A DNA stretch of 64,000 nt, taken from positions 2,728,001-2,792,000 of the forward strand of contig NC_081396.1 of the NCBI RefSeq assembly GCF_030684315.1, written 5' to 3'. Under the pieces are notes generated by a model. The model saw nothing but the letters and a program-made list of their open reading frames with translations. It ran no database searches and was not told where the DNA came from. Source of the DNA: Stegostoma tigrinum. Its lineage: Eukaryota. The translations under genes and the position numbers were made by a program. Within the stretch, counting starts at the first letter, position 1; each line of letters begins with the position of its first letter. Shown one piece after another: positions 1 through 64,000 of the stretch.

Positions 1-249
1 GAGAATTTATGGGCCAAAACCATGAAGAGGGTGATTTTTTTTGACCAAATACGACAGTTCTTTCAAAGAGATGAGGTGTAACTTAGGTAAATCTGTGCTT
101 CCCTCTCAGGTCAGTGTCTGCTTCCTCAGCTGAAAAGCTGAACACGTACCCCAGGGCTGATCTAAGCAGGAATTTGAACATCTTGCTGTTTTTTTTATTT
201 TTAAAAACGCATCAGAAATATTTTGCCCGCGACACAACACACAAACCTT

Positions 250-430
250 TTTCCTTTCGCAGAGAAATGCCAATGATATTCAAATCCTGATGACTCATCG
301 ATCAGAACTTTTTTGATATTCCGCTCTGCAAATTATTCTCAATGAATATCCTGTAAGACGAATTCGCAAAAGAAAAATCACTGTCAGTCCAGGATAGAAA
401 TCTGAAAAAGACGAACACTTCTCTTGATTT
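250..430 (-). other. Non-coding upstream/splice-acceptor module of a C2H2 zinc-finger locus continuing off the left edge
   Basis: The segment aatatcctgta...atcactgtcag (about 345-390) resembles 31457-31500, and its aatatcctgta core recurs at about 24374; all are minus-strand ...tacag|gatatt-type acceptors in the ZF cluster. Confidence 0.45.
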
Positions 431-459
431 CAAAGTTTGCTGGGTCAGTGCTCCTCTTC

Positions 460-900
460 AAATCAGCCCGCCCCAACCCAAAGAAACTACGCACATGCGC
501 AGTGGCAGTTTGCCCCCAATAAAGATGGCGACAACAACATGGGGCCTATCACGGTCCGTGGCCCGCAGCCGCTTTCCTGTTTGCTACAAACGCGGGACCG
601 GGAGTTTTAATCCACGTGTAACAGAATATGCTGCGTGTTCATAAACCTTCCCGGTCCAGACTGCTCCATCTTCCTCCCAGTGTTCGCTGATTCTCCGGTC
701 ATCCTGTTTCCGCCTCCGGTACTCACTTGGGCGCCAGTCACGCGGTGGTGCGCCGGCAGCGTTGGTGATCACGTGCTACCTTGCTCGCTCCGCCCCTCGT
801 TCACCCCCATTGGTTGGAGGACTGGCCGCCTCCGCTTGGTCCGCCAACTCCGCCCACTCCAATTGGTCGGTGAGCTGCCTTCGCTAGCTGGGCTCTCATG
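460..900. promoter_or_regulatory. CpG-rich promoter of a zinc-finger locus (NRF1-like, YY1, CCAAT boxes)
   Basis: CpG-dense; CATGCGCA at 494-501, AAGATGGCG at 522-530, ATTGG/CCAAT near 808 and 860. Confidence 0.6.
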
Positions 901-929
901 TTGAGATGGGGAGCCAGATGGTCACTTTC

Positions 930-3350
930 GAAAAACGGGTAAATCTTGACCGTCAGGATTACCTTCAACAACTTGCTCACCACCGGTACGAGGATCACTG
1001 GTCAATAGCTCCCTGTCTTTTCCCTATCGCCTTTCTTAAGCAGTGGCACCACGTTAGCCAACCTCCAGTCTTCCAGCATCTCACCTCTGGCTATTGGTGA
1101 TACAAATGTCTCAACAAGGGGCCCAGCAGTCGCTTCCCACAGAGCTCGAGCGTACACCTGATCAGGTTCCAGGGATTTATCCACCTTTATGCATTTAAGT
1201 CCAGCATGACCTCCTCTGTAATTTAGAGATACTGGGAACTGCAGATGCTGGAGAATCCGAGATAACAAAGCGTGGAGCTGGATGAACACAGCAGGCCAAG
1301 CAGCTTTTCCGGGGCTCAGAATCTGACGTTTCGAGCCTAGACCCTTACCCGAAATGTCAGCTTTTGTGCTCGTAAAATACTGCTTGGCCTCCTCTGCAAT
1401 ATAGGCATTTTTCAAGATGTTGCTGTTTATTTCACCATGTTCTCTATTTTCCAAATCCAACTTAGTAAAGACTCATGCAAAATACACATTTAGAACACCC
1501 CCACCCCCGAACCATCTCCTGCAGTTCCACACAAAAGTGGCCTTGCTGACCTTTAAGGGGCCCTATTCTCTCACTGGTTACCTTATTTTCCTTAAATGTA
1601 TTTGTAGAATCCCTTTAAATTCTTTTTAACCCTATTTACCAAAGCTAGCTCATGTCCCTTTTTTGCCCCCTCGATTTTCCTCAAGTGTATTCCTAGTTCC
1701 TTTATACTCTTCCAGGCATTCAATCAATGTCTGCCATCTATATCTGACATATACTTCCTTCTTGACCAAAACTTCAATTTCTCTTGCCACTCAGGATTCC
1801 CTACACCTATTAGACTCACCCTTTGCCCTAACAAGAACATACTATCTCTGGACTCATCACATTTTCCAGCTGTCCCTTTACCTGCAAAGATCCATCCCAA
1901 ATCAACTTTTGAAAGTTCTTGGCTAATACTGTCAAATTGGCCTTCTTTTTCCGGTCTATCATTTTCCATCACTAATTAAAACTAATAGAATTATGGCCCC
2001 AAAGTGCTCCTCCATAACACTTCAGTCACCTGCCCAGCCTTATTCCCCAAGACTAGGTCACGTTTTGCACCTTCTCCAGTCGATACATCCACATACTGAA
2101 CCAGAGAACTTTTTGTACATACTTAATAAATTCCTTTCCATCCAAGCCCTTAACACTATGGCTTTAGAAAGTTAAAATCCCCTACCATAACTACCCTATT
2201 ATTCTTACAGATAACTGAGATCTCCTTACAAAGTTGTTTGTGAATTTCCCATTGACTATTGGGAAGTCTAAAGTACAATCCCAGGAAGGTGACCATCCCT
2301 TTCTTACATTTCCCAGGAATATCCTCCCTAAATATAGCCATAATGTTACCCCTGATCAAGAATGCCACTAATCACGCACCCCCCCCCTCCCCCCCACCAC
2401 CGCTCCGCCACAACCCTCAACTTTCTATCCTTCCTCTTGCATTTATACCCTGGAATGTTAAGCTGCCAATTCTGTCCATCCTTGAGCCATGTCTCTGTAA
2501 TTGCTATGATATCCCAGCCCCATGTTCCCAAGCATGCTGAGTTCATCTGCCTTACCTGTTAGGCCTCTTATATTAAAATAAATACAGTTTAATTTCTGCT
2601 TTGTTTCTGCCTGCCCTGGCTGGTTGACTTTCTCCTTTTACCAACATTGCCAGTCTCAAACTGATGATCTCTTTGCTCACTATCTCCCTGGGTCCCAACC
2701 CCCACTAGTTTAAATCCTTCCAAGCATCTCCAGCAAATCTCCCTACCAGCATATTTGTCCTGTTCTAATTCAGGTGCATTTCATCCTTATCATACAGATA
2801 ATTTCTACCCCAGAAGAGATTCTAATGTTCCAACAATGTGAATGCTTCTCCCCTGCACCAGCTGTTTAGCCATGCATGCATCCACTCTATCCCTCTATTC
2901 CTACCCTCACTAGCTCGTGAAACCAGGAGTAATCCAGATATTACTACCCACAAGGACGTGCCTTTTAAATTCCTGCCTAACTTCCTATATTCTCTGCTCA
3001 GAATTTTTTCCTTTCCTCTTCCTGTGCCTTTAGGTCCAGTATGTTCAATTGCCTCCTGCTGGTCCCTCTCCCATTTGAAAATATCCTCAATCCTGGCACC
3101 AGGGAGGCAATACACCATTTTGGTATCTCGTTTTTGGCTGCCGAAACCTGTGTCTGACTGGCAAGTCCCCTATCACAATTCATTGCTTGAAATCTGGTGT
3201 ACCCCTCATTACGTTAGACTCAGTCTTGGAACCAGAAAGCTGGCTATCAGTGCAACATTCCCCTAAGAGTTCATCATCCCCTACATTTTCCAAAACAGCA
3301 TACTTGTTTAAGATGGGATAGCCACAAGAGACTCCTGCACTACCTACCTC
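930..3350 (-). mobile_element. Degenerate CR1 (HER1-type) LINE: ORF1 esterase region, endonuclease, start of RT
   Basis: Minus ORFs read VYCLPGARIEDI...VVISGLL...WLNSWCRGE (SGNH-esterase ORF1), WDIIAITETWL and VVMVGDFN (APE), WRLANVVPLLKKG (RT). Confidence 0.85.
1223..1390. mobile_element. Non-autonomous Penelope family A fold-back fragment inserted in CR1
   Basis: Matches the pLTR of the 28279-31388 element in both orientations; flanked by cctcctctgtaat (1210-1222) and cctcctctgcaat (1388-1400), a probable TSD. Confidence 0.75.
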
Positions 3351-3799
3351 CCTCTCCAACCTGGATCAGAGTGCAATGCAGGTTTCTTCCTGTTTTGATT
3401 CACTTCCCATGTTGTCTCAGCCTTTGTCTGTCTTCCTCCTTTTTAAAGTGCTGTAGTTTTGATCTTTTTTTCCGAAAATTTTAAAACAATCTTCTTTGTA
3501 TAATTTTCTCTTTTCCCTATTAAGTTACATTCCAAATCAGTATTAAAAATGACAGCTGAATCTGCTGACACTTATTATTCAGTCTGTTCCAGATCCCCAG
3601 AACTCACTTGGTAAAATATTCTCCATCTCTTTACCCACATTATATGCCAATGATCTGTAAATAATTCTTCATCTCTGCACTTCAAATTTTCTAGAAATAA
3701 ATTTATGTATTGAATAAGTCATTGCTTAACTTTCTCAGCTTTATAGAAAAGTATCTAAGCTTCTACAAGCATGCCACATAACAGAAAACACTCAATTTT

Positions 3800-4310
3800 C
3801 ATTATTCATGGGATCCGGTCTTTGTTGCACAGATTAGTATTTATTGTCCCTCTTGCCCTGAAGATGGTGATGATGAGCTACCTTCATAAAATGCTGCAAT
3901 GCACGTGATGTAGGTTCACCCACAGTCCTTTCAATGAGGGAGTTTTGGCATTTTGACTCCAGGACCGGGAGTTAATTGTGATCATGGCCTAGCAAGCAGT
4001 TAAGGGCAGTTAGACAATAAATGCTGGCTTGGGGTACCCATGATCCAAGATTAAGTAATAAAAGAAGTTCCAAGTCAGAATAGTGTGTCTTGGGATGAGT
4101 TATAAGTAGTGGTGTGGCTGTGATTCTGTACCCTTGTCCCAATTGGTGGCAGAAGTTGTGGGTATGGAAGGTGCTGTCAAAGGAGCATTGTTGAGTTACA
4201 GTAGTACATCCTAGAGATATTGCACACTGTGTTTCACTGGTGAAGGGAGTGAACACTGAAGTTGCTGGATGGGATAGCCTTCAGGCTAACTGCATTGTCC
4301 TTGATGGGTT
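3800..4310 (-). mobile_element. 3' fragment of the CR1/L2-group LINE family also seen at 42200-45355
   Basis: Similar by eye to 42220-42600, 25030-25260 and 58690-58860. Confidence 0.55.
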
Positions 4311-4334
4311 TGAGTTTCTCCCCACTGGGAACAG

Positions 4335-4490
4335 TGCTTTTCCTTTGTTACCTCGAGACTTAACTATCCGAAAATACTCCCGGACGGCCTCCCATGTTGA
4401 AACTCCCTGTAATCTCAAGATCATCCAAAACTCCATTGCCCATGTGCAGACCTACACCAAGTCTTGTCTGCCCATCACCATTCTGTAATT
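4335..4490 (+). mobile_element. L2 LINE ORF2 C-terminal fragment
   Basis: Reads FVTSRLNY...LKIIQNSIAHV...PITI, like the L2 motif FVTSRLDY...LQ.IQN.AAR...ITP. Confidence 0.6.
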
Positions 4491-4756
4491 CATATGAGGC
4501 AACAAGACTTCCAATGAAATTAAATACAGAGAAGTAAAAACATGATTCCTAAAAGTAAAAAATGTTTCCTAAGTAAGAATAAGAAAAGAATTTCATAAAC
4601 TATGGATAAGACCCACAGGAAAGGAACAGTAAAGGGATAAAAGATTCTAGCTGACACTCGGTCTTATTACTCACCAACTTTGACCATCCAGCAGCAGCAA
4701 CTTCACACATTATTGAGAAAGTTGAGCAGATTCTCTGTCCTCTCTCGTTTGGGTAG

Positions 4757-4960
4757 AATCATACAATCCCTATAGTGTGGCAACAGGCCATTTGGTCCGT
4801 CAAGTCCACACCGACTCTCCGAACAGCATTCTGCCCAGACACACCACCCTACCCTATCCTTGAACCCTTACATTTACCATGGCTAATCCATCTAAACTAC
4901 ACATTATTGGACACCGGGGCAATTAAGCATGGCGAATCCACCTAGCCTGCATATCTTTAA
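4757..4960 (-). mobile_element. HE1-like SINE, 3' part
   Basis: Reverse complement of the tail of the 26721-27070 copy. Confidence 0.75.
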
Positions 4961-5619
4961 GTGCATCTTATGCTGATCCATGAATCAAAATGAATATTCA
5001 AGTCCCTTGTCAGCTGCTGGATGGAATCTCAGCACCCTGAGGTTGATCTTCAGTGTCCCCTTATATCAGTATTCCCTTACTTTTATACCCTGCAGTGATC
5101 CAGCTCTGGCTCCAAACATGCTTTGTTTTCTCTGCTGGGTACTGCTAGCAAGTGAGGAAAAGACAGCTGAAATTTCTCTTATCTATGATTTACAAGGACA
5201 CATTCCATGGTTCACAACAGTTGCTTTTCTTCAGTCATTTTCTCATTCACCCAACGCTTTCCTGTTACTGTTCATTTTATTGTTTCTGACAGTTTCACAA
5301 TGATAGATACAGACATTCACATGGTCAAAGTCTAAGCTATTTTCTCACTCACTCTGCTTGAATGTTATGTTATGGTAAATCACTGAAAAACCATGTCCTT
5401 TATCCTGACCTGATTTGTGTTTCCAATGAGATCATTCTTGGCTACATAATGTCTTATCAGTGTTGCCATGGTGCCCTGTCTGCAGGGAAATGCCAATTTG
5501 AGGCTCTAGCTCAGAATAAACTTCTTGTTCCCATAATACACACTGTATCAGAAATTACACCTCATTGTCTCTCAGCCAGGTTACTACTTCAAAATGTACA
5601 AAAAACTCAAACACACAAA

Positions 5620-7075
5620 CCATTAAAAGTGGGCGGAAAAGTTGATGAAGTGGTCATAAAGCCAGTGGGCTCTTAGCTTTATAATTCAGGGCACACATTC
5701 TAAAAGGACAGAGGTAATATGAACTTGTTAATTGCAGTGCAATTAGAATATAGACCTGTGAGTTGACTTCGGTTTTGGGCAAATTGTTTGAGGTGATTAC
5801 AAAAGTCAAGATTTGTGGACATTTATGGAGGCAAATATTGATAAGGGATAGTCAAAATGTTTTTATGTGAGGAAAATCTTGTCTCACAAACCTAACTGAG
5901 TTTTTTGGGGAACATACCAAAAAGATCCATGAAGCCAGAGCAGTAGATGTTGTTTACTTGGACTTTAGTAAAGCCTTCGAAAAGATTCAACATGGCAGGC
6001 TAACTGGTAAAATTAGGTCACATGGAATTCAGGATGAGCTTGCCAATTCCCGCATAATTGGCTTAATGGCACGTGACAGAGAGTGGTGGTAGAGAGTTGC
6101 TTTATGAACTAGAGGCCCGTGACCAGCAGCGTTCTACAGGGTCCAGTCTGTTTTGTTTGTCATTTATATAAATGATTTGGATGATAATACAAAAGACATT
6201 GTTATTAAGCTTGGAGACAACACCTAAATTGGTGGTATAGTAAACAGTGAAGAGGACTTTCTAAGATTACAATGGGGTCTTGATCCAATGGATCAATGGG
6301 CTGCAAAATGGCAGATGGAATTCAATCTGGATAAATGTGAAGTATTGCAATTTGGAACAACAAACAAGTGTAGGGCTCGTACAGTTAATGGTGGGGCCTT
6401 AGGTAGTTTTGTAGAACAGAGCAACCTAGGAGTGCAGGTATATAATTCTTTGAAGTTTGCATGACATAGAGACATGGTGGTTAGAGAGGCATTTGGCATG
6501 CTTGTGTTCATTGCTCAGTCTTTTGAGTATAGGAATTGGGAATGAAGTTGTACAGGATTTTGGTGAGGCCTCTTCTGGAATACTGTGTCCAGTTCTGGTC
6601 ACCCAGTTATAGGAAGGTAGAAGAGATTTACCAGGATGTTGCCAGGTATGGAAGTTTGAGTTATAAAGAAAGGGCGGATAGGCTGAGACTTTTTTCATGG
6701 AGCGCAGGAGGTTGAGAGGACACCTTAAAGATGTGTATATAATAATGGGGAGTATGGATAGAGTTAATGGTAATTGTCTGTTGGGGGATTTCAAGACTAG
6801 GAGGCACACTTTTAAGGTGAGTGGAGAGAGGAAAGAGACATGAGGAGAAACCTTTTTACACAGAGGGTGGGGTCGTATATTTTGTGAACCTCTTGAGGAA
6901 GTGGTGGATGTCAGTACAATTACAGCTTTTAAAAGCCATTTGGTTAAGTACAGAATAGGAAAGGTTTGGAGGGATAAGGGCCAGGAGTAGGGGAGACTAG
7001 TTTAATCTGGGATTATGTTCAGCATGGACCAGTTGGGCTGAAGGGTCTGTTGCTAGTCTGTATGACTCTATGTAT
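5620..7075 (+). mobile_element. CR1/HER1 LINE RT and 3' end, degenerate
   Basis: DVVYLDFSKAF, YINDLD and KWQMEFN-DKCEV motifs with stops; tail ending ...tatgactctatg. Confidence 0.85.
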
Positions 7076-7364
7076 GTTCAAACCAGCCAGAATAATGTGT
7101 TCTGAATGTTACCTTAGAATACCTTTTACAAAACCACAGTCTTCTCTCGCAAGCATCACAGATTGAGGATGATTTACTTCCACTTCAGTGGTTTGGGTCC
7201 TGATGTTATTGAATAGTTCAATGCTGAATCTACGAACACTGCCACATGTGGGGCAGGTGATATTTGCTGAAAGGAATGGATGTGATGCTCAGATTTTCGC
7301 ATGCTTCCTCCATTGGTAACATTTGTTCTCCATCTGGGTCTGTCAGAGATGCTCAAAATAGTTC

Positions 7365-7495
7365 AGAGATAGTGGGAACTGCCGATGCTGGAGAATCTGA
7401 GATAACCAGGTGCACAGCTGGATGAGCACGGCAGTCCAAGCAGCATGAGAGGAGCAGGAAAGCTGACATTTCAGGTCTGGACCCTTCTTCAGATT
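7365..7495 (-). mobile_element. Penelope family A pLTR fragment with degenerate hammerhead (7465-7492)
   Basis: Minus strand CTGAAGA-AGGGTCCAGACCT-GAAATGTC followed by the family A tail. Confidence 0.75.
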
Positions 7496-8389
7496 TCTGA
7501 AGATGACTTGTTGCAGCTTCTGAATGTCCAACCCTGTGAATACCCTGCAAAAAGAGTATATTTTCTCTTCCATTTCATTCACCTCACATCAGTCTTCTGA
7601 CTTTTTTTAAATCTCTTCTCCATCTCAGCCTATTCTGATTTCCTTTGAACATATCTTTCTTCTTTGCCTGCACTATTTTCTGTGAATTCTACATTTTAAT
7701 CATTCTAAGTGATTATAAACCCCATCCAAAACATCGATCATTTTAAATTGCTCTGTCAGGTCACTGCTGAGCTTTCCTTAAGGGCCCCAATCTTCAATCA
7801 TTCCCAAAGGCTGCATTATTTTTAAGTTTAGAAGTTTATATCTGTCAATGCAGCATGGAGAGTGGGAAGAGAAAAGCATTTCTCTGGGTTGCAGTTTGTA
7901 GATCCTCCCCGTCTGGAAAAGGAGTTAATAAAACCCATCTGTTATTCCAACTCCCTCCCCACCACCTGTCACTGCCCCAAATCTCTCCAAACCCAGAACC
8001 AGGAGCTCCTACCCTGGCCTTTGCCGCCACATACCCTGTCGACAGAGGGAACCGTTCTCACCAGCCACCAGCTCCATCACTCCTTCCGCCCAGGCCCTAA
8101 CTCACTGACCGGCATGCATACCGCTCTGCCTATGATAGTGGACTATCACTGCCTGATAGTGGATGATGGGTAATATCACCGCCACTGATTATTTTTCTAA
8201 AAACTGAAGATGAATACTTGTTTTGCTGTTGCATCTGGAGATTGGGCCACGGATGCAAATAGTAAAGCATGGAAACAATTTATTAGTCAAATGCAACTGG
8301 ATGAATCCTCCGTTGTCCATCAGGAAATAGGAGAGTGTGAATTGGTAATGCATCCAGACAGCCCTGATGCAGCATTAATGATAACAGAG

Positions 8390-8490
8390 TTCAACTTCTG
8401 CAAACACCTGTAGATTTACAGTGACTCAGTGAATCATTACCCAGGCACAGAGTATTGAAACAGTTTCTGTCTGGTGTGAATGCACTTATA
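8390..8490 (-). pseudogene. C2H2 zinc-finger relic
   Basis: Minus strand reads CIHTRQKLFQYSV..FTES with stops; nucleotide pattern resembles the ZF linkers at 13-14 kb. Confidence 0.4.
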
Positions 8491-10188
8491 ATCCACCAAA
8501 CTCGGTAAACTTTCAGTCTCTGTGTCTATTTCAGAGACCCAGGATTCATAATAGTTTGCTTTCATTTGAATCTCCTCAGAATGGTTTCCTGGTCACAGTT
8601 CAGGGGGAATGCAGATCCCTGTGTTGGCAAGTGGTGGTCTTCTGGATGTGGACCACACAAATGTACAATGCAGCCAATATCTGTGCTGAGTGTGGCACCT
8701 TCTCCTATTCTCAGTTTTTCCAGTCTGAGCAAATGTTCGGCTAAAGTCAGCATTGAGCAATTTGAGGACTTTAAGCCTTCTGATTCTGATTCAAAGTAAA
8801 CACTGTAGAAACGGCAGGCACAGTCAACTCATTTAGAACACAAATATGACACAAAGCCACTTAGGTCAACGTGGAAAGAGAAAACTGTTTGTTTGAATCT
8901 GTATCAAGATGGTGAGATGTTTTGTGTGTTACAGCTCGTGCAAATAGAGGGCGGTTGTCATATTAAATGGCGGTGTCAATTTCCTGCACTGGAAACAAAC
9001 TCTCCATTTTAGAAAAAAAGCAAAATCTCATGACAAACAGTCGCAGCGGTTATGGGTAGAGAAAATTCAGCTTCAACTGACAGAAAACAATTAATATTAG
9101 GAAAACCTGTCAGCTACTTCAAATTAGGCTGTCACTGATTTTAAAAATGGCACAATGTTAATTCAAAGTAATATTTGTCAACTAAAATTAAAAAAACAAA
9201 TTACGTTTATGCTGAAATGAATACTGCATTGATTTATTGTTGAAAGACAATTTTGGGAAGCAACATTTCTCCAGGATTTATGAACATGGGAGGAAAATAA
9301 CTAACTGGATGTGTAAAGTTTTATTGAGAGAGGATGTGACTGAGGGTAAGAGATAGATTTAAAGAAAGCACACAATGAGAACTGGATTAACACACCTTGG
9401 GCCCAGTTCAATGGAATGCATTTGTCTGTTGCTAATGTGCATTCCACTGAAAGAAAAGTGCGGATGAGACTAATAAATTGACAGATTGTCATGACCCAAT
9501 TGGGAAAGAGATCTGATACTTGAGTCCCACTATTCCCTAAGGGCATCCTCAAATATAAAGATTTAATCAGAGTACTCTAAGTCCCCAATTTTACATCGAA
9601 TGGACTCTGGTTAACTGAAAACACTGACCAGGTTTCTGTACTTCATAACAACTGATCTTTATTGCAAATAGATCATTCCTAACCATTGGCAAACATAAAC
9701 CAACACACAACTCTCATAGTTCAAACTCTGAACTCGCCCCGTGACCCCTCCAATTGTTCTTTCTGCTTTCCAAAACCTTCTGTTCTCCTATCTCCTGATT
9801 TACACATATAGTCAGCTCTTCACAAAAGATACAGGGTAGTTAACACTGTAATTGTCAAATCGTTTGATTATTAGTAGAAGCAACTGTTCACAGCAGCTGG
9901 TGGGAGATAATCTCTTGTTGTCTTCCAGACTTTGGTTACTTCACTACAGACAGCGCGCGAGAAAATATGACACTCATTTCTGCAATCTGGAGGCTTCTCT
10001 CTGTGTTGTTCAGAACCACAGCATTCAGCTCATCAGGAGCATCAGAGAATTTTAGTCATGTTGATGCCTTCAGACTTCGGCTTCAAGTCAACTCCACTGT
10101 GCACACATACCCATTGCCATGACCTCTTAACTCTCTTCCCCCACGGCGTACAAAAACTAACAGTGTGAACGCAACTCTCAAACAGTTT

Positions 10189-10298
10189 CAGTAACATATT
10201 TTTAGGAAGTGCAGCAACTCCGTCCACCGTCCTTTGCTTAGAGCAGTTCTTTCCCCATTTTGTTCCACAATCCAAAATAAATAGACGAAGTCTTTACA
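10189..10298 (+). repeat. 110-bp direct repeat, copy 1 (copy 2 at 11532-11641)
   Basis: cagtaacatattttt...gaagtctttaca occurs twice with few mismatches. Confidence 0.9.
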
Positions 10299-11249
10299 GA
10301 AGCTCTCTTGGAAATGTTACTGCCTTTGCCAACGAACTTTTAAAGAGAACTTGATTTGAATGTCTGACCACTACTGAAGACATTGCAACCTTGAAGGAGG
10401 TGGGAAGGGAAGATCTTTAGACAGACACCTGTGAGTGAACCTGGGTAGTTCATTTAAGTAGAAAGTCACCCTTTTCAAACTACTTAAATTTTATAAGGGA
10501 GTCGTTTTAAGACTAATATTAAACTCAGGAAGGCATTTAACCAAACGTGTGAATTTGTCACCAGTCAGAAATATATGATTGAATAAGTTGTCAGTGTCAG
10601 TTCATTAAATTGAGGAATTCATTATGAATCTGTGATTATGTTAAATACTTCAAACTCCATCAGCCTGTTTTAAATTCCATACTGCAGTTTCTGCCAGAAG
10701 GAATGTGTGATCTGATAAGATGATTAGCAATGAGTCCTCCAGGGTCTTGGCCAATCTTATTTGGAACTGAAAGGTTATGCAATGAGTAAAGGTTTGTGCA
10801 GGATCATAGAGAAGGGATGTATGGAACAGTCCCATTGCTTTCCTCATTAGCACATTTACCAAAATACCGAGAAGTAATTTGAATCAATTCAATAATTAAA
10901 CAATACCACAGAGTTACAACCAACTCAGTTCAACTGCAGTATTCGCTGCTGGGGGATAAAATCCCCAGGGACCTGGAAGACCTATTGTGAGCCGAGTACT
11001 GGAAACGCTGAGGCAAGTTATTCAACAGAACTGTTGAAGGTGGTACTGTCGCAGCAGTCTACGTGGACTTACAAATGCTGTTTAAAACAGTGTCACACAA
11101 GCGACTTAAGTGAAACTTCTGGAATAAAAGGGACAGGAGCAACATGGATACAAAATTGGCTGAGTGATGGGAAACAGACAGGAATGGCTAACAAATTTTT
11201 TGGCTGTAAGATTTTCCGTGGAGACCCCTGAAGTTAGTTCTATACAAGT

Positions 11250-11531
11250 TAGTGGACAGCAATGTTGCTTCACAGCACCAGGGGCCCCGAGTGTGATTTC
11301 GACCCTGGTCGACTGTCTGTGGAGTTTGCACGTTCTCCCTGTATCTACAAGGGTTTCATCTGGGTCCTCCTCTTTCTGCCACAGTCCAACAACGTGCAGA
11401 TTTGGTGGACTGGCCATGCTAACGGTGCCCAGAATTGTGTATGTTAGGTGAATTAGCCATGGGAAATGCAGGGCTACAGAGATAAAGTGGAAGGGTTTGA
11501 GTTTTGGTGTGAACTTGTTAGGCCAAATAGC
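11250..11531 (+). mobile_element. HE1-like tRNA-derived V-SINE
   Basis: tRNA-like head plus the central gtctgtggagtttgcacgttctccc...cacagtccaa domain. Confidence 0.85.
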
Positions 11532-12214
11532 CAGTAACATATTTTTAGGAAGTGCAGCAACTCTGTCCACTGTCCTTTCCTTAAAGCAGTTCTTTCCCCA
11601 TTTTGTTCCACAATCCAAAATAAAAAGATGAAGTCTTTACACATTGGAGGGATTCAATGAAAATGCTTTGCTTTTCCTGACATATGCATAAATGATTTAG
11701 ACATTGATGTGCAAGGGTTGACATTAAAATTTGTGAATGTTTCCAAGTTTTGAATCAGTGTAAACTGAGGAGCACAGTGTAGAACTTCCAAAGGAATTGA
11801 TAAGTGGCTGGAATGTACAGATCGCTGGCAGATAAAGTTCGATGTGAAGAAGAGTGTGGTGATACTTTTTGGCAGAAGGTACATGGAGGGACAGTATAAA
11901 ACACAACACGGTGTGCACAACCAGACAGATGTGGATGGGTATATGCATTAGTCATTAAAGGTGGCAGGACAAGTGGAGAGAGCAGTTAATAAAACATACA
12001 GTATCTCTGGATTTATTCATAGGGACACAGTACAAGAACACAGGGTATGATGAACTTGCATAGATACTAGTTTGATCTCAGCTGGAATACAGTGTATAGT
12101 TCTGGATGTGATACTAGAAGAATATGAATGCACTGGAGACAGTACAGAACAGGTTTATGAGAATTCTTCCAGCGATGAGAGTCTTCAGTTACGAGGCTAA
12201 ATTGTAGTAACATC

Positions 12215-12480
12215 ACAGAGTTCCCACATTGTGGAAGCATTCAGCCCATACCGACCCTCTGAAGAACATCCCACCCAGATCCACCCCTCCCCTTGTAACC
12301 CTGACATTAGCATGGCCAATCCATTTAACCCACACAACTTTGGACTGTGGGAGGAAACTCACGTTGAAATGGGCAGAGTGTACAAACTCCACACAGACAG
12401 TTGCCTGACGGTGGAATTGAACCAAGGTCCCTGGGTGCTTTGAAACAACAGTACTAACCACTGAGTCACTGTGCCACCCT
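12215..12480 (-). mobile_element. HE1-like SINE
   Basis: Minus strand ggtggcacagtgactcagtggttagtactg...ggttcaattcc head and V-domain. Confidence 0.85.
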
Positions 12481-12947
12481 GACTTTGGGAACAGTTTCTT
12501 TGGAGAGGAAACTAAGAAGATATTTGTTGCAAGTTTTCAAAATCATGACTGTGTGTCGATTGATGGGGAGAAACTGTTCCTGCTTGTAAAAAGGAATGCA
12601 AACCAAAGGACACAACTTTTAAGTGTTTTGCAAAACAGGCAACTATGAGGCAAACATTTTTTTCACAAGTGTAGTCAGGATCTGGAATTGGAATAGACTA
12701 TCTGGAAATATGGTGGAAGCAGGTTCCAAAGAGGCATTGAAGAGGTATTTAGCTGACAATTAAGGTTAAATAACAAACAAGTTTACAGGAAAAATGTGAG
12801 AGAATTGAACTAGGCATAATACCTCAGAGAACTAATGCAGATGTAATGGCTGAATGGCTTTGTTCTATACCATATCAATTAGGTCTAACTGGAGTGGAGT
12901 TTATGAACATTTTGGATGTGATTAACAGGAAGATCCAATAATTGCAA

Positions 12948-14378
12948 TTACTCATGAACTCGCTGGTGGGTCAGCAGGTTAGATGACCGAGTGAATCCCT
13001 TCCCACACTCTGAGCAGGCGAATGGCTTCTCCCCCGTGTGAACTCGCTGGTGTCTCCGCAGGTTGGATAAGTGAGTGAATTTCTTTTCACACGTGGAGCA
13101 CCGGAATGGCCTCTCTCCAGTGTGAATCTGCTGATGCATCATCAGATGGGATGATCGAGTGAAACCCTTCCCACACTCGGAACAGGTGAATGGCCTCTCT
13201 CCAGTGTGAATTCTCTGATGCATACTGAGTTGAGATGATTGTTTGAAGCCAGTCCCACAGTGAGAGCACCTGAATGGTCTCTCATCAGTGTGAACACGTT
13301 GATGGCGCATCAGCTCCCCGGAAATTTTAAAGCACTTCCCACAGTCTGGACATTTGAAAGGTCTTTCAGTGGTGTGAACTTGCTGGTGTGTCAGCAGAGT
13401 GGAGGACTGAGTAAATCCTTTCCCACACTCTGAGCAGGTGAATGGTCTTTCCTCAGTGTGAAATCGCTGGTGTTTCAGAAGATTGGCTGTCCGAGTGAAT
13501 CCCTTTCCACACTCTGAGCAGGTGAATGGCCTCTCCCCAGTGTGAATGCGTTGGTGGAGAATGAGGTCAGATGATCTCCTGAATCCAGCCCCACAGTGAG
13601 AGCACTTGAATGGCCTCTCATTGGTGTGAATACGTTGATGGAGTGTCAGCTCCTGGGAACTTTTGAAACCCTTCTCACAATCGGGGCATTTAAAAGGCCT
13701 CTCATCTGTATGAATTCGCTGGTGTCTCAGCAGAGTGGGTAAAACAATGAATCCCTTCCCACACACAGAGCAGGAGAAAGGTCTCTCCCCTGTATGAATG
13801 CGTTGATGTGCCTGAAGATGAAAAGACTGAGTGAATTTCTTCCCACAGTCAGAGCAGGTGAACGGCCTCTCCCCAGTGTGAGTGCGTTGATGCACAGTGA
13901 GGGCAGAAGAATGTCTGAACCTCTTTCCACAGGATGTGCAGCTGAACAGCTTCTCCTCAGTGTGAATTCGCTGGTGTATTTGGAGGGTGGACAACTGAGT
14001 GAAATCTTTCCCACACTCTGAGCAGGTGAATGGCTTCTCCCCAGTGTGTACTCGCTGGTGTGCCTGGAGGGTGGATAAATGAGTGAATCCCTTCCCACAC
14101 TCAGAGCAAGTGAATGGTTTTTCTCCGTTGTGGGTGCGTTGGTGCACAGTAAGAGCAGAAGAATGCCTGAATCTCTTTCCGCAGGAAGTGCAGCGGAACA
14201 GCTTTTCCTCAGTGTGAACTCGCTGGTGTGACCAAAGGCCAGATGACTGAGTAAATGCCTTCCCACACACAGAACAAATAAATGGCTTCTCTCCAGTGTG
14301 ATAACGTCGATGGTTTTCCAGCAGCGATGGGTAATCAAATCCTTTACCACATTCCTCACATTTCCATGGTTTTTCCAT
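12948..14378 (-). CDS. C2H2 zinc-finger protein with 17 tandem fingers and no KRAB domain visible; probable ATG at 14378 (MEKPWKC...)
   Basis: Uninterrupted ORF with 17 CxxC-x12-HxxxH units and TGEKP/TGERP linkers. The track start at 14501 is a GTG; the first ATG is at 14378 in GCCATGG context. Confidence 0.93.
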
Positions 14379-14999
14379 GGCACATGTGCCCTGTGTTTCT
14401 CTAGGTTGTGAACACAACACTTGAAGAGTTTCTCCTGTTTTGAATAGTGTAATGTTCGTTTTGAAGTTTTGTAACTGTTTAAAGCTCTTTCCACAGCTCA
14501 CACTCTTGGGTGAAATATTATAGCCAGGTCAGCACAGACAAACATTTCCCCTGGTGCATTCAAAGACCCATGATACTAAGAACTCTTAAAAAATAACCTT
14601 GGGAAAGACGTTCACAAAACTGTCCACCAAAAGCATAGGACAGCAATTTAAAACTAAGAATTCCAATTTGTATGGAAACTGTGCGGTTCATCAAAAGTGT
14701 AAGTCACCAATCCCACAAAACACCGTCATCCCTGAGCTGAAATCCAAAGCCTTGGGTCCATCCTTTCCATCACCCCGCGTATTCTCCACGTCTAATGTGG
14801 TTGAATTCATTTCTTTAGCCCACTCTTGGATTAGCAAGATAGCTAAACTTACGTCCTGCTCAACATATAGCCAGGATGGTGACCACGAATATGAGCCTAT
14901 TCCTCGGGAGAAGCTTCAGGTCTGTAAACGCGTGATCTGCAGCTTGTTTTTGGTCTTTGGGCTCTGCACCGGGGAAGGGGAGGATCAGTTCTCAGGGTT

Positions 15000-15530
15000 T
15001 CTGTCTTGTCTCCTTCAACCAATTAGAACGTGGGCTGGGCTGCGGCCTGACGTCACTGTGAAGGCTGGGAGCAGAGCTAGGAACTCCCTGATTGGTCGGC
15101 AGCATTGAGCATGCGCATTGTCCACAGTGACTTTCTATAAAGATGGCGGCCACCGAATAAGGCCTAACCGACGAGAAACTGTGGCTGGTTCAGTCGATGC
15201 AACAGTAACTTTTTCTTGCTTAAGTTGTTCTCAGGGTGTTTATAAAACATCCCAATCCACGCTCCCAGATCCATCCTCCTTTCTCCGCGAACCTGAGAGT
15301 AGTCACACCCGCCATGATGTTCCGACCGAATCTCTCCCTCCACGGTTCACCAGCGCTGCGCATGCTCTCTTCCGCGGTAAACCAGGTGATTGACGGTGGC
15401 TTTGCACCAATAGGAAGGGGAGGTGGGACTGAATGACCGCGGTTGGAGCGTGTGATCCTCCAGCCAATCGGAATGAATGAGAGGCGGGGCTGTGACAGCG
15501 CCTCCCCCTGACTGAGACGCTCAAATTCCA
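15000..15530. promoter_or_regulatory. CpG-rich promoter upstream of the 17-finger gene
   Basis: CCAAT 15019-15023, CRE TGACGTCA 15048-15055, ATTGG 15091-15095, CATGCGCA 15110-15117, AAGATGGCGGCC from 15140, and further CCAAT boxes near 15407 and 15464. Confidence 0.7.
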
Positions 15531-15721
15531 GGAGTTTTCCTACTTCCTTGAATAAACTGTGATGTTGGCTGTTTTGGAATCCGCTGGGAATTATCCACAG
15601 TCTCGGGTTGTTTGTAAAATTACAACCGATGCAGAATCTCTGCAGCTACTTACTTTAGAAACAGAGCTGGGGGCTTGATCTGAATTTAACCCCTTAGTTT
15701 GTCGAGTACTACGACTCTCCA

Positions 15722-15912
15722 ACAAAGACAAAGTTGCTGGAAAAGCTCAGCAGGTCTGGCAGCATCTGTGGAGGAGAAAAAAGAGTTAACGTTTCAGGTC
15801 TGGTGACCCTTCCTCAGCTCTTTTTACTCCTCCACAGATGCAGCCAGACCTGCTGAGCTTTTCCAGCAACTCTTTGTTCCTGATTTGCAGCATCCGCAGT
15901 TCTTTTGGTTCT
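15722..15912. mobile_element. Penelope family D fold-back mini-element with hammerhead motif (15788-15817, minus)
   Basis: Inverted arms of about 60 bp; minus strand CTGAGGA-AGGGTCACCAGACCT-GAAACGTT. Confidence 0.7.
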
Positions 15913-16084
15913 TACCACTGCTCTCCAAATTGCCAAGCCACCCACAGTACTGTTCAGGACACCATTTGATGGTCACTGGGGGATGTTCTATCCTGATGTA
16001 CTTTATTAAGCATGTTACATTACTCGATTCAAATTAGCCTGATCACCCATTGGTCCCTTCTGCATCACTGGCCTCTTTGTTGGG

Positions 16085-16772
16085 GAAGTGCCAGTGTTGG
16101 ACTGGGGTGGACAAAGTCAGAAGTCACTTGACACCAGGTTATAGTCCAACAGGTTTACGTGAAACCATAAACTTTTGGTGCGCACCTGCTTGAGGTGCAG
16201 TGAAGATGACCTCAACCATGATCTTGGTTTCACATTGCACTACAGGTGACCCTACCATACTGTTCTGTATCTGTGAAATCTTCCCTCCTGTCTTGTTTTG
16301 ACAGCATTGCCTTCATAAATTGTTATGATCTCTCTACTTAGTTTGTACAGTTTTGCATTATTTCTTTCTTTGATTAGACCCTCGGCATGTGAGTCATACC
16401 TATCATGTTAGTCTAGTCATTTAGTTTATCTCCAGCACCACTCTATTTTTAATTTTTTGTAATTATTCTATGCCTCACACTCAGATTATAGGTCATCCCT
16501 TCACTGGTTATTCAGCTGTTGACACGTTACTCAGAATCTGATACTCTTGGTCATCTACAGAGACTTAGCATCTAACAATCCACTCACGCCAGTTGTGTCA
16601 TCTTTTGATCTCTCTACCTATAAACTCTGGGTCTGTGTGTTCTCACTACTTGTGACAAAGCAGCTGCACTCTGCAAGCTTGCATGATTTCACATAAACGT
16701 GTTAGACTATAACCTGGTGTCCTACGACTTCTGATTTTGTCCACCCCAGTCCAACACCAGCACTTCCACATC
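16085..16772 (+). mobile_element. Penelope family C remnant with inverted pLTR ends
   Basis: 16090-16160 is an inverted copy of 16695-16768; internal DDLNHDLGF resembles the C-terminus of a PLE GIY-YIG ORF; hammerhead region decayed. Confidence 0.6.
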
Positions 16773-16891
16773 ATTATGTGCTCTCCAGTCACCATCAAGC
16801 ATTTACTTAACATTTGGTAAAGCTAACAGTCAGGGCTATGCAAAAATGTTGATCCTCAGTCTGGCTACCAAGCTGTCTCAGCAGGTGAGAT

Positions 16892-17086
16892 AACAAAGTG
16901 TGGAGCTGGATGAACACAGCAGGCCAAGCAGCATCTTAGGAGCACAAAAGCTGATGTTTCGGGCCTAGATGAACGGTCTAGGCCCGAAACATCAGCTTTT
17001 GTGCTCCTAAGATGCTGCTTGGCCTGCTGTGTTCATCCAGCTCCACACTTTGTATTTAGATTGTCCAGCATCTGCAGTTCCCATTA
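16892..17086. mobile_element. Penelope family A hairpin insertion with 16-bp TSD inside a zinc-finger relic
   Basis: Perfect 77-bp inverted arms at 16893-16969 and 16977-17053; TSD tctcagcaggtgagat at 16876-16891 and 17087-17102. Confidence 0.9.
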
Positions 17087-17435
<349 letters not shown>

Positions 17436-18474
17436 CTCTCTCTTTCTGCAGCAAATCACTGCAATCTGTTCCTGGTTCAAACAGGGAGCTGGGTTTCAGG
17501 TTAGGTCAGTGGGAACTGGATTACTCCTAGTTCAAACCAGTGTAATCCAAACAGATACCCAAGGATGGCATGGACATAAAAACCTAACCTGACAAAGAAG
17601 CAGTGAAATGAAAGCTTGTGATTTCAAATAAACCTCTTGGATTCTAACTTGCTGTCATGTAACTTCTGACTTTGGAAATAGAGATTGCAGACGGAAGGTA
17701 TGTAGTGGGGACTGACAACAGCTGGAATACCGCAAACAGTTTCAGGACTCTGCATCTTTTTGCGGCACCAAATCTGAAGATATATAGACTGGCATTGGAG
17801 TTGGTCCAGAGAAGGTTCATCCAGCTGATCCCAGGAGGGCAAAGAGACTGTCTTATCAGAAGAGGTTGGGTCTTTACTGAGTTGAGAAGAATGAAGGAAA
17901 GACTGGAGGGACCGGCTCTGGGGGACGGGTGGAGTCCTCAGTGGGAGGCCTCGGGCTCAGAAGGTGGGCCCTAAGCAAGATGGCTGCGATGGTGATAAGA
18001 TCAAAGACAAGTTCCACCATTTCCAGGGTTCATGATGACAGAGCCGAGCCAGAGACTTCATTGGCTTCCCAAGTTGGCAAGCATCTGTGCCAACTATGGC
18101 AGGGGAGGAAGAGAATGGCAAGACGGGATGTGAGTTGAGAGTAAAAGAGGATCCGCCTCACCCCTGCCCCCACATGTCCTGCGCATCAGGAACCTTCTGT
18201 CCATGCCTTTCACCTCTTGGAGCTGGCAAAGATGCATCTCGATAGCACTGATCTCCCAGAGTTTTGAGGTTTCGCTGGAGCCCTTGGCCACCCCCAGCCA
18301 TGTGTTCCCTTGCTTCCCCGCCTTGGCATAGCTGCTCATTGCCATGCCCCCTCTTTGCTCACAGGGCACAGGGTGATCCTGCAAAGCAGCGGGAGCTGGG
18401 AAAATGCACAGGCAATGCCGTGGTCTCCCTCATTAATTTGTAGTTCAGTCTGGCCAATTCCTTTCCTGCTTGGG

Positions 18475-18880
18475 CGGGAGAGGGAGAGCAGAAGGAGAGG
18501 CCGAGAGAGGCAGAGAAAAAGGGAAGAACACAACATCATCAAAAGAGAGCGGGAGACAGAAAGTGCATGATCAAGAGGGAGAGAAAAAGAGGACATAACA
18601 TCATCGACAGAGCATGCGTGGGTGAGTCAGAGCGCGGGAGTGTCTGTGAGAGAGTATGTGACATAGTGAGAGAGAGAGAAAGAGTGAGAGAAGGAGAGAC
18701 AGCAAGAACGTGAGTGTGTGTGAGAGAAAAAAAAGGGCGGAGAGAGAGAGGGGAGGGGGGAGAGTGGGTTAGAGAGAGGGGGTAAGATAGAAAGTGTGAG
18801 AGAGAAGGAAGGAGGGAGAGAGAGTGAGAGAGAGAGAGTGGGCGTGAGAAAGAGAGAGAGAAAGAGAGGGGGAGAGAGAG
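18475..18880. repeat. GA-rich low-complexity tract
   Basis: Imperfect (GA)n/GAG runs. Confidence 0.9.
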
Positions 18881-19274
18881 AATGTCTCCACATACAGGTG
18901 GGCTTTTTACCGATTTAATTTTGTTAGGCTTGGCATTGAATTTTTTGACGGCCAGTTTGCATATTCAGCTACCATTTGATATTCACTTTGTCTGGAAATA
19001 TCGTCAAGAATTAGATGAATTATAATCTCTCAGCACTGACGCTCTGACAGTGCCTGGTCGTTCAGTGCTGACCCTCCAACAGTGCCCGGTCACTCAGCGT
19101 TCTGGTTGAGGCCTGGTTCCTTGTTTGCTGTTGTACTCACTTGCATGGCTTCTGACAGGTTTTGAAGCAGCTGAGGACCATAGTAAATTCTTGTGTCAAC
19201 TGGGAATAACAGTGTCCTGGGCGTGAGAGAAATTGAGAGAAGATGAGCAAGAAAGCTCTTCTTCCTGATCACCT

Positions 19275-19480
19275 TTGACCAATTCCTGCCTCATCCTGAC
19301 AGCAAGCTCAAAACATTGGCCAATTTCCCTCCCAACTCAGCAACAGGCCCAAGACCATGGCCAAGTACCATCTCATTCTCACCTTGGGCACAAAATCCTG
19401 ACCAATTTCCCTCTTATCTTCAAAAGCCTTCCTCAAAATCCTGACCAAGTCCCATCTCCTCCTCAGCAACAGGCCTGTAG
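19275..19480 (+). repeat. Degenerate tandem repeat, about 41-43-bp unit, about 5 copies
   Basis: Recurrent (c/t)tg(a/g)ccaa(t/g)t...ctc...caaaa; shares ctcagcaacaggcc with the next array. Confidence 0.65.
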
Positions 19481-19775
19481 CTCGTTCCAGGATATGTGAC
19501 TAACCATGTATGTAATACGGGTCTACCCCTAAAGCCCCAAATACCCCAAGAGGTGTGCTTGTTGTAATTTCAGCACTCAGCTACAGGGGGCAGTGTGTAG
19601 TCATACTAACTGCACCTGCGGTGGATACCATGGTGAGCTAGAAGTCAGAACAGATGCAGGTCCTTTGGAGGAGGAGATGGGTTGAAAAGACAGAGGAACA
19701 GTCAGGGCCTGAGTGGAAAGAGGTGTTGGGAAAGGCTTGGGCTGCAATGTTGACAGCAGCAACAGAAGGACTAGG

Positions 19776-20190
19776 AACCTGGGGAACAGGCTGGAGAACC
19801 TGAGGCCTAGAAATGCAAACATTAGTGACAAACCCAAGCGCCTAAGGCCTAGAAATACCAACCTTAGCAATAGGTTCCAGAGGGCGAGGCCTAGAAGCAT
19901 GAACCTCAGCAATAGGCCTGGGAGCCTGACACTGAGGAATGTCAACCTTAGCAAGAGACTGGTAACCCCAAGGCCTAGGGAGGAAAACATCAGCAACTAG
20001 CCTGGGAGCCTAAAGCCTAGGGAGGCCAACCTTTGCAACAGGCCCAGGAGATGAGATTGAGGAATGGGAACCTTAGCAACAAGCCATTAGAGTCTGCGCA
20101 TAGCAATGGCAATTTCTCCAAGCTGAAAAGCCTGTGGGCTAATAATGCCAAATTTCAACAACAGGCCAGAAAGCCTGAAGCCTGCAGGTT
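19776..20190 (+). repeat. Degenerate 42-bp (14-codon) tandem repeat, about 10 units
   Basis: Unit starts at 19776, 19818, 19860, 19902, 19944, 19986, 20028, 20069, 20111 and 20151; peptide consensus N-L-S-N-R-P-x-x-L-R-P-R-N-x. Confidence 0.85.
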
Positions 20191-21399
20191 TTCAAAGGCT
20201 TGGGCATTTTATATCTGGTCTGCTCCCCACTGATCACCAGAACTCCACAGACAGAGGTGAGCTGCCAGCACTGCTGACCAGTTACCTGCTGGGTGTAGTC
20301 GGATTTGTAGAGGTTACAAACTTGGATCTCAGAGCTGTTCTCAGTGCAGTCATGGTACGGCCTTCTGGAGGTGAGACACAACCTCCTGGAATGTGGGCAG
20401 AGTGAGACAGTGAGAGAGCTAGAGATGGGGATAGGGAGGGGTGGAAGGATTGGAGAAGGCTACAGAGATAGGGGAGAGTAGGGGCTAGAGGAGGTGAGAG
20501 AGACAGGAAGGGAGAGTGTGAGGCAGTGGCCAGTGACAGAAGAGATGGGGGTCTCCTTCTCTCCCTCCCTCACCTTTTTCATGTTGTCAGAGGTCTCCAG
20601 TCCTGGGTGAAAATTAAAGCCACTGTTTTCCATGAAGGGGGAATGAACCCGGTCATGAACCATCATCTGGGCTCCAGCTATCATCGACAAGAAGCAAATG
20701 GAATTGTTCTGTTTGAACCTGAGCACAAGGGACAATTCTGGGCATCACAAGTGAGAGAGAGAAGCTTTACTCTGTATCTAACCTCATGCTGTCCATGTCC
20801 TGAGTATTGCCATTCACTGTCTATTCCCTTGTCTTGTTAATTCTCACAACACCCATCATCTCAGATCTTTCAGGATTATATTCCATTTGCCATAATGTGC
20901 CAATCTGACCAGTCTGTCCATATTATCCTGAAGTCCTTGTGGACTACATGGCAATCTTTGCAAGACATGCCAGATCATCCACATAGATACAATCGTTACA
21001 TGTTCGGAACACCGTTTACAATGTACACAGCAGATACTCATGTGACTTGGCCACAGTTGTTGATCTCATACGATACAGGCAAGAAAGCCCCGATGTATGG
21101 TATATTGGTGAGACCATATCTGTGATATGGGCCAAATGCAGATGTGAGGCTAGCCTAGTTTGGGAAACTCGTTCAGCATGGCCGAATTGGAACAAAGTGT
21201 TCATTGCTGTGCTGTTTGTCTCTTGACACAAGTGATCCAGTTCAAAAACTAAACTTGCTGATGTCAGTGTGAGAACTTGTTCTTCAATATGAGGTCAACA
21301 CACTATCTCTGATTGTGTGAATTTGTTCTTCCTCATATTTTAAAAGATCCCAAAATAAGAGAGGATGAATTTAACTGGCACACAAAACAGGAGAAGTGT

Positions 21400-21820
21400 T
21401 TAACTTGAAGCTGCTAAAGAATATAAAAGCCTATGGTGTTGGGGCCAACGTCTGGTATCGATAAACAATTAGATGACTGGCAGAAGAGTGGGCATGAAGG
21501 AATCTCTTTCAGTATAGTAATCAATGACGAGTGGGGTTCTGCAATGGTCATTGTTGGGGCCACAACGATTCACAATATACATTTAAGAAGTTGTCAAAAG
21601 AACTGAAGGCATTGTAGCTAGGCTTTCAAATGACACACAGATAGGTGGAGAGACAGCTAGTTTTGAGCAACTAAGGAGCTGCAGAAGGACTTAGATAGAC
21701 TAGGAGAATGGACAAATAAGTGGTCGATGGAATACAATATGGGCAACTAAGATTCTGTACTTTGGTCAGAAGAAACAAGGCATTGAACGTTCTCCAGAGG
21801 GAAAGGCTTCAGAAATCTGA
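21400..21820 (+). mobile_element. CR1 RT fragment
   Basis: LQKDLDRLGEW..KW.MEYN motif with stops. Confidence 0.7.
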
Positions 21821-22514
21821 TCAACCACTTCCACCACCATCACCACTATCAGGAAAACAGCTCCAAGCCTTCAGAACTTGTCTTATTATCACTGATTTCA
21901 ACATGTGAGTTTTGTTTTCTGGATATTTTCATGAAAATAAATCTCCTCCACGCGGTATATTGCAGTGGAACTCAAATAACTGGGTCACTCTGTTCCAACA
22001 GCCATTACCATTTCACTGGAACATGAAATCCACACCTTCCTCCTTCAGGACAGATCCTGAGGTCCAGACTTCTTGGCCGAGGTGTTTCTCACCATCCCCA
22101 ATGTGTTATGGTGCCATATGGTGTTTGGAAATCCATCGGGAGATATTTAATGAGGTGAAAGCCTTGATATAACTGACACCTTCCTGTAGAACATAAATTG
22201 AAACTGACAAAAAAAACCCTCCTGTTGCATCTTTTTCTCCTCAGACCTGTTTCTGTGCGGCCTTTTGACAGGAAGATATGAACAGATCTCACAATAGTTT
22301 GATTGAAACATTCAGGAGGACAATGATAATTAATTAAATGGAAGAATTTTAAACAGAAATAAATTCTGTAGGTTGGCAATGAAGGAAATTGCTTGGAGTC
22401 AGTGCAGTCATGCTGTGCTGAAAAGCCTTCATCTGCAAAGATGGTGGTGTGAAATGTTTCAAGATTGATGGGTGAGAAGGACAGCCCCAGAGAAAGAGGG
22501 AGAATTGTCAATCG

Positions 22515-22830
22515 TAGAATCCCTACAGTGCAGAAATAGGCCCTTTGACCCAACAAGTCCACATCGAACCTCAGAACACCCACCCAGACCCATCCCCAAT
22601 AACCCACCTAATCTACACCTCCCTGAACACTACAGGCAATTTAGCATAGCCAATCCACCTAACCTGCACACCTTTGGACTGTGGGAGGAAACCAGAGTAC
22701 CCAGAGGAAACCCACACAGACAGAGGGAGAACGTGCAAACCCCACACAGACAGTCACTGAGGCTAGAATCGAAACCGGGTCCCTGGCACTGTGAAGCAGC
22801 AATGCTAACCATTTTGACACTGTGCCACCC
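22515..22830 (-). mobile_element. HE1-like SINE, near full length
   Basis: Minus strand ggtggcacagtg...ggttagcattgctgcttcacagtgccagggacccggtttcgattc head, V-domain and CR1-like tail. Confidence 0.9.
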
Positions 22831-23175
22831 AATAATACAAGTAACGTGGGGATGTCGGATGGTCAGTCGTTTTGAGGGAACAGATTCAAGAGATGAGGTG
22901 GTGGATCTGATGGACGTGTGCTTTGATGGGGTACGACAGGAGGGAAAGTGGAGAACGATGTCAGGGCTGGTATGTATGTCTTGCTGCATGCACAAATGGC
23001 TGTTTAAAGTAAAGATGCCAGGGAGGGAGAATCCTACAAAAGTATCCAACTTGGAATCAAAGTATTACAAAGACCTGCCACAGTCCATTTAATAGAAAGC
23101 TGATTTATTTAACTTTTATCCTGAAAATGTAAACATTGCTTTCAGTTTCTGGATGTGATTAATAGCAAAGTCCAA

Positions 23176-24290
23176 TCATTGTTGAGATGTGCGATCTCTC
23201 TGCTGTCTCAGCAGGGTGGATGAGTGAGCTAACTTTTTTACACATGGCGCAGGTGAATGGTTTCTCTCCAGTGTGAACTCACTGGTGTCCTCAGAGTTGG
23301 GAGATTCGCCTGAAAACAGTCCCACAATGAAAGCACCTGAAAGGTCTGTCATCATGTGAACACATTGATGGGACGTCAGTTCACAGAAATTCAATAACAC
23401 TTCTCACAGATTAGGAGTTTGAAAGGTCTCTTCTCAGTGTAAACACACTGATGATAAAACAGTCCTGTCTGAGCATTTAAAAGGTTTCTCCTCAGTGTGA
23501 ACACATTGATAAGTCAGTCCCCAGGAGCTCATAATTGCAGTTCCCCCCAAAAAAAATCTGTCCCAATGTGAACAGGCTGGTGTCTCAGCAGGTTGGATGA
23601 CCGAGTAATTCCCCTCCCATACCTGGAGCAGAACAGTCTCTCCCCAGTGTGTACCTGTCACACAGAAAGAGCACATGAATGGTCTCTCCTCGGAGTGAAC
23701 ATGGTGGGATATCAGGTCCCAGGAGCTTTGTAGCATTTCCCAAAATCTGGGAATTTAAAAGGTCTCTCATTAATGTGAACAAGTTGATGGGACATCAGGT
23801 CCCTGAAGATTTTAAAGCACTTTACACAGTTTGAGCATTTAAAAGGTCTCTTCTCCATGTGAGCAAATTGGTGGGACTCCAGGTCCTTGGGCGTTTTATA
23901 GCATTTTTGACAGTGTGGATATTAAAAAGATCTGGCTGAATGTGAACACATTGATGGTACAACAGCATTCTGGGATTTTTACAGCACTTCCAGCAGTCCA
24001 GCCATTGAAATAATCTCTCCTCAGCATGACCGAGTTGCTGCTGCAGCAAGTTAGAAGACTGAGTGAACTCCTTCCCACATACTGAGCAGGTGGATGGCCG
24101 GCTGCTGGTGCGTCTGCAATGTGTTTCCAGCTCAGATGGGAAAACAAATTCCTCCCCACAATCCACACGTTTCCGCAGTTTCTGCCCAGTGTCACTGCAT
24201 TTGTGGAGTCTAATGATTGGCTGAAGCCTACTCCTCACACACGTACGGTTTCTCTCCACTGTGAACGAGGTTTTTCCCATCCATATTCAA
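23176..24290 (-). pseudogene. Frameshifted C2H2 zinc-finger pseudogene
   Basis: Finger and linker remnants spread over several frames ([41 protein letters not shown]) with lost Cys/His ligands. Confidence 0.88.
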
Positions 24291-25304
24291 AACCTGACGA
24301 CATTCCATTTGTGATCAACTGAATGACTCCATCAAATCTTCATGTGATATCTGGTTTTAAATCTTCCCCTTCCAATATCCTGTATAATTGATGTCCAACC
24401 AAAAAAAAAACAAGAGAGTAAGAGTGAATCTCTCAAAGATTCTGGCTTCTATATGAAGAGAGAGTGAAAGGCATGAACTGAAGGAGAGGGATTTTATACA
24501 CCGATACATTGACCAGAATTTGTCAGGATCTTCTAAACACTCAGCCTCCACCCCTGAGAAGGAGCAGGGTAACAGCTGGACACATTCATGTCGGAGAATT
24601 GAACAGAAGGATCTGCTGATGAGTGAGATGAAGATTGGAGGGTGGAGGCTCCCATGGAGCATAAATACTGACAACAACAAATTGAGCTGATTGGACCTAG
24701 CCCCGTGCTGCAGACTCAATGGGACGAACATATGTATTTATGTCAGATTTTGTACTGGGAAGAAAAACATTCTTGACCATGCAGGAGAAATGTCTTTCAC
24801 AGCTTTTGGGGATCATTTCGGCAGGAATGTGTAATCCCAGGCTCAAACATCATCAGCCTCACTGGAAGCAAAGTGGTGAGAGCAACTAGTCCAGCAGAAA
24901 GAAACCCTCTGACTCTCCTACTTTACCCACTGTCCAAATGAACACGGCTCTGTCCTGGATGTCATTTACGCTCATTTCTAAATCAATTCTTGGGGTATAG
25001 TATCAACATCTATGTCAGCATTTTCTGCTCATCCTGAATTGTCTTGCTCGAGAAGCTGTCTTCCGGGACTACATTCCTTGTGGTGTAGGGACACCCACAA
25101 TGCTGTTAGAGGGGAGTTCCAGGATTTCAATCCAACAACAGGGAAAGAACAGCCAATATATTTCCAAGTGATGATGGTGTGCGACGTGGAGGGATGTTTT
25201 CAGGTAACTGTTGCCCTTGTTCTTGTCCATTTCAGCGGTTTAGAGTTTCGAAGGTGCTATCTAACAGAACGGATACTGTTGCTGATTCACAGCAGATCCT
25301 GTAT

Positions 25305-25928
25305 TCACTTATGAATTTGCTTATGCTTCTGCAGATGTGATGACTGAGTGAATTGTTTCCCACACTCAGAACAGATAAATGGCTTCTCCCCAGTATGCAC
25401 TCGCTGGTGTACATGTAGGGCAGATGACTGTCTGAATCGTTTCCCACAGTTGGAGCACTTGAATGGTCTCTCCCCAGTGTGAATTTGCTCATGCTTCCTC
25501 AGGTGTGATGACTGAGTGAATTCCTTTCCACAATCAGAGCAGCTAAATGGTCTCTCCCCAGTGTGAACTCGCTGGTGTGCACGCAAACCCGACAACTGAG
25601 TGAATACCTTCCCACACTCTGAGCAGGCGGATGGGGTCTCCCCAGTGTGAGCTCGCTGGTGTCTCAACAAGGTGAAATATTCCCTGAATTTCTTCCCACA
25701 CTCGGAACAGGCAAACGGTCTCTCTCCAGTGGCAGCACGCTGATGTTTCCGAAGGGCAGACGAATCAGGGAATTCCTTCCTACATTCAGAGCAGGTCAAT
25801 GACCCCTCCCTGCTGTGACCACGTCGATGAAATTCTTGTGCTGAAAGCGAATGAAGTCCCTTCCCACAGTCGTCACACTTCCACGGTTTCTCCCTGTTAT
25901 TGGTGTCGCTGTGACTCTGAGTGTTCAA
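25305..25928 (-). CDS. C2H2 zinc-finger ORF with 7 fingers (first two degenerate) and no in-frame ATG; spliced gene or young pseudogene
   Basis: Five canonical fingers with TGERP/TGEKP-type linkers. The track start is TTG, and the ORF reads REKPWKC (AGG) where the paralogue has MEKPWKC (ATG). Confidence 0.7.
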
Positions 25929-26720
25929 TAATGAGCGGAAGCTTCACCCGCATGGAGCATGGGTATGGTCTCTCCCTGCTGTGAATGGTATGATGCTTTT
26001 TAGGCTGCGTCACCAATTAAAGTTTTTTTCCAGAGTCGCTTCACTGGAAGACTCTTACTTGGAGTAAGAGGGTGTGTCACAGTGCTTTTCCAGTCAAATT
26101 GATGTTAAAACCTTCGATGCAGACAGAACAAATGGACATTTCTCCATCAATAGTTATTTAATTCTGGTTATTTTAATCACTATCTGCACATGAAGTTTGT
26201 TTAGTGATTTCTGCACAAATTAAAAATTCAGAACAGAGGGTTCTAGTTTTCTCTGGGATAGCTTTTTCCTCTCTCTCCTCTCACATTCTCGCACAATGCT
26301 CACTCTGCTGTCTCTAATATACACCCTCCCCGTTCTCCTGAAGGTACTGATAAACAGATCCAAAGTCATTACTTCCTGTCCTGTACAGACTCTGCTGCTG
26401 CATAAGTTCACTTGCTTCCCTTCAGTTTTTACGTCAATAATTTCACGACAGAATGGGGATAAAAAATGGAAACAGAAAGGTAGATAAAAGGAAGGATTTT
26501 GTTCATAGATGTTGGACAGAAAAGGAGGGTTCAGTCTGGCAGAATCTTTCCAGTCCTTGATTGTTTTTCATATGTCAATTTCTAGCATTATGACAATTAG
26601 GGGATTGGAACCTGGACTTGTGTGGGCATGGTGACACTTTGACACCCCACAAGTTGAACAGTATAAAAAGTGAGTGCCTTTGTTTGCCAAAAAATCACAA
26701 CGTTAATATGTTCCACCCCA

Positions 26721-27070
26721 GGGGCAGCACAGTGATTCAATGGTTACCACTGCGGCCTCACAGCACGAGGGACCCAGGTTTGATTCCACCCTTGGGCGAC
26801 TGTCTGTGTGCAGTTTCTCCCCGTGCCTGCATGGGTTTCCTCCGGGTGCTCCGGTTTCCTTCCACAGTCCAAAGATACGCAAGTTAGGTGGATTGGCCAT
26901 GCTAAATTGCCCGCAGTGTCCAGGCATGTTTAAGTTAGGTGGGGTACGCATGTGGAAATGCAGGGGTAGGGGAATGAGTTGCAGTGGGCTGCTCTACAGA
27001 GGGATAGCATGGACTAGTCGGATTAAATGGCCTGTTTCCGCACAGGAGGGATTCTGTGGTCTATGATCTA
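26721..27070 (+). mobile_element. HE1-like SINE, full length
   Basis: ggggcagcacagtgattcaatggtt...gggacccaggtttgattcc head, V-domain and tail ...ctatgatctatg. Confidence 0.9.
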
Positions 27071-27329
27071 TGAGGTATGCCTTGCACATGCTCCGAAGCT
27101 TGTCATTATTCTGAACATGTGCAATTTCAGGTGTTCCGACATGTGTGGTTCCTGCATTAGAGTTGGAGACCCCAAGTAGCTACTGGAGCACTGTCTGTGG
27201 GAAGTGGATGAAAAAAGTGGACAGTGGTTGGAACAGGATCGTCATTCATAGTACTTGCACACCATCACTGGAGTTTACTGAGAATACCCGCTTATGCAAC
27301 AAGATTGCACAAGACCCTGTCTTCTATGT

Positions 27330-28278
27330 GATGATGGCATGAGACAAAGAGTAATGACGGAGAGTTGCTTTTTGGACTGGAGTCCTGTGACCTGCAGAAT
27401 TCTGCAGGGAGTGCTTCTGGGAACTCTTTTCCTTGCCGTTTACATAAATGATTTGGATGAGAATACAGAAGGCACGGTTAGTAAGTTTCCTGATGACACT
27501 GATATTGGTGACATGTTAGACAGTGAAGAAGATTTTCTAAGATTACAGAGGGATCTTGATCAAATGGGTCAATGTGCTGAAAAATGGCAGATGGACTTCA
27601 ACCTGGATAAATGCGAGGTATTGCATTTTGGTACAACTAACAAGAGTAGGACTCGTACAATTAATGGTAGGGTCTAAGGTAGAATTGTAAAACAGAGGGA
27701 CCGAGGGATGCAGGTAATAAATCTTTAAAGCTTGCATCACGTAGCCAGGGTGGTCAAAAAGGCATTTGGCGCACTTGCCTTCATTGCTCATTCCTTTGTA
27801 TATAGGAGTTGGTAAGTCATGTTAAGGTTGTACAGGACATTGGTGTGTCTTCCTCTGGAATACTGTGTCCAGGTCTGGCCACACAGTTGTAAGAAGCATA
27901 TTATCAAGCTGAGAGGTTCAGAAGAGATCTATCAAGGTGTTGCTGGATATGGAAATTTTGACTTCAGAAGTCTGGATATACTGGGAATATTTTCACTGGA
28001 ACATAACAGGTTGAGAGGTGACCTGATGGTAGTTTATAAAACAATGAGAGGTATTGATAGAGTTAATGGTCATTGTCTTTCCCTAGGATGGGGAATTTCA
28101 AGACTGTGGGGCACATTTCAAGGTGAGAGGAGACAGCTTTAAAACAGACATGAGGCAGATTTTTTACACCAGACGGAGGTTCGCATGTGAAATAAATTTC
28201 CTGAGGAAGTGGTGGATGGGGGTACGACTACGCAATTTAAAAGACATTTGGATAATTACTAGAATAGGAAAGGTTTGG
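27330..28278 (+). mobile_element. CR1/HER1 LINE RT and C-terminus
   Basis: YINDLD, SKFPDDT, LQRDLD, KWQMDFNLDKCEV, LEYCVQ and RLRGDL motifs. Confidence 0.9.
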
Positions 28279-29191
28279 AGTGATAACCGGAACTGCAGAT
28301 GCTGGAAAATCCAAGATAATCAAATGTGAGGCTGGATGAACACAGCAGGCCCAGCAGCATCTCAGGAGCACAAAAGCTGACAAAAGCACTGCCCTCCAAC
28401 CCCACCACACCCGGCACCTTCCCCTGCAACCGCAGGAAATGCTACACTTTCCCCCACACCTCCTCCCTCACCCCTATCCCAGGCCCCAACATGACTTTCC
28501 ATATTAAGCAGAGGTTCACCTGCACATTTGCCAATGTCGTATACTGCATCCATTGTACCCAGTGTGGCTTCCTCTACATTGGGGAAACCAAGCGGAGGCT
28601 TGGGGGCTGCTTTGCAGAACACCTCCACTCGGTTCGCAATAAACAACTGCACCTCCCAGTCGCAAACCATTTCCACTCCCCCTCCCATTCTTTAGATGAC
28701 ATGTCCATCATGGGCCTCCTGCAGTGCCACAATGATGCCACCCGAAGGTTGCAGGAACAGCAACTCATATTCCGCTTGGGAACCCTGCAGCCCAATGGTA
28801 TCAATGTGGACTTCACCAGCTTCAGAATCTCCCCTTCCCCCACCGCATCCCAAAACCAGCCCAGTTCATCCCTTTCCCCCCACTGCACCACACAACCAGC
28901 CCAGCCCTTCCCCTCCACCCACTGCATCCCAAAACCAGTCCAACCTGTCTCTGCCTCCCTAACCTGTTCTTCCTCTCACCCATCCCTTCCTCCCACGCCA
29001 AGCCGCACCTCCATCTCCGACCTACTAACCTCATCCCACCTCCTTGACCTGTCCATCTTCCCTGGACTGACTATCCCCTCCCTGCCTCCCCACCTATACT
29101 CTCCTCTCCACCTATCTTCTTTTCTCTCCATCTTCGGTCCGCCTCCCCGTCTCTCCCTATTTATTCCAGAACCCTCTCCCCATCCCCCTCT

Positions 29192-29219
29192 CTGATGAAG
29201 GGTCTAGGCCCGAAACGTC
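29192..29219 (+). ncRNA. Minimal hammerhead ribozyme motif (PLE family A)
   Basis: CTGATGA-A-GGGTCTAGGCCC-GAAA-CGTC; palindromic ACGT helix III; helix I weak. Confidence 0.7.
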
Positions 29220-29311
29220 AGCTTTTGTGCTCCTGAGCCTGCTGTGTTCATCCAGCCTCACATTTTATTATCTTGGATTCTCCAGCATCTGCAGTTCCCA
29301 TTATCACTGAT

Positions 29312-31028
29312 AAAACAACCCCGCACGGCCCGTTTCTATCTCCTTCCCAAAATCCACAAACCTGCCTGCCCTGGTCAACCCATTGTCTCAGCCTGTTCCT
29401 GCCCCACCGAACTCATCTCCACCTATCTGGACTCCATTTTCTCCCCTTTGGTCCAGGAATTCCCGACCTACGTCCATGACAACACCCACGCCCTCCACCT
29501 CCTCCAGGATTTCCAATTCCTTGGCCCGCAACACCTCATTTTCGCCATGGACGTCCAGTCCCTATACACCTGTATTCCACATGCACATGGCCTCAAGGCC
29601 CTCCGCTTCTTCCTGTCCCGCAGGCCCGACCATTCCCCCTCCACCGACACCCTCATCCGCCTAGCCGAACTCGTCCTCACCCTCAACAACTTCTCCTTCG
29701 ATTCCTCCCACTTCCTACAGACTAAGGGGGTGGCCATGGGCACCCGCATGGGCCCCAGCTATGCCTGCCTCTTTGTAGGTTACGTGGAACAGTCCCTCTT
29801 CTGCACCTACACAGGCCCCAAACCCCACCTCTTCCTCCATTACATTGATGACTGTATCGGTGGCACCTCTTGCTCCCCAGAGGAGCTCGAACAGTTCATC
29901 CGCTTCATCAACACCTTCCACCCTAACCTTCAGTTCACCTGGGCCATCTCCAGCACATCCCTCACCTTCCTGGACCTCTCAGTCTCCATCTCAGGCAACC
30001 AGCTTGTAACTGATGTCCATTTCAAGCCCACCGACTCCCACAGCTACCTAGAATACATCTCCTCCCACCCACCCTCCTGCAAAAATTCCATCTCCTATTC
30101 CCAATTCCTCCGGCTCCACCGCATCTGCTCCCACGATGAGGCATTCCACTCCCGCAAATCCCAGATGTCCAAGTTCTTCAAGGACAGCAACTTTCCCCCC
30201 ACAGTGGTCGAGAACGCCCTTGACTGCGTCTCCTGCATTCCCCGCAACACATCCCTTACACCCCGCCACAACCGCCCAAAGAGGATCCCCCTCGTTCTCA
30301 CACACCACCCCACCAACCTACGGATACAACGCATCATCCTCCGACACTTCCGCCATCTACAATCCGACCCTACTACCCAAGACATTTTTCCATCCCCACC
30401 CCTGTCTGCTTTCTGGAGAGACCACTCTCTCCATGACTCCCTTGTTCGCTCCACACTACCCTCCAACCCCACCACACCTGGCACCTTCCCCTGCAACCGC
30501 AGGAAATGCTACACTTGCCCCCACACATCCTCCCTCACCCCTATCCCAGGCCCCAACATGACTTTCCATATTAAGCAGAGGTTCACCTGCACATCTGCCA
30601 ATGTCCAATACTGCATCGATTGTACCCGGTGTGGCTTCCTCTACATTGGGGAAACCAAGCAGAGGCTTGGGGACCGCTTTGCAGAACACCTCCACTCGGT
30701 TCGCAATAAACAACTGCACCTCCCAGTCGCAAACCATTTCCACTCCCCCTCCCATTCTTTAGATGACATGTCCATCATGGGCCTCCTGCAGTGCCACAAT
30801 GATGCCACCCGAAAGTTGCAGGAACAGCAACTCATATCCCGCTTGGGAACCCTGCAGCCCAATGGTATCAATTTGGACTTCACCAGCTTCAAAATCTCCC
30901 CTTCCCCCACCGCATCCCAAAACCAGCCCAGTTCGTCCCCTCCCCCCACAGCACCACACAACCAGCCCAGCTCTTCCCCTCCACCCACTGCATCCCAAAA
31001 CCAGTCCAACCTGTCTCTGCTTCCCTAA
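29312..31028 (+). CDS. Penelope RT plus GIY-YIG endonuclease, 5'-truncated but open
   Basis: FYLLPKIHK, MDVQSLYT, GVAMGTRMGPSYACLF, YIDD, FLDL, then YCIDCTRCGFLYIGETKQRL..RFAEH. Confidence 0.9.
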
Positions 31029-31258
31029 CCTGTTCTTCCTCTCACCCATCCCTTCCTCCCACCCCAGGCCGCACCTCCATCTCCTACCTACTAACCTCAT
31101 CCCACCTCCTTGACCTGTCCGTCTTCCCTGGACTGACCTATCCCCTCCCTACCTCCCCACCGATACTCTCCTCTCCACCTATCTTGTTTTTTCTCCATCT
31201 TCGGTCCGCTTCCCCCTCTCTCCCTATTTATTCCAGAACCCTCACCCCATCCCCCTCT

Positions 31259-31286
31259 CTGATGAAGGGTCTAGGCCCGAAACGTC
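31259..31286 (+). ncRNA. Minimal hammerhead ribozyme motif (PLE family A)
   Basis: Identical to 29192-29219. Confidence 0.7.
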
Positions 31287-31599
31287 AGCTTTTGTGCTCC
31301 TGAGATGCTGCTTGGCCTGCTGTGTTCATCCAGCCTCACATTTTATTATCTTGGATTCTCCAGCATCTGCAGTTCCCATTATCACTGAATCAAGTGACAC
31401 TGTCAGATCTTGATGTGCTGTTTGTTTTGAGTTTCCGAAATGCAAATCCTCTTCAAATATCTTGTAAAATAAGTTTACAAAAGTGATCACTGTCAGCCCA
31501 GATCAAAACAGAAACACAGGCAATAAACTTTTCTCTCTTTTTTTTAACTGTGCGTAAATGTTCCCCTGCAAAAGGTGTTTATGAACTCCATCCCCGCCA

Positions 31600-32000
31600 G
31601 CACAACACAGAGCCTCACGTTCTCGCCCCCTGAGGATTAATGCGCATGCGCGCGGCCGCCTCTCCGCTCCCTCCAAAGACGGCGGCCGAGACTCGCAGCC
31701 TCCTCGCCGAGAGGAAGCCTCGTGTTGTGAAGCAAGGACAGACCGTTTCTTTCATCGGGCTCTGCCGCATCCACAGGGTGTCTCAAAAGCCTCGACATTA
31801 AATCGCACCGTCCGTCGCCTCCTGGGCTCCGCCTCGTTGTCACCCGTTAACGAAGACGAGGAAAGAAAAGGACCACCTTCAGGACGGCGCCCCCACCAGA
31901 CGGCCCGTGCGGCGGAGTAGACGGAGCATGCGCGATGATCATCGCTTCCCCGGATGGCCGGTTAGCCCATCATATCATTGTCACCCACGTCACCTAATTC
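31600..32000. promoter_or_regulatory. CpG-rich promoter paralogous to those at 0.5 kb and 15.1 kb
   Basis: TGCGCATGCGC 31641-31651, AAGACGGCGGCC from 31676, and a second CATGCGC near 31927. Confidence 0.65.
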
Positions 32001-32169
32001 GTGAGGGATAAGTTCCTGGATGGAGAAGCAGTAATGTAGAATTCCAAACTCAAACAGATAAGCCCTCTGACCTGTGGAGAAAGTGGCATTGTGCAGTTCG
32101 GTTGGAAATGACTTCACAGTCTACGCTGTGCACTGGCCCAGCGGCTCCCATTGCAGCGTTTGAATTGAC

Positions 32170-32310
32170 TTAGATAACAAGGTGCAGAGCTGGATGAACA
32201 TGGCAGGCCAAGCAGCATCAGAGGAGCAGGAAAGCTGACGTTTCGGGCCTGGACCCTTCTTCAGAAATGGGGCAGGGGAACGGGGTTCTGAAATAAATAG
32301 GGAGAGAGTG
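32170..32310 (-). mobile_element. Penelope family A pLTR fragment with hammerhead motif (32237-32264)
   Basis: Minus strand CTGAAGA-AGGGTCCAGGCCC-GAAACGTC. Confidence 0.8.
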
Positions 32311-32379
32311 TATTTGGGATAGTACAATATGTTGTAGCTCCAACCAGGCATCTTGGTACATTGGATATGGTAAGATGCA

Positions 32380-35300
32380 ATGAGGCAGGCTTAATGAATG
32401 ATGACAAATTCAAAGATTCCCTCAGAAGTATTGATTATCAAAAAAACAAACTTTAGCATTCAGTTTGAGATGGAGGAAACTGCGTCAGACTAACTATGCT
32501 AGCATACAAAGGTAATTGCAAAAGGTTGAGAGCAGAGCTCCTGGAATGGACTGTGAAAGGAGTTTGGTAGCAAAGACATATGGAGAACAATGGAAAATAT
32601 TTAAGAAAAATAATTCATAGCTTACAGCAAAAATATATCCAAGTGAGAAAGAAGAAATACAGGAATGGGATACACCAGTTATGGTTAAGCAGAGAAGTTA
32701 GAGATAGCAATAACTTTGAATAAAGGAAACACATGAAATGTAGCAAATATTATTGGTAAGCAGAGTATTCAGGAAGTTTAAAGAACGACCAAAAGGCAAA
32801 CACAAATTAATGAGGAGGGAGAAATTAAACATTGAAGTAAAATTATGGGTAACATCAAAACAGACAGTAAAAGCTTTTTTTGAAAGTCTTAAAAAGTAAG
32901 GTAGGGCCATAGTGAACAAAAACCCATATTGCGTGAAGCTGGGGAATTAATGACTCTGAACAAACATAAAATGGCAGACGAATTGAAACATACAAGGGCG
33001 AGGAATACCATACAATAGCTATCAGTGAAAAAAAAACCCAGGACGAATAAATGGACTAAATACCACCAAGTATATTGGAACTAAAGAGATGCAATCATTG
33101 ATAGAATGTAAATAACAACAAAAGTATTGGGTACACTGGTAGTAACTTTCCAATAATCATTAGAGTTTGGAAGACTTCCAGAACATTGGGAAACTGTCAA
33201 GGTAACACTTTTATTCAAAACAAAAAGCAAGACACAACAAAGGGATGACTGAGGCCATTTAGTTTAACATCAGTTGTTACCAAAATAGTGAAGTCTACCA
33301 AAAAGAATGAAACAACAGAGCATTTAGAATGACATGACAGGGTCATGAAGACTGAGAATTGTTTTATGAAAGAGAAATCTTGTCTGATAAATTTAGTAGA
33401 TTTCTTTGAGAAACTAAAAAAGCAGAAAAAAAGGAAGATTGTGTGTGCAATATATCCAGATTTTCAGGAAACGTTTCATAAGATTACTCAATAAGAACCC
33501 ATGACTTTAGAGATGCATACTTGCGTGGAGAAAGAAGTGTCTAAATCATAGCAGAAATACTTTTAGATTATGAGTTTCATTTTACTGGATATCAACCTGT
33601 AACTAAATAATGATCTCGTGCATCAGTGCTGGGACCACAAGTATTGACAATGTGCATTAAAAACTTAAATGATAAATGGGAATGTACTGGAGGCAAGTTT
33701 GTAAATAACATAAACCTAGGTGAGAAGGCAGTTAATAAGTTTGAGACAAAAAGTTTACAGAGGCTTATAGACAAGCCAAGAGAGTGAACCAAAATGTGCA
33801 TAATCAAGCAATGTGGATGAAATAAATGTGAATAATTGGAAGAAGCGAAGTTATGCAATTTTGTAGGAAAAATAAAGCAGCTAAATGTTGTCCAAATAAA
33901 AATTACAATCAAAAATCTACAAAGCAGATTTGTGAATCCTCGTCCTTGAATCACAAAATACTAGCTTTTAATTTTGGCTGTTACTAAGGAAGGTAGACTT
34001 AATGTTGGGCTGTATTTCAAATCTAATGGAGTATTGAGATGAGGAATAAGAGGGCAGAGCAGGAGAGTGCATGGCTGAGGAGCTAGAAGAAGGGGACAGG
34101 ATTCACATTTTGGGAGCATTGAGATCACTTCACTGGTAGAAGTGACCTGTAATACAAGGGATGGCTGCCCCCTGAATTGAAAACAGACCGACATTCTTGT
34201 TTGGGAGTTCACGGGTGTTAATACCAGAAGCTTTAAATCAGTAAGGCGGGGGCATGGGGTGTGGTGTGAGGCTGAGGCAAACAAAGCAAAAGTGAGAAAA
34301 GAGAAAAGGCTGAGGCTGGTAACGTAGGTAAGGTGAGCAATTCAAGGCAGTCACTGTTTTTGCAGGGAATGAGCTAAGACTGACAAAGTAAACTGCATTT
34401 TCTATAACGCAAGAGGCCTGATATGTAAGGCAGGTAAGCCTGTGGCATGGTTGGGAACTGGGATATCGTAGATGCAGCAGAAACGTGACACAGGGATGGA
34501 CAGGACAGGCAGCTTACTGTTCCAGTTTACAGACACGATTGGAAAGATAGAAATGCAGCAACAGAAGAGGTGGAGTGGTGTTTAGAGAGAGCATTACAAC
34601 ATTATGTAGGGAAGATATTCCTGGGATACCATCCAATAAAGTTGTGTAGGTGGAACTTTAAAATAAGAAAAGGATGATCACCGTGCTGGGATTGTACTGT
34701 AGGCCTCCTAACGGTTGCTGGGAAAATCAGAAGCCAATATGTCAGGAGATCTCAGATACCTGTAAGAAAAAAAAGGTAGTCAAAGGGGAATTTAACTTTA
34801 CAAACATAGAATGAGAATGATATAGTGTTAAGGGCTTACATGGGGAGGAATTTGCTAGGTGTGCACAAGAAACTTTTCTCAATCAGAATATGGATTTACA
34901 CAAAAACTGAGCCTTCTCTTAGGAAATAAGGTAAGACAAGTAACTGAGGTGTCCATGGGGACGTGCCTCAGTGCAAATTATCACAATTCTACCACTTTAA
35001 AAATGGTTAATGGAACAAAAAGTGAAATTTCGAATTTGGAGTGAGGCCAATTTTGACAGTATTAGACGGAACTTTGAAAAATTGACTGCTGTTTGCAAGT
35101 AAAGTGGTGCTTGGAAATTAGGAGGCCATGAAGAATGAGATATTGAAATTTCCGATACAGTATGTTCCCGTTTGTGTGAAGAGCAGGATTGGTATGCGTA
35201 GGTAATGCTGGAAGACTAGAGAAATTGAGGCTCTGTTCAAGAAAAAGAAGGAGACCTCTGTGGGATGTAGACAGCTGGGATCGACTGTATCCATGGAAGA

Positions 35301-36720
35301 GTGTATCCGTGGTAGGAGAATAGGTAAGAGGGAACACAGCAGGGGCAAAAGGAAACAAATCAGACATGGGTAGTTTTGGAAAATAGAATTAAGGAGGATC
35401 CAAAGAAATTCTAAAATTAGAACCATGACAAAACAAAAAGGAACGAGTGAGAGAATAGGGGCCCCTTAAACACCAATGTGGTTGTCTTTGGGTGGAAACA
35501 TAGGGTATGGGTGAGATACCAACGAATATTTTGCATCAGTGTTTACTCTGGAGATGCACATGGAAAGTAAGGAATTTGGCAGGAACAATAAAGTAGTGAC
35601 ATGTTGAAAGCAGTTTGTATTACAGCAGAGGAAAGCTTAAAGCATGAAAAGGGTGATGAAACCTGGAACCTGATCAGGTGTTTCCCGGAATTTTGTGGGA
35701 AGCTAGGGAAAAAAAATTGGAAGGTTTTTGCTGAGATATTTGTATCATTGATAGCCATGGGTAAGCTACCATATGGCTTGGTTGGCCAACGTGGTTTCAC
35801 TATTTTAGAAAGACTGTAAGGAAAAATCATGGTATCATCAACTGGTTAATTGTTGGAGATGATTCTGAGGGATAAGGATTTACATGCATTTGGAAAGGCC
35901 AGGACTCTTTGGGATAGTCAGCATTGGTTTTTGGTGTGGGAAACCTTGTCCAATAGACCTGATAGAATTTTTTTCGAGGAAGTGAACAAAAAGATTGATG
36001 AGGAAAGAGCATCAGACGTTGTTCACTTGGATTTTAGTGAAGATTTCGACAAATTTCTGCATCATAGGCTAATTGGTAAAGTTAAATCATATGGGATTCA
36101 AGGGTGAGCTTGTGAATTGGGTAGAAAATTGGCTTAATGGTGAGAGACAAGAGTGGTGGTGGAGGATTGTTTTTCAGACTGGAGGCCTGAGCAGTTTTCC
36201 ATAGGGATCGGTGCGGGATCCACTTTTGTTTGCATTTATATAAATGAATTAAATGAGAATGTAGAAAGCGTGCTTAGTACATTTGTGGATGATACCAAAA
36301 TTGTTGTATGGTGGACATTGAAGGAAGTTATCAAAGATTATAAATAGACCTTGCTTGAATAGGTCATTGGGCTGGCTGTAGTTTGGATAAATGTGAGGTA
36401 TTCTATTTATCTAAAACAAACAAGGGTAGGCCCATTTACAATTAAATATAGTGTCTTGGTCGTGTTGTTGAACAGTGACATGTATGGGTTCAGGTACAGA
36501 ATTGTTTGAAGTTTGTATCACATGTTGACATGATGGCTAATAATCCATTTAGCACGCTTGCCTTCATTGCTTAGACATTTGAGTACAGGGAGATGGAAAG
36601 TCCTGTTGAGGCTCTACAGGACGTTGCTAAGTCCTCTTCTGCATTCCTATATCCAGCTCTGGCCCTCCTGTTACAGGAACGATACCATCATACGGTTGAG
36701 GGTAGAGAAACTATTCAATG
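32380..36720 (+). mobile_element. Two consecutive degenerate CR1 LINEs (about 32380-34050 and 34050-36720)
   Basis: Scattered APE and RT motifs: DVVHLDFSEDFDK, YINEL..FVDDTKI, VLLRLYRTL. Confidence 0.8.
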
Positions 36721-36729
36721 GAATGATGT

Positions 36730-38150
36730 GGGAAGGTAAGGTTCAAGTCAAACTCATGCATGCCGACCAGATATCCTCAATTAATCTCGTCCCATTTGCC
36801 AGCATTTTGGCCCATATTCCTGCAACTTTTCCTATTCATGTATCCATTCAGTGCCTATCAAATGTTGCAATTATACCACCTCTAGTATTTCCTCTGGCAG
36901 CTCACTGAATACATGCTCTACCCTCTGTGTGAAAAAGTTACACCTTATGCCCCTTTTAAATCTTTTCCCTCTCAGCTGAAACCTACGTCCTCTAGTTTTG
37001 GACTCCCCTACCCTGGGGAAGAGACATAGGTTAGTCACCTTCTCCATGTCTTGTGATTGTATAAACTTCTATAACATCTCTCTTCGGCCTCCTGCTTTCT
37101 GGAGAACATAGTCTCAGTCCGTTCAGCTTCTCTCTATAGCTCAAACTCCCAACCAAGGCAAAAACCTTTGTATTTCCAATTTCACAACACTTTCCTGCAG
37201 CAGAGTGACCAAAATTTTACACAATATTCCAAAAGTGGTCAGAGCAAAACCCTGTACAGCGGCAAAATTATCTCCCAACTATTATATTCACTGCACTGAA
37301 CCAGTAAAGGCAAGTAGAATAATCACCTTCTTCACGATGGTATTTACCCGTGACTCCACTTTCAAGCAACTGTGAAAGTGCACTGTGAGGCCTCTTTGTT
37401 CGTCAATACTCCCTAGGGCCTTATCATGAAAGGTATAACTCCAGCCCTCATTTGCTGTACCAAAATGCAGCACTGTACATGTATTCAAATTAAACTCCCA
37501 TCTGCCACTCCTTGTCCCATCAGCCCATCTGGTCAACATCCCTTTGTACTCTGAGGTAACATTTTGTGCTGTCCAGTGAATCACAATTTTTGGAGTCTTC
37601 TACAAACGTTTTAACTGTACCTCCTATATTGGCATCCAAACCATTATATGCATGAAAAAAAAACAGTGGAACCAGCATTCATCTTCGTGGCATAGCGCTG
37701 GTCACAGGCCTATCATCCCAAACATAACCCTCTGCCACCACCTTCTGTCTCCCATCTTCGAAACAATTTCGTATCCAAATGGCACGTTCTCTCTGGATTC
37801 TGTGAGATCTAATCTTGTTAACCAGCCTACTCTGTGGGACCTTGTCAAACGTTTTACTGAAGTCCATATAGACAACGTCTTCTGTTCTATTTTCATCAAT
37901 TCATTTTGTAACTTCTTCAAAAAGAAAACTCAAGTTTGGGAGGTTCAATTTTCTGCTCCCAAAGCCATGTTGCCTGTCCCTTATCAGTGTTTTTCTTTCG
38001 AAATACGTGTAAATCCTCTCCAACGAATTTCCCAGCACTAATGTAAGGCTCACCAGTCAAACGTGCCCTGGTTTTTACTTACAGACTTCTTTCAATAACG
38101 GCACAGTGTTAGCAAATCTCCAGGCTTCAGGCACATCTGTGACTATGGAT
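36730..38150 (-). mobile_element. CR1 LINE RT/3' region
   Basis: MDFSKTFDKVPQSRL and RWEFNLNTCTVLHFG on the minus strand. Confidence 0.85.
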
Positions 38151-38189
38151 CATACAGCTATCTCATCAAGGCATCCAAGTTAAGGGTAG

Positions 38190-38985
38190 GTCTTATTGGT
38201 ATCTCCAAATTCATGAAGAGCATTGATAGTTTGAATAAACAAGGTCTTTTTCCAAGGGTGGGCAAGTCTGAACCGAGAAGATACAGGATTAAGACGAGAA
38301 GGGTAATATTTAAAGAGGATCCGAGGGGTAATTTATTCACTCAGAGGGTGCTGGTGCGTGTATATTATGAGCTGCCAGAGAAAGTATTGGATGTGGGTCC
38401 AATTATCACATTTGAAAGATATCTGGATGCATGTATGAACAAGAAGAGTTTAAAAGAATATGGGTGAAATGCTGGCAAATGGGATTATGTCAGATGAGTT
38501 GGGCTGAAACATTTGTTTCCATGATTTATGGCTCTGCGACTGTAAAAGAATTGTTCAGAGTATAAAAGCATTCGACACACAACAGCTCGATTCCTGTGAA
38601 CTGTTCTGGGCCTCGTATCGAAGGAAACATCCACTGAAATGGAAAACAATCCTTATGAGGTTCAGTAGCTGATCGTGAGGCTGGAAGCCCTGTTCTGTGA
38701 ATACAGGTTAAGTGGTTTGTGCCTGTACATTTGGGATATAGAAGATTGAATGGTGGCACATTGAAACATGAATTATTTATAGCGGACTTGATGGGTTAAA
38801 TGCAGAAATATTGCTCGCTTTGTGGGACAGTTTAGTGGAAGAACATACATTCTCTGATTTGGAGGCCACAAATTTAAACCACAAATTTCTTCTCCCAGTA
38901 AATCTGCGGAATTCCTTACCACAGAAGACTGTCCTTCAGTATTTTCAAGGATGAAATCGACAGGTTTTCAATTGGCAATGGAATT
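38190..38985 (+). mobile_element. CR1 3'-end fragments
   Basis: RGNLFTQRV...ELPEKV...FERYLD. Confidence 0.75.
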
Positions 38986-38987
38986 AG

Positions 38988-39245
38988 AGGGAGGTGACGA
39001 CCGAGTTGCATTATCGTGAGACTATTAATCCAGAGATTGAGACAACATTCTGGGGACCAGGGCTCGAATCCAGCGGCGGCAGCTAGTGGAACTTGAATTC
39101 AGTAAAATATCTGGAAATAAGAATCTAATGATGACCATGAATCCATTGTTGGTTGTCAGGAAAAAAAAACCCTTCTGGCTCACAAACGTCCTTCAGGGAA
39201 GGACACTTACCGGGTTTGGCCTACATGTGACTCCAGGCCCATAGC
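38988..39245 (+). mobile_element. Second tRNA-headed SINE family (related copies at 41140-41480 and 45100-45355, both minus)
   Basis: Head with B-box-like ggctcgaatcc and conserved tccttcagggaagga...tgtgactccag block. Confidence 0.65.
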
Positions 39246-42199
39246 CAAGAATGGAAAAGCAATCGGCAGAATGGCCTATTCTTGGTTCCCATTCTCATGG
39301 AATTGCAATTGATATTTGCTCGAAGTTGGACATTTCAGTATTATTACAGGCCTGATTTGAATTCACATCAGTTTCATGTTTTACAAGAACAGGCGAGACA
39401 CTTCAATTCCTCCTTGTTGTGACAAAACAAAAAGTCTTGACAGCATCATCACCAGGTCTCTGTCCCTGTTTGGAATGATCACATCCTTCCGATAATTTGG
39501 TAAGCAAACCCGTGTACCTCCAATTCTGTTAAATACTTATCAAATACAAACAAGGCCGCTCTGGAGAATGTGAAAGGCAGACAAAAATCCGTCAAAAACT
39601 ACTGTATCAAAGACCCTATTGGCATGTGGAGCGTGGAGTATCCACAAATTACACGTATTACAGACTATTTATCTCCACACACGCGCGCAAGTCTGTATCA
39701 CAAAAGTTCAAGGCAGGGTTTTGTCTCCCCTTCCTTCTGCTAACAAACATTCCGAAATCAGGAAGACAATGAAGAATTGAAAGACCCCTTTACACTGTTT
39801 CATTATGTGCTTTCAGTGATTGTACAGCTCAAATAATTGCGGACTAAATGTCCGTCTACATTCTAGCCAACAAAATCATGTAAAATACGGAATGGTTTAG
39901 ATGCTCCATCAAAGATTCACAAAATTAAGCACTGGCAGGCCGTGTAACAAGACAATTTCGATGTAGAACAAACCGCTCTGTTCACTTCAATATTAAATAT
40001 TCTATGAGATGTGCAATGAAGTTTAATTGTACACTAATTATGCATTACACTGAGCATCAAACAGTTATCAGCCATGAACAACACTGGAATGATACAATGA
40101 AAAGCCTTTTCAACACTGTCATAGTAAAGCCTTGCAACTTCGATACATTACCAATCAGAGGCTGAGCAAAGGCCACTCTATGGATTCCCGATAATTCCTT
40201 TCAGATCACCGAATACTCAAACGTTCTCGGGGGGAAAAAGTGCCTTACTGACTCAAATCTCTGCAGGAAATAAAGGCGCATTAGTTGGGCTGACAGAATA
40301 TGTGAGTTCAGCGTTGACTTCATGCTATGGAGAAAAAAAAACATTGTCCGATTGTGGGGAGGAAAAGCAACGTGTCAGATACAACAAAAAGGGAGAAAGC
40401 GGGAAGAGATGAATGAGAGAGAGAGAGAGAGAAGCAGAAACATTGCTTGTGCAATATACCTTCCAATTAGAGATGCATGCTTTCACAAAATGTTGCAATT
40501 CGATTCTACATCATATTACTTATATTTTTAAAAAATACTCCATCAATTAGTATTACATTCCGTTGAGTCGTTGGCATATTTGCTACTATTTGTGCACTGT
40601 ATTCGTGGGGAAATATACATTGCTTTTTTGTTGTTTTGTAATCTATTTTGAGAGTTTTTTTTCCGTATCATTTACATAAACGCTTCAGTGGTTTCAAAAG
40701 CCTTGATGGCGATCACCCCAGATGAACAAAGTTATTTCTGGATAAGTCTTGAATCAAAACATGCTAATTTAAGTATGCTGACTGTTGGCAGAAATGAATA
40801 CACATTTCCTGAGCATCAAATGCAACAGATGTTGCTTATTACCAAAAGTTAAACAAAATGTTAAAGTTTAATTCAAGTTAAGAAATCATTTCTGGAAATT
40901 CTGCAGCCTCAGTCAATGCAGCATTTCCGTCCAACTGGATTTACTCGGCACGTCCCATGATTTATACTTTTATCTGTTAAGGCAGACAATATATCCAAGG
41001 GGTCAGCATAGCTCAAAGGTAGTTTTGGAATATTCAGGTAAAATACTTGATGTGAAATCAGGAACTGCTAAGGCAATTTCAGTTAATTAATATAGTTTTT
41101 GTCAGGTTTAGTCACGCTTATATTTTCTTTTCTACTTTCATGGAGCGTTGGCTATATATCCCTATTCCCAATCGCCCATTGAGTGGTTCGCTGAGGCCAT
41201 TTCAGAAGGCAGTCAATTATTTTTACTGTCGCTCTGCAGGCCAGACGAGGTAAGGGCGATAGATATTTTTTCTAACGGTTGTTGGTGGTTCGCCGCTTTT
41301 GCGTTTTTTTCCATTGACACTGGTTACATTGTCGCCATTCGGCCTGCGTTGTCAATCCAGGATTTCTTTTAATTGAAATTTCACCAGCGGCAAACACTGG
41401 GATTTCAATCCCTGTCCAATGAACATCAAACTAGGAATCGGGAATGCTGTTCCAGTGATAGTACTCTGTGATGCAATGTTAGAAATGCAGAAAATACGCT
41501 CATAAAGCTGCCACAAACAGGCATTAAATCTGACAGTACACGTCATAAATAAATAGTAGTGCGAAATACTGGGGAGAATTCTTTTTCTGTTTACACAACA
41601 TCACGGGAGATTTTGAACATAATCATCGATCTAAAAACTGCACGTGATTCTCTGAACAAACTTATCCAGCTGGTGTTTCCATGATTCGTACTCTGTCTTT
41701 GCGTTAGATTTCCTGACACAACCACGCATTGAACTTGTTGAATTGTTGGTTTAGATGTGAACAAGTTAGTTAGACTTTTCAAGAATGTGGTCATCATCTA
41801 CCTTTTTGAAACCCTGCTGTCTAGACTAATAATGATTTGTGATTCTAAAGAAGCTTTAATACAACTGATTGGCTTCTTAGTCAGGTTAGGAGCAGTGAAG
41901 GAACAGGTGCTGTACTTTTGTAAAGTAGGACAGGCAGGTAAGAAGTACAGACCTCCTTCTCTGCATGACAATACTGAGCCTCGCAAGGAGATTCAAACCT
42001 TAGGTAAGGCTAAGATTATCGTTATTTATGCTCGAATTTCCATTTCATATCCATGAACACAATTGAAATATTAGCAATGGATCTTCATTGCAAGTCTTTT
42101 GATAGCTTATCAATTCCTCATGTTGCCTTTTTCGCCCAGTTGTTGAAATGGCACGTTACATTCAAGGACTTTTTTTTGCTTTGACTCGATGGGCAGACT

Positions 42200-45100
42200 G
42201 TCAGTACCCGTCTCTCGTTTCACTTCTGAAGATGGTGATGACAGCCTGTCTAAAATGCCACAGTACAAAACGCCCTTGGTAAGGGAATTCCAGGATTTGA
42301 CCCAGTTACAGAGTAGGATCAATGATATATTTCCACCTCAGGCTGTCAGTAGCTTGGAGGGGATGCTGCACGTAGTGTGGTTCCCAGGTATCTGCTGCTC
42401 TTATCCTACAAAATGGGAATGGGAATAGGTTAACAAGGTGCTGCCTAATAATGTTGGTAAATTTCCACATTTTTATCTTGTAGATTGTATGTGCTGTAAC
42501 TGTTCAGCATCAGATTTGGAGGCACTGGATGTTTGTGAAAATGCTGCCAATCAAGCAGGTTACTTCTTCCTGGATGATGTCAAGCTTCTTGGATGTAGTT
42601 GGAGATGCACCCATCCATACACGTGAGAAGGTATGCGAACAACTCCTTATTCTTGCCTTTTAGATGGCCGCGTGTCTGTGGGGAGTCAGGAGGGAGAGTT
42701 ATGTGGCACAGTACTACTCGCCACTGGTCTGCTCTTGTCACCATTGTTTTAATATGGCCTATCCAGTTCAGTTTCTAGTCATTGACAACCTCCAGAATGT
42801 GAATACTGAAGGATGTTCACATTCTGGGGGTTGTCAATGACTAGAAAGTGACAGTAACACCATTGACTGTACAAGGGCCGTGATTAGATTGTCTCTTCCT
42901 GTCAATGGTCATTGTCTGGCATTTTTTGTAGTGTCAATGCTATTTGCCACTTGACAGCGCAAGTTGGGATATTGCTCAGATCTGGTTGGATTTGAATATG
43001 AGCTGCTTCTGTATCTACAGTGTCTGAAAATGTGCTGAGCATTGTGTTATCTTCAGTGGACATTTTATTTCTGATCTTATGCTGGAGGGAAGGTCATTGA
43101 TGAAGCAGCTGAAGACGATTGGCCTGCGACACTATATTTAGGAACTGTAACAGGCATGCACTGGAGCTGAGGTGAATCACCTCCAACAACCATAACCGCT
43201 TCTTATGTAGCAGTTATGACTCCAGACAGAGAAATGCTTGTCACCTCATACTCATTGATTCCAGTTTGGCTCTGTCTCCTTGAAGCCATCCTTAGTCGAA
43301 ACCGACCTTGATGTCAAGGGCTGTCAGTCTTCCCTCAGTGCTGGAATTCAGTTCTTTGTCCATGTTTTAATGAAGTCTGTAATTCAGTCAGGAGCTGAGT
43401 GGCCATTTCATTAGCACACGCAACCGAGCAAGTTACTGCTGAGCCGATGCTGCTTAATAGCACTTTTGATGGTACCTTCGAAAACTTCACTTGTGATTGG
43501 GAGCAGACTGATGATGCAGTAATTAGCTGGCGTGAATTGATCCACTTTCTGTGTACAGGGCATCCCTGGTTAATTTTCCATGTTGTTGGACAAATTCTGA
43601 TGTTGTTGCTGTAATGGAAGAGTAGAACATTCTGGAGTACAGGTCTTAAGTACTATCGCCAGAATTTTGTCAGGGCCTATGACCTTTGCAGTACTGAGCG
43701 CTCTCCCAACTGACATCACGTGGCATGAATTCAATTGCTTGAAGACTGGTATCTGTAATGTTGCTGCCACTGGAGGAGGCCGAGATAAATCATTCACTTT
43801 GCAGTTCTGTTTGAACGTTGCTGTGAATGTTTCAGCTTCACCTTTTGCACTGATATGTTGATCTCTGCCATTGCTGGAGGTGAGAATATCTGCCTGCACC
43901 TCTGAAAATAATTGTTTAATTGATCATCACAATTCACGACTTGATGTGGCACCACTTCATAAATTTGGTCTAATCCATTTGCTCTGAGATTGCTTAACAT
44001 TGTTTATCACTTGCTGTTTATGCTGTTCAGCACGTGAATATTACCTGAGTGCAGCTTCAGAATGTTGACACTTCTTTTGAAAGTATGCCCAATGCTGTTC
44101 CTGGGATTCCTTCCTCAGCTTTATACTAAATCAGGGCTGATCCTTTCTCTTGCTCACATTGATTGAGTGGAGAATATGCAGGACGATGGAGTTGCAGATT
44201 ATGCTGGAATATAATTCTGATTCTGTTGACGGCCAAATCAACCTCATGAATGCCAAGAGTTGAGTTACCAGATCTGTCCCATTTAGCATGCTGATCAAGT
44301 GAGGCAACATGCTGTAGAGTGTTCTCAATGCGAAAGTGGTAATTCTTCGACACAGGACTATAAGATGATCACTGTTTTGATTCTGTCAATAACAGATGCA
44401 TCTGCAGCCAGTATCTGGTACGGATGAGATCGACGATGAAGTTTCCCTCTCGTTGGTTCCCTCACTAACGACTGCATGGCTAGCCTGGGGTCCATGTCGT
44501 TTTGGATCTGATCAGCTCGAAAATAGTGTTGCTGCCTTGGTACTCCAAAAGGTGGATATTCAAATTCACCACCTGAAGTACATTTTGCTTCCTTGCCACA
44601 TTCAGTGCTTTCCCAAGTGCTGTCAACATTGAGGAGAACTGATCCATCAGCGAGGAGAAGATTGTTCACAGCAATTAGAAGGTGATACCTGTGCCCAGAT
44701 TTAAACTTGAAGGCATGAAATTGCATGTGGCCTAGAATTAATGTTGAGGACTCAAAAGCAACTCCCTGCCGACTGTAAACTATTGTGCTACCACCTCTGG
44801 TACTCCTGCAGTTGGGACAGGGCATTTCAGGGAAGGTGTAGTGTTTGTATTACTGTGTTTGAACGATGAATTCAGCAGGCTGTCGCATTGCTAGTCCGTG
44901 AGAAAGATATCCAAAATTTTGCACCAGACCCCCAGTTGTATCTAAGGAGGATGTTGCAGGCTCAATGTGGTTGTTTCTCCTGAAGACTCTTCCAGGATGT
45001 TGGTCAAGGCCAGGTGCTCAATCTACATTCATTTCTTTGTTTGGATTTTGCAAATTGAATCAATTGAAAGGGGTTGCTCGGGCAGTTGCGAGTCAACAAC

Positions 45101-45355
45101 GTTGCTTTGGGACTGGAGTTTCACCCTGGGCTAAACAGGGTGAGCATGGCAAATATCCTTCCCTGAAGGAAATTATTGATGTGGCTTTCTGAAAATGGAT
45201 AATGTTTTAACTGTCATCAGTCGTTCCAGACATATGTATTTAAATTCAAATTCCACAATTTACCATCACGAGATTCAAATGCGTATTCCCAAAACGTTCG
45301 CTGAGTTTACTGAATTAATAATCAAGTGACAATACCTCTTGACCATCGCTTCCCC
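42200..45355 (-). mobile_element. Old, near full-length single-ORF LINE (CR1/L2 group, clade uncertain) with SINE-like 5' head
   Basis: APE remnants (RGGSTIVY, VREPTRGK) and pre-RT AKVIGPDKILAIVLKTC on the minus strand; the 5' end is homologous to 38988-39245. Confidence 0.65.
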
Positions 45356-45379
45356 TTGAAGTGGGTATTGAAAGCAAGT

Positions 45380-46740
45380 GACCACTTATCCTTTACATTT
45401 TGGAGGTTCAAACCATGCATCGTTTATTCTCTTGACTTTACAGTCATCTAAAATGCTTTACTTTGACAGGTTTCAGAGTAATGATCTATCATCCATCTTC
45501 TGTCCGACAGGCAAATCATCTGTATCATATCATCGTGTAAGGTTTTCCTCCTGGCTAATTGCAATGCCACACATCTTTCACCTCATCTATGAATTGACTG
45601 ATTGAAGTTCCTATATTCATGACTAGATCATCAATATGCATCACAAACCACAAAGGATGCACCAAAATCTTGCAAAACCTCACTGGACACAAGGCTTCTT
45701 CAAAAAGGCTACCTTCTGTCATTACACTTTGCTTTCTTCCACCAAGTTGGATACAATTTCCAAAATTGTACTGGGTCCCAAGGATTTTTAACTCACTTCA
45801 GATGAAAGAGCTCATCAGAAACCTTTGTTGCCTCTTTGGAACATGGTATCAATGACGTCTGACATGATATCACTCCCAAAAATGTCATTTTGATTTTTTT
45901 TTTAAAAACTTATGTTTTCCTACTTTTAGTGAATGTCCTCTCTCTCCAATAATTTCCATTGCACTGATGCTAGACTCAATAGATTATAATGTAATTCCCC
46001 GAATGATCTTTGCAAAAATTCTTGAATCTTCACACTGGCAGACAATCAGTGCTCTGGCATTTTCTTGTTGTACATAAACAATTTGAAAATTCACACCAGG
46101 GCCCTTATAATCTATTCCCTTTCTTAGGATATTAGGGCATGTATCTTATGCAATTTTATGCCCTCGAGAACCACAAATATTTCTTTTTTCTGTCCCAATT
46201 GAACATTTTTGAATTACCACAGCATTCTTACCAGATTTATATCTCTGGTGGGGGCAGATTTAAAGTACAGGATCAAAAAACTGAAGTCTTCCAGCTCCAC
46301 CACAGCTAGCGATTCAGTTTTCAAATGGGTCCCAATCTTCCCCTCAGTATGTTCTTGTTCTTTACATATCCATGTAATGTCTTTTAACTATTCCTCTATT
46401 ATAATCACGTTTCTTTTCTTAATGAAAACAAAGCTTCCTCTTTACTTTTCTGAATTATTTTAAACAATCCCCGTGTTTTCTACTTTTTTCTTGCATTTCT
46501 GATCTTCTGAGATTGCATTATCCACCATAAATGTAGATTTTTTCCTTCTCTGATCCTTTACATTTTTCCATCTATTTTGACCTTTGGGATTTTTGCTACT
46601 CGTCTTCATCTTTCAGGAACATTTTGAATCTACAATCTCATCATTTCTCATTGGAAAAACTTCCAGTTCTCTAGTGTATGCTTTCCTGTTGGTACTTACT
46701 CCTGAACCACTTTTGTTACGTCCAGTCACATCCAATTCAA
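45380..46740 (-). mobile_element. Highly decayed CR1-like sequence
   Basis: Resembles the minus-strand CR1 fragments at 37.3-38.1 kb and 61 kb. Confidence 0.45.
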
Positions 46741-46750
46741 AACCTTTATA

Positions 46751-46842
46751 GTGAGTTTTGAGAAGATTTGTAGCTCAGGTTGAGGTTCTGAATGTGAGGT
46801 TGCTCACTGAGCTGGAAGGTTAGTTTTCAGACGTTTCGTCAC
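46751..46842 (-). mobile_element. Penelope family B pLTR, 3' part beginning at hammerhead stem II (left arm of host element)
   Basis: Minus strand gtgacgaaacgtctgaaaac...ttctcaaaactcac matches 63543-63634. Confidence 0.92.
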
Positions 46843-49800
46843 TTTTTTTTATTTGAAAAAATATACTTTAAAACATATTTACACACCTACCCAGTCATGC
46901 AAGTCGCTCCGGGTTACCCAGGGGGTACATACACCAACTAAAGGAAAAAAAACAAAGAAGGAAAAAAAAACAAAGCAGAGAAAACACCCGGCAGTCGTCA
47001 CACCGCACAGTCCCAGTTGGCCCCCTGACCAGTTGGGGAAGGCGCCAGCTGGGCCCAGTTACCAGATAGGGCCCTTTTTTCTATTCTGGACGAGGGGTTT
47101 CATACGGTGGTCTTTCCCCACCGCGCCTTGGCGGCGGCTGCCCCAAGCTTTAGCGCGTCCCTCAGCACGTAGTCCTGAACCTTGGAGTGCGCCAGTCTGC
47201 AACACTCGGTCGGGGTCAATTCATTCAGCTGGCAGACCAGCAAGTTGCGGGCAGACCAAAGAGCATCTTTCACTGCATTGATGGTCCTCCAGGCGCAGTT
47301 GATGTTGGTCTCGGTGTGCGTCCCCGGAAACAGCCCGTAGAGCACGGAGTGCCGCATCACGGAGCTGCTCGGGTCGAACCTCGACAAATACCGCTGCATC
47401 CCCCTCCACACCTCCTGCGCATAGGCACACTCCAGAAGGAGGTGATCAACAGTCTCGTCCCCTCCGCAGCCACCTCGAGGGCAGCATGCGGTGGCACAGA
47501 GATTCCAGGCATGCATAAAGGATCTCACTGGCAGAGCCCCTCTCACCGCCAGCCAAGCAATGTCCTTGTGCTTGTTTGAAAGTTCTGGCGATGAGGCATT
47601 CTGCCAAACGACTTTGGCAGTCTGCGTGGGGAACCACACGACGGGATCCACCCTCTCCTTTTCCCGAAGGGTCCTAAGGATACTACGTGCTGACCACTGC
47701 CTGACGGCCTTGTGGTCAAAGGTGTTTCCCTTCAAAAATTTCTCCACGAAGGACAGGTGGTACGGGACGGTCCAACTACTCGGAGCGTTCCGCGGCAATG
47801 AGACCAGGCCCATCCTTCGCAACACCGGGGACAGGTAGAACCTCAGTAAGTAGTGACACTTGGTGTTTGCGTACTGAGGATCTACGCACAGCTTGATGCA
47901 GCCACACACAAAGGTAGCCGTCAGGGCGAGGGTGGCATTCGGTACGCCCTTTCCCCCATTTTCCAGGTCTTTGTACATGGTGTCCCTGTGGACCCGGTCC
48001 ATCCTCGACCCCCAAATGAAGTGGAAGATGTCCTGGGAGACTGCAGCAGCGCAGGCCCAGGGAATAGGCCAGTCCTGCGCCAGATACAACAGTACCGAAA
48101 GCCCCTCACACCTGACAACCAGGTTCTTACCCGCGATGGAGAGGGACCGGAGCGTCCACCTGCCCAGCTTCTGCTTCAATTTGGTGATACGCTCCTCCCA
48201 AGTCTTAGTGCACGCCCCAGCTCCACCAAACCAAATACCCAGCACCTTCATGTAGTCTGTCCTGACGGTGAAGGGGATGAAGGAGCGGTCGTCCCAGTTC
48301 CCGAAGAACATGACTTCGCTCTTACCCCGATTGACTTTGGCACCCGAGGCCAGTTCACACTGGCCGCAGATGTCCAATAGTCTACTCACCGACCGACGAT
48401 CGGTGCAGAAGACGGCGACATCATCCATGTACAGGGAGGTCTTGACCTGAAGGCCTCCGCTGCCTGGGATAGTCACACCCTTCAGGCTCACGTCCTTCCT
48501 GATGGATGCAGCGAAGGGCTCCACACAGCACACGAACAAGGCAGGAGAGAGCGGGCAGCCCTGCCTGACTCCAGATCTGACAGGAAAACTGTCCGATTCC
48601 CACCCGTTGATCGAGACTGCTCTAACGATGTTGGCGTAGAGCAGCCGGATCCAATTGCGGATGCCCTCCCCGAACCCCAATTTGGAGAGGACGTCCCTCA
48701 TGTAAGCATGAGAGATCCTGTCGAAGGCCTTCTCCTGGTCCAGGCTGATGAGCCAGGTGTCCACCCGCCTGTCCTGTACGTAGGCGATTGTATTCCTGAT
48801 GAGCGCGAGGCTCTCAGCGATCTTCCTGCCCGGCACAGCACAGGTTTGGCCAGGGAGAATCACTAACTCCAGGACAGACCTGACCCGGTTGGCTATGGCC
48901 TTGGCCAGGATTTTGTTCAAAAGTGAAATGGGACGCCAATTCTTAATTTCTTCCCTCTCCCCCTTCCTCTTGTAAATGAGGGTGATGATGCCCTTCTTCA
49001 TGGACTTGCACATTTCCCCTGCCCGAAGTGCACTATCGTACACCTCCAGCAGGTCCTGGCCGACCAGGCCCCACAGAGCGGAATACAGCTCGACTGGTAA
49101 GCCGTCACTTCCGGGAGTCCTATTCCTCTCCAAGGGCTTGAGGGCTCTGGTCAGCTCGTCCAGGTATATCGGCTGGTCCAGCCACTCCCTCGTGCCGTCG
49201 TCGAAGACCTCCATGATAGACAACAGGAATGACTCAGAGGCCGTGCTGTCTGTGGGCTTCGTGTCGGACAGTCCGGCATAGAAGGATCTGCTGATCCACA
49301 AAATGTCGGGCTGAGACGACGTCACCGAGCCATTGTCCTCCTTCAGCCGGCTAAGCACAGTGCTCTCTTTGTGCACCTTCTGAAAGAAGAAACGTGAGCA
49401 CGTCTCATCCTGCTCCACGGAGCGGACCCTGGACCGGAAGATTATCTGGGAGGCCTCCGCAGCGAAGAGCGAGGCTTGCTGGCCCCTCACCTCCCGGAGG
49501 TCCTCCATGATATCGACCCCCATCAACAGCAGAAGGAGCAGGTTCTGCACCCTTTTATGGAGTCGCGACAGCTTTCCCCGCCTCTCTCTCGCCTTCTGAA
49601 CACCCTTGAGGACAAAGAACCTCTTGATGTTCTCCTTCACCATCTCCCACCAGTCGCCCGGAGACTCAAAGAGCGGTTTCACGGTTCTCCAAACGGCGTA
49701 CTCCCTCTTAAGCTCCTTGACGTTCTCTGGGGTTGACAGAGTCGTGTTGAGCTTCTACGTCCCCTTGCTGGCCGGCTGGTCGTCCTGTAAGTGACAGTCG

Positions 49801-51202
49801 GCCAGCAGGAGGCAGTGGTCAGAGAAGATCACCAGCTTGACGCCGGTGGACCTGACCGAGAACGTCCGTGACACAAACAGGAAGTCTATCCTTGAGCGGA
49901 TAGACCCGTCTGGCCGCGACCAGGTGTACCTCCGCTGCACTCCGTCTGCAGGGGTGCTGAAGATGTTGAGCAGCTTGGCGTCCTTCACCGTGCCCATCAG
50001 GAATCTGGACGTGACGTCCAGTTGACTCCCCCCACCTGCTGTCCCCACGCTGGATCTTCCATCTGCATCAATGATGCAGTTGAAGTCTCCGCCTAGGATG
50101 ACCGGCCTGGGCGTAGCCAGCAGGGGTGGAAGCCGCTGCAGGATGGCCAACCGCTGTCCCGTACCTGCTGAGGTGCGGTATCCCGCACTCCTGCAGAAAC
50201 AGGAGGTCCGCCTTGATGGTGGTCAGGTAGGCCAACGTGGACACACATCTTGTGGTGGACCTGACACTGCGCACATTAATGCTCGCAACTCGTACCCCCA
50301 TTGTGGGCAGTGACCTCAGTACCCTCCCCAAGTCCAAGGTCCGGCCACTCCATCTGTCCCTTCATGCCCATTGCCCAGGCTAACTGCTGGACGCTCTCCG
50401 GGCTCAGGAAACAGTCCGTGCTGCCTTCCGGGTGGCATCCCCCCGTCAGGGGTGCGGAGGCAGAGGGTCCGGCTCTGGGTCAGGCTGGGGACACGCAGTT
50501 TCCTCCTTCCTGCCTGGAAGTTCCGGGGGATCCTCCAGTGCCCCAGCAGCACTTGACTGGGTGTCAGAGGGAGCCTCAGGACGCCTCCTGTCACCTGGAA
50601 GCGGGGTGCTGTTTTCCTTCTCCCTCAAGATCTTTAACTTCTGCTTCGGGTGGGCCCTCTCCGAATTCCCCTCGTCAGGGGAGCTCTTATAGCCCCCCTG
50701 TAGCTGCCTCTTCCCGCCTGATGGTTGCGGTTCCTGGGCCCGTCGACGCACCTTCCTCCTCGCTTTCCGGACTGTGGTCCACTCCCCTGGGTCGCCTGTC
50801 GTCGCCTTCATCGACTCCGGGTTGTCGGGGGGGGAGTGGAGCCTGGAGGGGCGCTTTGCTGGCCTCGGGCCCATCCTTCTGGGCTGGGCCCTCCTGCACG
50901 GCCTGGCTCTTCTGCACATTAGTGGGGTCCTTGCAGGGCCCTGGTGCCTTCCTCTCCTCCGGGGGGGGGGGGGGGGGGGGTCGCTGGCCTGCATTGCCCC
51001 TGCCGGCAACCTGGGCGTAGGTGGTCCCCCGCCGCGGGCATGCCCTCTAGAGGTGGCCCGCTTCCCCACGAAGGTTGCAGCTTTTTTCTTGTGGGCAATC
51101 CTTTGCAAGGTGTCCCTCCTCCCTGCAGTTCCTACAGATGGTGGCTTTGCAGTCGGCCGCCACGTGACCTGACCTACCACAGGCATGGCAGACTTTAGGT
51201 TG
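46843..51202 (-). mobile_element. Tx1-clade (L1 group) non-LTR retrotransposon, copy 1; 5'-truncated within ORF1, 3' end intact with A tail
   Basis: ORF2 50301->47100 (APE broken by a deletion and a stop; RT SGVRQGCPLSP/YMDD; C-terminal CxxxxC...HLLLEC); CCHC knuckles at 51030-51190; T8 at 46843-46850. Confidence 0.93.
47100..50301 (-). pseudogene. Tx1 ORF2 (APE-RT-zf), copy 1; RT part open for 860 codons
   Basis: Track ORFs 50068-50337, 49755-50150 and 47100-49682. Confidence 0.9.
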
Positions 51203-51327
51203 GTGATGTTCATCACCAACGCAGGAAATGACATCACCAACCCAAGGAAACCTAACCAGATAAATAGAAAGCGGGACATAACACCAGCGCTTCGTCAGAG
51301 GCTCACTGTTGATGTTACCTAGAATGG
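51199..51327 (+). mobile_element. Penelope family B inversion centre and right-arm pLTR up to hammerhead stem II
   Basis: Palindrome gttggtgatg-tt-catcaccaac at 51199-51220; the sequence from about 51225 to 51327 matches 63441-63543 with 8 mismatches in about 103 nt. Confidence 0.92.
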
Positions 51328-51539
51328 GACTGATTATCTGGCAACAAACCTTCCAGCTCAGTGAGCCAGCTTACTTCAGGAACAAAATAAAGACCCACTC
51401 TCTTGTGGCCCGAGAGGAGGACAGTGCTGTGTTGGAGGTGAAAGGAGGACGTCGGGTTGGCTGTGCACCCTTGCAACCAGTGGATCTTAATGCTGGCTTC
51501 GGCCTAACGCTGGTTCAGAGGAGCAGCCAACCTGCAACG

Positions 51540-53007
51540 ATGGCTGCAGCAAGTGCTCGTGCCCCAGGTCAAGGGATCCGGAACACCATCCGTGTTTCCG
51601 TAAAGAAGGTGGATGAGGGTGCACCTGTGGACCGCACCTTCTTTGTGAAGAGGATCCTGTTGGACTGTTGTGGGTTCTCTGCTGCAGACATTTACTGCCT
51701 GCAGGATTTCCCCCGAGGGGGTTTTTACGACGTGACCTTCAGGAGTGCCAAGCTTTGCGAGCGCTTCCTGGAGGTTTTCGAGGAGAAAGGAGGTGAGGGC
51801 CCCCTCTCTGTATTGACCGCTGTCCCGCTGTTTGTGATGCCAGCGCAGAGGAGCCGTATGGTGACTGTAAACATGTACAACCCGCATGTGCCAGCATTTG
51901 ATGTCCTGACCTTCCTTGGAAGGTACGTGAAGGTGGAAGGGGACCTAACTGACTTCATGGACCCCTTTGGCATCTGGACCAGTAAGAGGCAAGTCAGGGT
52001 GACGCTGAGGATGGGCGCGGACAGGAACATTGTACACCCACTGTCCAGCTTCGCGATCGGCGGGAGTAAGGGCTACCTGACCTACGCAGGGCAACCTAAA
52101 GTCTGCCATGCCTGTGGTAGGTCAGGTCACGTGGCTGCTGACTGCAAAGCCACCATCTGCAGGAACTGCAGGGAGGAGGGACACCTTGCAAAGGATTGCC
52201 CACAAGAAAAAAGCTGCAACCTTCGTGGGGAAGCAGGCCACCTCTATAGGGCATGCCTGCGGCGGGGGACCACCTACACTCAGGTCGCCAGCAGGGACAA
52301 TGCGGGGCTAGCCTGCCCAGAGGAGAGGAAGGCACCAGGGCCCAGCAAGGACCCCACTAATGTGCAGGAGGGCCACGTTGTGCGGGAGGGCCCAGCCCCG
52401 CAGGATGGGCCCGAGGCCAGCAAAGCGCCCCTGCAGGCTCCGCTCCCCCCTCCCCGACAAGCCGGAGTTGATGGAGGTGGCGACAGGTGACCCAGGGGAG
52501 TGGATGACAGTCTGGAAAGCGAGGAGGAAGGCGAGTCGGCGGGCCCAGGAACCACAACCATCAGGCGGGAAGAGGCAGCTACAGGGGGGCTATAAGAGCT
52601 CCTCTGACGAGGGAGATTTGGAGGGGGCCCACCCGAAGCAGAAGCTAAAGATCTCAAGGGAGAAGGAAGGCAGCACCCTGCTTCCAGGTGACGGGAGGCA
52701 TCCTGAGGCTCCATCCAACACCCAGCCATGTGCCACTGGGGCCCTGGAGGGCCACCCGGACCTTCCAGGCACGAAGGAGGAAACTGCGCGCCCCCAGCCT
52801 GACCCAGAGCCGGACTCTCCTGCCTCCGTACCCCCGATGGGGGGATGCGACCCGGAAGGCAGCACGGACGGTTTCCTGAGCCCAGAGAGCATCCAGCAGT
52901 TAGCCCGGGCAATGGGCATGAAGGGACAGATGGAGGGGCTGGACCTTGGACTTGGGGAGGGTACTGCGGTCACTGCCCACAATGGGGGTACGAGTTGCGA
53001 GCATTAA
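51540..53007 (+). pseudogene. Tx1 ORF1 (ZCCHC3-like N-terminal region plus three CCHC knuckles), frameshifted near 52450
   Basis: DIYCLQDFP..GFYDVTF, Y.GQPKVCHACGRSGHVAADC, CRNCREEGHLAKDC, CNLRGEAGHLYRAC. Confidence 0.88.
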
Positions 53008-56000
53008 TGTGCGCAGTGACAGGTCCACCGCGAGATGTGTATCCACGTTGGCCTACCTGACCACCATCAAGGCGGACCTCCTGTTTCTGCAGGAGTGCGG
53101 GATACCGCACCTCAGCAGGTACGGGAAATGGTCCGGCGCCTGGACCTGTGGGCCTTCAATCTGGTCGGGGCTAATGACTGTCGCTCCTCGGGCCTGGCTA
53201 TTCTGCTGCGGGGGCGCAACTTCACCATCTCTCAAGTTCAGGAGGTGGTGGGGGGGGGATGCCTCCTAGTGGCTGACGTCACTTACAGGAACGCTCCCCT
53301 GAGGCTGATCAACGTGTACGCCCCAGCGGTACGGAGTGAGCGGTTGGCCGTTCTGCAGCAGCTTCCACCCCTGCTGGCTACGTCCAGGCCGGTCATCCTA
53401 GGCGGAGACTTCAACTGCATCATTCAGATGGAAGATCCAGCGTGGGGACAGCAGGTGGGGGGAGTCAACTGGACGTCACGTCCAGATTCCTGATGGGCAC
53501 GGTGAAGGATGCCAAGCTGCTCAACATGTTCAGCACCCCTGCAGACGGAGTGCAGCGGAGGTACCCCTGGTCGCGGCCAGACGGGTCTATCCGCTCAAGG
53601 ATAGACTTCCTGTTTGTGTCACGGGCGTTCTCGGTCAGGTCCACCGGCGTCGTGCCGGTGTTCTTCTCTGACCACTGCCTCCTGCTGGCCGACTGTCACT
53701 TATAGGACGACCAGCTGGCCGGCAAGTGGACGTGGAAGCTCAACACGACTCTGTTGACCCCAAAGAATGTCGAGGAGCTTAAGAGGGAGTACGCCGGTTG
53801 GAGAACCGTGAAACCCCTCTTTGACTCTCCGGGCGACTGGTGGGAGACGGTGAAGGAGAACATCAAGAGGTTCTTTGTCCTCAAGGGTGTTCAGAAGGCG
53901 AGAGAGAGGCGGGGAAAGCTGTCGCGACTCCATAAAAGGGTGCAGAACCTGCTCCTTCTGCAGTTGATGGGGGTCGATGTCATGGAGGACCTCCGCGAGG
54001 TGAGGGGCCAGCAAGCCTTGCTTTTTGCCGCAGAGGCCTCTAGGATGATCTTCCGGTCCAGGGTCCGCTCCGTGGAGCAGGACGAGACGTGCTCGCATTT
54101 CTTCTTTCAGAAGGTGCACAAAGAGAGCTCTGTGCTTAGCCGGCTGAAGGAGGACAACGGCTCGGTGACGTCGTCTCAGCCCGACATTTTGAGGATCAGC
54201 AGATCCTTCTATGCCGAACTGTATGACACAAAGCCCAGGGACAGCACGGCCTCCGAGTCATTCCTGTCATCTATCACGGAGGTCTTAGATGACGGCATGA
54301 GGGAGTGGCTAGACCGGCCAATATCCTTGGATGAGCTGACCAGAGCCCTCAAGTCCTTGAAGAGGAATAAGACTCCCGGGAGTGACGGTCGAGCTGTATT
54401 CCGCTCTGCTGGAGGCATACGATAGTGCGCTTCCGGCAGGGGAAATGTGCAAGTCCATGAGGAAGGGCATCATCACCCTCATTTACAAGAGGAAGGGGGA
54501 GAGGGAAAAAATTAAGAGTTGGTGTCCCATTTCACTTTTGAAAGTGGACTACAAAATCCTGGCGAAGGTCATAGCCAACCCGGTCAGGTCTGTCCTGGAG
54601 TCGGTGATTCACCCTGACCAAACCTGTGCTGCGCCAGGCAGGAAGGTCGCTGAGAGCCTCGCGCTCATCAGGGATACGATCGCCTACGTACAGGACAGGC
54701 GGGTGGACACCTGCCTCGTCAGCCTGGACCAGGAGAAGGCCTTCGACAGGATTTCTCATGCTTACATGAGGGACGTCCTCTCCAAATTGGGGTTCGGGGA
54801 GGGCATCCGCAATTGGATCTGGCTGCTCTACGCCAACATCGTTAGCGCAGTCTCGATCAACGGGTGGGAATCGGACAGTTTTCCTGTTAGATCTGGAGTC
54901 AGGCAGGGCTGCCCGCTCTCTCCTGCCTTGTTCGTGTGCTGTGTGGAGACCTTCGCCGCATCCATCAGGAAGGACATGAGCCTGAAGGGCGTGATTATCC
55001 CAGGCAGCGGAGGCCTTCAGGTCAAGACCTCCCTGTACATGGACGACATTTCCATCTTCTGCTCCGATTGTCGGTCGGTGAGTAGGCTGTTGGACATCTG
55101 CGGCCAGTTTGAACTGGCCTCGGGTGCCAAAGTCAATAGGGGTAAGAGCGAAGTCATGTTCTTCGGGAACTGGGACGACCGCTCCTTCATCCCCTTCACC
55201 GTCAGGACAGGCTACATGAAGGTGCTGGGTGTTTGGTTCGGTGGAGCTGGGGCATGCACTAAGACTTGGGAGGAACGTATCACCAAACTGAAGCAGAAGC
55301 TGGGCAGGTGGATGCTCCGGTCTCTCTCCATCGCGGGTAAGAACCTGGTTGTCAGGTGCAAGGGGCTTTCGGTACTGTTGTGTGTGGCGCAGGCCTGGCC
55401 TATTCCCTGGGCCTGCGCTGCTGCAGTCTCCCGGGCCATCTTCCACTTCATTTGGGGGTCGAGGATGGACCGGGTCCACAGGGACACCATGTACAAAGAC
55501 CTGGAAAATGGTGGAAAGGGTGTACCGAACGCCACCCTCGCCCTGACGGCTACCTTTGTGTGTGGCTGCATCAAGCTGTGCGTAGATCCTCAGTACGCAA
55601 ACACCAAGTGTCACTACTTACTGAGGTTCTACCTGTCCCCGGTGTTGCGAAGGATGGGCCTGGTCTCATTGCCGCGGAACGCTCCGAGTAGTTGGACCAT
55701 CCTGTACCACCTGTCCTTCGTGGAGAAATTTTTGAAGGGAAACACCTTTGACCACAAGGCCGTCAGACAGTGGTCAGCACATAATATCCTCGAGACCCTT
55801 CGGGAAAAGGAGAGGGTGGATCCCGTTGTGTGGTTCCCCACGCAGACTGCCAAAGTCGTTTGGCAGAATGCCATGTCGCCAGAACTTTCAAACAATCACA
55901 AGGACATTGCTTGGCTGGTGGTGATAGGGGCTCTGCCAGTGAGATCCTTTATGCATGCCCGGAATCTCTGCGCCACCGCATGCTGCCCTCGAGGTGGCTG

Positions 56001-56168
56001 CGGAGGGGACGAGACTGTCGATCGCCTCCTTCTGGAGTGTGCCTATGCGCAGGAGGTCTGGAGGGGAATGCAGTGGTATTTGTCGAGGTTCGTCCAGAGC
56101 AGCTCAGTGACGCGGGATTCCGTGTTCTATGGGCTGTTTCCCGGGATGCGCACCGAGACCAACATCAG
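52982..56168 (+). pseudogene. Tx1 ORF2 (APE-RT), copy 2, multiple frameshifts
   Basis: VASINVR, FLQECG, LGGDFNC, SRIDF, SDHC, DQEKAFDR and YMDD motifs. Confidence 0.9.
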
Positions 56169-56849
56169 CTTTTGTTAAATAAAATCAATACATTTCCAAC
56201 AGGCTGCAGGGCGCCTCGAACTGGTGTTAATGCAGTAACTCCCCATAGAAACCCCAATTTTTTGCTTGCTCTTGCATCAATAGCATTTGTGGCTATTCCA
56301 GAATTAATCGTTTCCCAGATACGTTTGACGATGCAATGTTGAAGCTGTTGTATTTTGTACCCAACGAGTGGTCAGTCGGGTGCACATCTGCTAAATCCAA
56401 CCTTTGCAACAGATAGTGGTTGCTTTTCAGTCAGTTTTCAAATTACATCTCAGCTTGTCCTGTACCTCTGTTAAAAATCCTCTTCCAGTGGATATATCAT
56501 GCAAACTTAATCACCATCCAACTCAACGGTTATTAGTTGTCATGCCAGAAAAGACGAAAGCAATTTGCCAAAAAGGGTGTCACTAGACTCGAAATGTTAA
56601 CTTTGCCTTCTCTCTACAGGGGCTGCGAGACCTGTTGAGTTTCTTCAGCAATTTTTGTTTTTATTTCAAGTTTCTGTCATTCAAAGTGTGTTGTTTGATT
56701 TTTTTTAAGTGTTCTGCTGTCAGGTGAAACAACTTAAGTTATTTGAAGGGACAATTATTTTAATGTATTAAGAAAATTAAATGATATTTAATATCAGGGA
56801 ATGATTGAAGGTGAGTGACCTGCCTCGAACCGTCATTTCAGAAAAACTG

Positions 56850-57840
56850 TGCTGGGATCACAACTTTACAATTTGTACATTAATGATCTTGGCGAAGGAA
56901 CTGTGGGAAATCTGGCTAAATTTGCAGATGATACAAAGACAGGTGGAGTGACAGGTAGAATTAAGGAAGTGGTCAGGATTCAGAAGGACTTGGGCTGGTT
57001 AGGAAAGTGGGAAAAGAAGTGGCAGATGGAGTACAACGTGGGAAAGTGTGAGGTCATGCACTTTGGGAAGAAGAACAAAAGCATGGGCCATTTTCTAAAT
57101 GAGGAGAAAACTCAGAAGTCTGAACTGCAAAGAGCCTTGACGGTTCCAGTGTAGGATTCTCTCAAGATAAAATTGCGAGTTGAGTCAGTAGTCAGGGAGG
57201 CAAATGCAATGTTGGCATTTATTTTGGGAGGACTTGAATATAAGAGCAGGGATGTACTACTGAGGCTTTGTAAGGCTCTTGTCAGGTCATATCGGAGTGT
57301 TGCGTGCTATTTTGGATCCCACATCACAGGAAGGACATACAGGCACTGAGGCAGGTTCAGAGGAGGTTCATGAGAATATTCCCAGAAACGGAAAGCACAA
57401 CACGAGGAAAGTTTGATGATTCCGGGACCATACTCATTGGAGTTCAGAAAGACGAGGGGGTGATCTAATTTAAACTTTCAAAATGCCGAATGGCCCCGAC
57501 AAATTGGACGTTTGGAAGGTGCTTCCATTGGTAGGAGAGTCTAGGACGCGAGGGCACAACCTTCGTGTAAAGGGGAGACCATTTAGAACGGACATAAGGA
57601 GAAACTTCTTCAGCCAGAGACTGGTGAATCTATGGAATTAATTGTCACAGAAGGCTGTGGAGGCCAGGTCACTGAGTACATTTAAGACTGAGATAGATAG
57701 ATTCTTGATTATCAAGGGGATCAAGGGTGACAGGGAGAAAGCAGGAGAATGGGATTGAAGAATTTATCAGCCATAAATAAATAGGAGAGCAGACTCGATG
57801 GGCCGAATGGCCTAATTTCTGCTCCTATGTCTTGTGGTCT
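56850..57840 (+). mobile_element. CR1 LINE RT and 3' end
   Basis: YINDL, AKFADDTK and KWQMEYNVGKCEVMHFG; tail ...gctcctatgtcttgtggtct. Confidence 0.9.
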
Positions 57841-59524
57841 TTGGAAAGTAAAGGTCTTTAGCAGTGAATTCACCGTCACTGGGTTTCAATCAATTACACA
57901 GAAGTGTAATATTTGCTCAGGTGCCTCAGAAATGAGAGCATTGACTTACTAGTTTCAGACACTGCACTTCAGTGACAAACAAGAGACTGTAAAATGTTTA
58001 TTAAGAAGTTTTCCCCACCATTGATAGCATAACGAATAACACATTGGTAGGAAGATGAAGAACAGGAATAGGGCATTGAGCCCTTCGAGTTGTTCCACTA
58101 TTTGATTTGATCATAATGGATCGAACAGTTAACTCCATAGGTCTGCTTGTAGCAAAAATCTTTAGCACCTTTGATTAACAAAGGAAATCTGTTCCAGATT
58201 TAATGATTCGATTGCACATAACAAGGACAGACAGTATTTCTGGAAGATGTTACGTGAATTATAATAAGTGACACAATGAAGTTGTTAGTAATTGCTAATA
58301 AAAATAGACTTTAACTCTATGACATTTTCCAATTCAAACATCCCAATCAAGTTGATCAGATCCCCTTAATTTAAGATTATGTTTCTTTATTCCAAAGAAG
58401 TTTAATATATTACTTCTGTGCTCAAAATGAGGAAAACTTCATTCTCACTGTATGGTGAAAAAATAGCTCTGTCAGTTCGGAGAAAACACGCAGAAAGAAA
58501 CCATTCAGCACGTCATCCCTGTATGGACACACATCAAGTACCTCAAAAAATGTTTCAATTCTACCAGTGGTCATTTGCGTTTCTACACAGCATGAAAGTG
58601 TCAGAACTCTTACATCTCATTGAGAAGCTAGTCGTCATCAGCCTACTTGAATTGCTAAGGTTCACGCAGTATTAGCACATCCTCGGCACTGTTCGGAAGC
58701 AAATTCCACAGTTGTGATCCAGAAAAAAAAGTAGAGGGACAGTGAAATAATTACAAGTCAAGATAGAGTATGATTTGGACGAAATCTTTCTAGGTGAAGT
58801 ACTAATATGCCTGTGAGCCCTTGTTCTCAAAGGCCCCAGTTTTGGGATGCGCTGACGAAGGACAATGTGAACTTACAAATTAGAAGCCGAGAAAATACAC
58901 CATGGCTCCTCAAGAACGCTATTCCTTTCGTGAGATCATCATAAATCTTGCTGTTCGACAAACTTTCCAAATCCAATGAAATTTAACCCGATTTTTCAGT
59001 GTTCAACTCGAGAATGGTGAACACGGAGTTCGAAAATGAGCTAGTGGTGGGAGTTAGAGTGATATTGTAGTAGAGTGTTCGCTGGCAGGATGTGATGTGT
59101 TGAGCGACTGCTAGGTAATCTCGCATACACATAGTCTGGCAGGGTGGCATTAGAGTAAATGATTAAGGTCACAAGGAACTAGTTTTGTCGAGTGGTGCTT
59201 GGTAGGTGAGGAGTAGTTTGAACTGAAATGCAGGAGGTGATTGGGTGCAAAGCTAGTTAGTTAGTTCGGCAGGGAGCTGGGCTGGTTCGGTGATAGAAGT
59301 TCACTGTAGTGAAGTGGCAGCTGGATATGATCTGAAAATGAAATGGAGTTTGGCTACGTAGCAGGCAATAAAGAATTGATTGCAAGAGAAGGAGGTTGCA
59401 ATGTGTACAGGTTGACTTGAATAAGATGAGAGGGAAGTGATCTAGGACTGGTGTCTTGTCTGGGAAGTTTAGTCCTGTCAGCGGTTCTGCACATTTTATT
59501 TTTGACTTGATTTGATAAGTAAGC

Positions 59525-59655
59525 AAGGGTCACTGGACCTGAAACGTTAACTCTGATTTCTCTCCACTGATGCTGCTTGTGGCTGGGAGTTTCTGACAAT
59601 TTCTGGGTTTTTTTGCTTCTAATTTCCAGCATCCGCAATTCTTTGGTTTTTATTT
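59525..59655 (+). mobile_element. Penelope family D pLTR fragment
   Basis: agggtcactggacctgaaacgttaactct matches the 15.8-kb element; a more decayed copy lies at about 56570-56700. Confidence 0.65.
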
Positions 59656-59965
59656 CGTGAAACTTCTCCGCTCTTTCATTGTAATTCAATGAACGTGTCC
59701 ATTGGCAAAATTACTGCACAGCTACTGGTGGTGGAATCAAAGAATTCTTATTGCTAAATTATATGATAATATAATATGCTAATATTGAGGGCGTGCTTCT
59801 GAGAAAGAAACCAATAGATCATGAACAACAAATAAGAGAAAACAAAAATGAATGCAAGATATGTAGATTTTATCAGAAACAGTTTACTGCTGGGGATACA
59901 TTTGAATAACTGCTAAGGTTGAGCTAACAGAGGCTAACTTGTTCAATCGTCCATTCTTCCCCCAG

Positions 59966-60262
59966 TGACACCATCTTCCCCCACACTTTATGGCTTAACC
60001 TCATCCTGTAAACCAAGCAGCACTGATGGTTCTGTGATCTTTGGTTGTCTGGCAATGGACCATTCCCTGGACGCCACCAAGGTGACGTGGAAGAAAGAAG
60101 GGAAGCCGATCACGACTGGATTGAAGACTTATCCATCAGCGAGAAACAAGAAGGGAACTTATACCCTGAGCAGCCAGTTAACTGTGACTGAGTCAGTAGA
60201 TTGCAACAAAATCTACTGTGAAGTTCAGTACAAAGAGTCAGAGAAGAGCGTTAGAATGCCAT
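59966..60262 (+). CDS. IGHM: Immunoglobulin mu heavy-chain constant exon CH1 (cartilaginous-fish IgM type)
   Basis: Acceptor ttcttcccccag| and donor |gtaagt, 297 bp, phase 1/1; [13 protein letters not shown]...VIFGCLAMD...VTWKK...[17 protein letters not shown]...IYCEV...MP closely resembles shark C-mu-1 as I recall it. Confidence 0.9.
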
Positions 60263-60339
60263 GTAAGTGTTGTGGGAACAGAGATAAACAGAACATCTGT
60301 GATTATAAAGATGAATAGGGCATTGTTTATAACACTTTT

Positions 60340-63080
60340 CACAGAGCCATCGAGGTATACAGCACAGTAAAAAGACCTTTGGCCGACCAAATCCATGCCT
60401 ATCAGTATCAAACACTTAACTCTGCCAGTCAAATATGCCAACGCTTTCTCCATTATCTTGTATGACTTGCCATTGCAAGTGTTCATCTCAATGCTTCTTA
60501 CTTGTTGTGTTACTAGTTTCTATAAAAACACTGAGCTCCAGATTCACACCATCATCTGTTCAATTTTGTTTCCCCCGACATTCACTCTAAACCTTCTGCC
60601 CTTACCTTTGCCTGCTGCCCATTTGACATTGATCCCTCTTCTTGTTTATCCTATCTTTACCCATCATAATTCCAGGTATCTCAATCACGTTCTCCCTCAG
60701 GGTCCTCGGGTCTAAGGGAAAACGCCTGTCTGACTGACCTCATTTCATAACTAAACCGTTCAGCCCAGGCAAAATCCTCTGAAAGCTCATCAATGCTTCT
60801 ACAATATAATCACATTCCTCTCATAATGTGCATTCCTGATTTTCACACAATACTCAATATGGCCTTACCAGCGTATTACTAATTTCCAGTACCATCTGCT
60901 CGTAATTAAATTCACTGCCTCGGATAATAAAGACCAATATCCCACATACATTTTTAACTGGATCGGTGGGCATGCACAAAAAAAAAGATTTTCAGTGCTT
61001 TCCAGGGATCCTCCATTGAAATCTTAGTACCTTGCATTTTCTTCTGCCCAAGTGTATATACCTTATATGTATCAGGAATGATTTCCATTTGCCACCTCTC
61101 GCCACTTCTCAACTGTTCTACATCCTTCTTTAACCTAATGCCATCATGCTCACGGCTGACCAACTCGACAATTTTCGTTTCATCTCTGAACTTACTCACC
61201 TGCCTTCGTTCATTCAAGTCTAAATAATTTGAATGTAAAAGAAAATCAAGGCAATTAACGCTGATTCCTGCAACCCCGCATTAGACATAGACTTCCAGTT
61301 GCACAAAAGCTCCACGACCATTATCCTCTGCTACATGCCACTCAGGCAATTCTGGATCCAATTCAACAAGCTAACTCGGATTCCATTCGTCATACCTTTG
61401 CTAACATCTGCATACCTGGTTAACTCTTCGACAAATACCATCAAATTGTTTCGATATTACCCCCACCACCCACCACACCCGACATTAAGACAATGCAGGA
61501 ATTGTTGATTGACATTCCGGATGAAGACGAATTCTGCTTCTCAACTGCTTCACTAGTTAGCCTACCACTTCGCAGACATGTCGTTTCAATTGTTATCTCT
61601 TCCCCCTCCTGCATAACAGTGCCACATTGGCGGACCTACAGTCATTTGGCACAGCCCCTGTAGCCAGACAGGGATTCTAAACTGTTCCCAGTGGCCCAAT
61701 TATTTCAGTTTTCACTCTGCCCACCAGCTTGGCATACGTTACATTCACTTTGAAAATTTAACTACTTTTATTAGAACAAGAAAACACAGCAAGTTTTGTC
61801 ATCTACCCTAACTTCTTATTGTCAATCACAGCACTTCTCCATGATTTCTGTGTCCACATCATCCCTTACCTGAGTGAACACCAACATAACGCATGTAAAT
61901 CGAACACAACCGACGTCCTCTGACGCCATGCCAGTAACAACACTGTAGAACTTAATGAGAGTTACTCATTCGTAAGTTATCCTTTTCTTATGATTGAACT
62001 TGTAACATATTTTCACAGTTTCCTTTCCTTTGACTTCCACTATTCTTTCCTTTCTCTCCTATTTCCTCTGTTTCAAAAAAAAAACCCCTTGCACGTTCTG
62101 GACTTCTTGAGAGCTTGTATTGCTTTGAGTCATCAGTATTTAACATAAGCCCACCATTTTTGTTATCTTCATCGAGCTACTTTATGTCCTTTGAAGTCCA
62201 GAGCTCACTGCATGTTTGACCCCACGCTGTGTCTTAATCGCAACATGTTGTCCCTTGGCTATTCCTATTCCTTTCTTGAATATGTTCTACTGCTGTAACT
62301 CTGGGTAATCAATACATTTCGTCTTCCAGCGCAGTCTGGTCAAATCATACGAGACCTTATTAAAATTGGCATTCCCCTTTCCAGATCTTTGGTTCAGGCC
62401 CATTCCTGTCCATTTCCAGAAAAATCTGGAATCTAACAGTTTTATGATCGCTGTCTGGAAAATGCTACATCAGTGATATTTTAACCAGTTGTTCAAGATC
62501 ATGACCTAAAGTTAATTCCAGGATCACACTTTTCTTGCAAGTTCTGTGTGAAAAAGTGTTGTATTAAATACATTGTCAATTTAGAAGCTCTGTTGGGAGC
62601 ATTTTCAGAATTCTGCTCCCTCTAAATTTTTGACATGATCAATGACGGAGCTGATTTTGAAGAAGTTAAAATCCTCTTTCATCATTCCCCAATTAATTTA
62701 CACTTCTCTGAAATTTGCTTGTGTATCTGCACTTATCGATCTTACGGACATGTGGTGGAATCCATATAACTCACCCAGTCGCATGTTTGGTTTTTTTCGG
62801 TTTTTAATTACTATCTGTTTGCCCTCATTTGGGGATGTGCCCATGATTTAGTTCCTCTTCACAACTGAAAGTACCAGAATCAGCATTGTGACAGACGCCT
62901 GATCCCATTTCACGTATTCCCCTGTCTCGCCTGAAGGCTGTATATTCTGGAATTATGAACCACCAATCCCTTCCCCTCTCAATATTTCTCCGTGATATCA
63001 ATGGCACCATTGCCTCATTTCTACCACCAACTCGTTTACTTGTTAGTCAAACTACTTCCCTTAAAACGAATAGCATCCAA
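60340..63080 (-). mobile_element. Degenerate CR1 fragments downstream of the Ig exon
   Basis: VSKFRDETKI...RWQME and IPEYTAFRRDR on the minus strand. Confidence 0.7.
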
Positions 63081-63138
63081 CTTTGCTATCTCCATTTTGG
63101 ATGTGAGTTTGCTCGCTGAGCTGGAAGGTTCGTTTTCA

Positions 63139-63172
63139 GACGTTTCGTCACCATTCTAGGTAACATCGTCAG
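63139..63172 (-). ncRNA. Minimal type I hammerhead ribozyme (PLE family B)
   Basis: CTGACGA-T-GTTACC-TAGAAT-GGTGAC-GAAA-CGTC; helix I tca/tga. Confidence 0.8.
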
Positions 63173-63521
63173 TGAGCCTCCGATGAAGCGCTGGTGTTAT
63201 GTCCCGCTTTCTATGTTGATGAACATCAACGAGCCACAAAACGACATGACCCACTATCACTCGTATCCTTACATACAGATAAGGAAGGACACCACTTTGA
63301 TTGGGACAACACATTCTTCCGAAGACAAGCCAAACAGAGACATGCACGAGAATTCCTAGAAGCATGGCATTCCAACTGGAATTCCATCAACAAACACATT
63401 GACTTGGAGCCAATCTACCATCCCCTGAGAAAAAGAACAGGATATGACATTACCCACGCAAGGAAACCTAACCAGATAAATAGAAATCGGGACATAACAC
63501 CAGCGCTTCGTCGGAGGCTCA

Positions 63522-63555
63522 CTGATGATGTTATCTAGAATGGTGACGAAACGTC
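63522..63555 (+). ncRNA. Minimal type I hammerhead ribozyme (PLE family B)
   Basis: CTGATGA-T-GTTATC-TAGAAT-GGTGAC-GAAA-CGTC; helix I tca/tga extended by ggagg/cttcc. Confidence 0.8.
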
Positions 63556-64000
63556 TGAAAACGAACCTTCCAGCTCAGCGAGCAAACTCACATCCAGAAC
63601 CTCAACCTGAGCTACAAATCTTCTCAAAACTCGCTATCTCCATTTTGATTAAACTGATCTATAATTTATATGTGTTCATGACTTCCTTGCTGTATTTTGC
63701 AATTTTGGCCCTTCACACCATCCTGTTGATCTTTCTGTGTCGCTCATAGCTTCTGTCACAAACGTTGCATTATGACCATTGTAATCTTAAAGATCATATC
63801 TATAAACTACAAATAAACTTGATTTAGAAGAACTAATTACATTTGTTATCAAATTCGTCAGATAATTTGTACAATGTGTTTCTTTAAGGTCGAGATATTT
63901 TACATCCAACTCTTCTTCTAACTGTGAGTTCAAGCGAAGAAATCGAGAGAACCAAAATTGCAACCCTCGTCTGTTCAATCACAGAATTCCATCCTAAGCA

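What the first reader, a model, noticed from the sequence alone, without database searches (positions are those of the whole stretch)
46751..56168. Candidate Tx1 retrotransposon that inserts site-specifically into the hammerhead ribozyme of a Penelope element
Seen: the empty family B pLTR (63522-63555) reads CTGATGA-T-GTTATC-TAGAAT-GGTGAC-GAAACGTC. Tx1 copy 1 (minus) ends in an A tail joined directly to GTGACGAAACGTC (junction 46842/46843). Tx1 copy 2 (plus) starts right after GTTACCTAGAATG(G) (junction about 51326-51327). A 3' and a 5' junction of two copies, in the two inverted arms of one PLE, therefore map to the same position (TAGAATG|GTGAC, within 1 nt) in stem II and in the same orientation relative to the ribozyme. 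Established: Tx1-clade elements often have sequence-specific APE endonucleases (Tx1L into its host transposon, Keno into U2 snRNA, Mutsu into 5S rRNA, Dewa into tRNA arrays, Kibi/Koshi into microsatellites), and PLE pLTRs carry minimal hammerheads. Inference: this family uses the conserved multicopy ribozyme as its target and disables it on insertion. I do not know of a described PLE-hammerhead-targeting Tx1 family but cannot search for one.
Basis: partly seen in the sequence, partly recalled or inferred. Interest (0 to 1): 0.92.

Follow-up and report, generated by a model that had tools for sequence, protein, structure and literature searches.

The report
LINE inside a Penelope hammerhead motif
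Two decayed copies of a shark Tx1-like jumping gene sit at exactly the same nucleotide inside the small ribozyme motif of another jumping gene (a Penelope-like element), which probably means this LINE family homes in on that site, although this window alone cannot prove it.

Summary
Copy 1 (minus, 46843-51202) ends in AAATAAAAAAAA joined to GTGACGAAACGTC. Copy 2 (plus, 51327/8-56170) starts right after GTTACCTAGAATGG. Both breaks map within 1 nt to TAGAATG|GTGAC of the two uninterrupted sites (63522-63555 +, 63139-63172 -). The host sequence is the 3' end of a canonical RT plus GIY-YIG Penelope-like element. Its motif fits the published minimal hammerhead, although Rfam scores nothing there.

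The two junctions are complementary (one 3', one 5'). The copies look equally old and lie head to head, as Penelope insertions typically do. They may therefore be the two ends of one insertion, later duplicated.

Four things favour real target specificity:
- The nick site (GTCAC^CATTC) is not T-rich.
- The element's first 56 nt are an old, 72% identical copy of the target's downstream part.
- There are weak signs of purifying selection.
- Contigs from same-species runs show no visible pile of foreign flanks.

First-stage notes report the same arrangement at about ten other places in this genome; I could not check them. No tool gave me other copies, so the flank table is still missing. If confirmed, this is a new member of the known class of transposon-targeting Tx1 elements.

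The parts
46748..46842 (-). Downstream half of the Penelope-like element (family B) 3' end: GTGACGAAACGTC... up to the element's 3' terminus
   Evidence: 94.7% identical to 63543-63637. Similarity ends at the same point in both copies.
46843..46854 (-). 3' end of Tx1-like copy 1: AAATAAAAAAAA (AATAAA overlapping an 8-A tail)
   Evidence: Read directly. Loose ends of 96 contigs at 46842 mark the exact break.
46843..51202 (-). Tx1-like LINE copy 1. It is 5'-truncated inside ORF1 and has private deletions of 211 nt (at 50156) and 9 nt (at 48916).
   Evidence: Aligns to copy 2 at 52092-56170 with 93.5% identity. Family contigs continue beyond 51202.
47100..49682 (-). Open 860-codon part of ORF2 of copy 1 (reverse transcriptase and zf-RVT)
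   Evidence: Pfam RVT_1 E 1.2e-32, zf-RVT E 2.6e-10. Matches human LINE-1 ORF2p structures at E 2e-51.
51200..51221 (.). Junction between the two arms: palindrome TTGGTGATG-TT-CATCACCAA plus a short duplicate of the following Penelope sequence
   Evidence: Read directly. A similar palindrome lies at 63215-63230.
51222..51327 (+). Upstream half of the Penelope-like element 3' end: ORF C-terminus, stop codon TAG at 51320-51322, mutated box CTGTTGA, 5' strand and loop of helix II
   Evidence: 92.5% identical to 63438-63543; translation.
51328..51383 (+). First 56 nt of copy 2: a diverged copy of the target sequence that lies downstream of the insertion point, with GAAAC replaced by TGATT
   Evidence: 72-73% identical to 63544-63600 and to 46842-46786, against 92-95% for the true flanks.
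51327..56170 (+). Tx1-like LINE copy 2. The 5' end is complete; the 3' end lacks about 454 nt.
51540..52490 (+). ORF1 of copy 2 (two ZCCHC3-type RNA-binding domains and CCHC knuckles), probably cut short by a frameshift
   Evidence: Pfam. The start MAAASA... matches a Stegostoma tigrinum protein at 90% identity. Relatives are 450-546 aa long.
53035..53493 (+). Fragment of the APE-type endonuclease of copy 2
   Evidence: Pfam Exo_endo_phos E 3e-4, below the curated cut-off. Full-length homologs carry PF03372.
54382..56178 (+). Reverse transcriptase part of ORF2 of copy 2
   Evidence: Pfam RVT_1 E 1.8e-34, zf-RVT E 1.2e-7.
63438..63640 (+). Uninterrupted Penelope-like element 3' end, with the minimal hammerhead motif at 63522-63555; the ORF C-terminus runs from about 63236
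   Evidence: The ORF fragment hits RT plus GIY-YIG proteins.
63095..63214 (-). Second uninterrupted copy, inverted, with the motif at 63139-63172
   Evidence: 95.8% identical to 63480-63599.

Best explanation
This is a Tx1-like LINE family of about 5.3-5.4 kb from an elasmobranch genome. It inserts target-specifically into the 3' end of one family of Penelope-like elements.

Proposed mechanism:
- The insertion point is TAGAATG|GTGAC, 4 nt after the Penelope stop codon. It lies in the 3' strand of helix II of the element's minimal hammerhead.
- The LINE's APE endonuclease nicks the bottom strand at 5'-GTCAC^CATTC-3'.
- The freed 3' end primes reverse transcription on the short A tail of the LINE RNA.
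- The insert separates the CUGAUGA box from GAAAC and the cleavage site, so that ribozyme copy is disabled.

The LINE carries at its own 5' end an old, diverged copy of the 56 nt that follow the insertion point. The association with this target is therefore older than these two copies.

Status of each step:
- Shown: the junctions, the identity of both elements, and the age and divergence figures.
- Inferred: endonuclease specificity.
- Open: whether the two junctions here are independent. The head-to-head pair may be two hits in an inverted Penelope pair, or one occupied unit duplicated by the Penelope machinery.
For: - Both junctions map to the same nucleotide and orientation, and contigs of the uninterrupted motif confirm this.
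- The nick site is not the T-rich site of unspecific L1-type endonucleases (read).
- Identity falls from 92.5% to 72% at the 5' junction. The target-like 5' end is therefore not a fresh target duplication; it was carried by the LINE lineage.
- Two of the four family-B sites in the window are occupied; none of the three family-A motifs is.
- Signs of coding constraint:
  - dN/dS between the copies is 0.40, against 0.60 (0.44-0.85) in a neutral simulation.
  - Family-level polymorphisms fall 5 of 7 on third codon positions, whereas changes private to copy 1 fall 8/5/6.
  - Copy 1 keeps an 860-codon open frame.
- No pile of loose ends on the LINE side of either junction appears among the best-supported rows for two runs. 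The 5' UTR is as deep as the body.
- Tx1-clade families are documented to target other transposons: piggyBac Tx1D, Mariner-N4_AMi, LTR elements and Harbinger. Some carry former target sequence at their 5' ends (PMC4494074).
- Lead only: first-stage notes report the same arrangement at about ten other places in this genome.
Against: - Only one 3' and one 5' junction were seen, on two copies of equal apparent age arranged head to head. One original insertion would explain both.
- The truncated 5' end of copy 1 is not joined to the upstream half of the target.
- The contig evidence is indirect. The loose-end list is cut to six rows per run, and de Bruijn contigs tend to stop at branch points.
- The selection signals are marginal (p about 0.02-0.05).
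- Tx1-clade membership rests on the domain set and one database name, not on a tree with reference elements.
Confidence: 0.55

Rival explanations
1. Cargo model. A single, essentially random insertion of the LINE into the 3' end of one Penelope-like element created a composite. The Penelope machinery then copied that composite, including the typical inverted 5'-truncated partner. The shared junction is inherited, not chosen by the LINE endonuclease.
For: - The head-to-head layout with a palindromic centre matches the usual Penelope insertion structure (PMC8557442).
- The left arm ends at the natural Penelope 3' terminus, and its 5' truncation lies inside the LINE.
- The copies are equally old.
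- The junctions are complementary.
- Most differences between the arms look neutral (codon positions 32/46/61).
- A first-stage note reports another palindrome with the LINE in both arms (unchecked).
Against: - The model does not explain why the LINE's own 5' end holds a much older (72%) copy of the target's downstream part.
- The LINE reading frames were largely intact at insertion, and the family shows weak signs of purifying selection. Passive cargo would not be expected to show this.
- Penelope copies are usually heavily 5'-truncated, yet depth is flat along the LINE up to its 5' UTR.
- The arms differ by 6.5%.
Confidence: 0.27
2. Chimeric-ends model. The Penelope-like stretches on both sides are part of the LINE unit itself, as captured 5' and 3' terminal modules. 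The unit then inserts anywhere, and no Penelope copy is being targeted.
For: - Summed contig depth of the flanking Penelope parts is of the same order as that of the LINE body.
- The LINE demonstrably carries one Penelope-derived stretch, the 56-nt 5' segment.
Against: - The upstream flank is the in-frame C-terminus of the Penelope ORF, with its stop codon. It begins at an arbitrary truncation point next to a fold-back palindrome, as in the empty copy pair.
- AAATAAAAAAAA directly before GTGAC looks like a true LINE 3' end.
- The flanks are 92-95% identical to the empty copies, whereas the LINE-borne copy is 72% identical.
Confidence: 0.08
3. Coincidence or artefact. Either two unrelated random insertions happen to abut Penelope fragments, or the 9.4-kb quasi-palindrome is a misassembly.
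For: Penelope inverted structures are known to disturb assemblies (PMC8557442).
Against: - The break points coincide within 1 nt in a 200-nt element.
- The arms differ at 6.5% of sites and by several indels, so they are not a collapsed or mirrored assembly.
- Contigs from independent runs support the sequence on both sides.
Confidence: 0.03

Closest known systems
Tx1L of Xenopus laevis, inserted in the piggyBac-type DNA transposon Tx1D
   Same: It is an L1/Tx1-type LINE found at one fixed site of another multicopy transposon. The 'composite element or site-specific insertion' question arose there too; per PMC4494074 (citing Christensen et al. 2000) the endonuclease determines the target.
   Different: The host here is a retroelement, not a DNA transposon. 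The site lies inside a ribozyme motif. Endonuclease specificity is untested here.
Crocodilian Tx1-Mar, Tx1-8_Crp/Tx1-4_AMi and Tx1-9_AMi (targets: Mariner-N4_AMi, LTR retrotransposons, Harbinger; PMC4494074)
   Same: These are Tx1-clade families that prefer defined positions in other transposons. Some carry remnants of a former target (U1/U2 heads) at their 5' ends.
   Different: Those 5' heads come from the upstream part of an RNA-gene target. Here the 5' stretch copies the downstream part of the present target. No Penelope target is described there, and my paper searches found none.
Keno, Kibi, Koshi (Tx1 clade; U2 snRNA genes and microsatellites) and R2 in 28S rDNA
   Same: They insert target-specifically into multicopy sequences. 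R2 depends on co-transcription with its target and on a ribozyme at its 5' junction (as cited in PMC4494074).
   Different: The R2 ribozyme is its own HDV-like fold and is active. Here the insertion splits the host's hammerhead, and the junction in this copy lacks GAAAC.
Minimal hammerheads in the terminal repeats of Penelope-like elements (PMC4209133)
   Same: The motif has CUGANGA, a long helix II (6 bp) with a bulged base at its 5' end, GAAA, no helix III loop, a palindromic ACGU suited to dimer formation, and GUC before the cleavage site. It occurs singly and as close inverted pairs.
   Different: Interruption of this motif by a LINE is not described there.

Membership tests
Tx1 clade of non-LTR retrotransposons | ORF2 with an N-terminal APE-type endonuclease and an L1-like reverse transcriptase | tested here: met
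   RVT_1 and zf-RVT hits are strong. The APE hit in this window is weak (E 3e-4, below cut-off), but full-length homologs carry PF03372. Human LINE-1 ORF2p matches at E 2e-51.
Tx1 clade of non-LTR retrotransposons | ORF1 with RNA-binding domains and CCHC zinc knuckles | tested here: met
   PF23057, PF23058 and zf-CCHC.
Tx1 clade of non-LTR retrotransposons | RT domain groups with reference Tx1 elements rather than L1 in a phylogeny (RTclass1, as in PMC4494074) | not tested
   No reference Tx1 or L1 set was available. The only indication is that a Danio protein named 'transposon TX1 149 kDa protein' scores 440 bits, against 178 bits for human L1 ORF2p.
Target-specific LINE | A large share of copies is flanked by the same target sequence at the same position (over 20% in PMC4494074) | tested here: inconclusive
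   2 of 2 junctions in the window fit. Contig data show no rival flank pile, but the tables are truncated. Other copies could not be fetched.
Target-specific LINE | Independent insertions: copies with different 5' truncation points keep the same upstream target flank | tested here: not met
   The only truncated copy (5' end at 51202) abuts a palindrome and an inverted Penelope part, not ...CTAGAATG. One copy cannot decide the point.
Target-specific LINE | The endonuclease cleaves the target sequence specifically | not testable with these tools
   This needs a biochemical nicking assay.
Penelope-like element (canonical EN+) | A single ORF with RT followed by a C-terminal GIY-YIG endonuclease | tested here: met
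   Only the ORF's C-terminus lies in the window (63236-63538). It matches the C-termini of proteins that carry RVT_1 plus GIY-YIG: P0234 and P0264.
Penelope-like element (canonical EN+) | 5'-truncated copies in tandem or inverted arrangement (pseudo-LTRs) | tested here: met
   There is an inverted pair at 63095-63214 and 63438-63640, and a head-to-head arrangement at 51202/51222 (PMC8557442).
Minimal hammerhead of Penelope-like elements | Conserved core CUGANGA ... GAAA, helix II, and a cleavage triplet | tested here: met
   Both empty sites carry the core. The pattern gives 5 matches in the window against 0.14 expected. Helix II forms in the predicted fold. The criteria come from PMC4209133.
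Minimal hammerhead of Penelope-like elements | Match to a curated hammerhead covariance model | tested here: not met
   There is no Rfam hit at the gathering score or at E up to 10. This is expected, because the minimal form lacks helix III.
Minimal hammerhead of Penelope-like elements | Self-cleavage | not testable with these tools
   Published minimal forms cleave weakly and as dimers (PMC4209133).

The most novel reading that the evidence does not exclude
The LINE does not merely land in the Penelope element but exploits it. Its 5' end, a copy of the sequence that follows the insertion point, would re-create a Penelope-like terminal structure (helix I partner, promoter or ribozyme context) at the new 5' junction. 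The LINE would then be transcribed or processed from the host element's signals, and the site would stay recognisable for further insertions, giving arrays. That would be a LINE parasitising the expression and ribozyme module of another retroelement.
Probability: 0.12. Interest if true: 0.85.

Novelty: new member of a known kind. Interest (0 to 1): 0.55.

Why it matters
Target-specific LINEs show how an endonuclease can be tuned to a single sequence, and they are models for site-directed integration tools. A family aimed at the ribozyme-bearing end of Penelope-like elements would add a retroelement-in-retroelement case, in which each insertion inactivates a copy of the host element's hammerhead. 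It would also explain a recurrent, confusing structure in shark genome annotation. Rough contig depth suggests thousands of copies or more. The target-derived 5' end gives a concrete handle on how such LINEs get transcribed after landing in a foreign element.

Tried and rejected
Routes to other copies that failed:
- Exact scans for GTGACGAAACGTCTGAAAAC in metagenome and viral contigs gave 0 hits.
- Two protein searches were designed to catch peptides translated across the 5' junction, where the frame is open from the ATG in TAGAATGG into ORF1. They returned only shark ORF1 proteins that start at the canonical MA(A/T)AS.
- The single read-laying run gave truncated tables. Its many 'skip' joints carry GATC fillers and are Hi-C ligation products, not rearrangements.

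Negative results:
- Rfam found no hammerhead.
- The family-B ORF fragment shows no detectable similarity to the family-A Penelope ORF in this window. Its identity came from the 1.8-billion-protein search instead.

Readings considered and rejected:
- Twin priming of one LINE RNA: the arms overlap by 4 kb.
- The 56-nt stretch as a fresh target-site duplication: 72% against 92-95% identity.
- Assembly mirror artefact: the arms differ by 6.5% and by several indels.

Inconclusive: shared-variant analysis of the arms. 8 of 31 copy-1 differences are shared with copy 2, mostly at CpG-type sites. This does not separate the models.

Full report
**Observation**

The region holds two copies of one GC-rich LINE (55-65% GC in a 37-45% background).
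- Copy 1 lies on the minus strand from 46843 to 51202.
- Copy 2 lies on the plus strand from 51327/8 to 56170.
- They overlap over about 4 kb at 93.5% identity.
- Copy 1 is 5'-truncated inside ORF1. Its homology to copy 2 starts exactly at 51202 = 52092, and family contigs continue beyond that point.
- Copy 2 has the complete 5' end but lacks the last ~454 nt.
- On the minus strand, copy 1 ends in AAATAAAAAAAA and is followed directly by GTGACGAAACGTC.
- Copy 2 is preceded directly by GTTACCTAGAATGG.
- The two uninterrupted sites, 63522-63555 (+) and 63139-63172 (-), read ...TAGAATGGTGACGAAACGTC....
- Both breaks therefore map to TAGAATG|GTGAC within one G, in the same orientation.
- Contigs from runs of the same species confirm this independently. 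Six contigs in X14 and two in X1 join 46841 to 51327 on opposite strands. A further 96 contigs run from 46842 into CATTCTAGGTAACATCATCAG. Both patterns are the uninterrupted motif.

**What the host sequence is**

- The frame that ends at the TAG of cTAGaatgg encodes ...HFDWDNTFFRRQAKQRHAREFLEAWHSNWNSINKHIDLEPIYHPLRKRTGYDITHARKPNQINRNRDITPALRRRLTDDVI*.
- A search of 1.8 billion representative proteins gave 306 hits.
- The long hits align with their C-termini and carry RVT_1 followed by GIY-YIG: P0234 and P0264. This is the canonical architecture of endonuclease-positive Penelope-like elements.
- The so-called pLTR is therefore the 3' end of such an element. The insertion point lies 4 nt after its stop codon.
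- The motif is CUGAUGA, a bulged U, a 6-bp helix II (GUUAUC/GGUGAC) with loop UAGAAU, GAAA, the palindromic ACGU in place of a helix III hairpin, and GUC.
- It fits the minimal hammerhead described for these elements, which is thought to act as a dimer (PMC4209133).
- Helix II and a split helix I (GGAGG with CCUUCC) form in the predicted fold.
- Rfam reports nothing, even at E up to 10. 'Hammerhead' here rests on the published descriptor, not on a curated model or an assay.
- The insertion lies in the 3' strand of helix II. It separates the CUGAUGA box from GAAAC and the cleavage site.

**What the insert is**

- ORF1 has two ZCCHC3-type RNA-binding domains and CCHC knuckles.
- ORF2 has a weak APE signal in this decayed copy, a strong RT and zf-RVT.
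- Homologs: 68% identity to a cluster that includes a little skate protein; 65-74% to whale shark proteins; 43-46% to amphibian elements; 37% to a zebrafish protein named 'transposon TX1 149 kDa protein'.
- Human LINE-1 ORF2p scores far lower.
- ORF1 starts at MAAASA... and is 90% identical to a Stegostoma tigrinum protein. This hints at the source lineage.
- Tx1-clade membership is plausible but was not tested by phylogeny.

**The 5' end**

- Upstream of 51327 the flank is 92.5-93.8% identical to the empty copies.
- The next 56 nt (51328-51383) are only 72-73% identical to the sequence that follows the insertion point in empty or occupied sites. The best-kept part is AACCTTCCAGCTCAG, and GAAAC is replaced by TGATT.
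- The sharp drop shows that 51327/8 is a true boundary.
- It also shows that the target-like stretch is far older than the insertion. It is not a fresh target-site duplication; it travelled with the LINE.
- In this copy no ribozyme can be rebuilt, because the upstream box is CTGTTGA and the core GAAAC is missing.

**Are the two junctions independent?**

This is the crux, and the window does not settle it.
- The junctions are complementary (one 3', one 5').
- The copies have the same apparent age: CpG lost in copy 2 only 51 times, in copy 1 only 44 times (p 0.54); CpG o/e 0.62 and 0.61.
- The truncated 5' end of copy 1 is not joined to the upstream half of the target.
  - It is joined to a 9-nt inverted duplication, TTGGTGATG-TT-CATCACCAA, built from Penelope sequence.
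  - The plus-oriented Penelope part follows directly.
  - A similar palindrome sits at the inner edge of the empty inverted pair (63215-63230).
- Penelope insertions typically carry an inverted 5'-truncated copy next to the 5' end (PMC8557442).
- The simplest local history is therefore one occupied unit copied as a whole.
- The alternative is two hits in an inverted Penelope pair, with a microhomology-mediated deletion of about 90-105 nt at the 5' junction of copy 1.
- I reject twin priming of one RNA, because the arms overlap by 4 kb.

**Evidence bearing on target specificity at the family level**

- The bottom-strand nick site GTCAC^CATTC is not T-rich.
- The old target-derived 5' end implies a long association with this target.
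- dN/dS between the copies is 0.40 (bootstrap 0.29-0.56). A neutral simulation with the observed mutation spectrum gives 0.60 (0.44-0.85). The other two frames give 1.28 and 0.66.
- In the truncated table of family variants, sites at intermediate frequency fall 5 of 7 on third codon positions. Changes private to copy 1 fall 8/5/6.
- Copy 1 keeps an 860-codon open frame.
- These signals are weak. They fit a LINE that was replicating on its own coding capacity better than they fit passive cargo.
- In X14, 66,416 contigs were laid. Depth is flat from the 3' part to the 5' UTR. No loose-end pile on the LINE side of either junction appears among the listed rows.
- Caveats: the lists are cut, contigs break at repeats, and depth is not copy number.
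- Two of the four family-B sites in the window are occupied, and none of the three family-A motifs is.

**Earlier notes of this scan**

- First-stage readers reported a Tx1 of about 5.3-5.4 kb inside a Penelope hammerhead at roughly ten other places of this same genome.
- These include an array, a 13.8-kb palindrome and several remarks on the target-like 5' end.
- They are unchecked and I could not read those places. I use them as leads only. They fit both the targeting model and the cargo model.

**Comparison with what is known**

- Tx1-clade families that target other transposons are established: Tx1L in piggyBac Tx1D, Tx1-Mar in Mariner-N4_AMi, and others in LTR elements and Harbinger.
- Some of them keep former target sequence at their 5' ends (PMC4494074).
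- My paper searches found no description of a LINE that targets a Penelope element or its hammerhead.
- If confirmed, this is a new member of a known kind, with two unusual traits: the site lies inside a ribozyme motif, and the element carries a copy of the downstream target at its 5' end.

**Verdict**

- Confidence in the target-specific Tx1-like reading is about 0.55, in the cargo model about 0.27, and the rest goes to minor rivals.

Noticed in passing
28326-31028 (+); motifs at 29192-29216, 31259-31283 (+) and 32240-32264 (-): A second Penelope-like family ('A') has weak RVT_1 and GIY-YIG hits. Its three minimal hammerhead motifs read CTGA(T/A)GAAGGGTC(T/C)AGGCCCGAAAC, and none is interrupted.
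   Followed up: partly
51202-51217 and 63215-63230: Similar 16-nt palindromes (GGTGATGTTCATCACC and GTTGATGAACATCAAC) sit at the 5'-truncated inner edge of two separate family-B inverted structures. They may be a footprint of how these elements form inverted copies.
   Followed up: partly
51282-51539 (+): The reading frame is open from the Penelope half, including the ATG inside TAGAATGG at 51324, through the whole LINE 5' UTR into the ORF1 start at 51540. Annotated shark homologs nevertheless all start at the canonical MA(A/T)AS.
   Followed up: yes
63320-63538 (+) and 51222-51322 (+): The stop codon of the Penelope ORF lies in the loop of hammerhead helix II. Coding sequence and ribozyme motif therefore overlap.
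   Followed up: partly
50156 and 48916 (copy 1): Copy 1 has private deletions of 211 nt (in the endonuclease region) and 9 nt. Family contigs and copy 2 carry the missing letters.
   Followed up: yes
52360-53007 (+): ORF1 of copy 2 stops at 316 aa, whereas shark relatives have 450-546 aa. A frameshift near 52490 probably splits it, and the 215-aa ORF that follows may be its continuation.
   Followed up: no
12948-14501 (-) and 25305-25928 (-): These long ORFs are built of diverged internal repeats with an 84-nt period and are related to each other at about 70%. Their nature is unknown.
   Followed up: no
run X14, laid on 46600-51700: Many 'skip' joints carry GATC-containing fillers, so the run looks like a Hi-C library. 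These joints are ligation products, not rearrangements of the element.
   Followed up: partly
56171-63094: Copy 2 breaks off at 56170 into unrelated AT-richer sequence. Its last ~454 nt and the expected downstream Penelope half are nowhere in the window, so a deletion or rearrangement removed them.
   Followed up: partly

What the first reader, a model, noticed from the sequence alone, without database searches (positions are those of the whole stretch)
51328..51383. The Tx1 5' end carries a catalytically dead mimic of the target's downstream sequence
Seen: after the junction, gactgattatctggcaacaaaccttccagctcagtgagccagcttacttcaggaac aligns ungapped to the pLTR continuation gacgaaacgtctgaaaacgaaccttccagctcagcgagcaaactcacatccagaac with 15 mismatches in 56 nt. 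The flank upstream of the junction has only about 4 mismatches in 85 nt. The GAAACG core is replaced by TGATTA. Inference: this is an older target-derived segment fixed as the element's own 5' UTR. It could restore pLTR promoter or downstream elements so the Tx1 is transcribed from the host pLTR while escaping self-cleavage, or it could assist 5' joining. Either would imply long co-evolution with this target.
Basis: partly seen in the sequence, partly recalled or inferred. Interest (0 to 1): 0.8.

Follow-up and report, generated by a model that had tools for sequence, protein, structure and literature searches.

The report
Jumping gene carrying disabled target copy
A jumping gene that inserts into the self-cutting RNA motif of another mobile element carries an old, altered copy of its own landing site at its front end and often overwrites the site with a ribozyme-breaking letter, which suggests it is transcribed from its host element and joins its front end by sequence matching.

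Summary
All 72 other full-length 5' ends examined are closer to the family majority than to the target. The element is a ~5.3-kb Tx1-type LINE inserting at one base inside the minimal hammerhead of a Penelope-like element (79 of 82 3' ends). Two corrections. (1) TGATT is a minority lineage (131 exact copies versus 1,149 GAAAC-type); most copies carry other core changes, and about 12% have an intact core. (2) Element-derived sequence starts upstream of 51328: a core change 18 nt upstream of the insertion point (window 51309) is in 558/1,149 Tx1 junctions but 70/8,958 free pLTRs, and is unlinked to the Tx1 body. Best reading: a host-pLTR co-transcript whose cDNA joins the target by homology, as modelled for R2; earwig R2 carries a similar diverged downstream duplication. 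Selection against self-cleavage is plausible but unproven (about 45%). No RNA evidence was obtained.

The parts
51327..51383 (+). Inherited ~58-nt 5' segment of the Tx1 element: a diverged copy of the pLTR sequence downstream of the insertion point (+1 to +58). This copy lacks one T after 51327 and belongs to the TGATT lineage.
51331..51336 (+). TGATTA in place of GAAACG (hammerhead G12 to G16.2); a lineage marker
   Evidence: 131 exact matches genome-wide; clustered on the tree
51306..51312 (+). Hammerhead core 5' half read as CTGTTGA. The T at 51309 (position -18, A6 to U) is Tx1-linked although it lies upstream of the insertion point.
   Evidence: 558/1,149 vs 70/8,958; 5 of 7 vs 0 of 33 in an independent sample
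51314..51330 (+). Hammerhead stem II and loop; holds the PLE ORF stop (TAG), the probable PLE start codon (ATG 51324-51326, inferred by analogy) and the insertion point
   Evidence: PMC11167929 for the analogy
51362..51364 (+). TGA fixed in the family (C to T at +37). It ends a 13-codon frame opened by the PLE ATG in typical copies and completes a predicted helix with -26..-19 that sequesters the core CUG.
   Evidence: T in 67 of 67 5' ends vs 14 of 71 3' flanks; folding
51211..51326 (+). Upstream pLTR (3' end of the PLE ORF). Target-derived at -65 and beyond, mosaic near the junction.
51384..56178 (+). Tx1 body of this copy: rest of the 5' UTR, ORF1 from ATG 51540 (two ZCCHC3-type RNA-binding domains, CCHC knuckles), ORF2 (APE endonuclease, RT, zf-RVT). 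Frames are broken and the last ~450 nt are missing.
46843..51202 (-). Second, inverted Tx1 copy, lacking its first ~760 nt, with an 8-nt A tract; shares rare variants with the + copy
46749..46842 (-). Target-type pLTR tail at the 3' junction of the second copy (unaltered hammerhead 3' half)
51199..51220 (.). Palindromic remnant of the centre of an inverted PLE pair
63438..63635 (+). Free pLTR used as reference; minimal hammerhead CTGATGA 63522-63528, GAAAC 63548-63552, GTC 63553-63555; one arm of an inverted PLE pair with a 15-bp duplication (63085-63099 and 63633-63647)

Best explanation
A site-specific Tx1-type LINE inserts at one base in stem II of the minimal hammerhead of a Penelope-like element (shown). 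Its 5' end holds an old, separately evolving copy of the 58 nt downstream of that site (shown). Its RNA template also includes at least 18 nt of pLTR upstream of the site (inferred from the -18 marker). The RNA is most likely a co-transcript from the host pLTR promoter (inferred). After reverse transcription the cDNA end anneals to the target across the junction and the join falls at a variable place. Positions -18 to +11 therefore end up as a mosaic of donor and target letters, while +16 to +58 stay element-type and keep diverging (mosaic shown, annealing inferred). Donor RNAs mostly carry hammerhead-core changes: A6U, G12A, G16.2A, or GAAAC to TGATT. These are probably kept because self-cleavage would cut off the cap and the upstream homology arm; that last step is a hypothesis at about 45%.
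For: Target: 79 of 82 3' ends abut the same GTGAC (73 pLTR, 6 another copy's 5' segment). Inheritance. Upstream marker: 558/1,149 vs 70/8,958, odds ratio 120. An independent sample picked by PLE RT sequence gave T in 5 of 7 Tx1-bearing and 0 of 33 free pLTRs (Fisher p 3e-5). Gradient in 67 5' ends vs 71 3' flanks: -18 T 30/67; +6 A 28/67 vs 7/71; +11 A 53/67 vs 12/71; +16 G 65/67 vs 3/71; +37 T 67/67 vs 14/71; a CpG control (+5 T) is level at 11/67 vs 11/71. Linkage in 68 full-length copies: -125, -65, -35, -18, +6 and +11 are unlinked to the body (p 0.26-0.97), while segment markers at +26 and beyond are linked (p 0.002-0.037). The -18 marker is random on the tree (31 changes vs 31.6 shuffled) and occurs in all four 5' subtypes. 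29 of 36 stretches picked by their 3' end hold full-length copies. Precedent: the R2 heteroduplex model and the earwig R2 downstream duplication (PMC3774820).
Against: There is no transcript evidence and the RNA 5' end is not mapped. No tandem-duplicated junction carrying the marker was found (0 of 3 hits). Two of the three common core changes are CpG transitions, and each could have arisen once in long-lived donors. Minimal hammerheads cleave weakly and need a partner copy (PMC4209133); in the anole PLE no RNA-seq reads ended at the cut site (PMC11167929). About 12% of junctions have an intact core. The -18 marker is rarer in one subfamily (7 of 22 vs 40 of 70 scored, p 0.05), which fits neutral erosion. 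The body tree is star-like, with 3 of 108 branches strongly supported. The 3'-flank base at +21 is linked to the body (p 0.002), which plain priming at the nick does not explain.
Confidence: 0.7

Rival explanations
1. Same joining mechanism, but the dead core is a neutral relic: the changes arose once in a few long-lived donor copies and hitch-hiked. The 58-nt segment persists only because it lies inside the template.
For: Two changes are at CpG sites. The tree is star-like. The -18 marker is less frequent in one subfamily. Minimal hammerheads have low activity (PMC4209133).
Against: All four Tx1-linked changes between -30 and +13 hit core positions, while the tolerated C-to-T partners at the same CpGs stay at or below background (+5: 11/67 vs 11/71; +10: 3/67 vs 10/71). 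The -18 change is a transversion in a zone where about half of the junctions show the target letter, yet it persists in all four subtypes. This rival is compatible with the joining part of the best explanation.
Confidence: 0.4
2. The unit PLE + Tx1 + tail is copied as one passenger RNA by the PLE's own reverse transcriptase, so both flanks and the -18 marker are simply inherited.
For: Head-to-head pairs share rare variants: the window's two copies share 9 in 3,324 nt against at most 0.97 per kb with others, and two further pairs do too. Inverted partners of Tx1-bearing arms were Tx1-bearing in 10 of 25 loci, against 0 of 20 for free arms. The A tract is uniform (7-9 nt in 42 of 47). The 3' junction G/GG and the +21 base are linked to the body.
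Against: Upstream PLE variants at -125, -65 and -35 are unlinked to the Tx1 body, and -65 keeps a weak link to +21 across the insertion (p 0.03). 15 of 25 inverted partners are empty. Tandem units are independent copies with 0 shared rare variants. One 5'-truncated copy sits in place with a ~16-nt duplication (L138). Long PLE copies carry Tx1 in only 7 of 40 cases. Five of the eight inverted or tandem pairs tested shared no rare variants, some over short overlaps.
Confidence: 0.12
3. Tx1 prefers a rare PLE subfamily that already had CTGTTGA, or the marker spread or was lost later by gene conversion; the element itself starts at +1.
For: 70 free pLTRs carry the T; 13 of 15 examined are not followed by Tx1.
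Against: It would need about 89% occupancy of T sites against about 6% of A sites. T and A junctions have the same mix of upstream PLE variants (-65: 26/24 vs 19/20). Free T copies are explained by excision between the direct repeats or by point mutation; Tx1/PLE hybrid solos exist.
Confidence: 0.06
4. The 56-mer is a locally mutated pLTR and the true insertion point is near 51383.
For: This copy has 9 differences from the family majority, some private.
Against: 3' junctions are at +1, not +58 (79 of 82). The same substitutions recur in nearly all 67 5' ends and are rare or absent in 3' flanks.
Confidence: 0.01

Closest known systems
R2 elements co-transcribed with 28S rRNA, especially earwig R2 (Eickbush et al. 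2013, PMC3774820; passages read)
   Same: Target sequence upstream of the site is thought to stay on the RNA and let the cDNA anneal to the target. All earwig 5' junctions carry a 22-bp duplication of downstream target sequence with 3 substitutions, explained as propagated through the template.
   Different: R2 has a restriction-like endonuclease, one ORF and an active HDV-like ribozyme of its own that sets the RNA 5' end. Here the element is a two-ORF APE-type Tx1, the duplication is 58 nt and about 21% diverged, the ribozyme belongs to the target, and it is mostly broken rather than used.
Target-specific Tx1-clade LINEs: Tx1L in Tx1D, Tx1-Mar in Mariner-N4_AMi, Tx1-9_AMi in Harbinger, Keno in U2 (PMC4494074; passages and one section read)
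   Same: Domain layout, insertion at a fixed site in another repeat or transposon, tandem insertions; transcription from the flanking target was suggested for SINEU.
   Different: The passages I read list no PLE or hammerhead target and describe no inherited diverged target copy or overwritten upstream flank. The original Tx1L and Keno papers were not available to me.
Penelope/Poseidon PLE with minimal hammerhead (PMC4209133, first half read; PMC11167929, first part and passages read)
   Same: The target has an RT plus GIY-YIG ORF, a pLTR with CTGATGA, an extra base before a 6-bp stem II and GAAACGTC, variable tails and inverted pairs.
   Different: Here it is the host, not the mover. The ORF reads through the pLTR and stops in loop II. 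Catalytic activity was not tested.

Membership tests
Tx1 clade non-LTR retrotransposon | Two ORFs: ORF1 with RNA-binding domains and CCHC knuckles; ORF2 with APE endonuclease, RT and C-terminal zinc finger | tested here: met
   Pfam RBD_ZCCHC3_1st/2nd and zf-CCHC; Exo_endo_phos, RVT_1 and zf-RVT in a natural near-intact copy, L061
Tx1 clade non-LTR retrotransposon | RT phylogeny groups with Tx1 references | tested here: inconclusive
   No tree with named references was built. Of the 120 listed relatives one is named 'transposon TX1 uncharacterized 149 kDa protein' (43% identity); the best named ones are amphibian proteins at 53-54%. The EN region matches human L1 ORF2p only weakly (E 5e-5).
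Target-specific Tx1 | More than 20% of flanks in one repeat (criterion of PMC4494074) | tested here: met
   79 of 82 3' ends at the same base
Penelope-like element (target) | RT and GIY-YIG endonuclease in one ORF with pLTR and tails | tested here: met
   RT motifs and continuous frames in L235 and L238; GIY-YIG weak in Pfam (E 0.0066, below cut-off); Atlas neighbours 0.95 with HTH_animal and GIY-YIG; no full-length copy seen
Penelope/Poseidon subclade | RT phylogeny and no Cys-rich linker (recalled criterion) | not tested
   Assigned by resemblance only
Minimal hammerhead ribozyme (free pLTR) | Core CUGANGA...GAAAC-GUH with stems I and II and a palindromic stem III | tested here: met
   Motif at 63522-63555; stem II pairing probability 0.88-0.99, stem I weak at 0.1-0.3. 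Rfam has no hammerhead hit.
Minimal hammerhead ribozyme (free pLTR) | Self-cleavage | not testable with these tools
   Needs an in vitro assay, probably as a dimer
R2-type co-transcript with homology-primed 5' joining (works-like test) | Template contains target sequence upstream of the nick | tested here: met
   Indirect: -18 marker 558/1,149 vs 70/8,958, unlinked to farther upstream variants
R2-type co-transcript with homology-primed 5' joining (works-like test) | RNA 5' end set by an element-encoded active ribozyme | tested here: not met
   Core intact in only 7 of 67 junctions; this is not an R2
R2-type co-transcript with homology-primed 5' joining (works-like test) | Transcription from the host promoter | not testable with these tools
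   No raw RNA reads were offered

The most novel reading that the evidence does not exclude
This Tx1 has turned its host's hammerhead into a silenced leader on two levels. Core-breaking changes are re-imposed on each new target by cDNA annealing. Fixed substitutions downstream (+16, +17, +37) refold the RNA so that even junctions whose core was restored from the target cannot form the ribozyme. With target-derived arms at both RNA ends, it would integrate by homology-armed reverse transcription, close to RNA-templated homing, and sometimes fill both arms of an inverted PLE from one donor.
Probability: 0.3. Interest if true: 0.82.

Novelty: new variant of a known kind. Interest (0 to 1): 0.62.

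Why it matters
How LINEs attach their 5' ends in vivo is poorly known, above all for APE-type elements. Here more than a thousand natural junctions carry markers on both sides of the nick, which gives a readable gradient of donor versus target sequence and a direct way to test heteroduplex joining. A LINE that gives mostly full-length 5.3-kb insertions at one base of an abundant, dispensable repeat is also of interest for RNA-templated gene insertion. If the dead core is selected, it would be indirect evidence that minimal PLE hammerheads cleave in vivo, which is an open question.

Tried and rejected
RNA evidence: no RNA holder listed; the four contig runs laid gave no start or end positions. 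This is no evidence either way. A search for tandem-duplicated junctions to map the RNA start found 3 hits, none with the marker. Rfam gave no hammerhead match on the free pLTR. No full-length PLE was found, so the PLE start codon rests on analogy. My first reading that TGATT is private to this copy was rejected. The idea that the core is a target-site duplication next to an element starting at the ribozyme cut site was rejected. Avoidance of self-targeting as the selective force is not supported: 6 of 79 insertions are into Tx1 5' segments, near their 11-18% share of sites. Folding: the alternative helix is robust (median 0.92-0.98 in 9 core-intact junctions vs 0 in 24 free pLTRs), but the loss of stem II is not (p 0.02-0.13 by window size). 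In a random-substitution control on one copy, 3% of draws lowered stem II as much but 56% lowered stem I as much. Literature searches found no paper on a Tx1 targeting a PLE hammerhead; the library lacks most subscription papers, Repbase and the Tx1L paper.

Full report
Setting. The window is G000:C55:2728001-2792000 of a 3.2-Gb genome; it looks shark-like to me, which I did not test. Positions are given relative to the insertion point: +1 is the G of GTGAC (window 51327 in this copy, 63543 in the free pLTR). Some scripts label +6 as +7.

Observation. It is exact: 15 mismatches in 56 nt against 63545-63600, and 4 in the 85 nt upstream. This copy also lacks one T after 51327. The 51309 mismatch changes CTGATGA to CTGTTGA.

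The element. It is a ~5.3-kb two-ORF LINE. ORF1 has two ZCCHC3-type RNA-binding domains and CCHC knuckles. ORF2 has APE endonuclease, RT and zf-RVT domains. One of 120 listed relatives is named as a TX1 protein (43%); no reference tree was built. The first look gave 1,946 candidates for the 5' body and 1,689 for the 3' end, of which 40 each were scored. All 39 loci picked by the 5' body have a 3' end about 5.2 kb on. 29 of 36 stretches picked by the 3' end are full-length; the other 7 are truncated or rearranged.

The target. It is the pLTR of a Penelope-like element. RT motifs and a GIY-YIG-like C-terminus read through the pLTR and stop at TAG in loop II of a minimal hammerhead. The motif fits the minimal hammerheads of PMC4209133 (parts 1-2 of 4 read). 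These need a partner copy and cleave weakly. In the anole Poseidon element the ORF starts in stem II and the promoter is thought to lie in the pLTR (PMC11167929, part 1 and passages read); PMC2377424 (abstract only) reports an internal TATA-less promoter for Penelope. By analogy the ATG just before +1 is the PLE start codon; no full-length copy was found to confirm it. 79 of 82 3' ends abut GTGAC: 73 in a pLTR and 6 in another copy's 5' segment. The 3 others come from one tandem locus.

The 5' segment is inherited. 30 of 30 first loci have it. 72 of 72 other 5' ends are closer to the family majority (median 3 mismatches) than to the target (median 13); majority and target differ at 12 of 56. 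In 67 non-tandem 5' ends (6 tandem junctions left out) against 71 3' flanks, the element letters at +16, +17, +21, +37, +40, +42, +44 and +47 are present in 63-67 of 67. Full-length copies are only about 2.2% from their majority outside CpG sites, so the capture is much older than this burst (inference). The segment ends at +58, where many PLE tails end (3'-flank conservation falls to 47 of 71 at +58). It may therefore stem from a short-tailed PLE copy or an aberrantly long duplication (inference).

What is 'dead'. TGATT is a lineage: 131 exact matches, clustered on the body tree (10 changes vs 17.8 shuffled). The GAAAC-type pattern has 1,149 matches. Most of these carry A at +11 (53/67 vs 12/71 in 3' flanks) and often A at +6 (28/67 vs 7/71). 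The neighbouring C-to-T changes at the same CpGs are at or below background. The full core is intact in 7 of 67 and 135 of 1,149. Some of the 1,149 are not Tx1 5' ends: 4 of 30 inspected central matches were free, solo or truncated. No activity was measured.

The key new result. The change at -18, upstream of the insertion point, is in 558 of 1,149 Tx1-type and 70 of 8,958 free-type sites (odds ratio 120). In a sample picked only by PLE RT sequence 1.5 kb away it is in 5 of 7 Tx1-bearing and 0 of 33 free pLTRs. One of 41 stretches had no motif, five free ones look like duplicates, and I classed the rows by eye from the printed sequences because the script's labels merged classes. The marker occurs in all four 5' subtypes, is random on the tree (31 vs 31.6) and is independent of the -65 variant. 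In 68 full-length copies and 105 body sites, variants at -125, -65, -35, -18, +6 and +11 are unlinked to the body, while those at +26 and beyond are linked. In the first 100 rows, counted by hand, T at -18 goes with A at +6 (30/46 vs 17/54, p 0.001), as expected if joins fall at variable places. The +6 A is not copied from the same site's 3' flank. The simplest reading is that donors carry at least 18 nt of upstream pLTR and that this arm replaces the target's letters in about half of the insertions.

Mechanism. Shown: fixed site, inherited segment, mosaic zone from -18 to +11, core changes in most junctions. Inferred: co-transcription from the pLTR, cDNA annealing to the top strand, and a top-strand cut near +15 (from a single truncated copy with a ~16-nt duplication, L138, among 205 sites). 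Hypothesis: the dead core protects the cap and the homology arm. Two further possible roles of the fixed changes are untested. The +37 T ends a 13-codon upstream frame opened by the PLE ATG (TGA in 65 of 67). It also completes a predicted helix with -26..-19 that sequesters the core CUG: median pairing 0.92-0.98 in 9 core-intact junctions vs 0 in 24 free pLTRs, though the effect on stem II depends on the window and the random control is mixed. The segment does not stop re-targeting (6 of 79).

Results against, or not explained. The 3' junction (G vs GG) and the 3'-flank base at +21 are linked to the body (p 0.01 and 0.002), and the A tract is 7-9 nt in 42 of 47. This suggests read-through RNA at the 3' end as well (R1Bm is a recalled precedent) or some PLE-driven copying. 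Head-to-head pairs, including the two window copies, share rare variants and are over-represented (10 of 25 loci, two pairs counted twice, vs 0 of 20). PLE-driven copying as the main route is unlikely, because upstream PLE variants are unlinked to the body, most inverted partners are empty and tandem units are independent. The -18 marker is rarer in one subfamily (7 of 22 vs 40 of 70; p 0.05), which fits neutral erosion. RNA data were not available.

Comparison. It works like R2 elements that keep upstream 28S sequence on their RNA. PMC3774820 (passages read) proposes a cDNA-target heteroduplex and reports that all earwig R2 copies carry a 22-bp downstream duplication with 3 substitutions. PMC6895275 (passages read) gives a template-jump model. 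It is not an R2. Tx1 families targeting other transposons are known (PMC4494074, passages and section 15 read; PMC4640811, passages read). My searches found no paper on a PLE or hammerhead target or on this 5' architecture in Tx1; Repbase and the original Tx1L and Keno papers could not be checked, and no supplements were read. Earlier scan notes report Tx1 families targeting PLE tails in other genomes; a search for the 5' architecture returned no note holding all the words.

Verdict. A real, family-wide feature and a new variant of a known strategy. Interest 0.62.

Noticed in passing
window 46843-56178; also L224/L225, L159: Head-to-head Tx1 copies in the two arms of an inverted PLE share rare variants yet differ as much as random copies, so both arms seem to have been filled from one donor at about the same time; the cause is unexplained.
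   Followed up: partly
3' junctions in L031-L069 and L175-L209: The A tract is nearly constant (7-9 nt), and the G/GG junction and the flank base at +21 are linked to the Tx1 body, hinting at read-through RNA that carries downstream target sequence.
   Followed up: partly
L137, partner arm in L014, 3' flanks in L213, L066, L202: Solo pLTRs with a Tx1-type first half and a PLE tail: the 5' segment and the 3' target behave as imperfect direct repeats that allow excision.
   Followed up: partly
L037, L061: Tandem Tx1 units with independent bodies share private variants in their 5' segments (up to +24), suggesting the new copy took on the old copy's 5' end.
   Followed up: partly
window 51324-51539; L061, L044, L178: The ORF1 frame is open for about 70 codons upstream of its ATG, through the 5' segment. 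In the window copy the missing base puts the probable PLE ATG in frame with ORF1.
   Followed up: no
L088/L210 (G000:C2:45468648-45469600): Off-target tandem array of ~610-nt Tx1 3' fragments without pLTR flanks.
   Followed up: no
window 28320-31390: A second, different PLE in partial tandem with another minimal hammerhead (CTGATGA at 29192 and 31259); short copies recur at 1219, 7359, 16847 and 32131. It is not targeted by this Tx1 in the loci seen.
   Followed up: no
window 63085-63647: Inverted free PLE pair flanked by a 15-bp direct duplication.
   Followed up: partly
window 12948-14528, 23200-24100, 25305-25943: Minus-strand arrays of 84-nt repeats typical of C2H2 zinc-finger genes; the middle array looks decayed.
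   Followed up: no
window 19776-20041: 42-nt tandem repeat of unknown origin.
   Followed up: no
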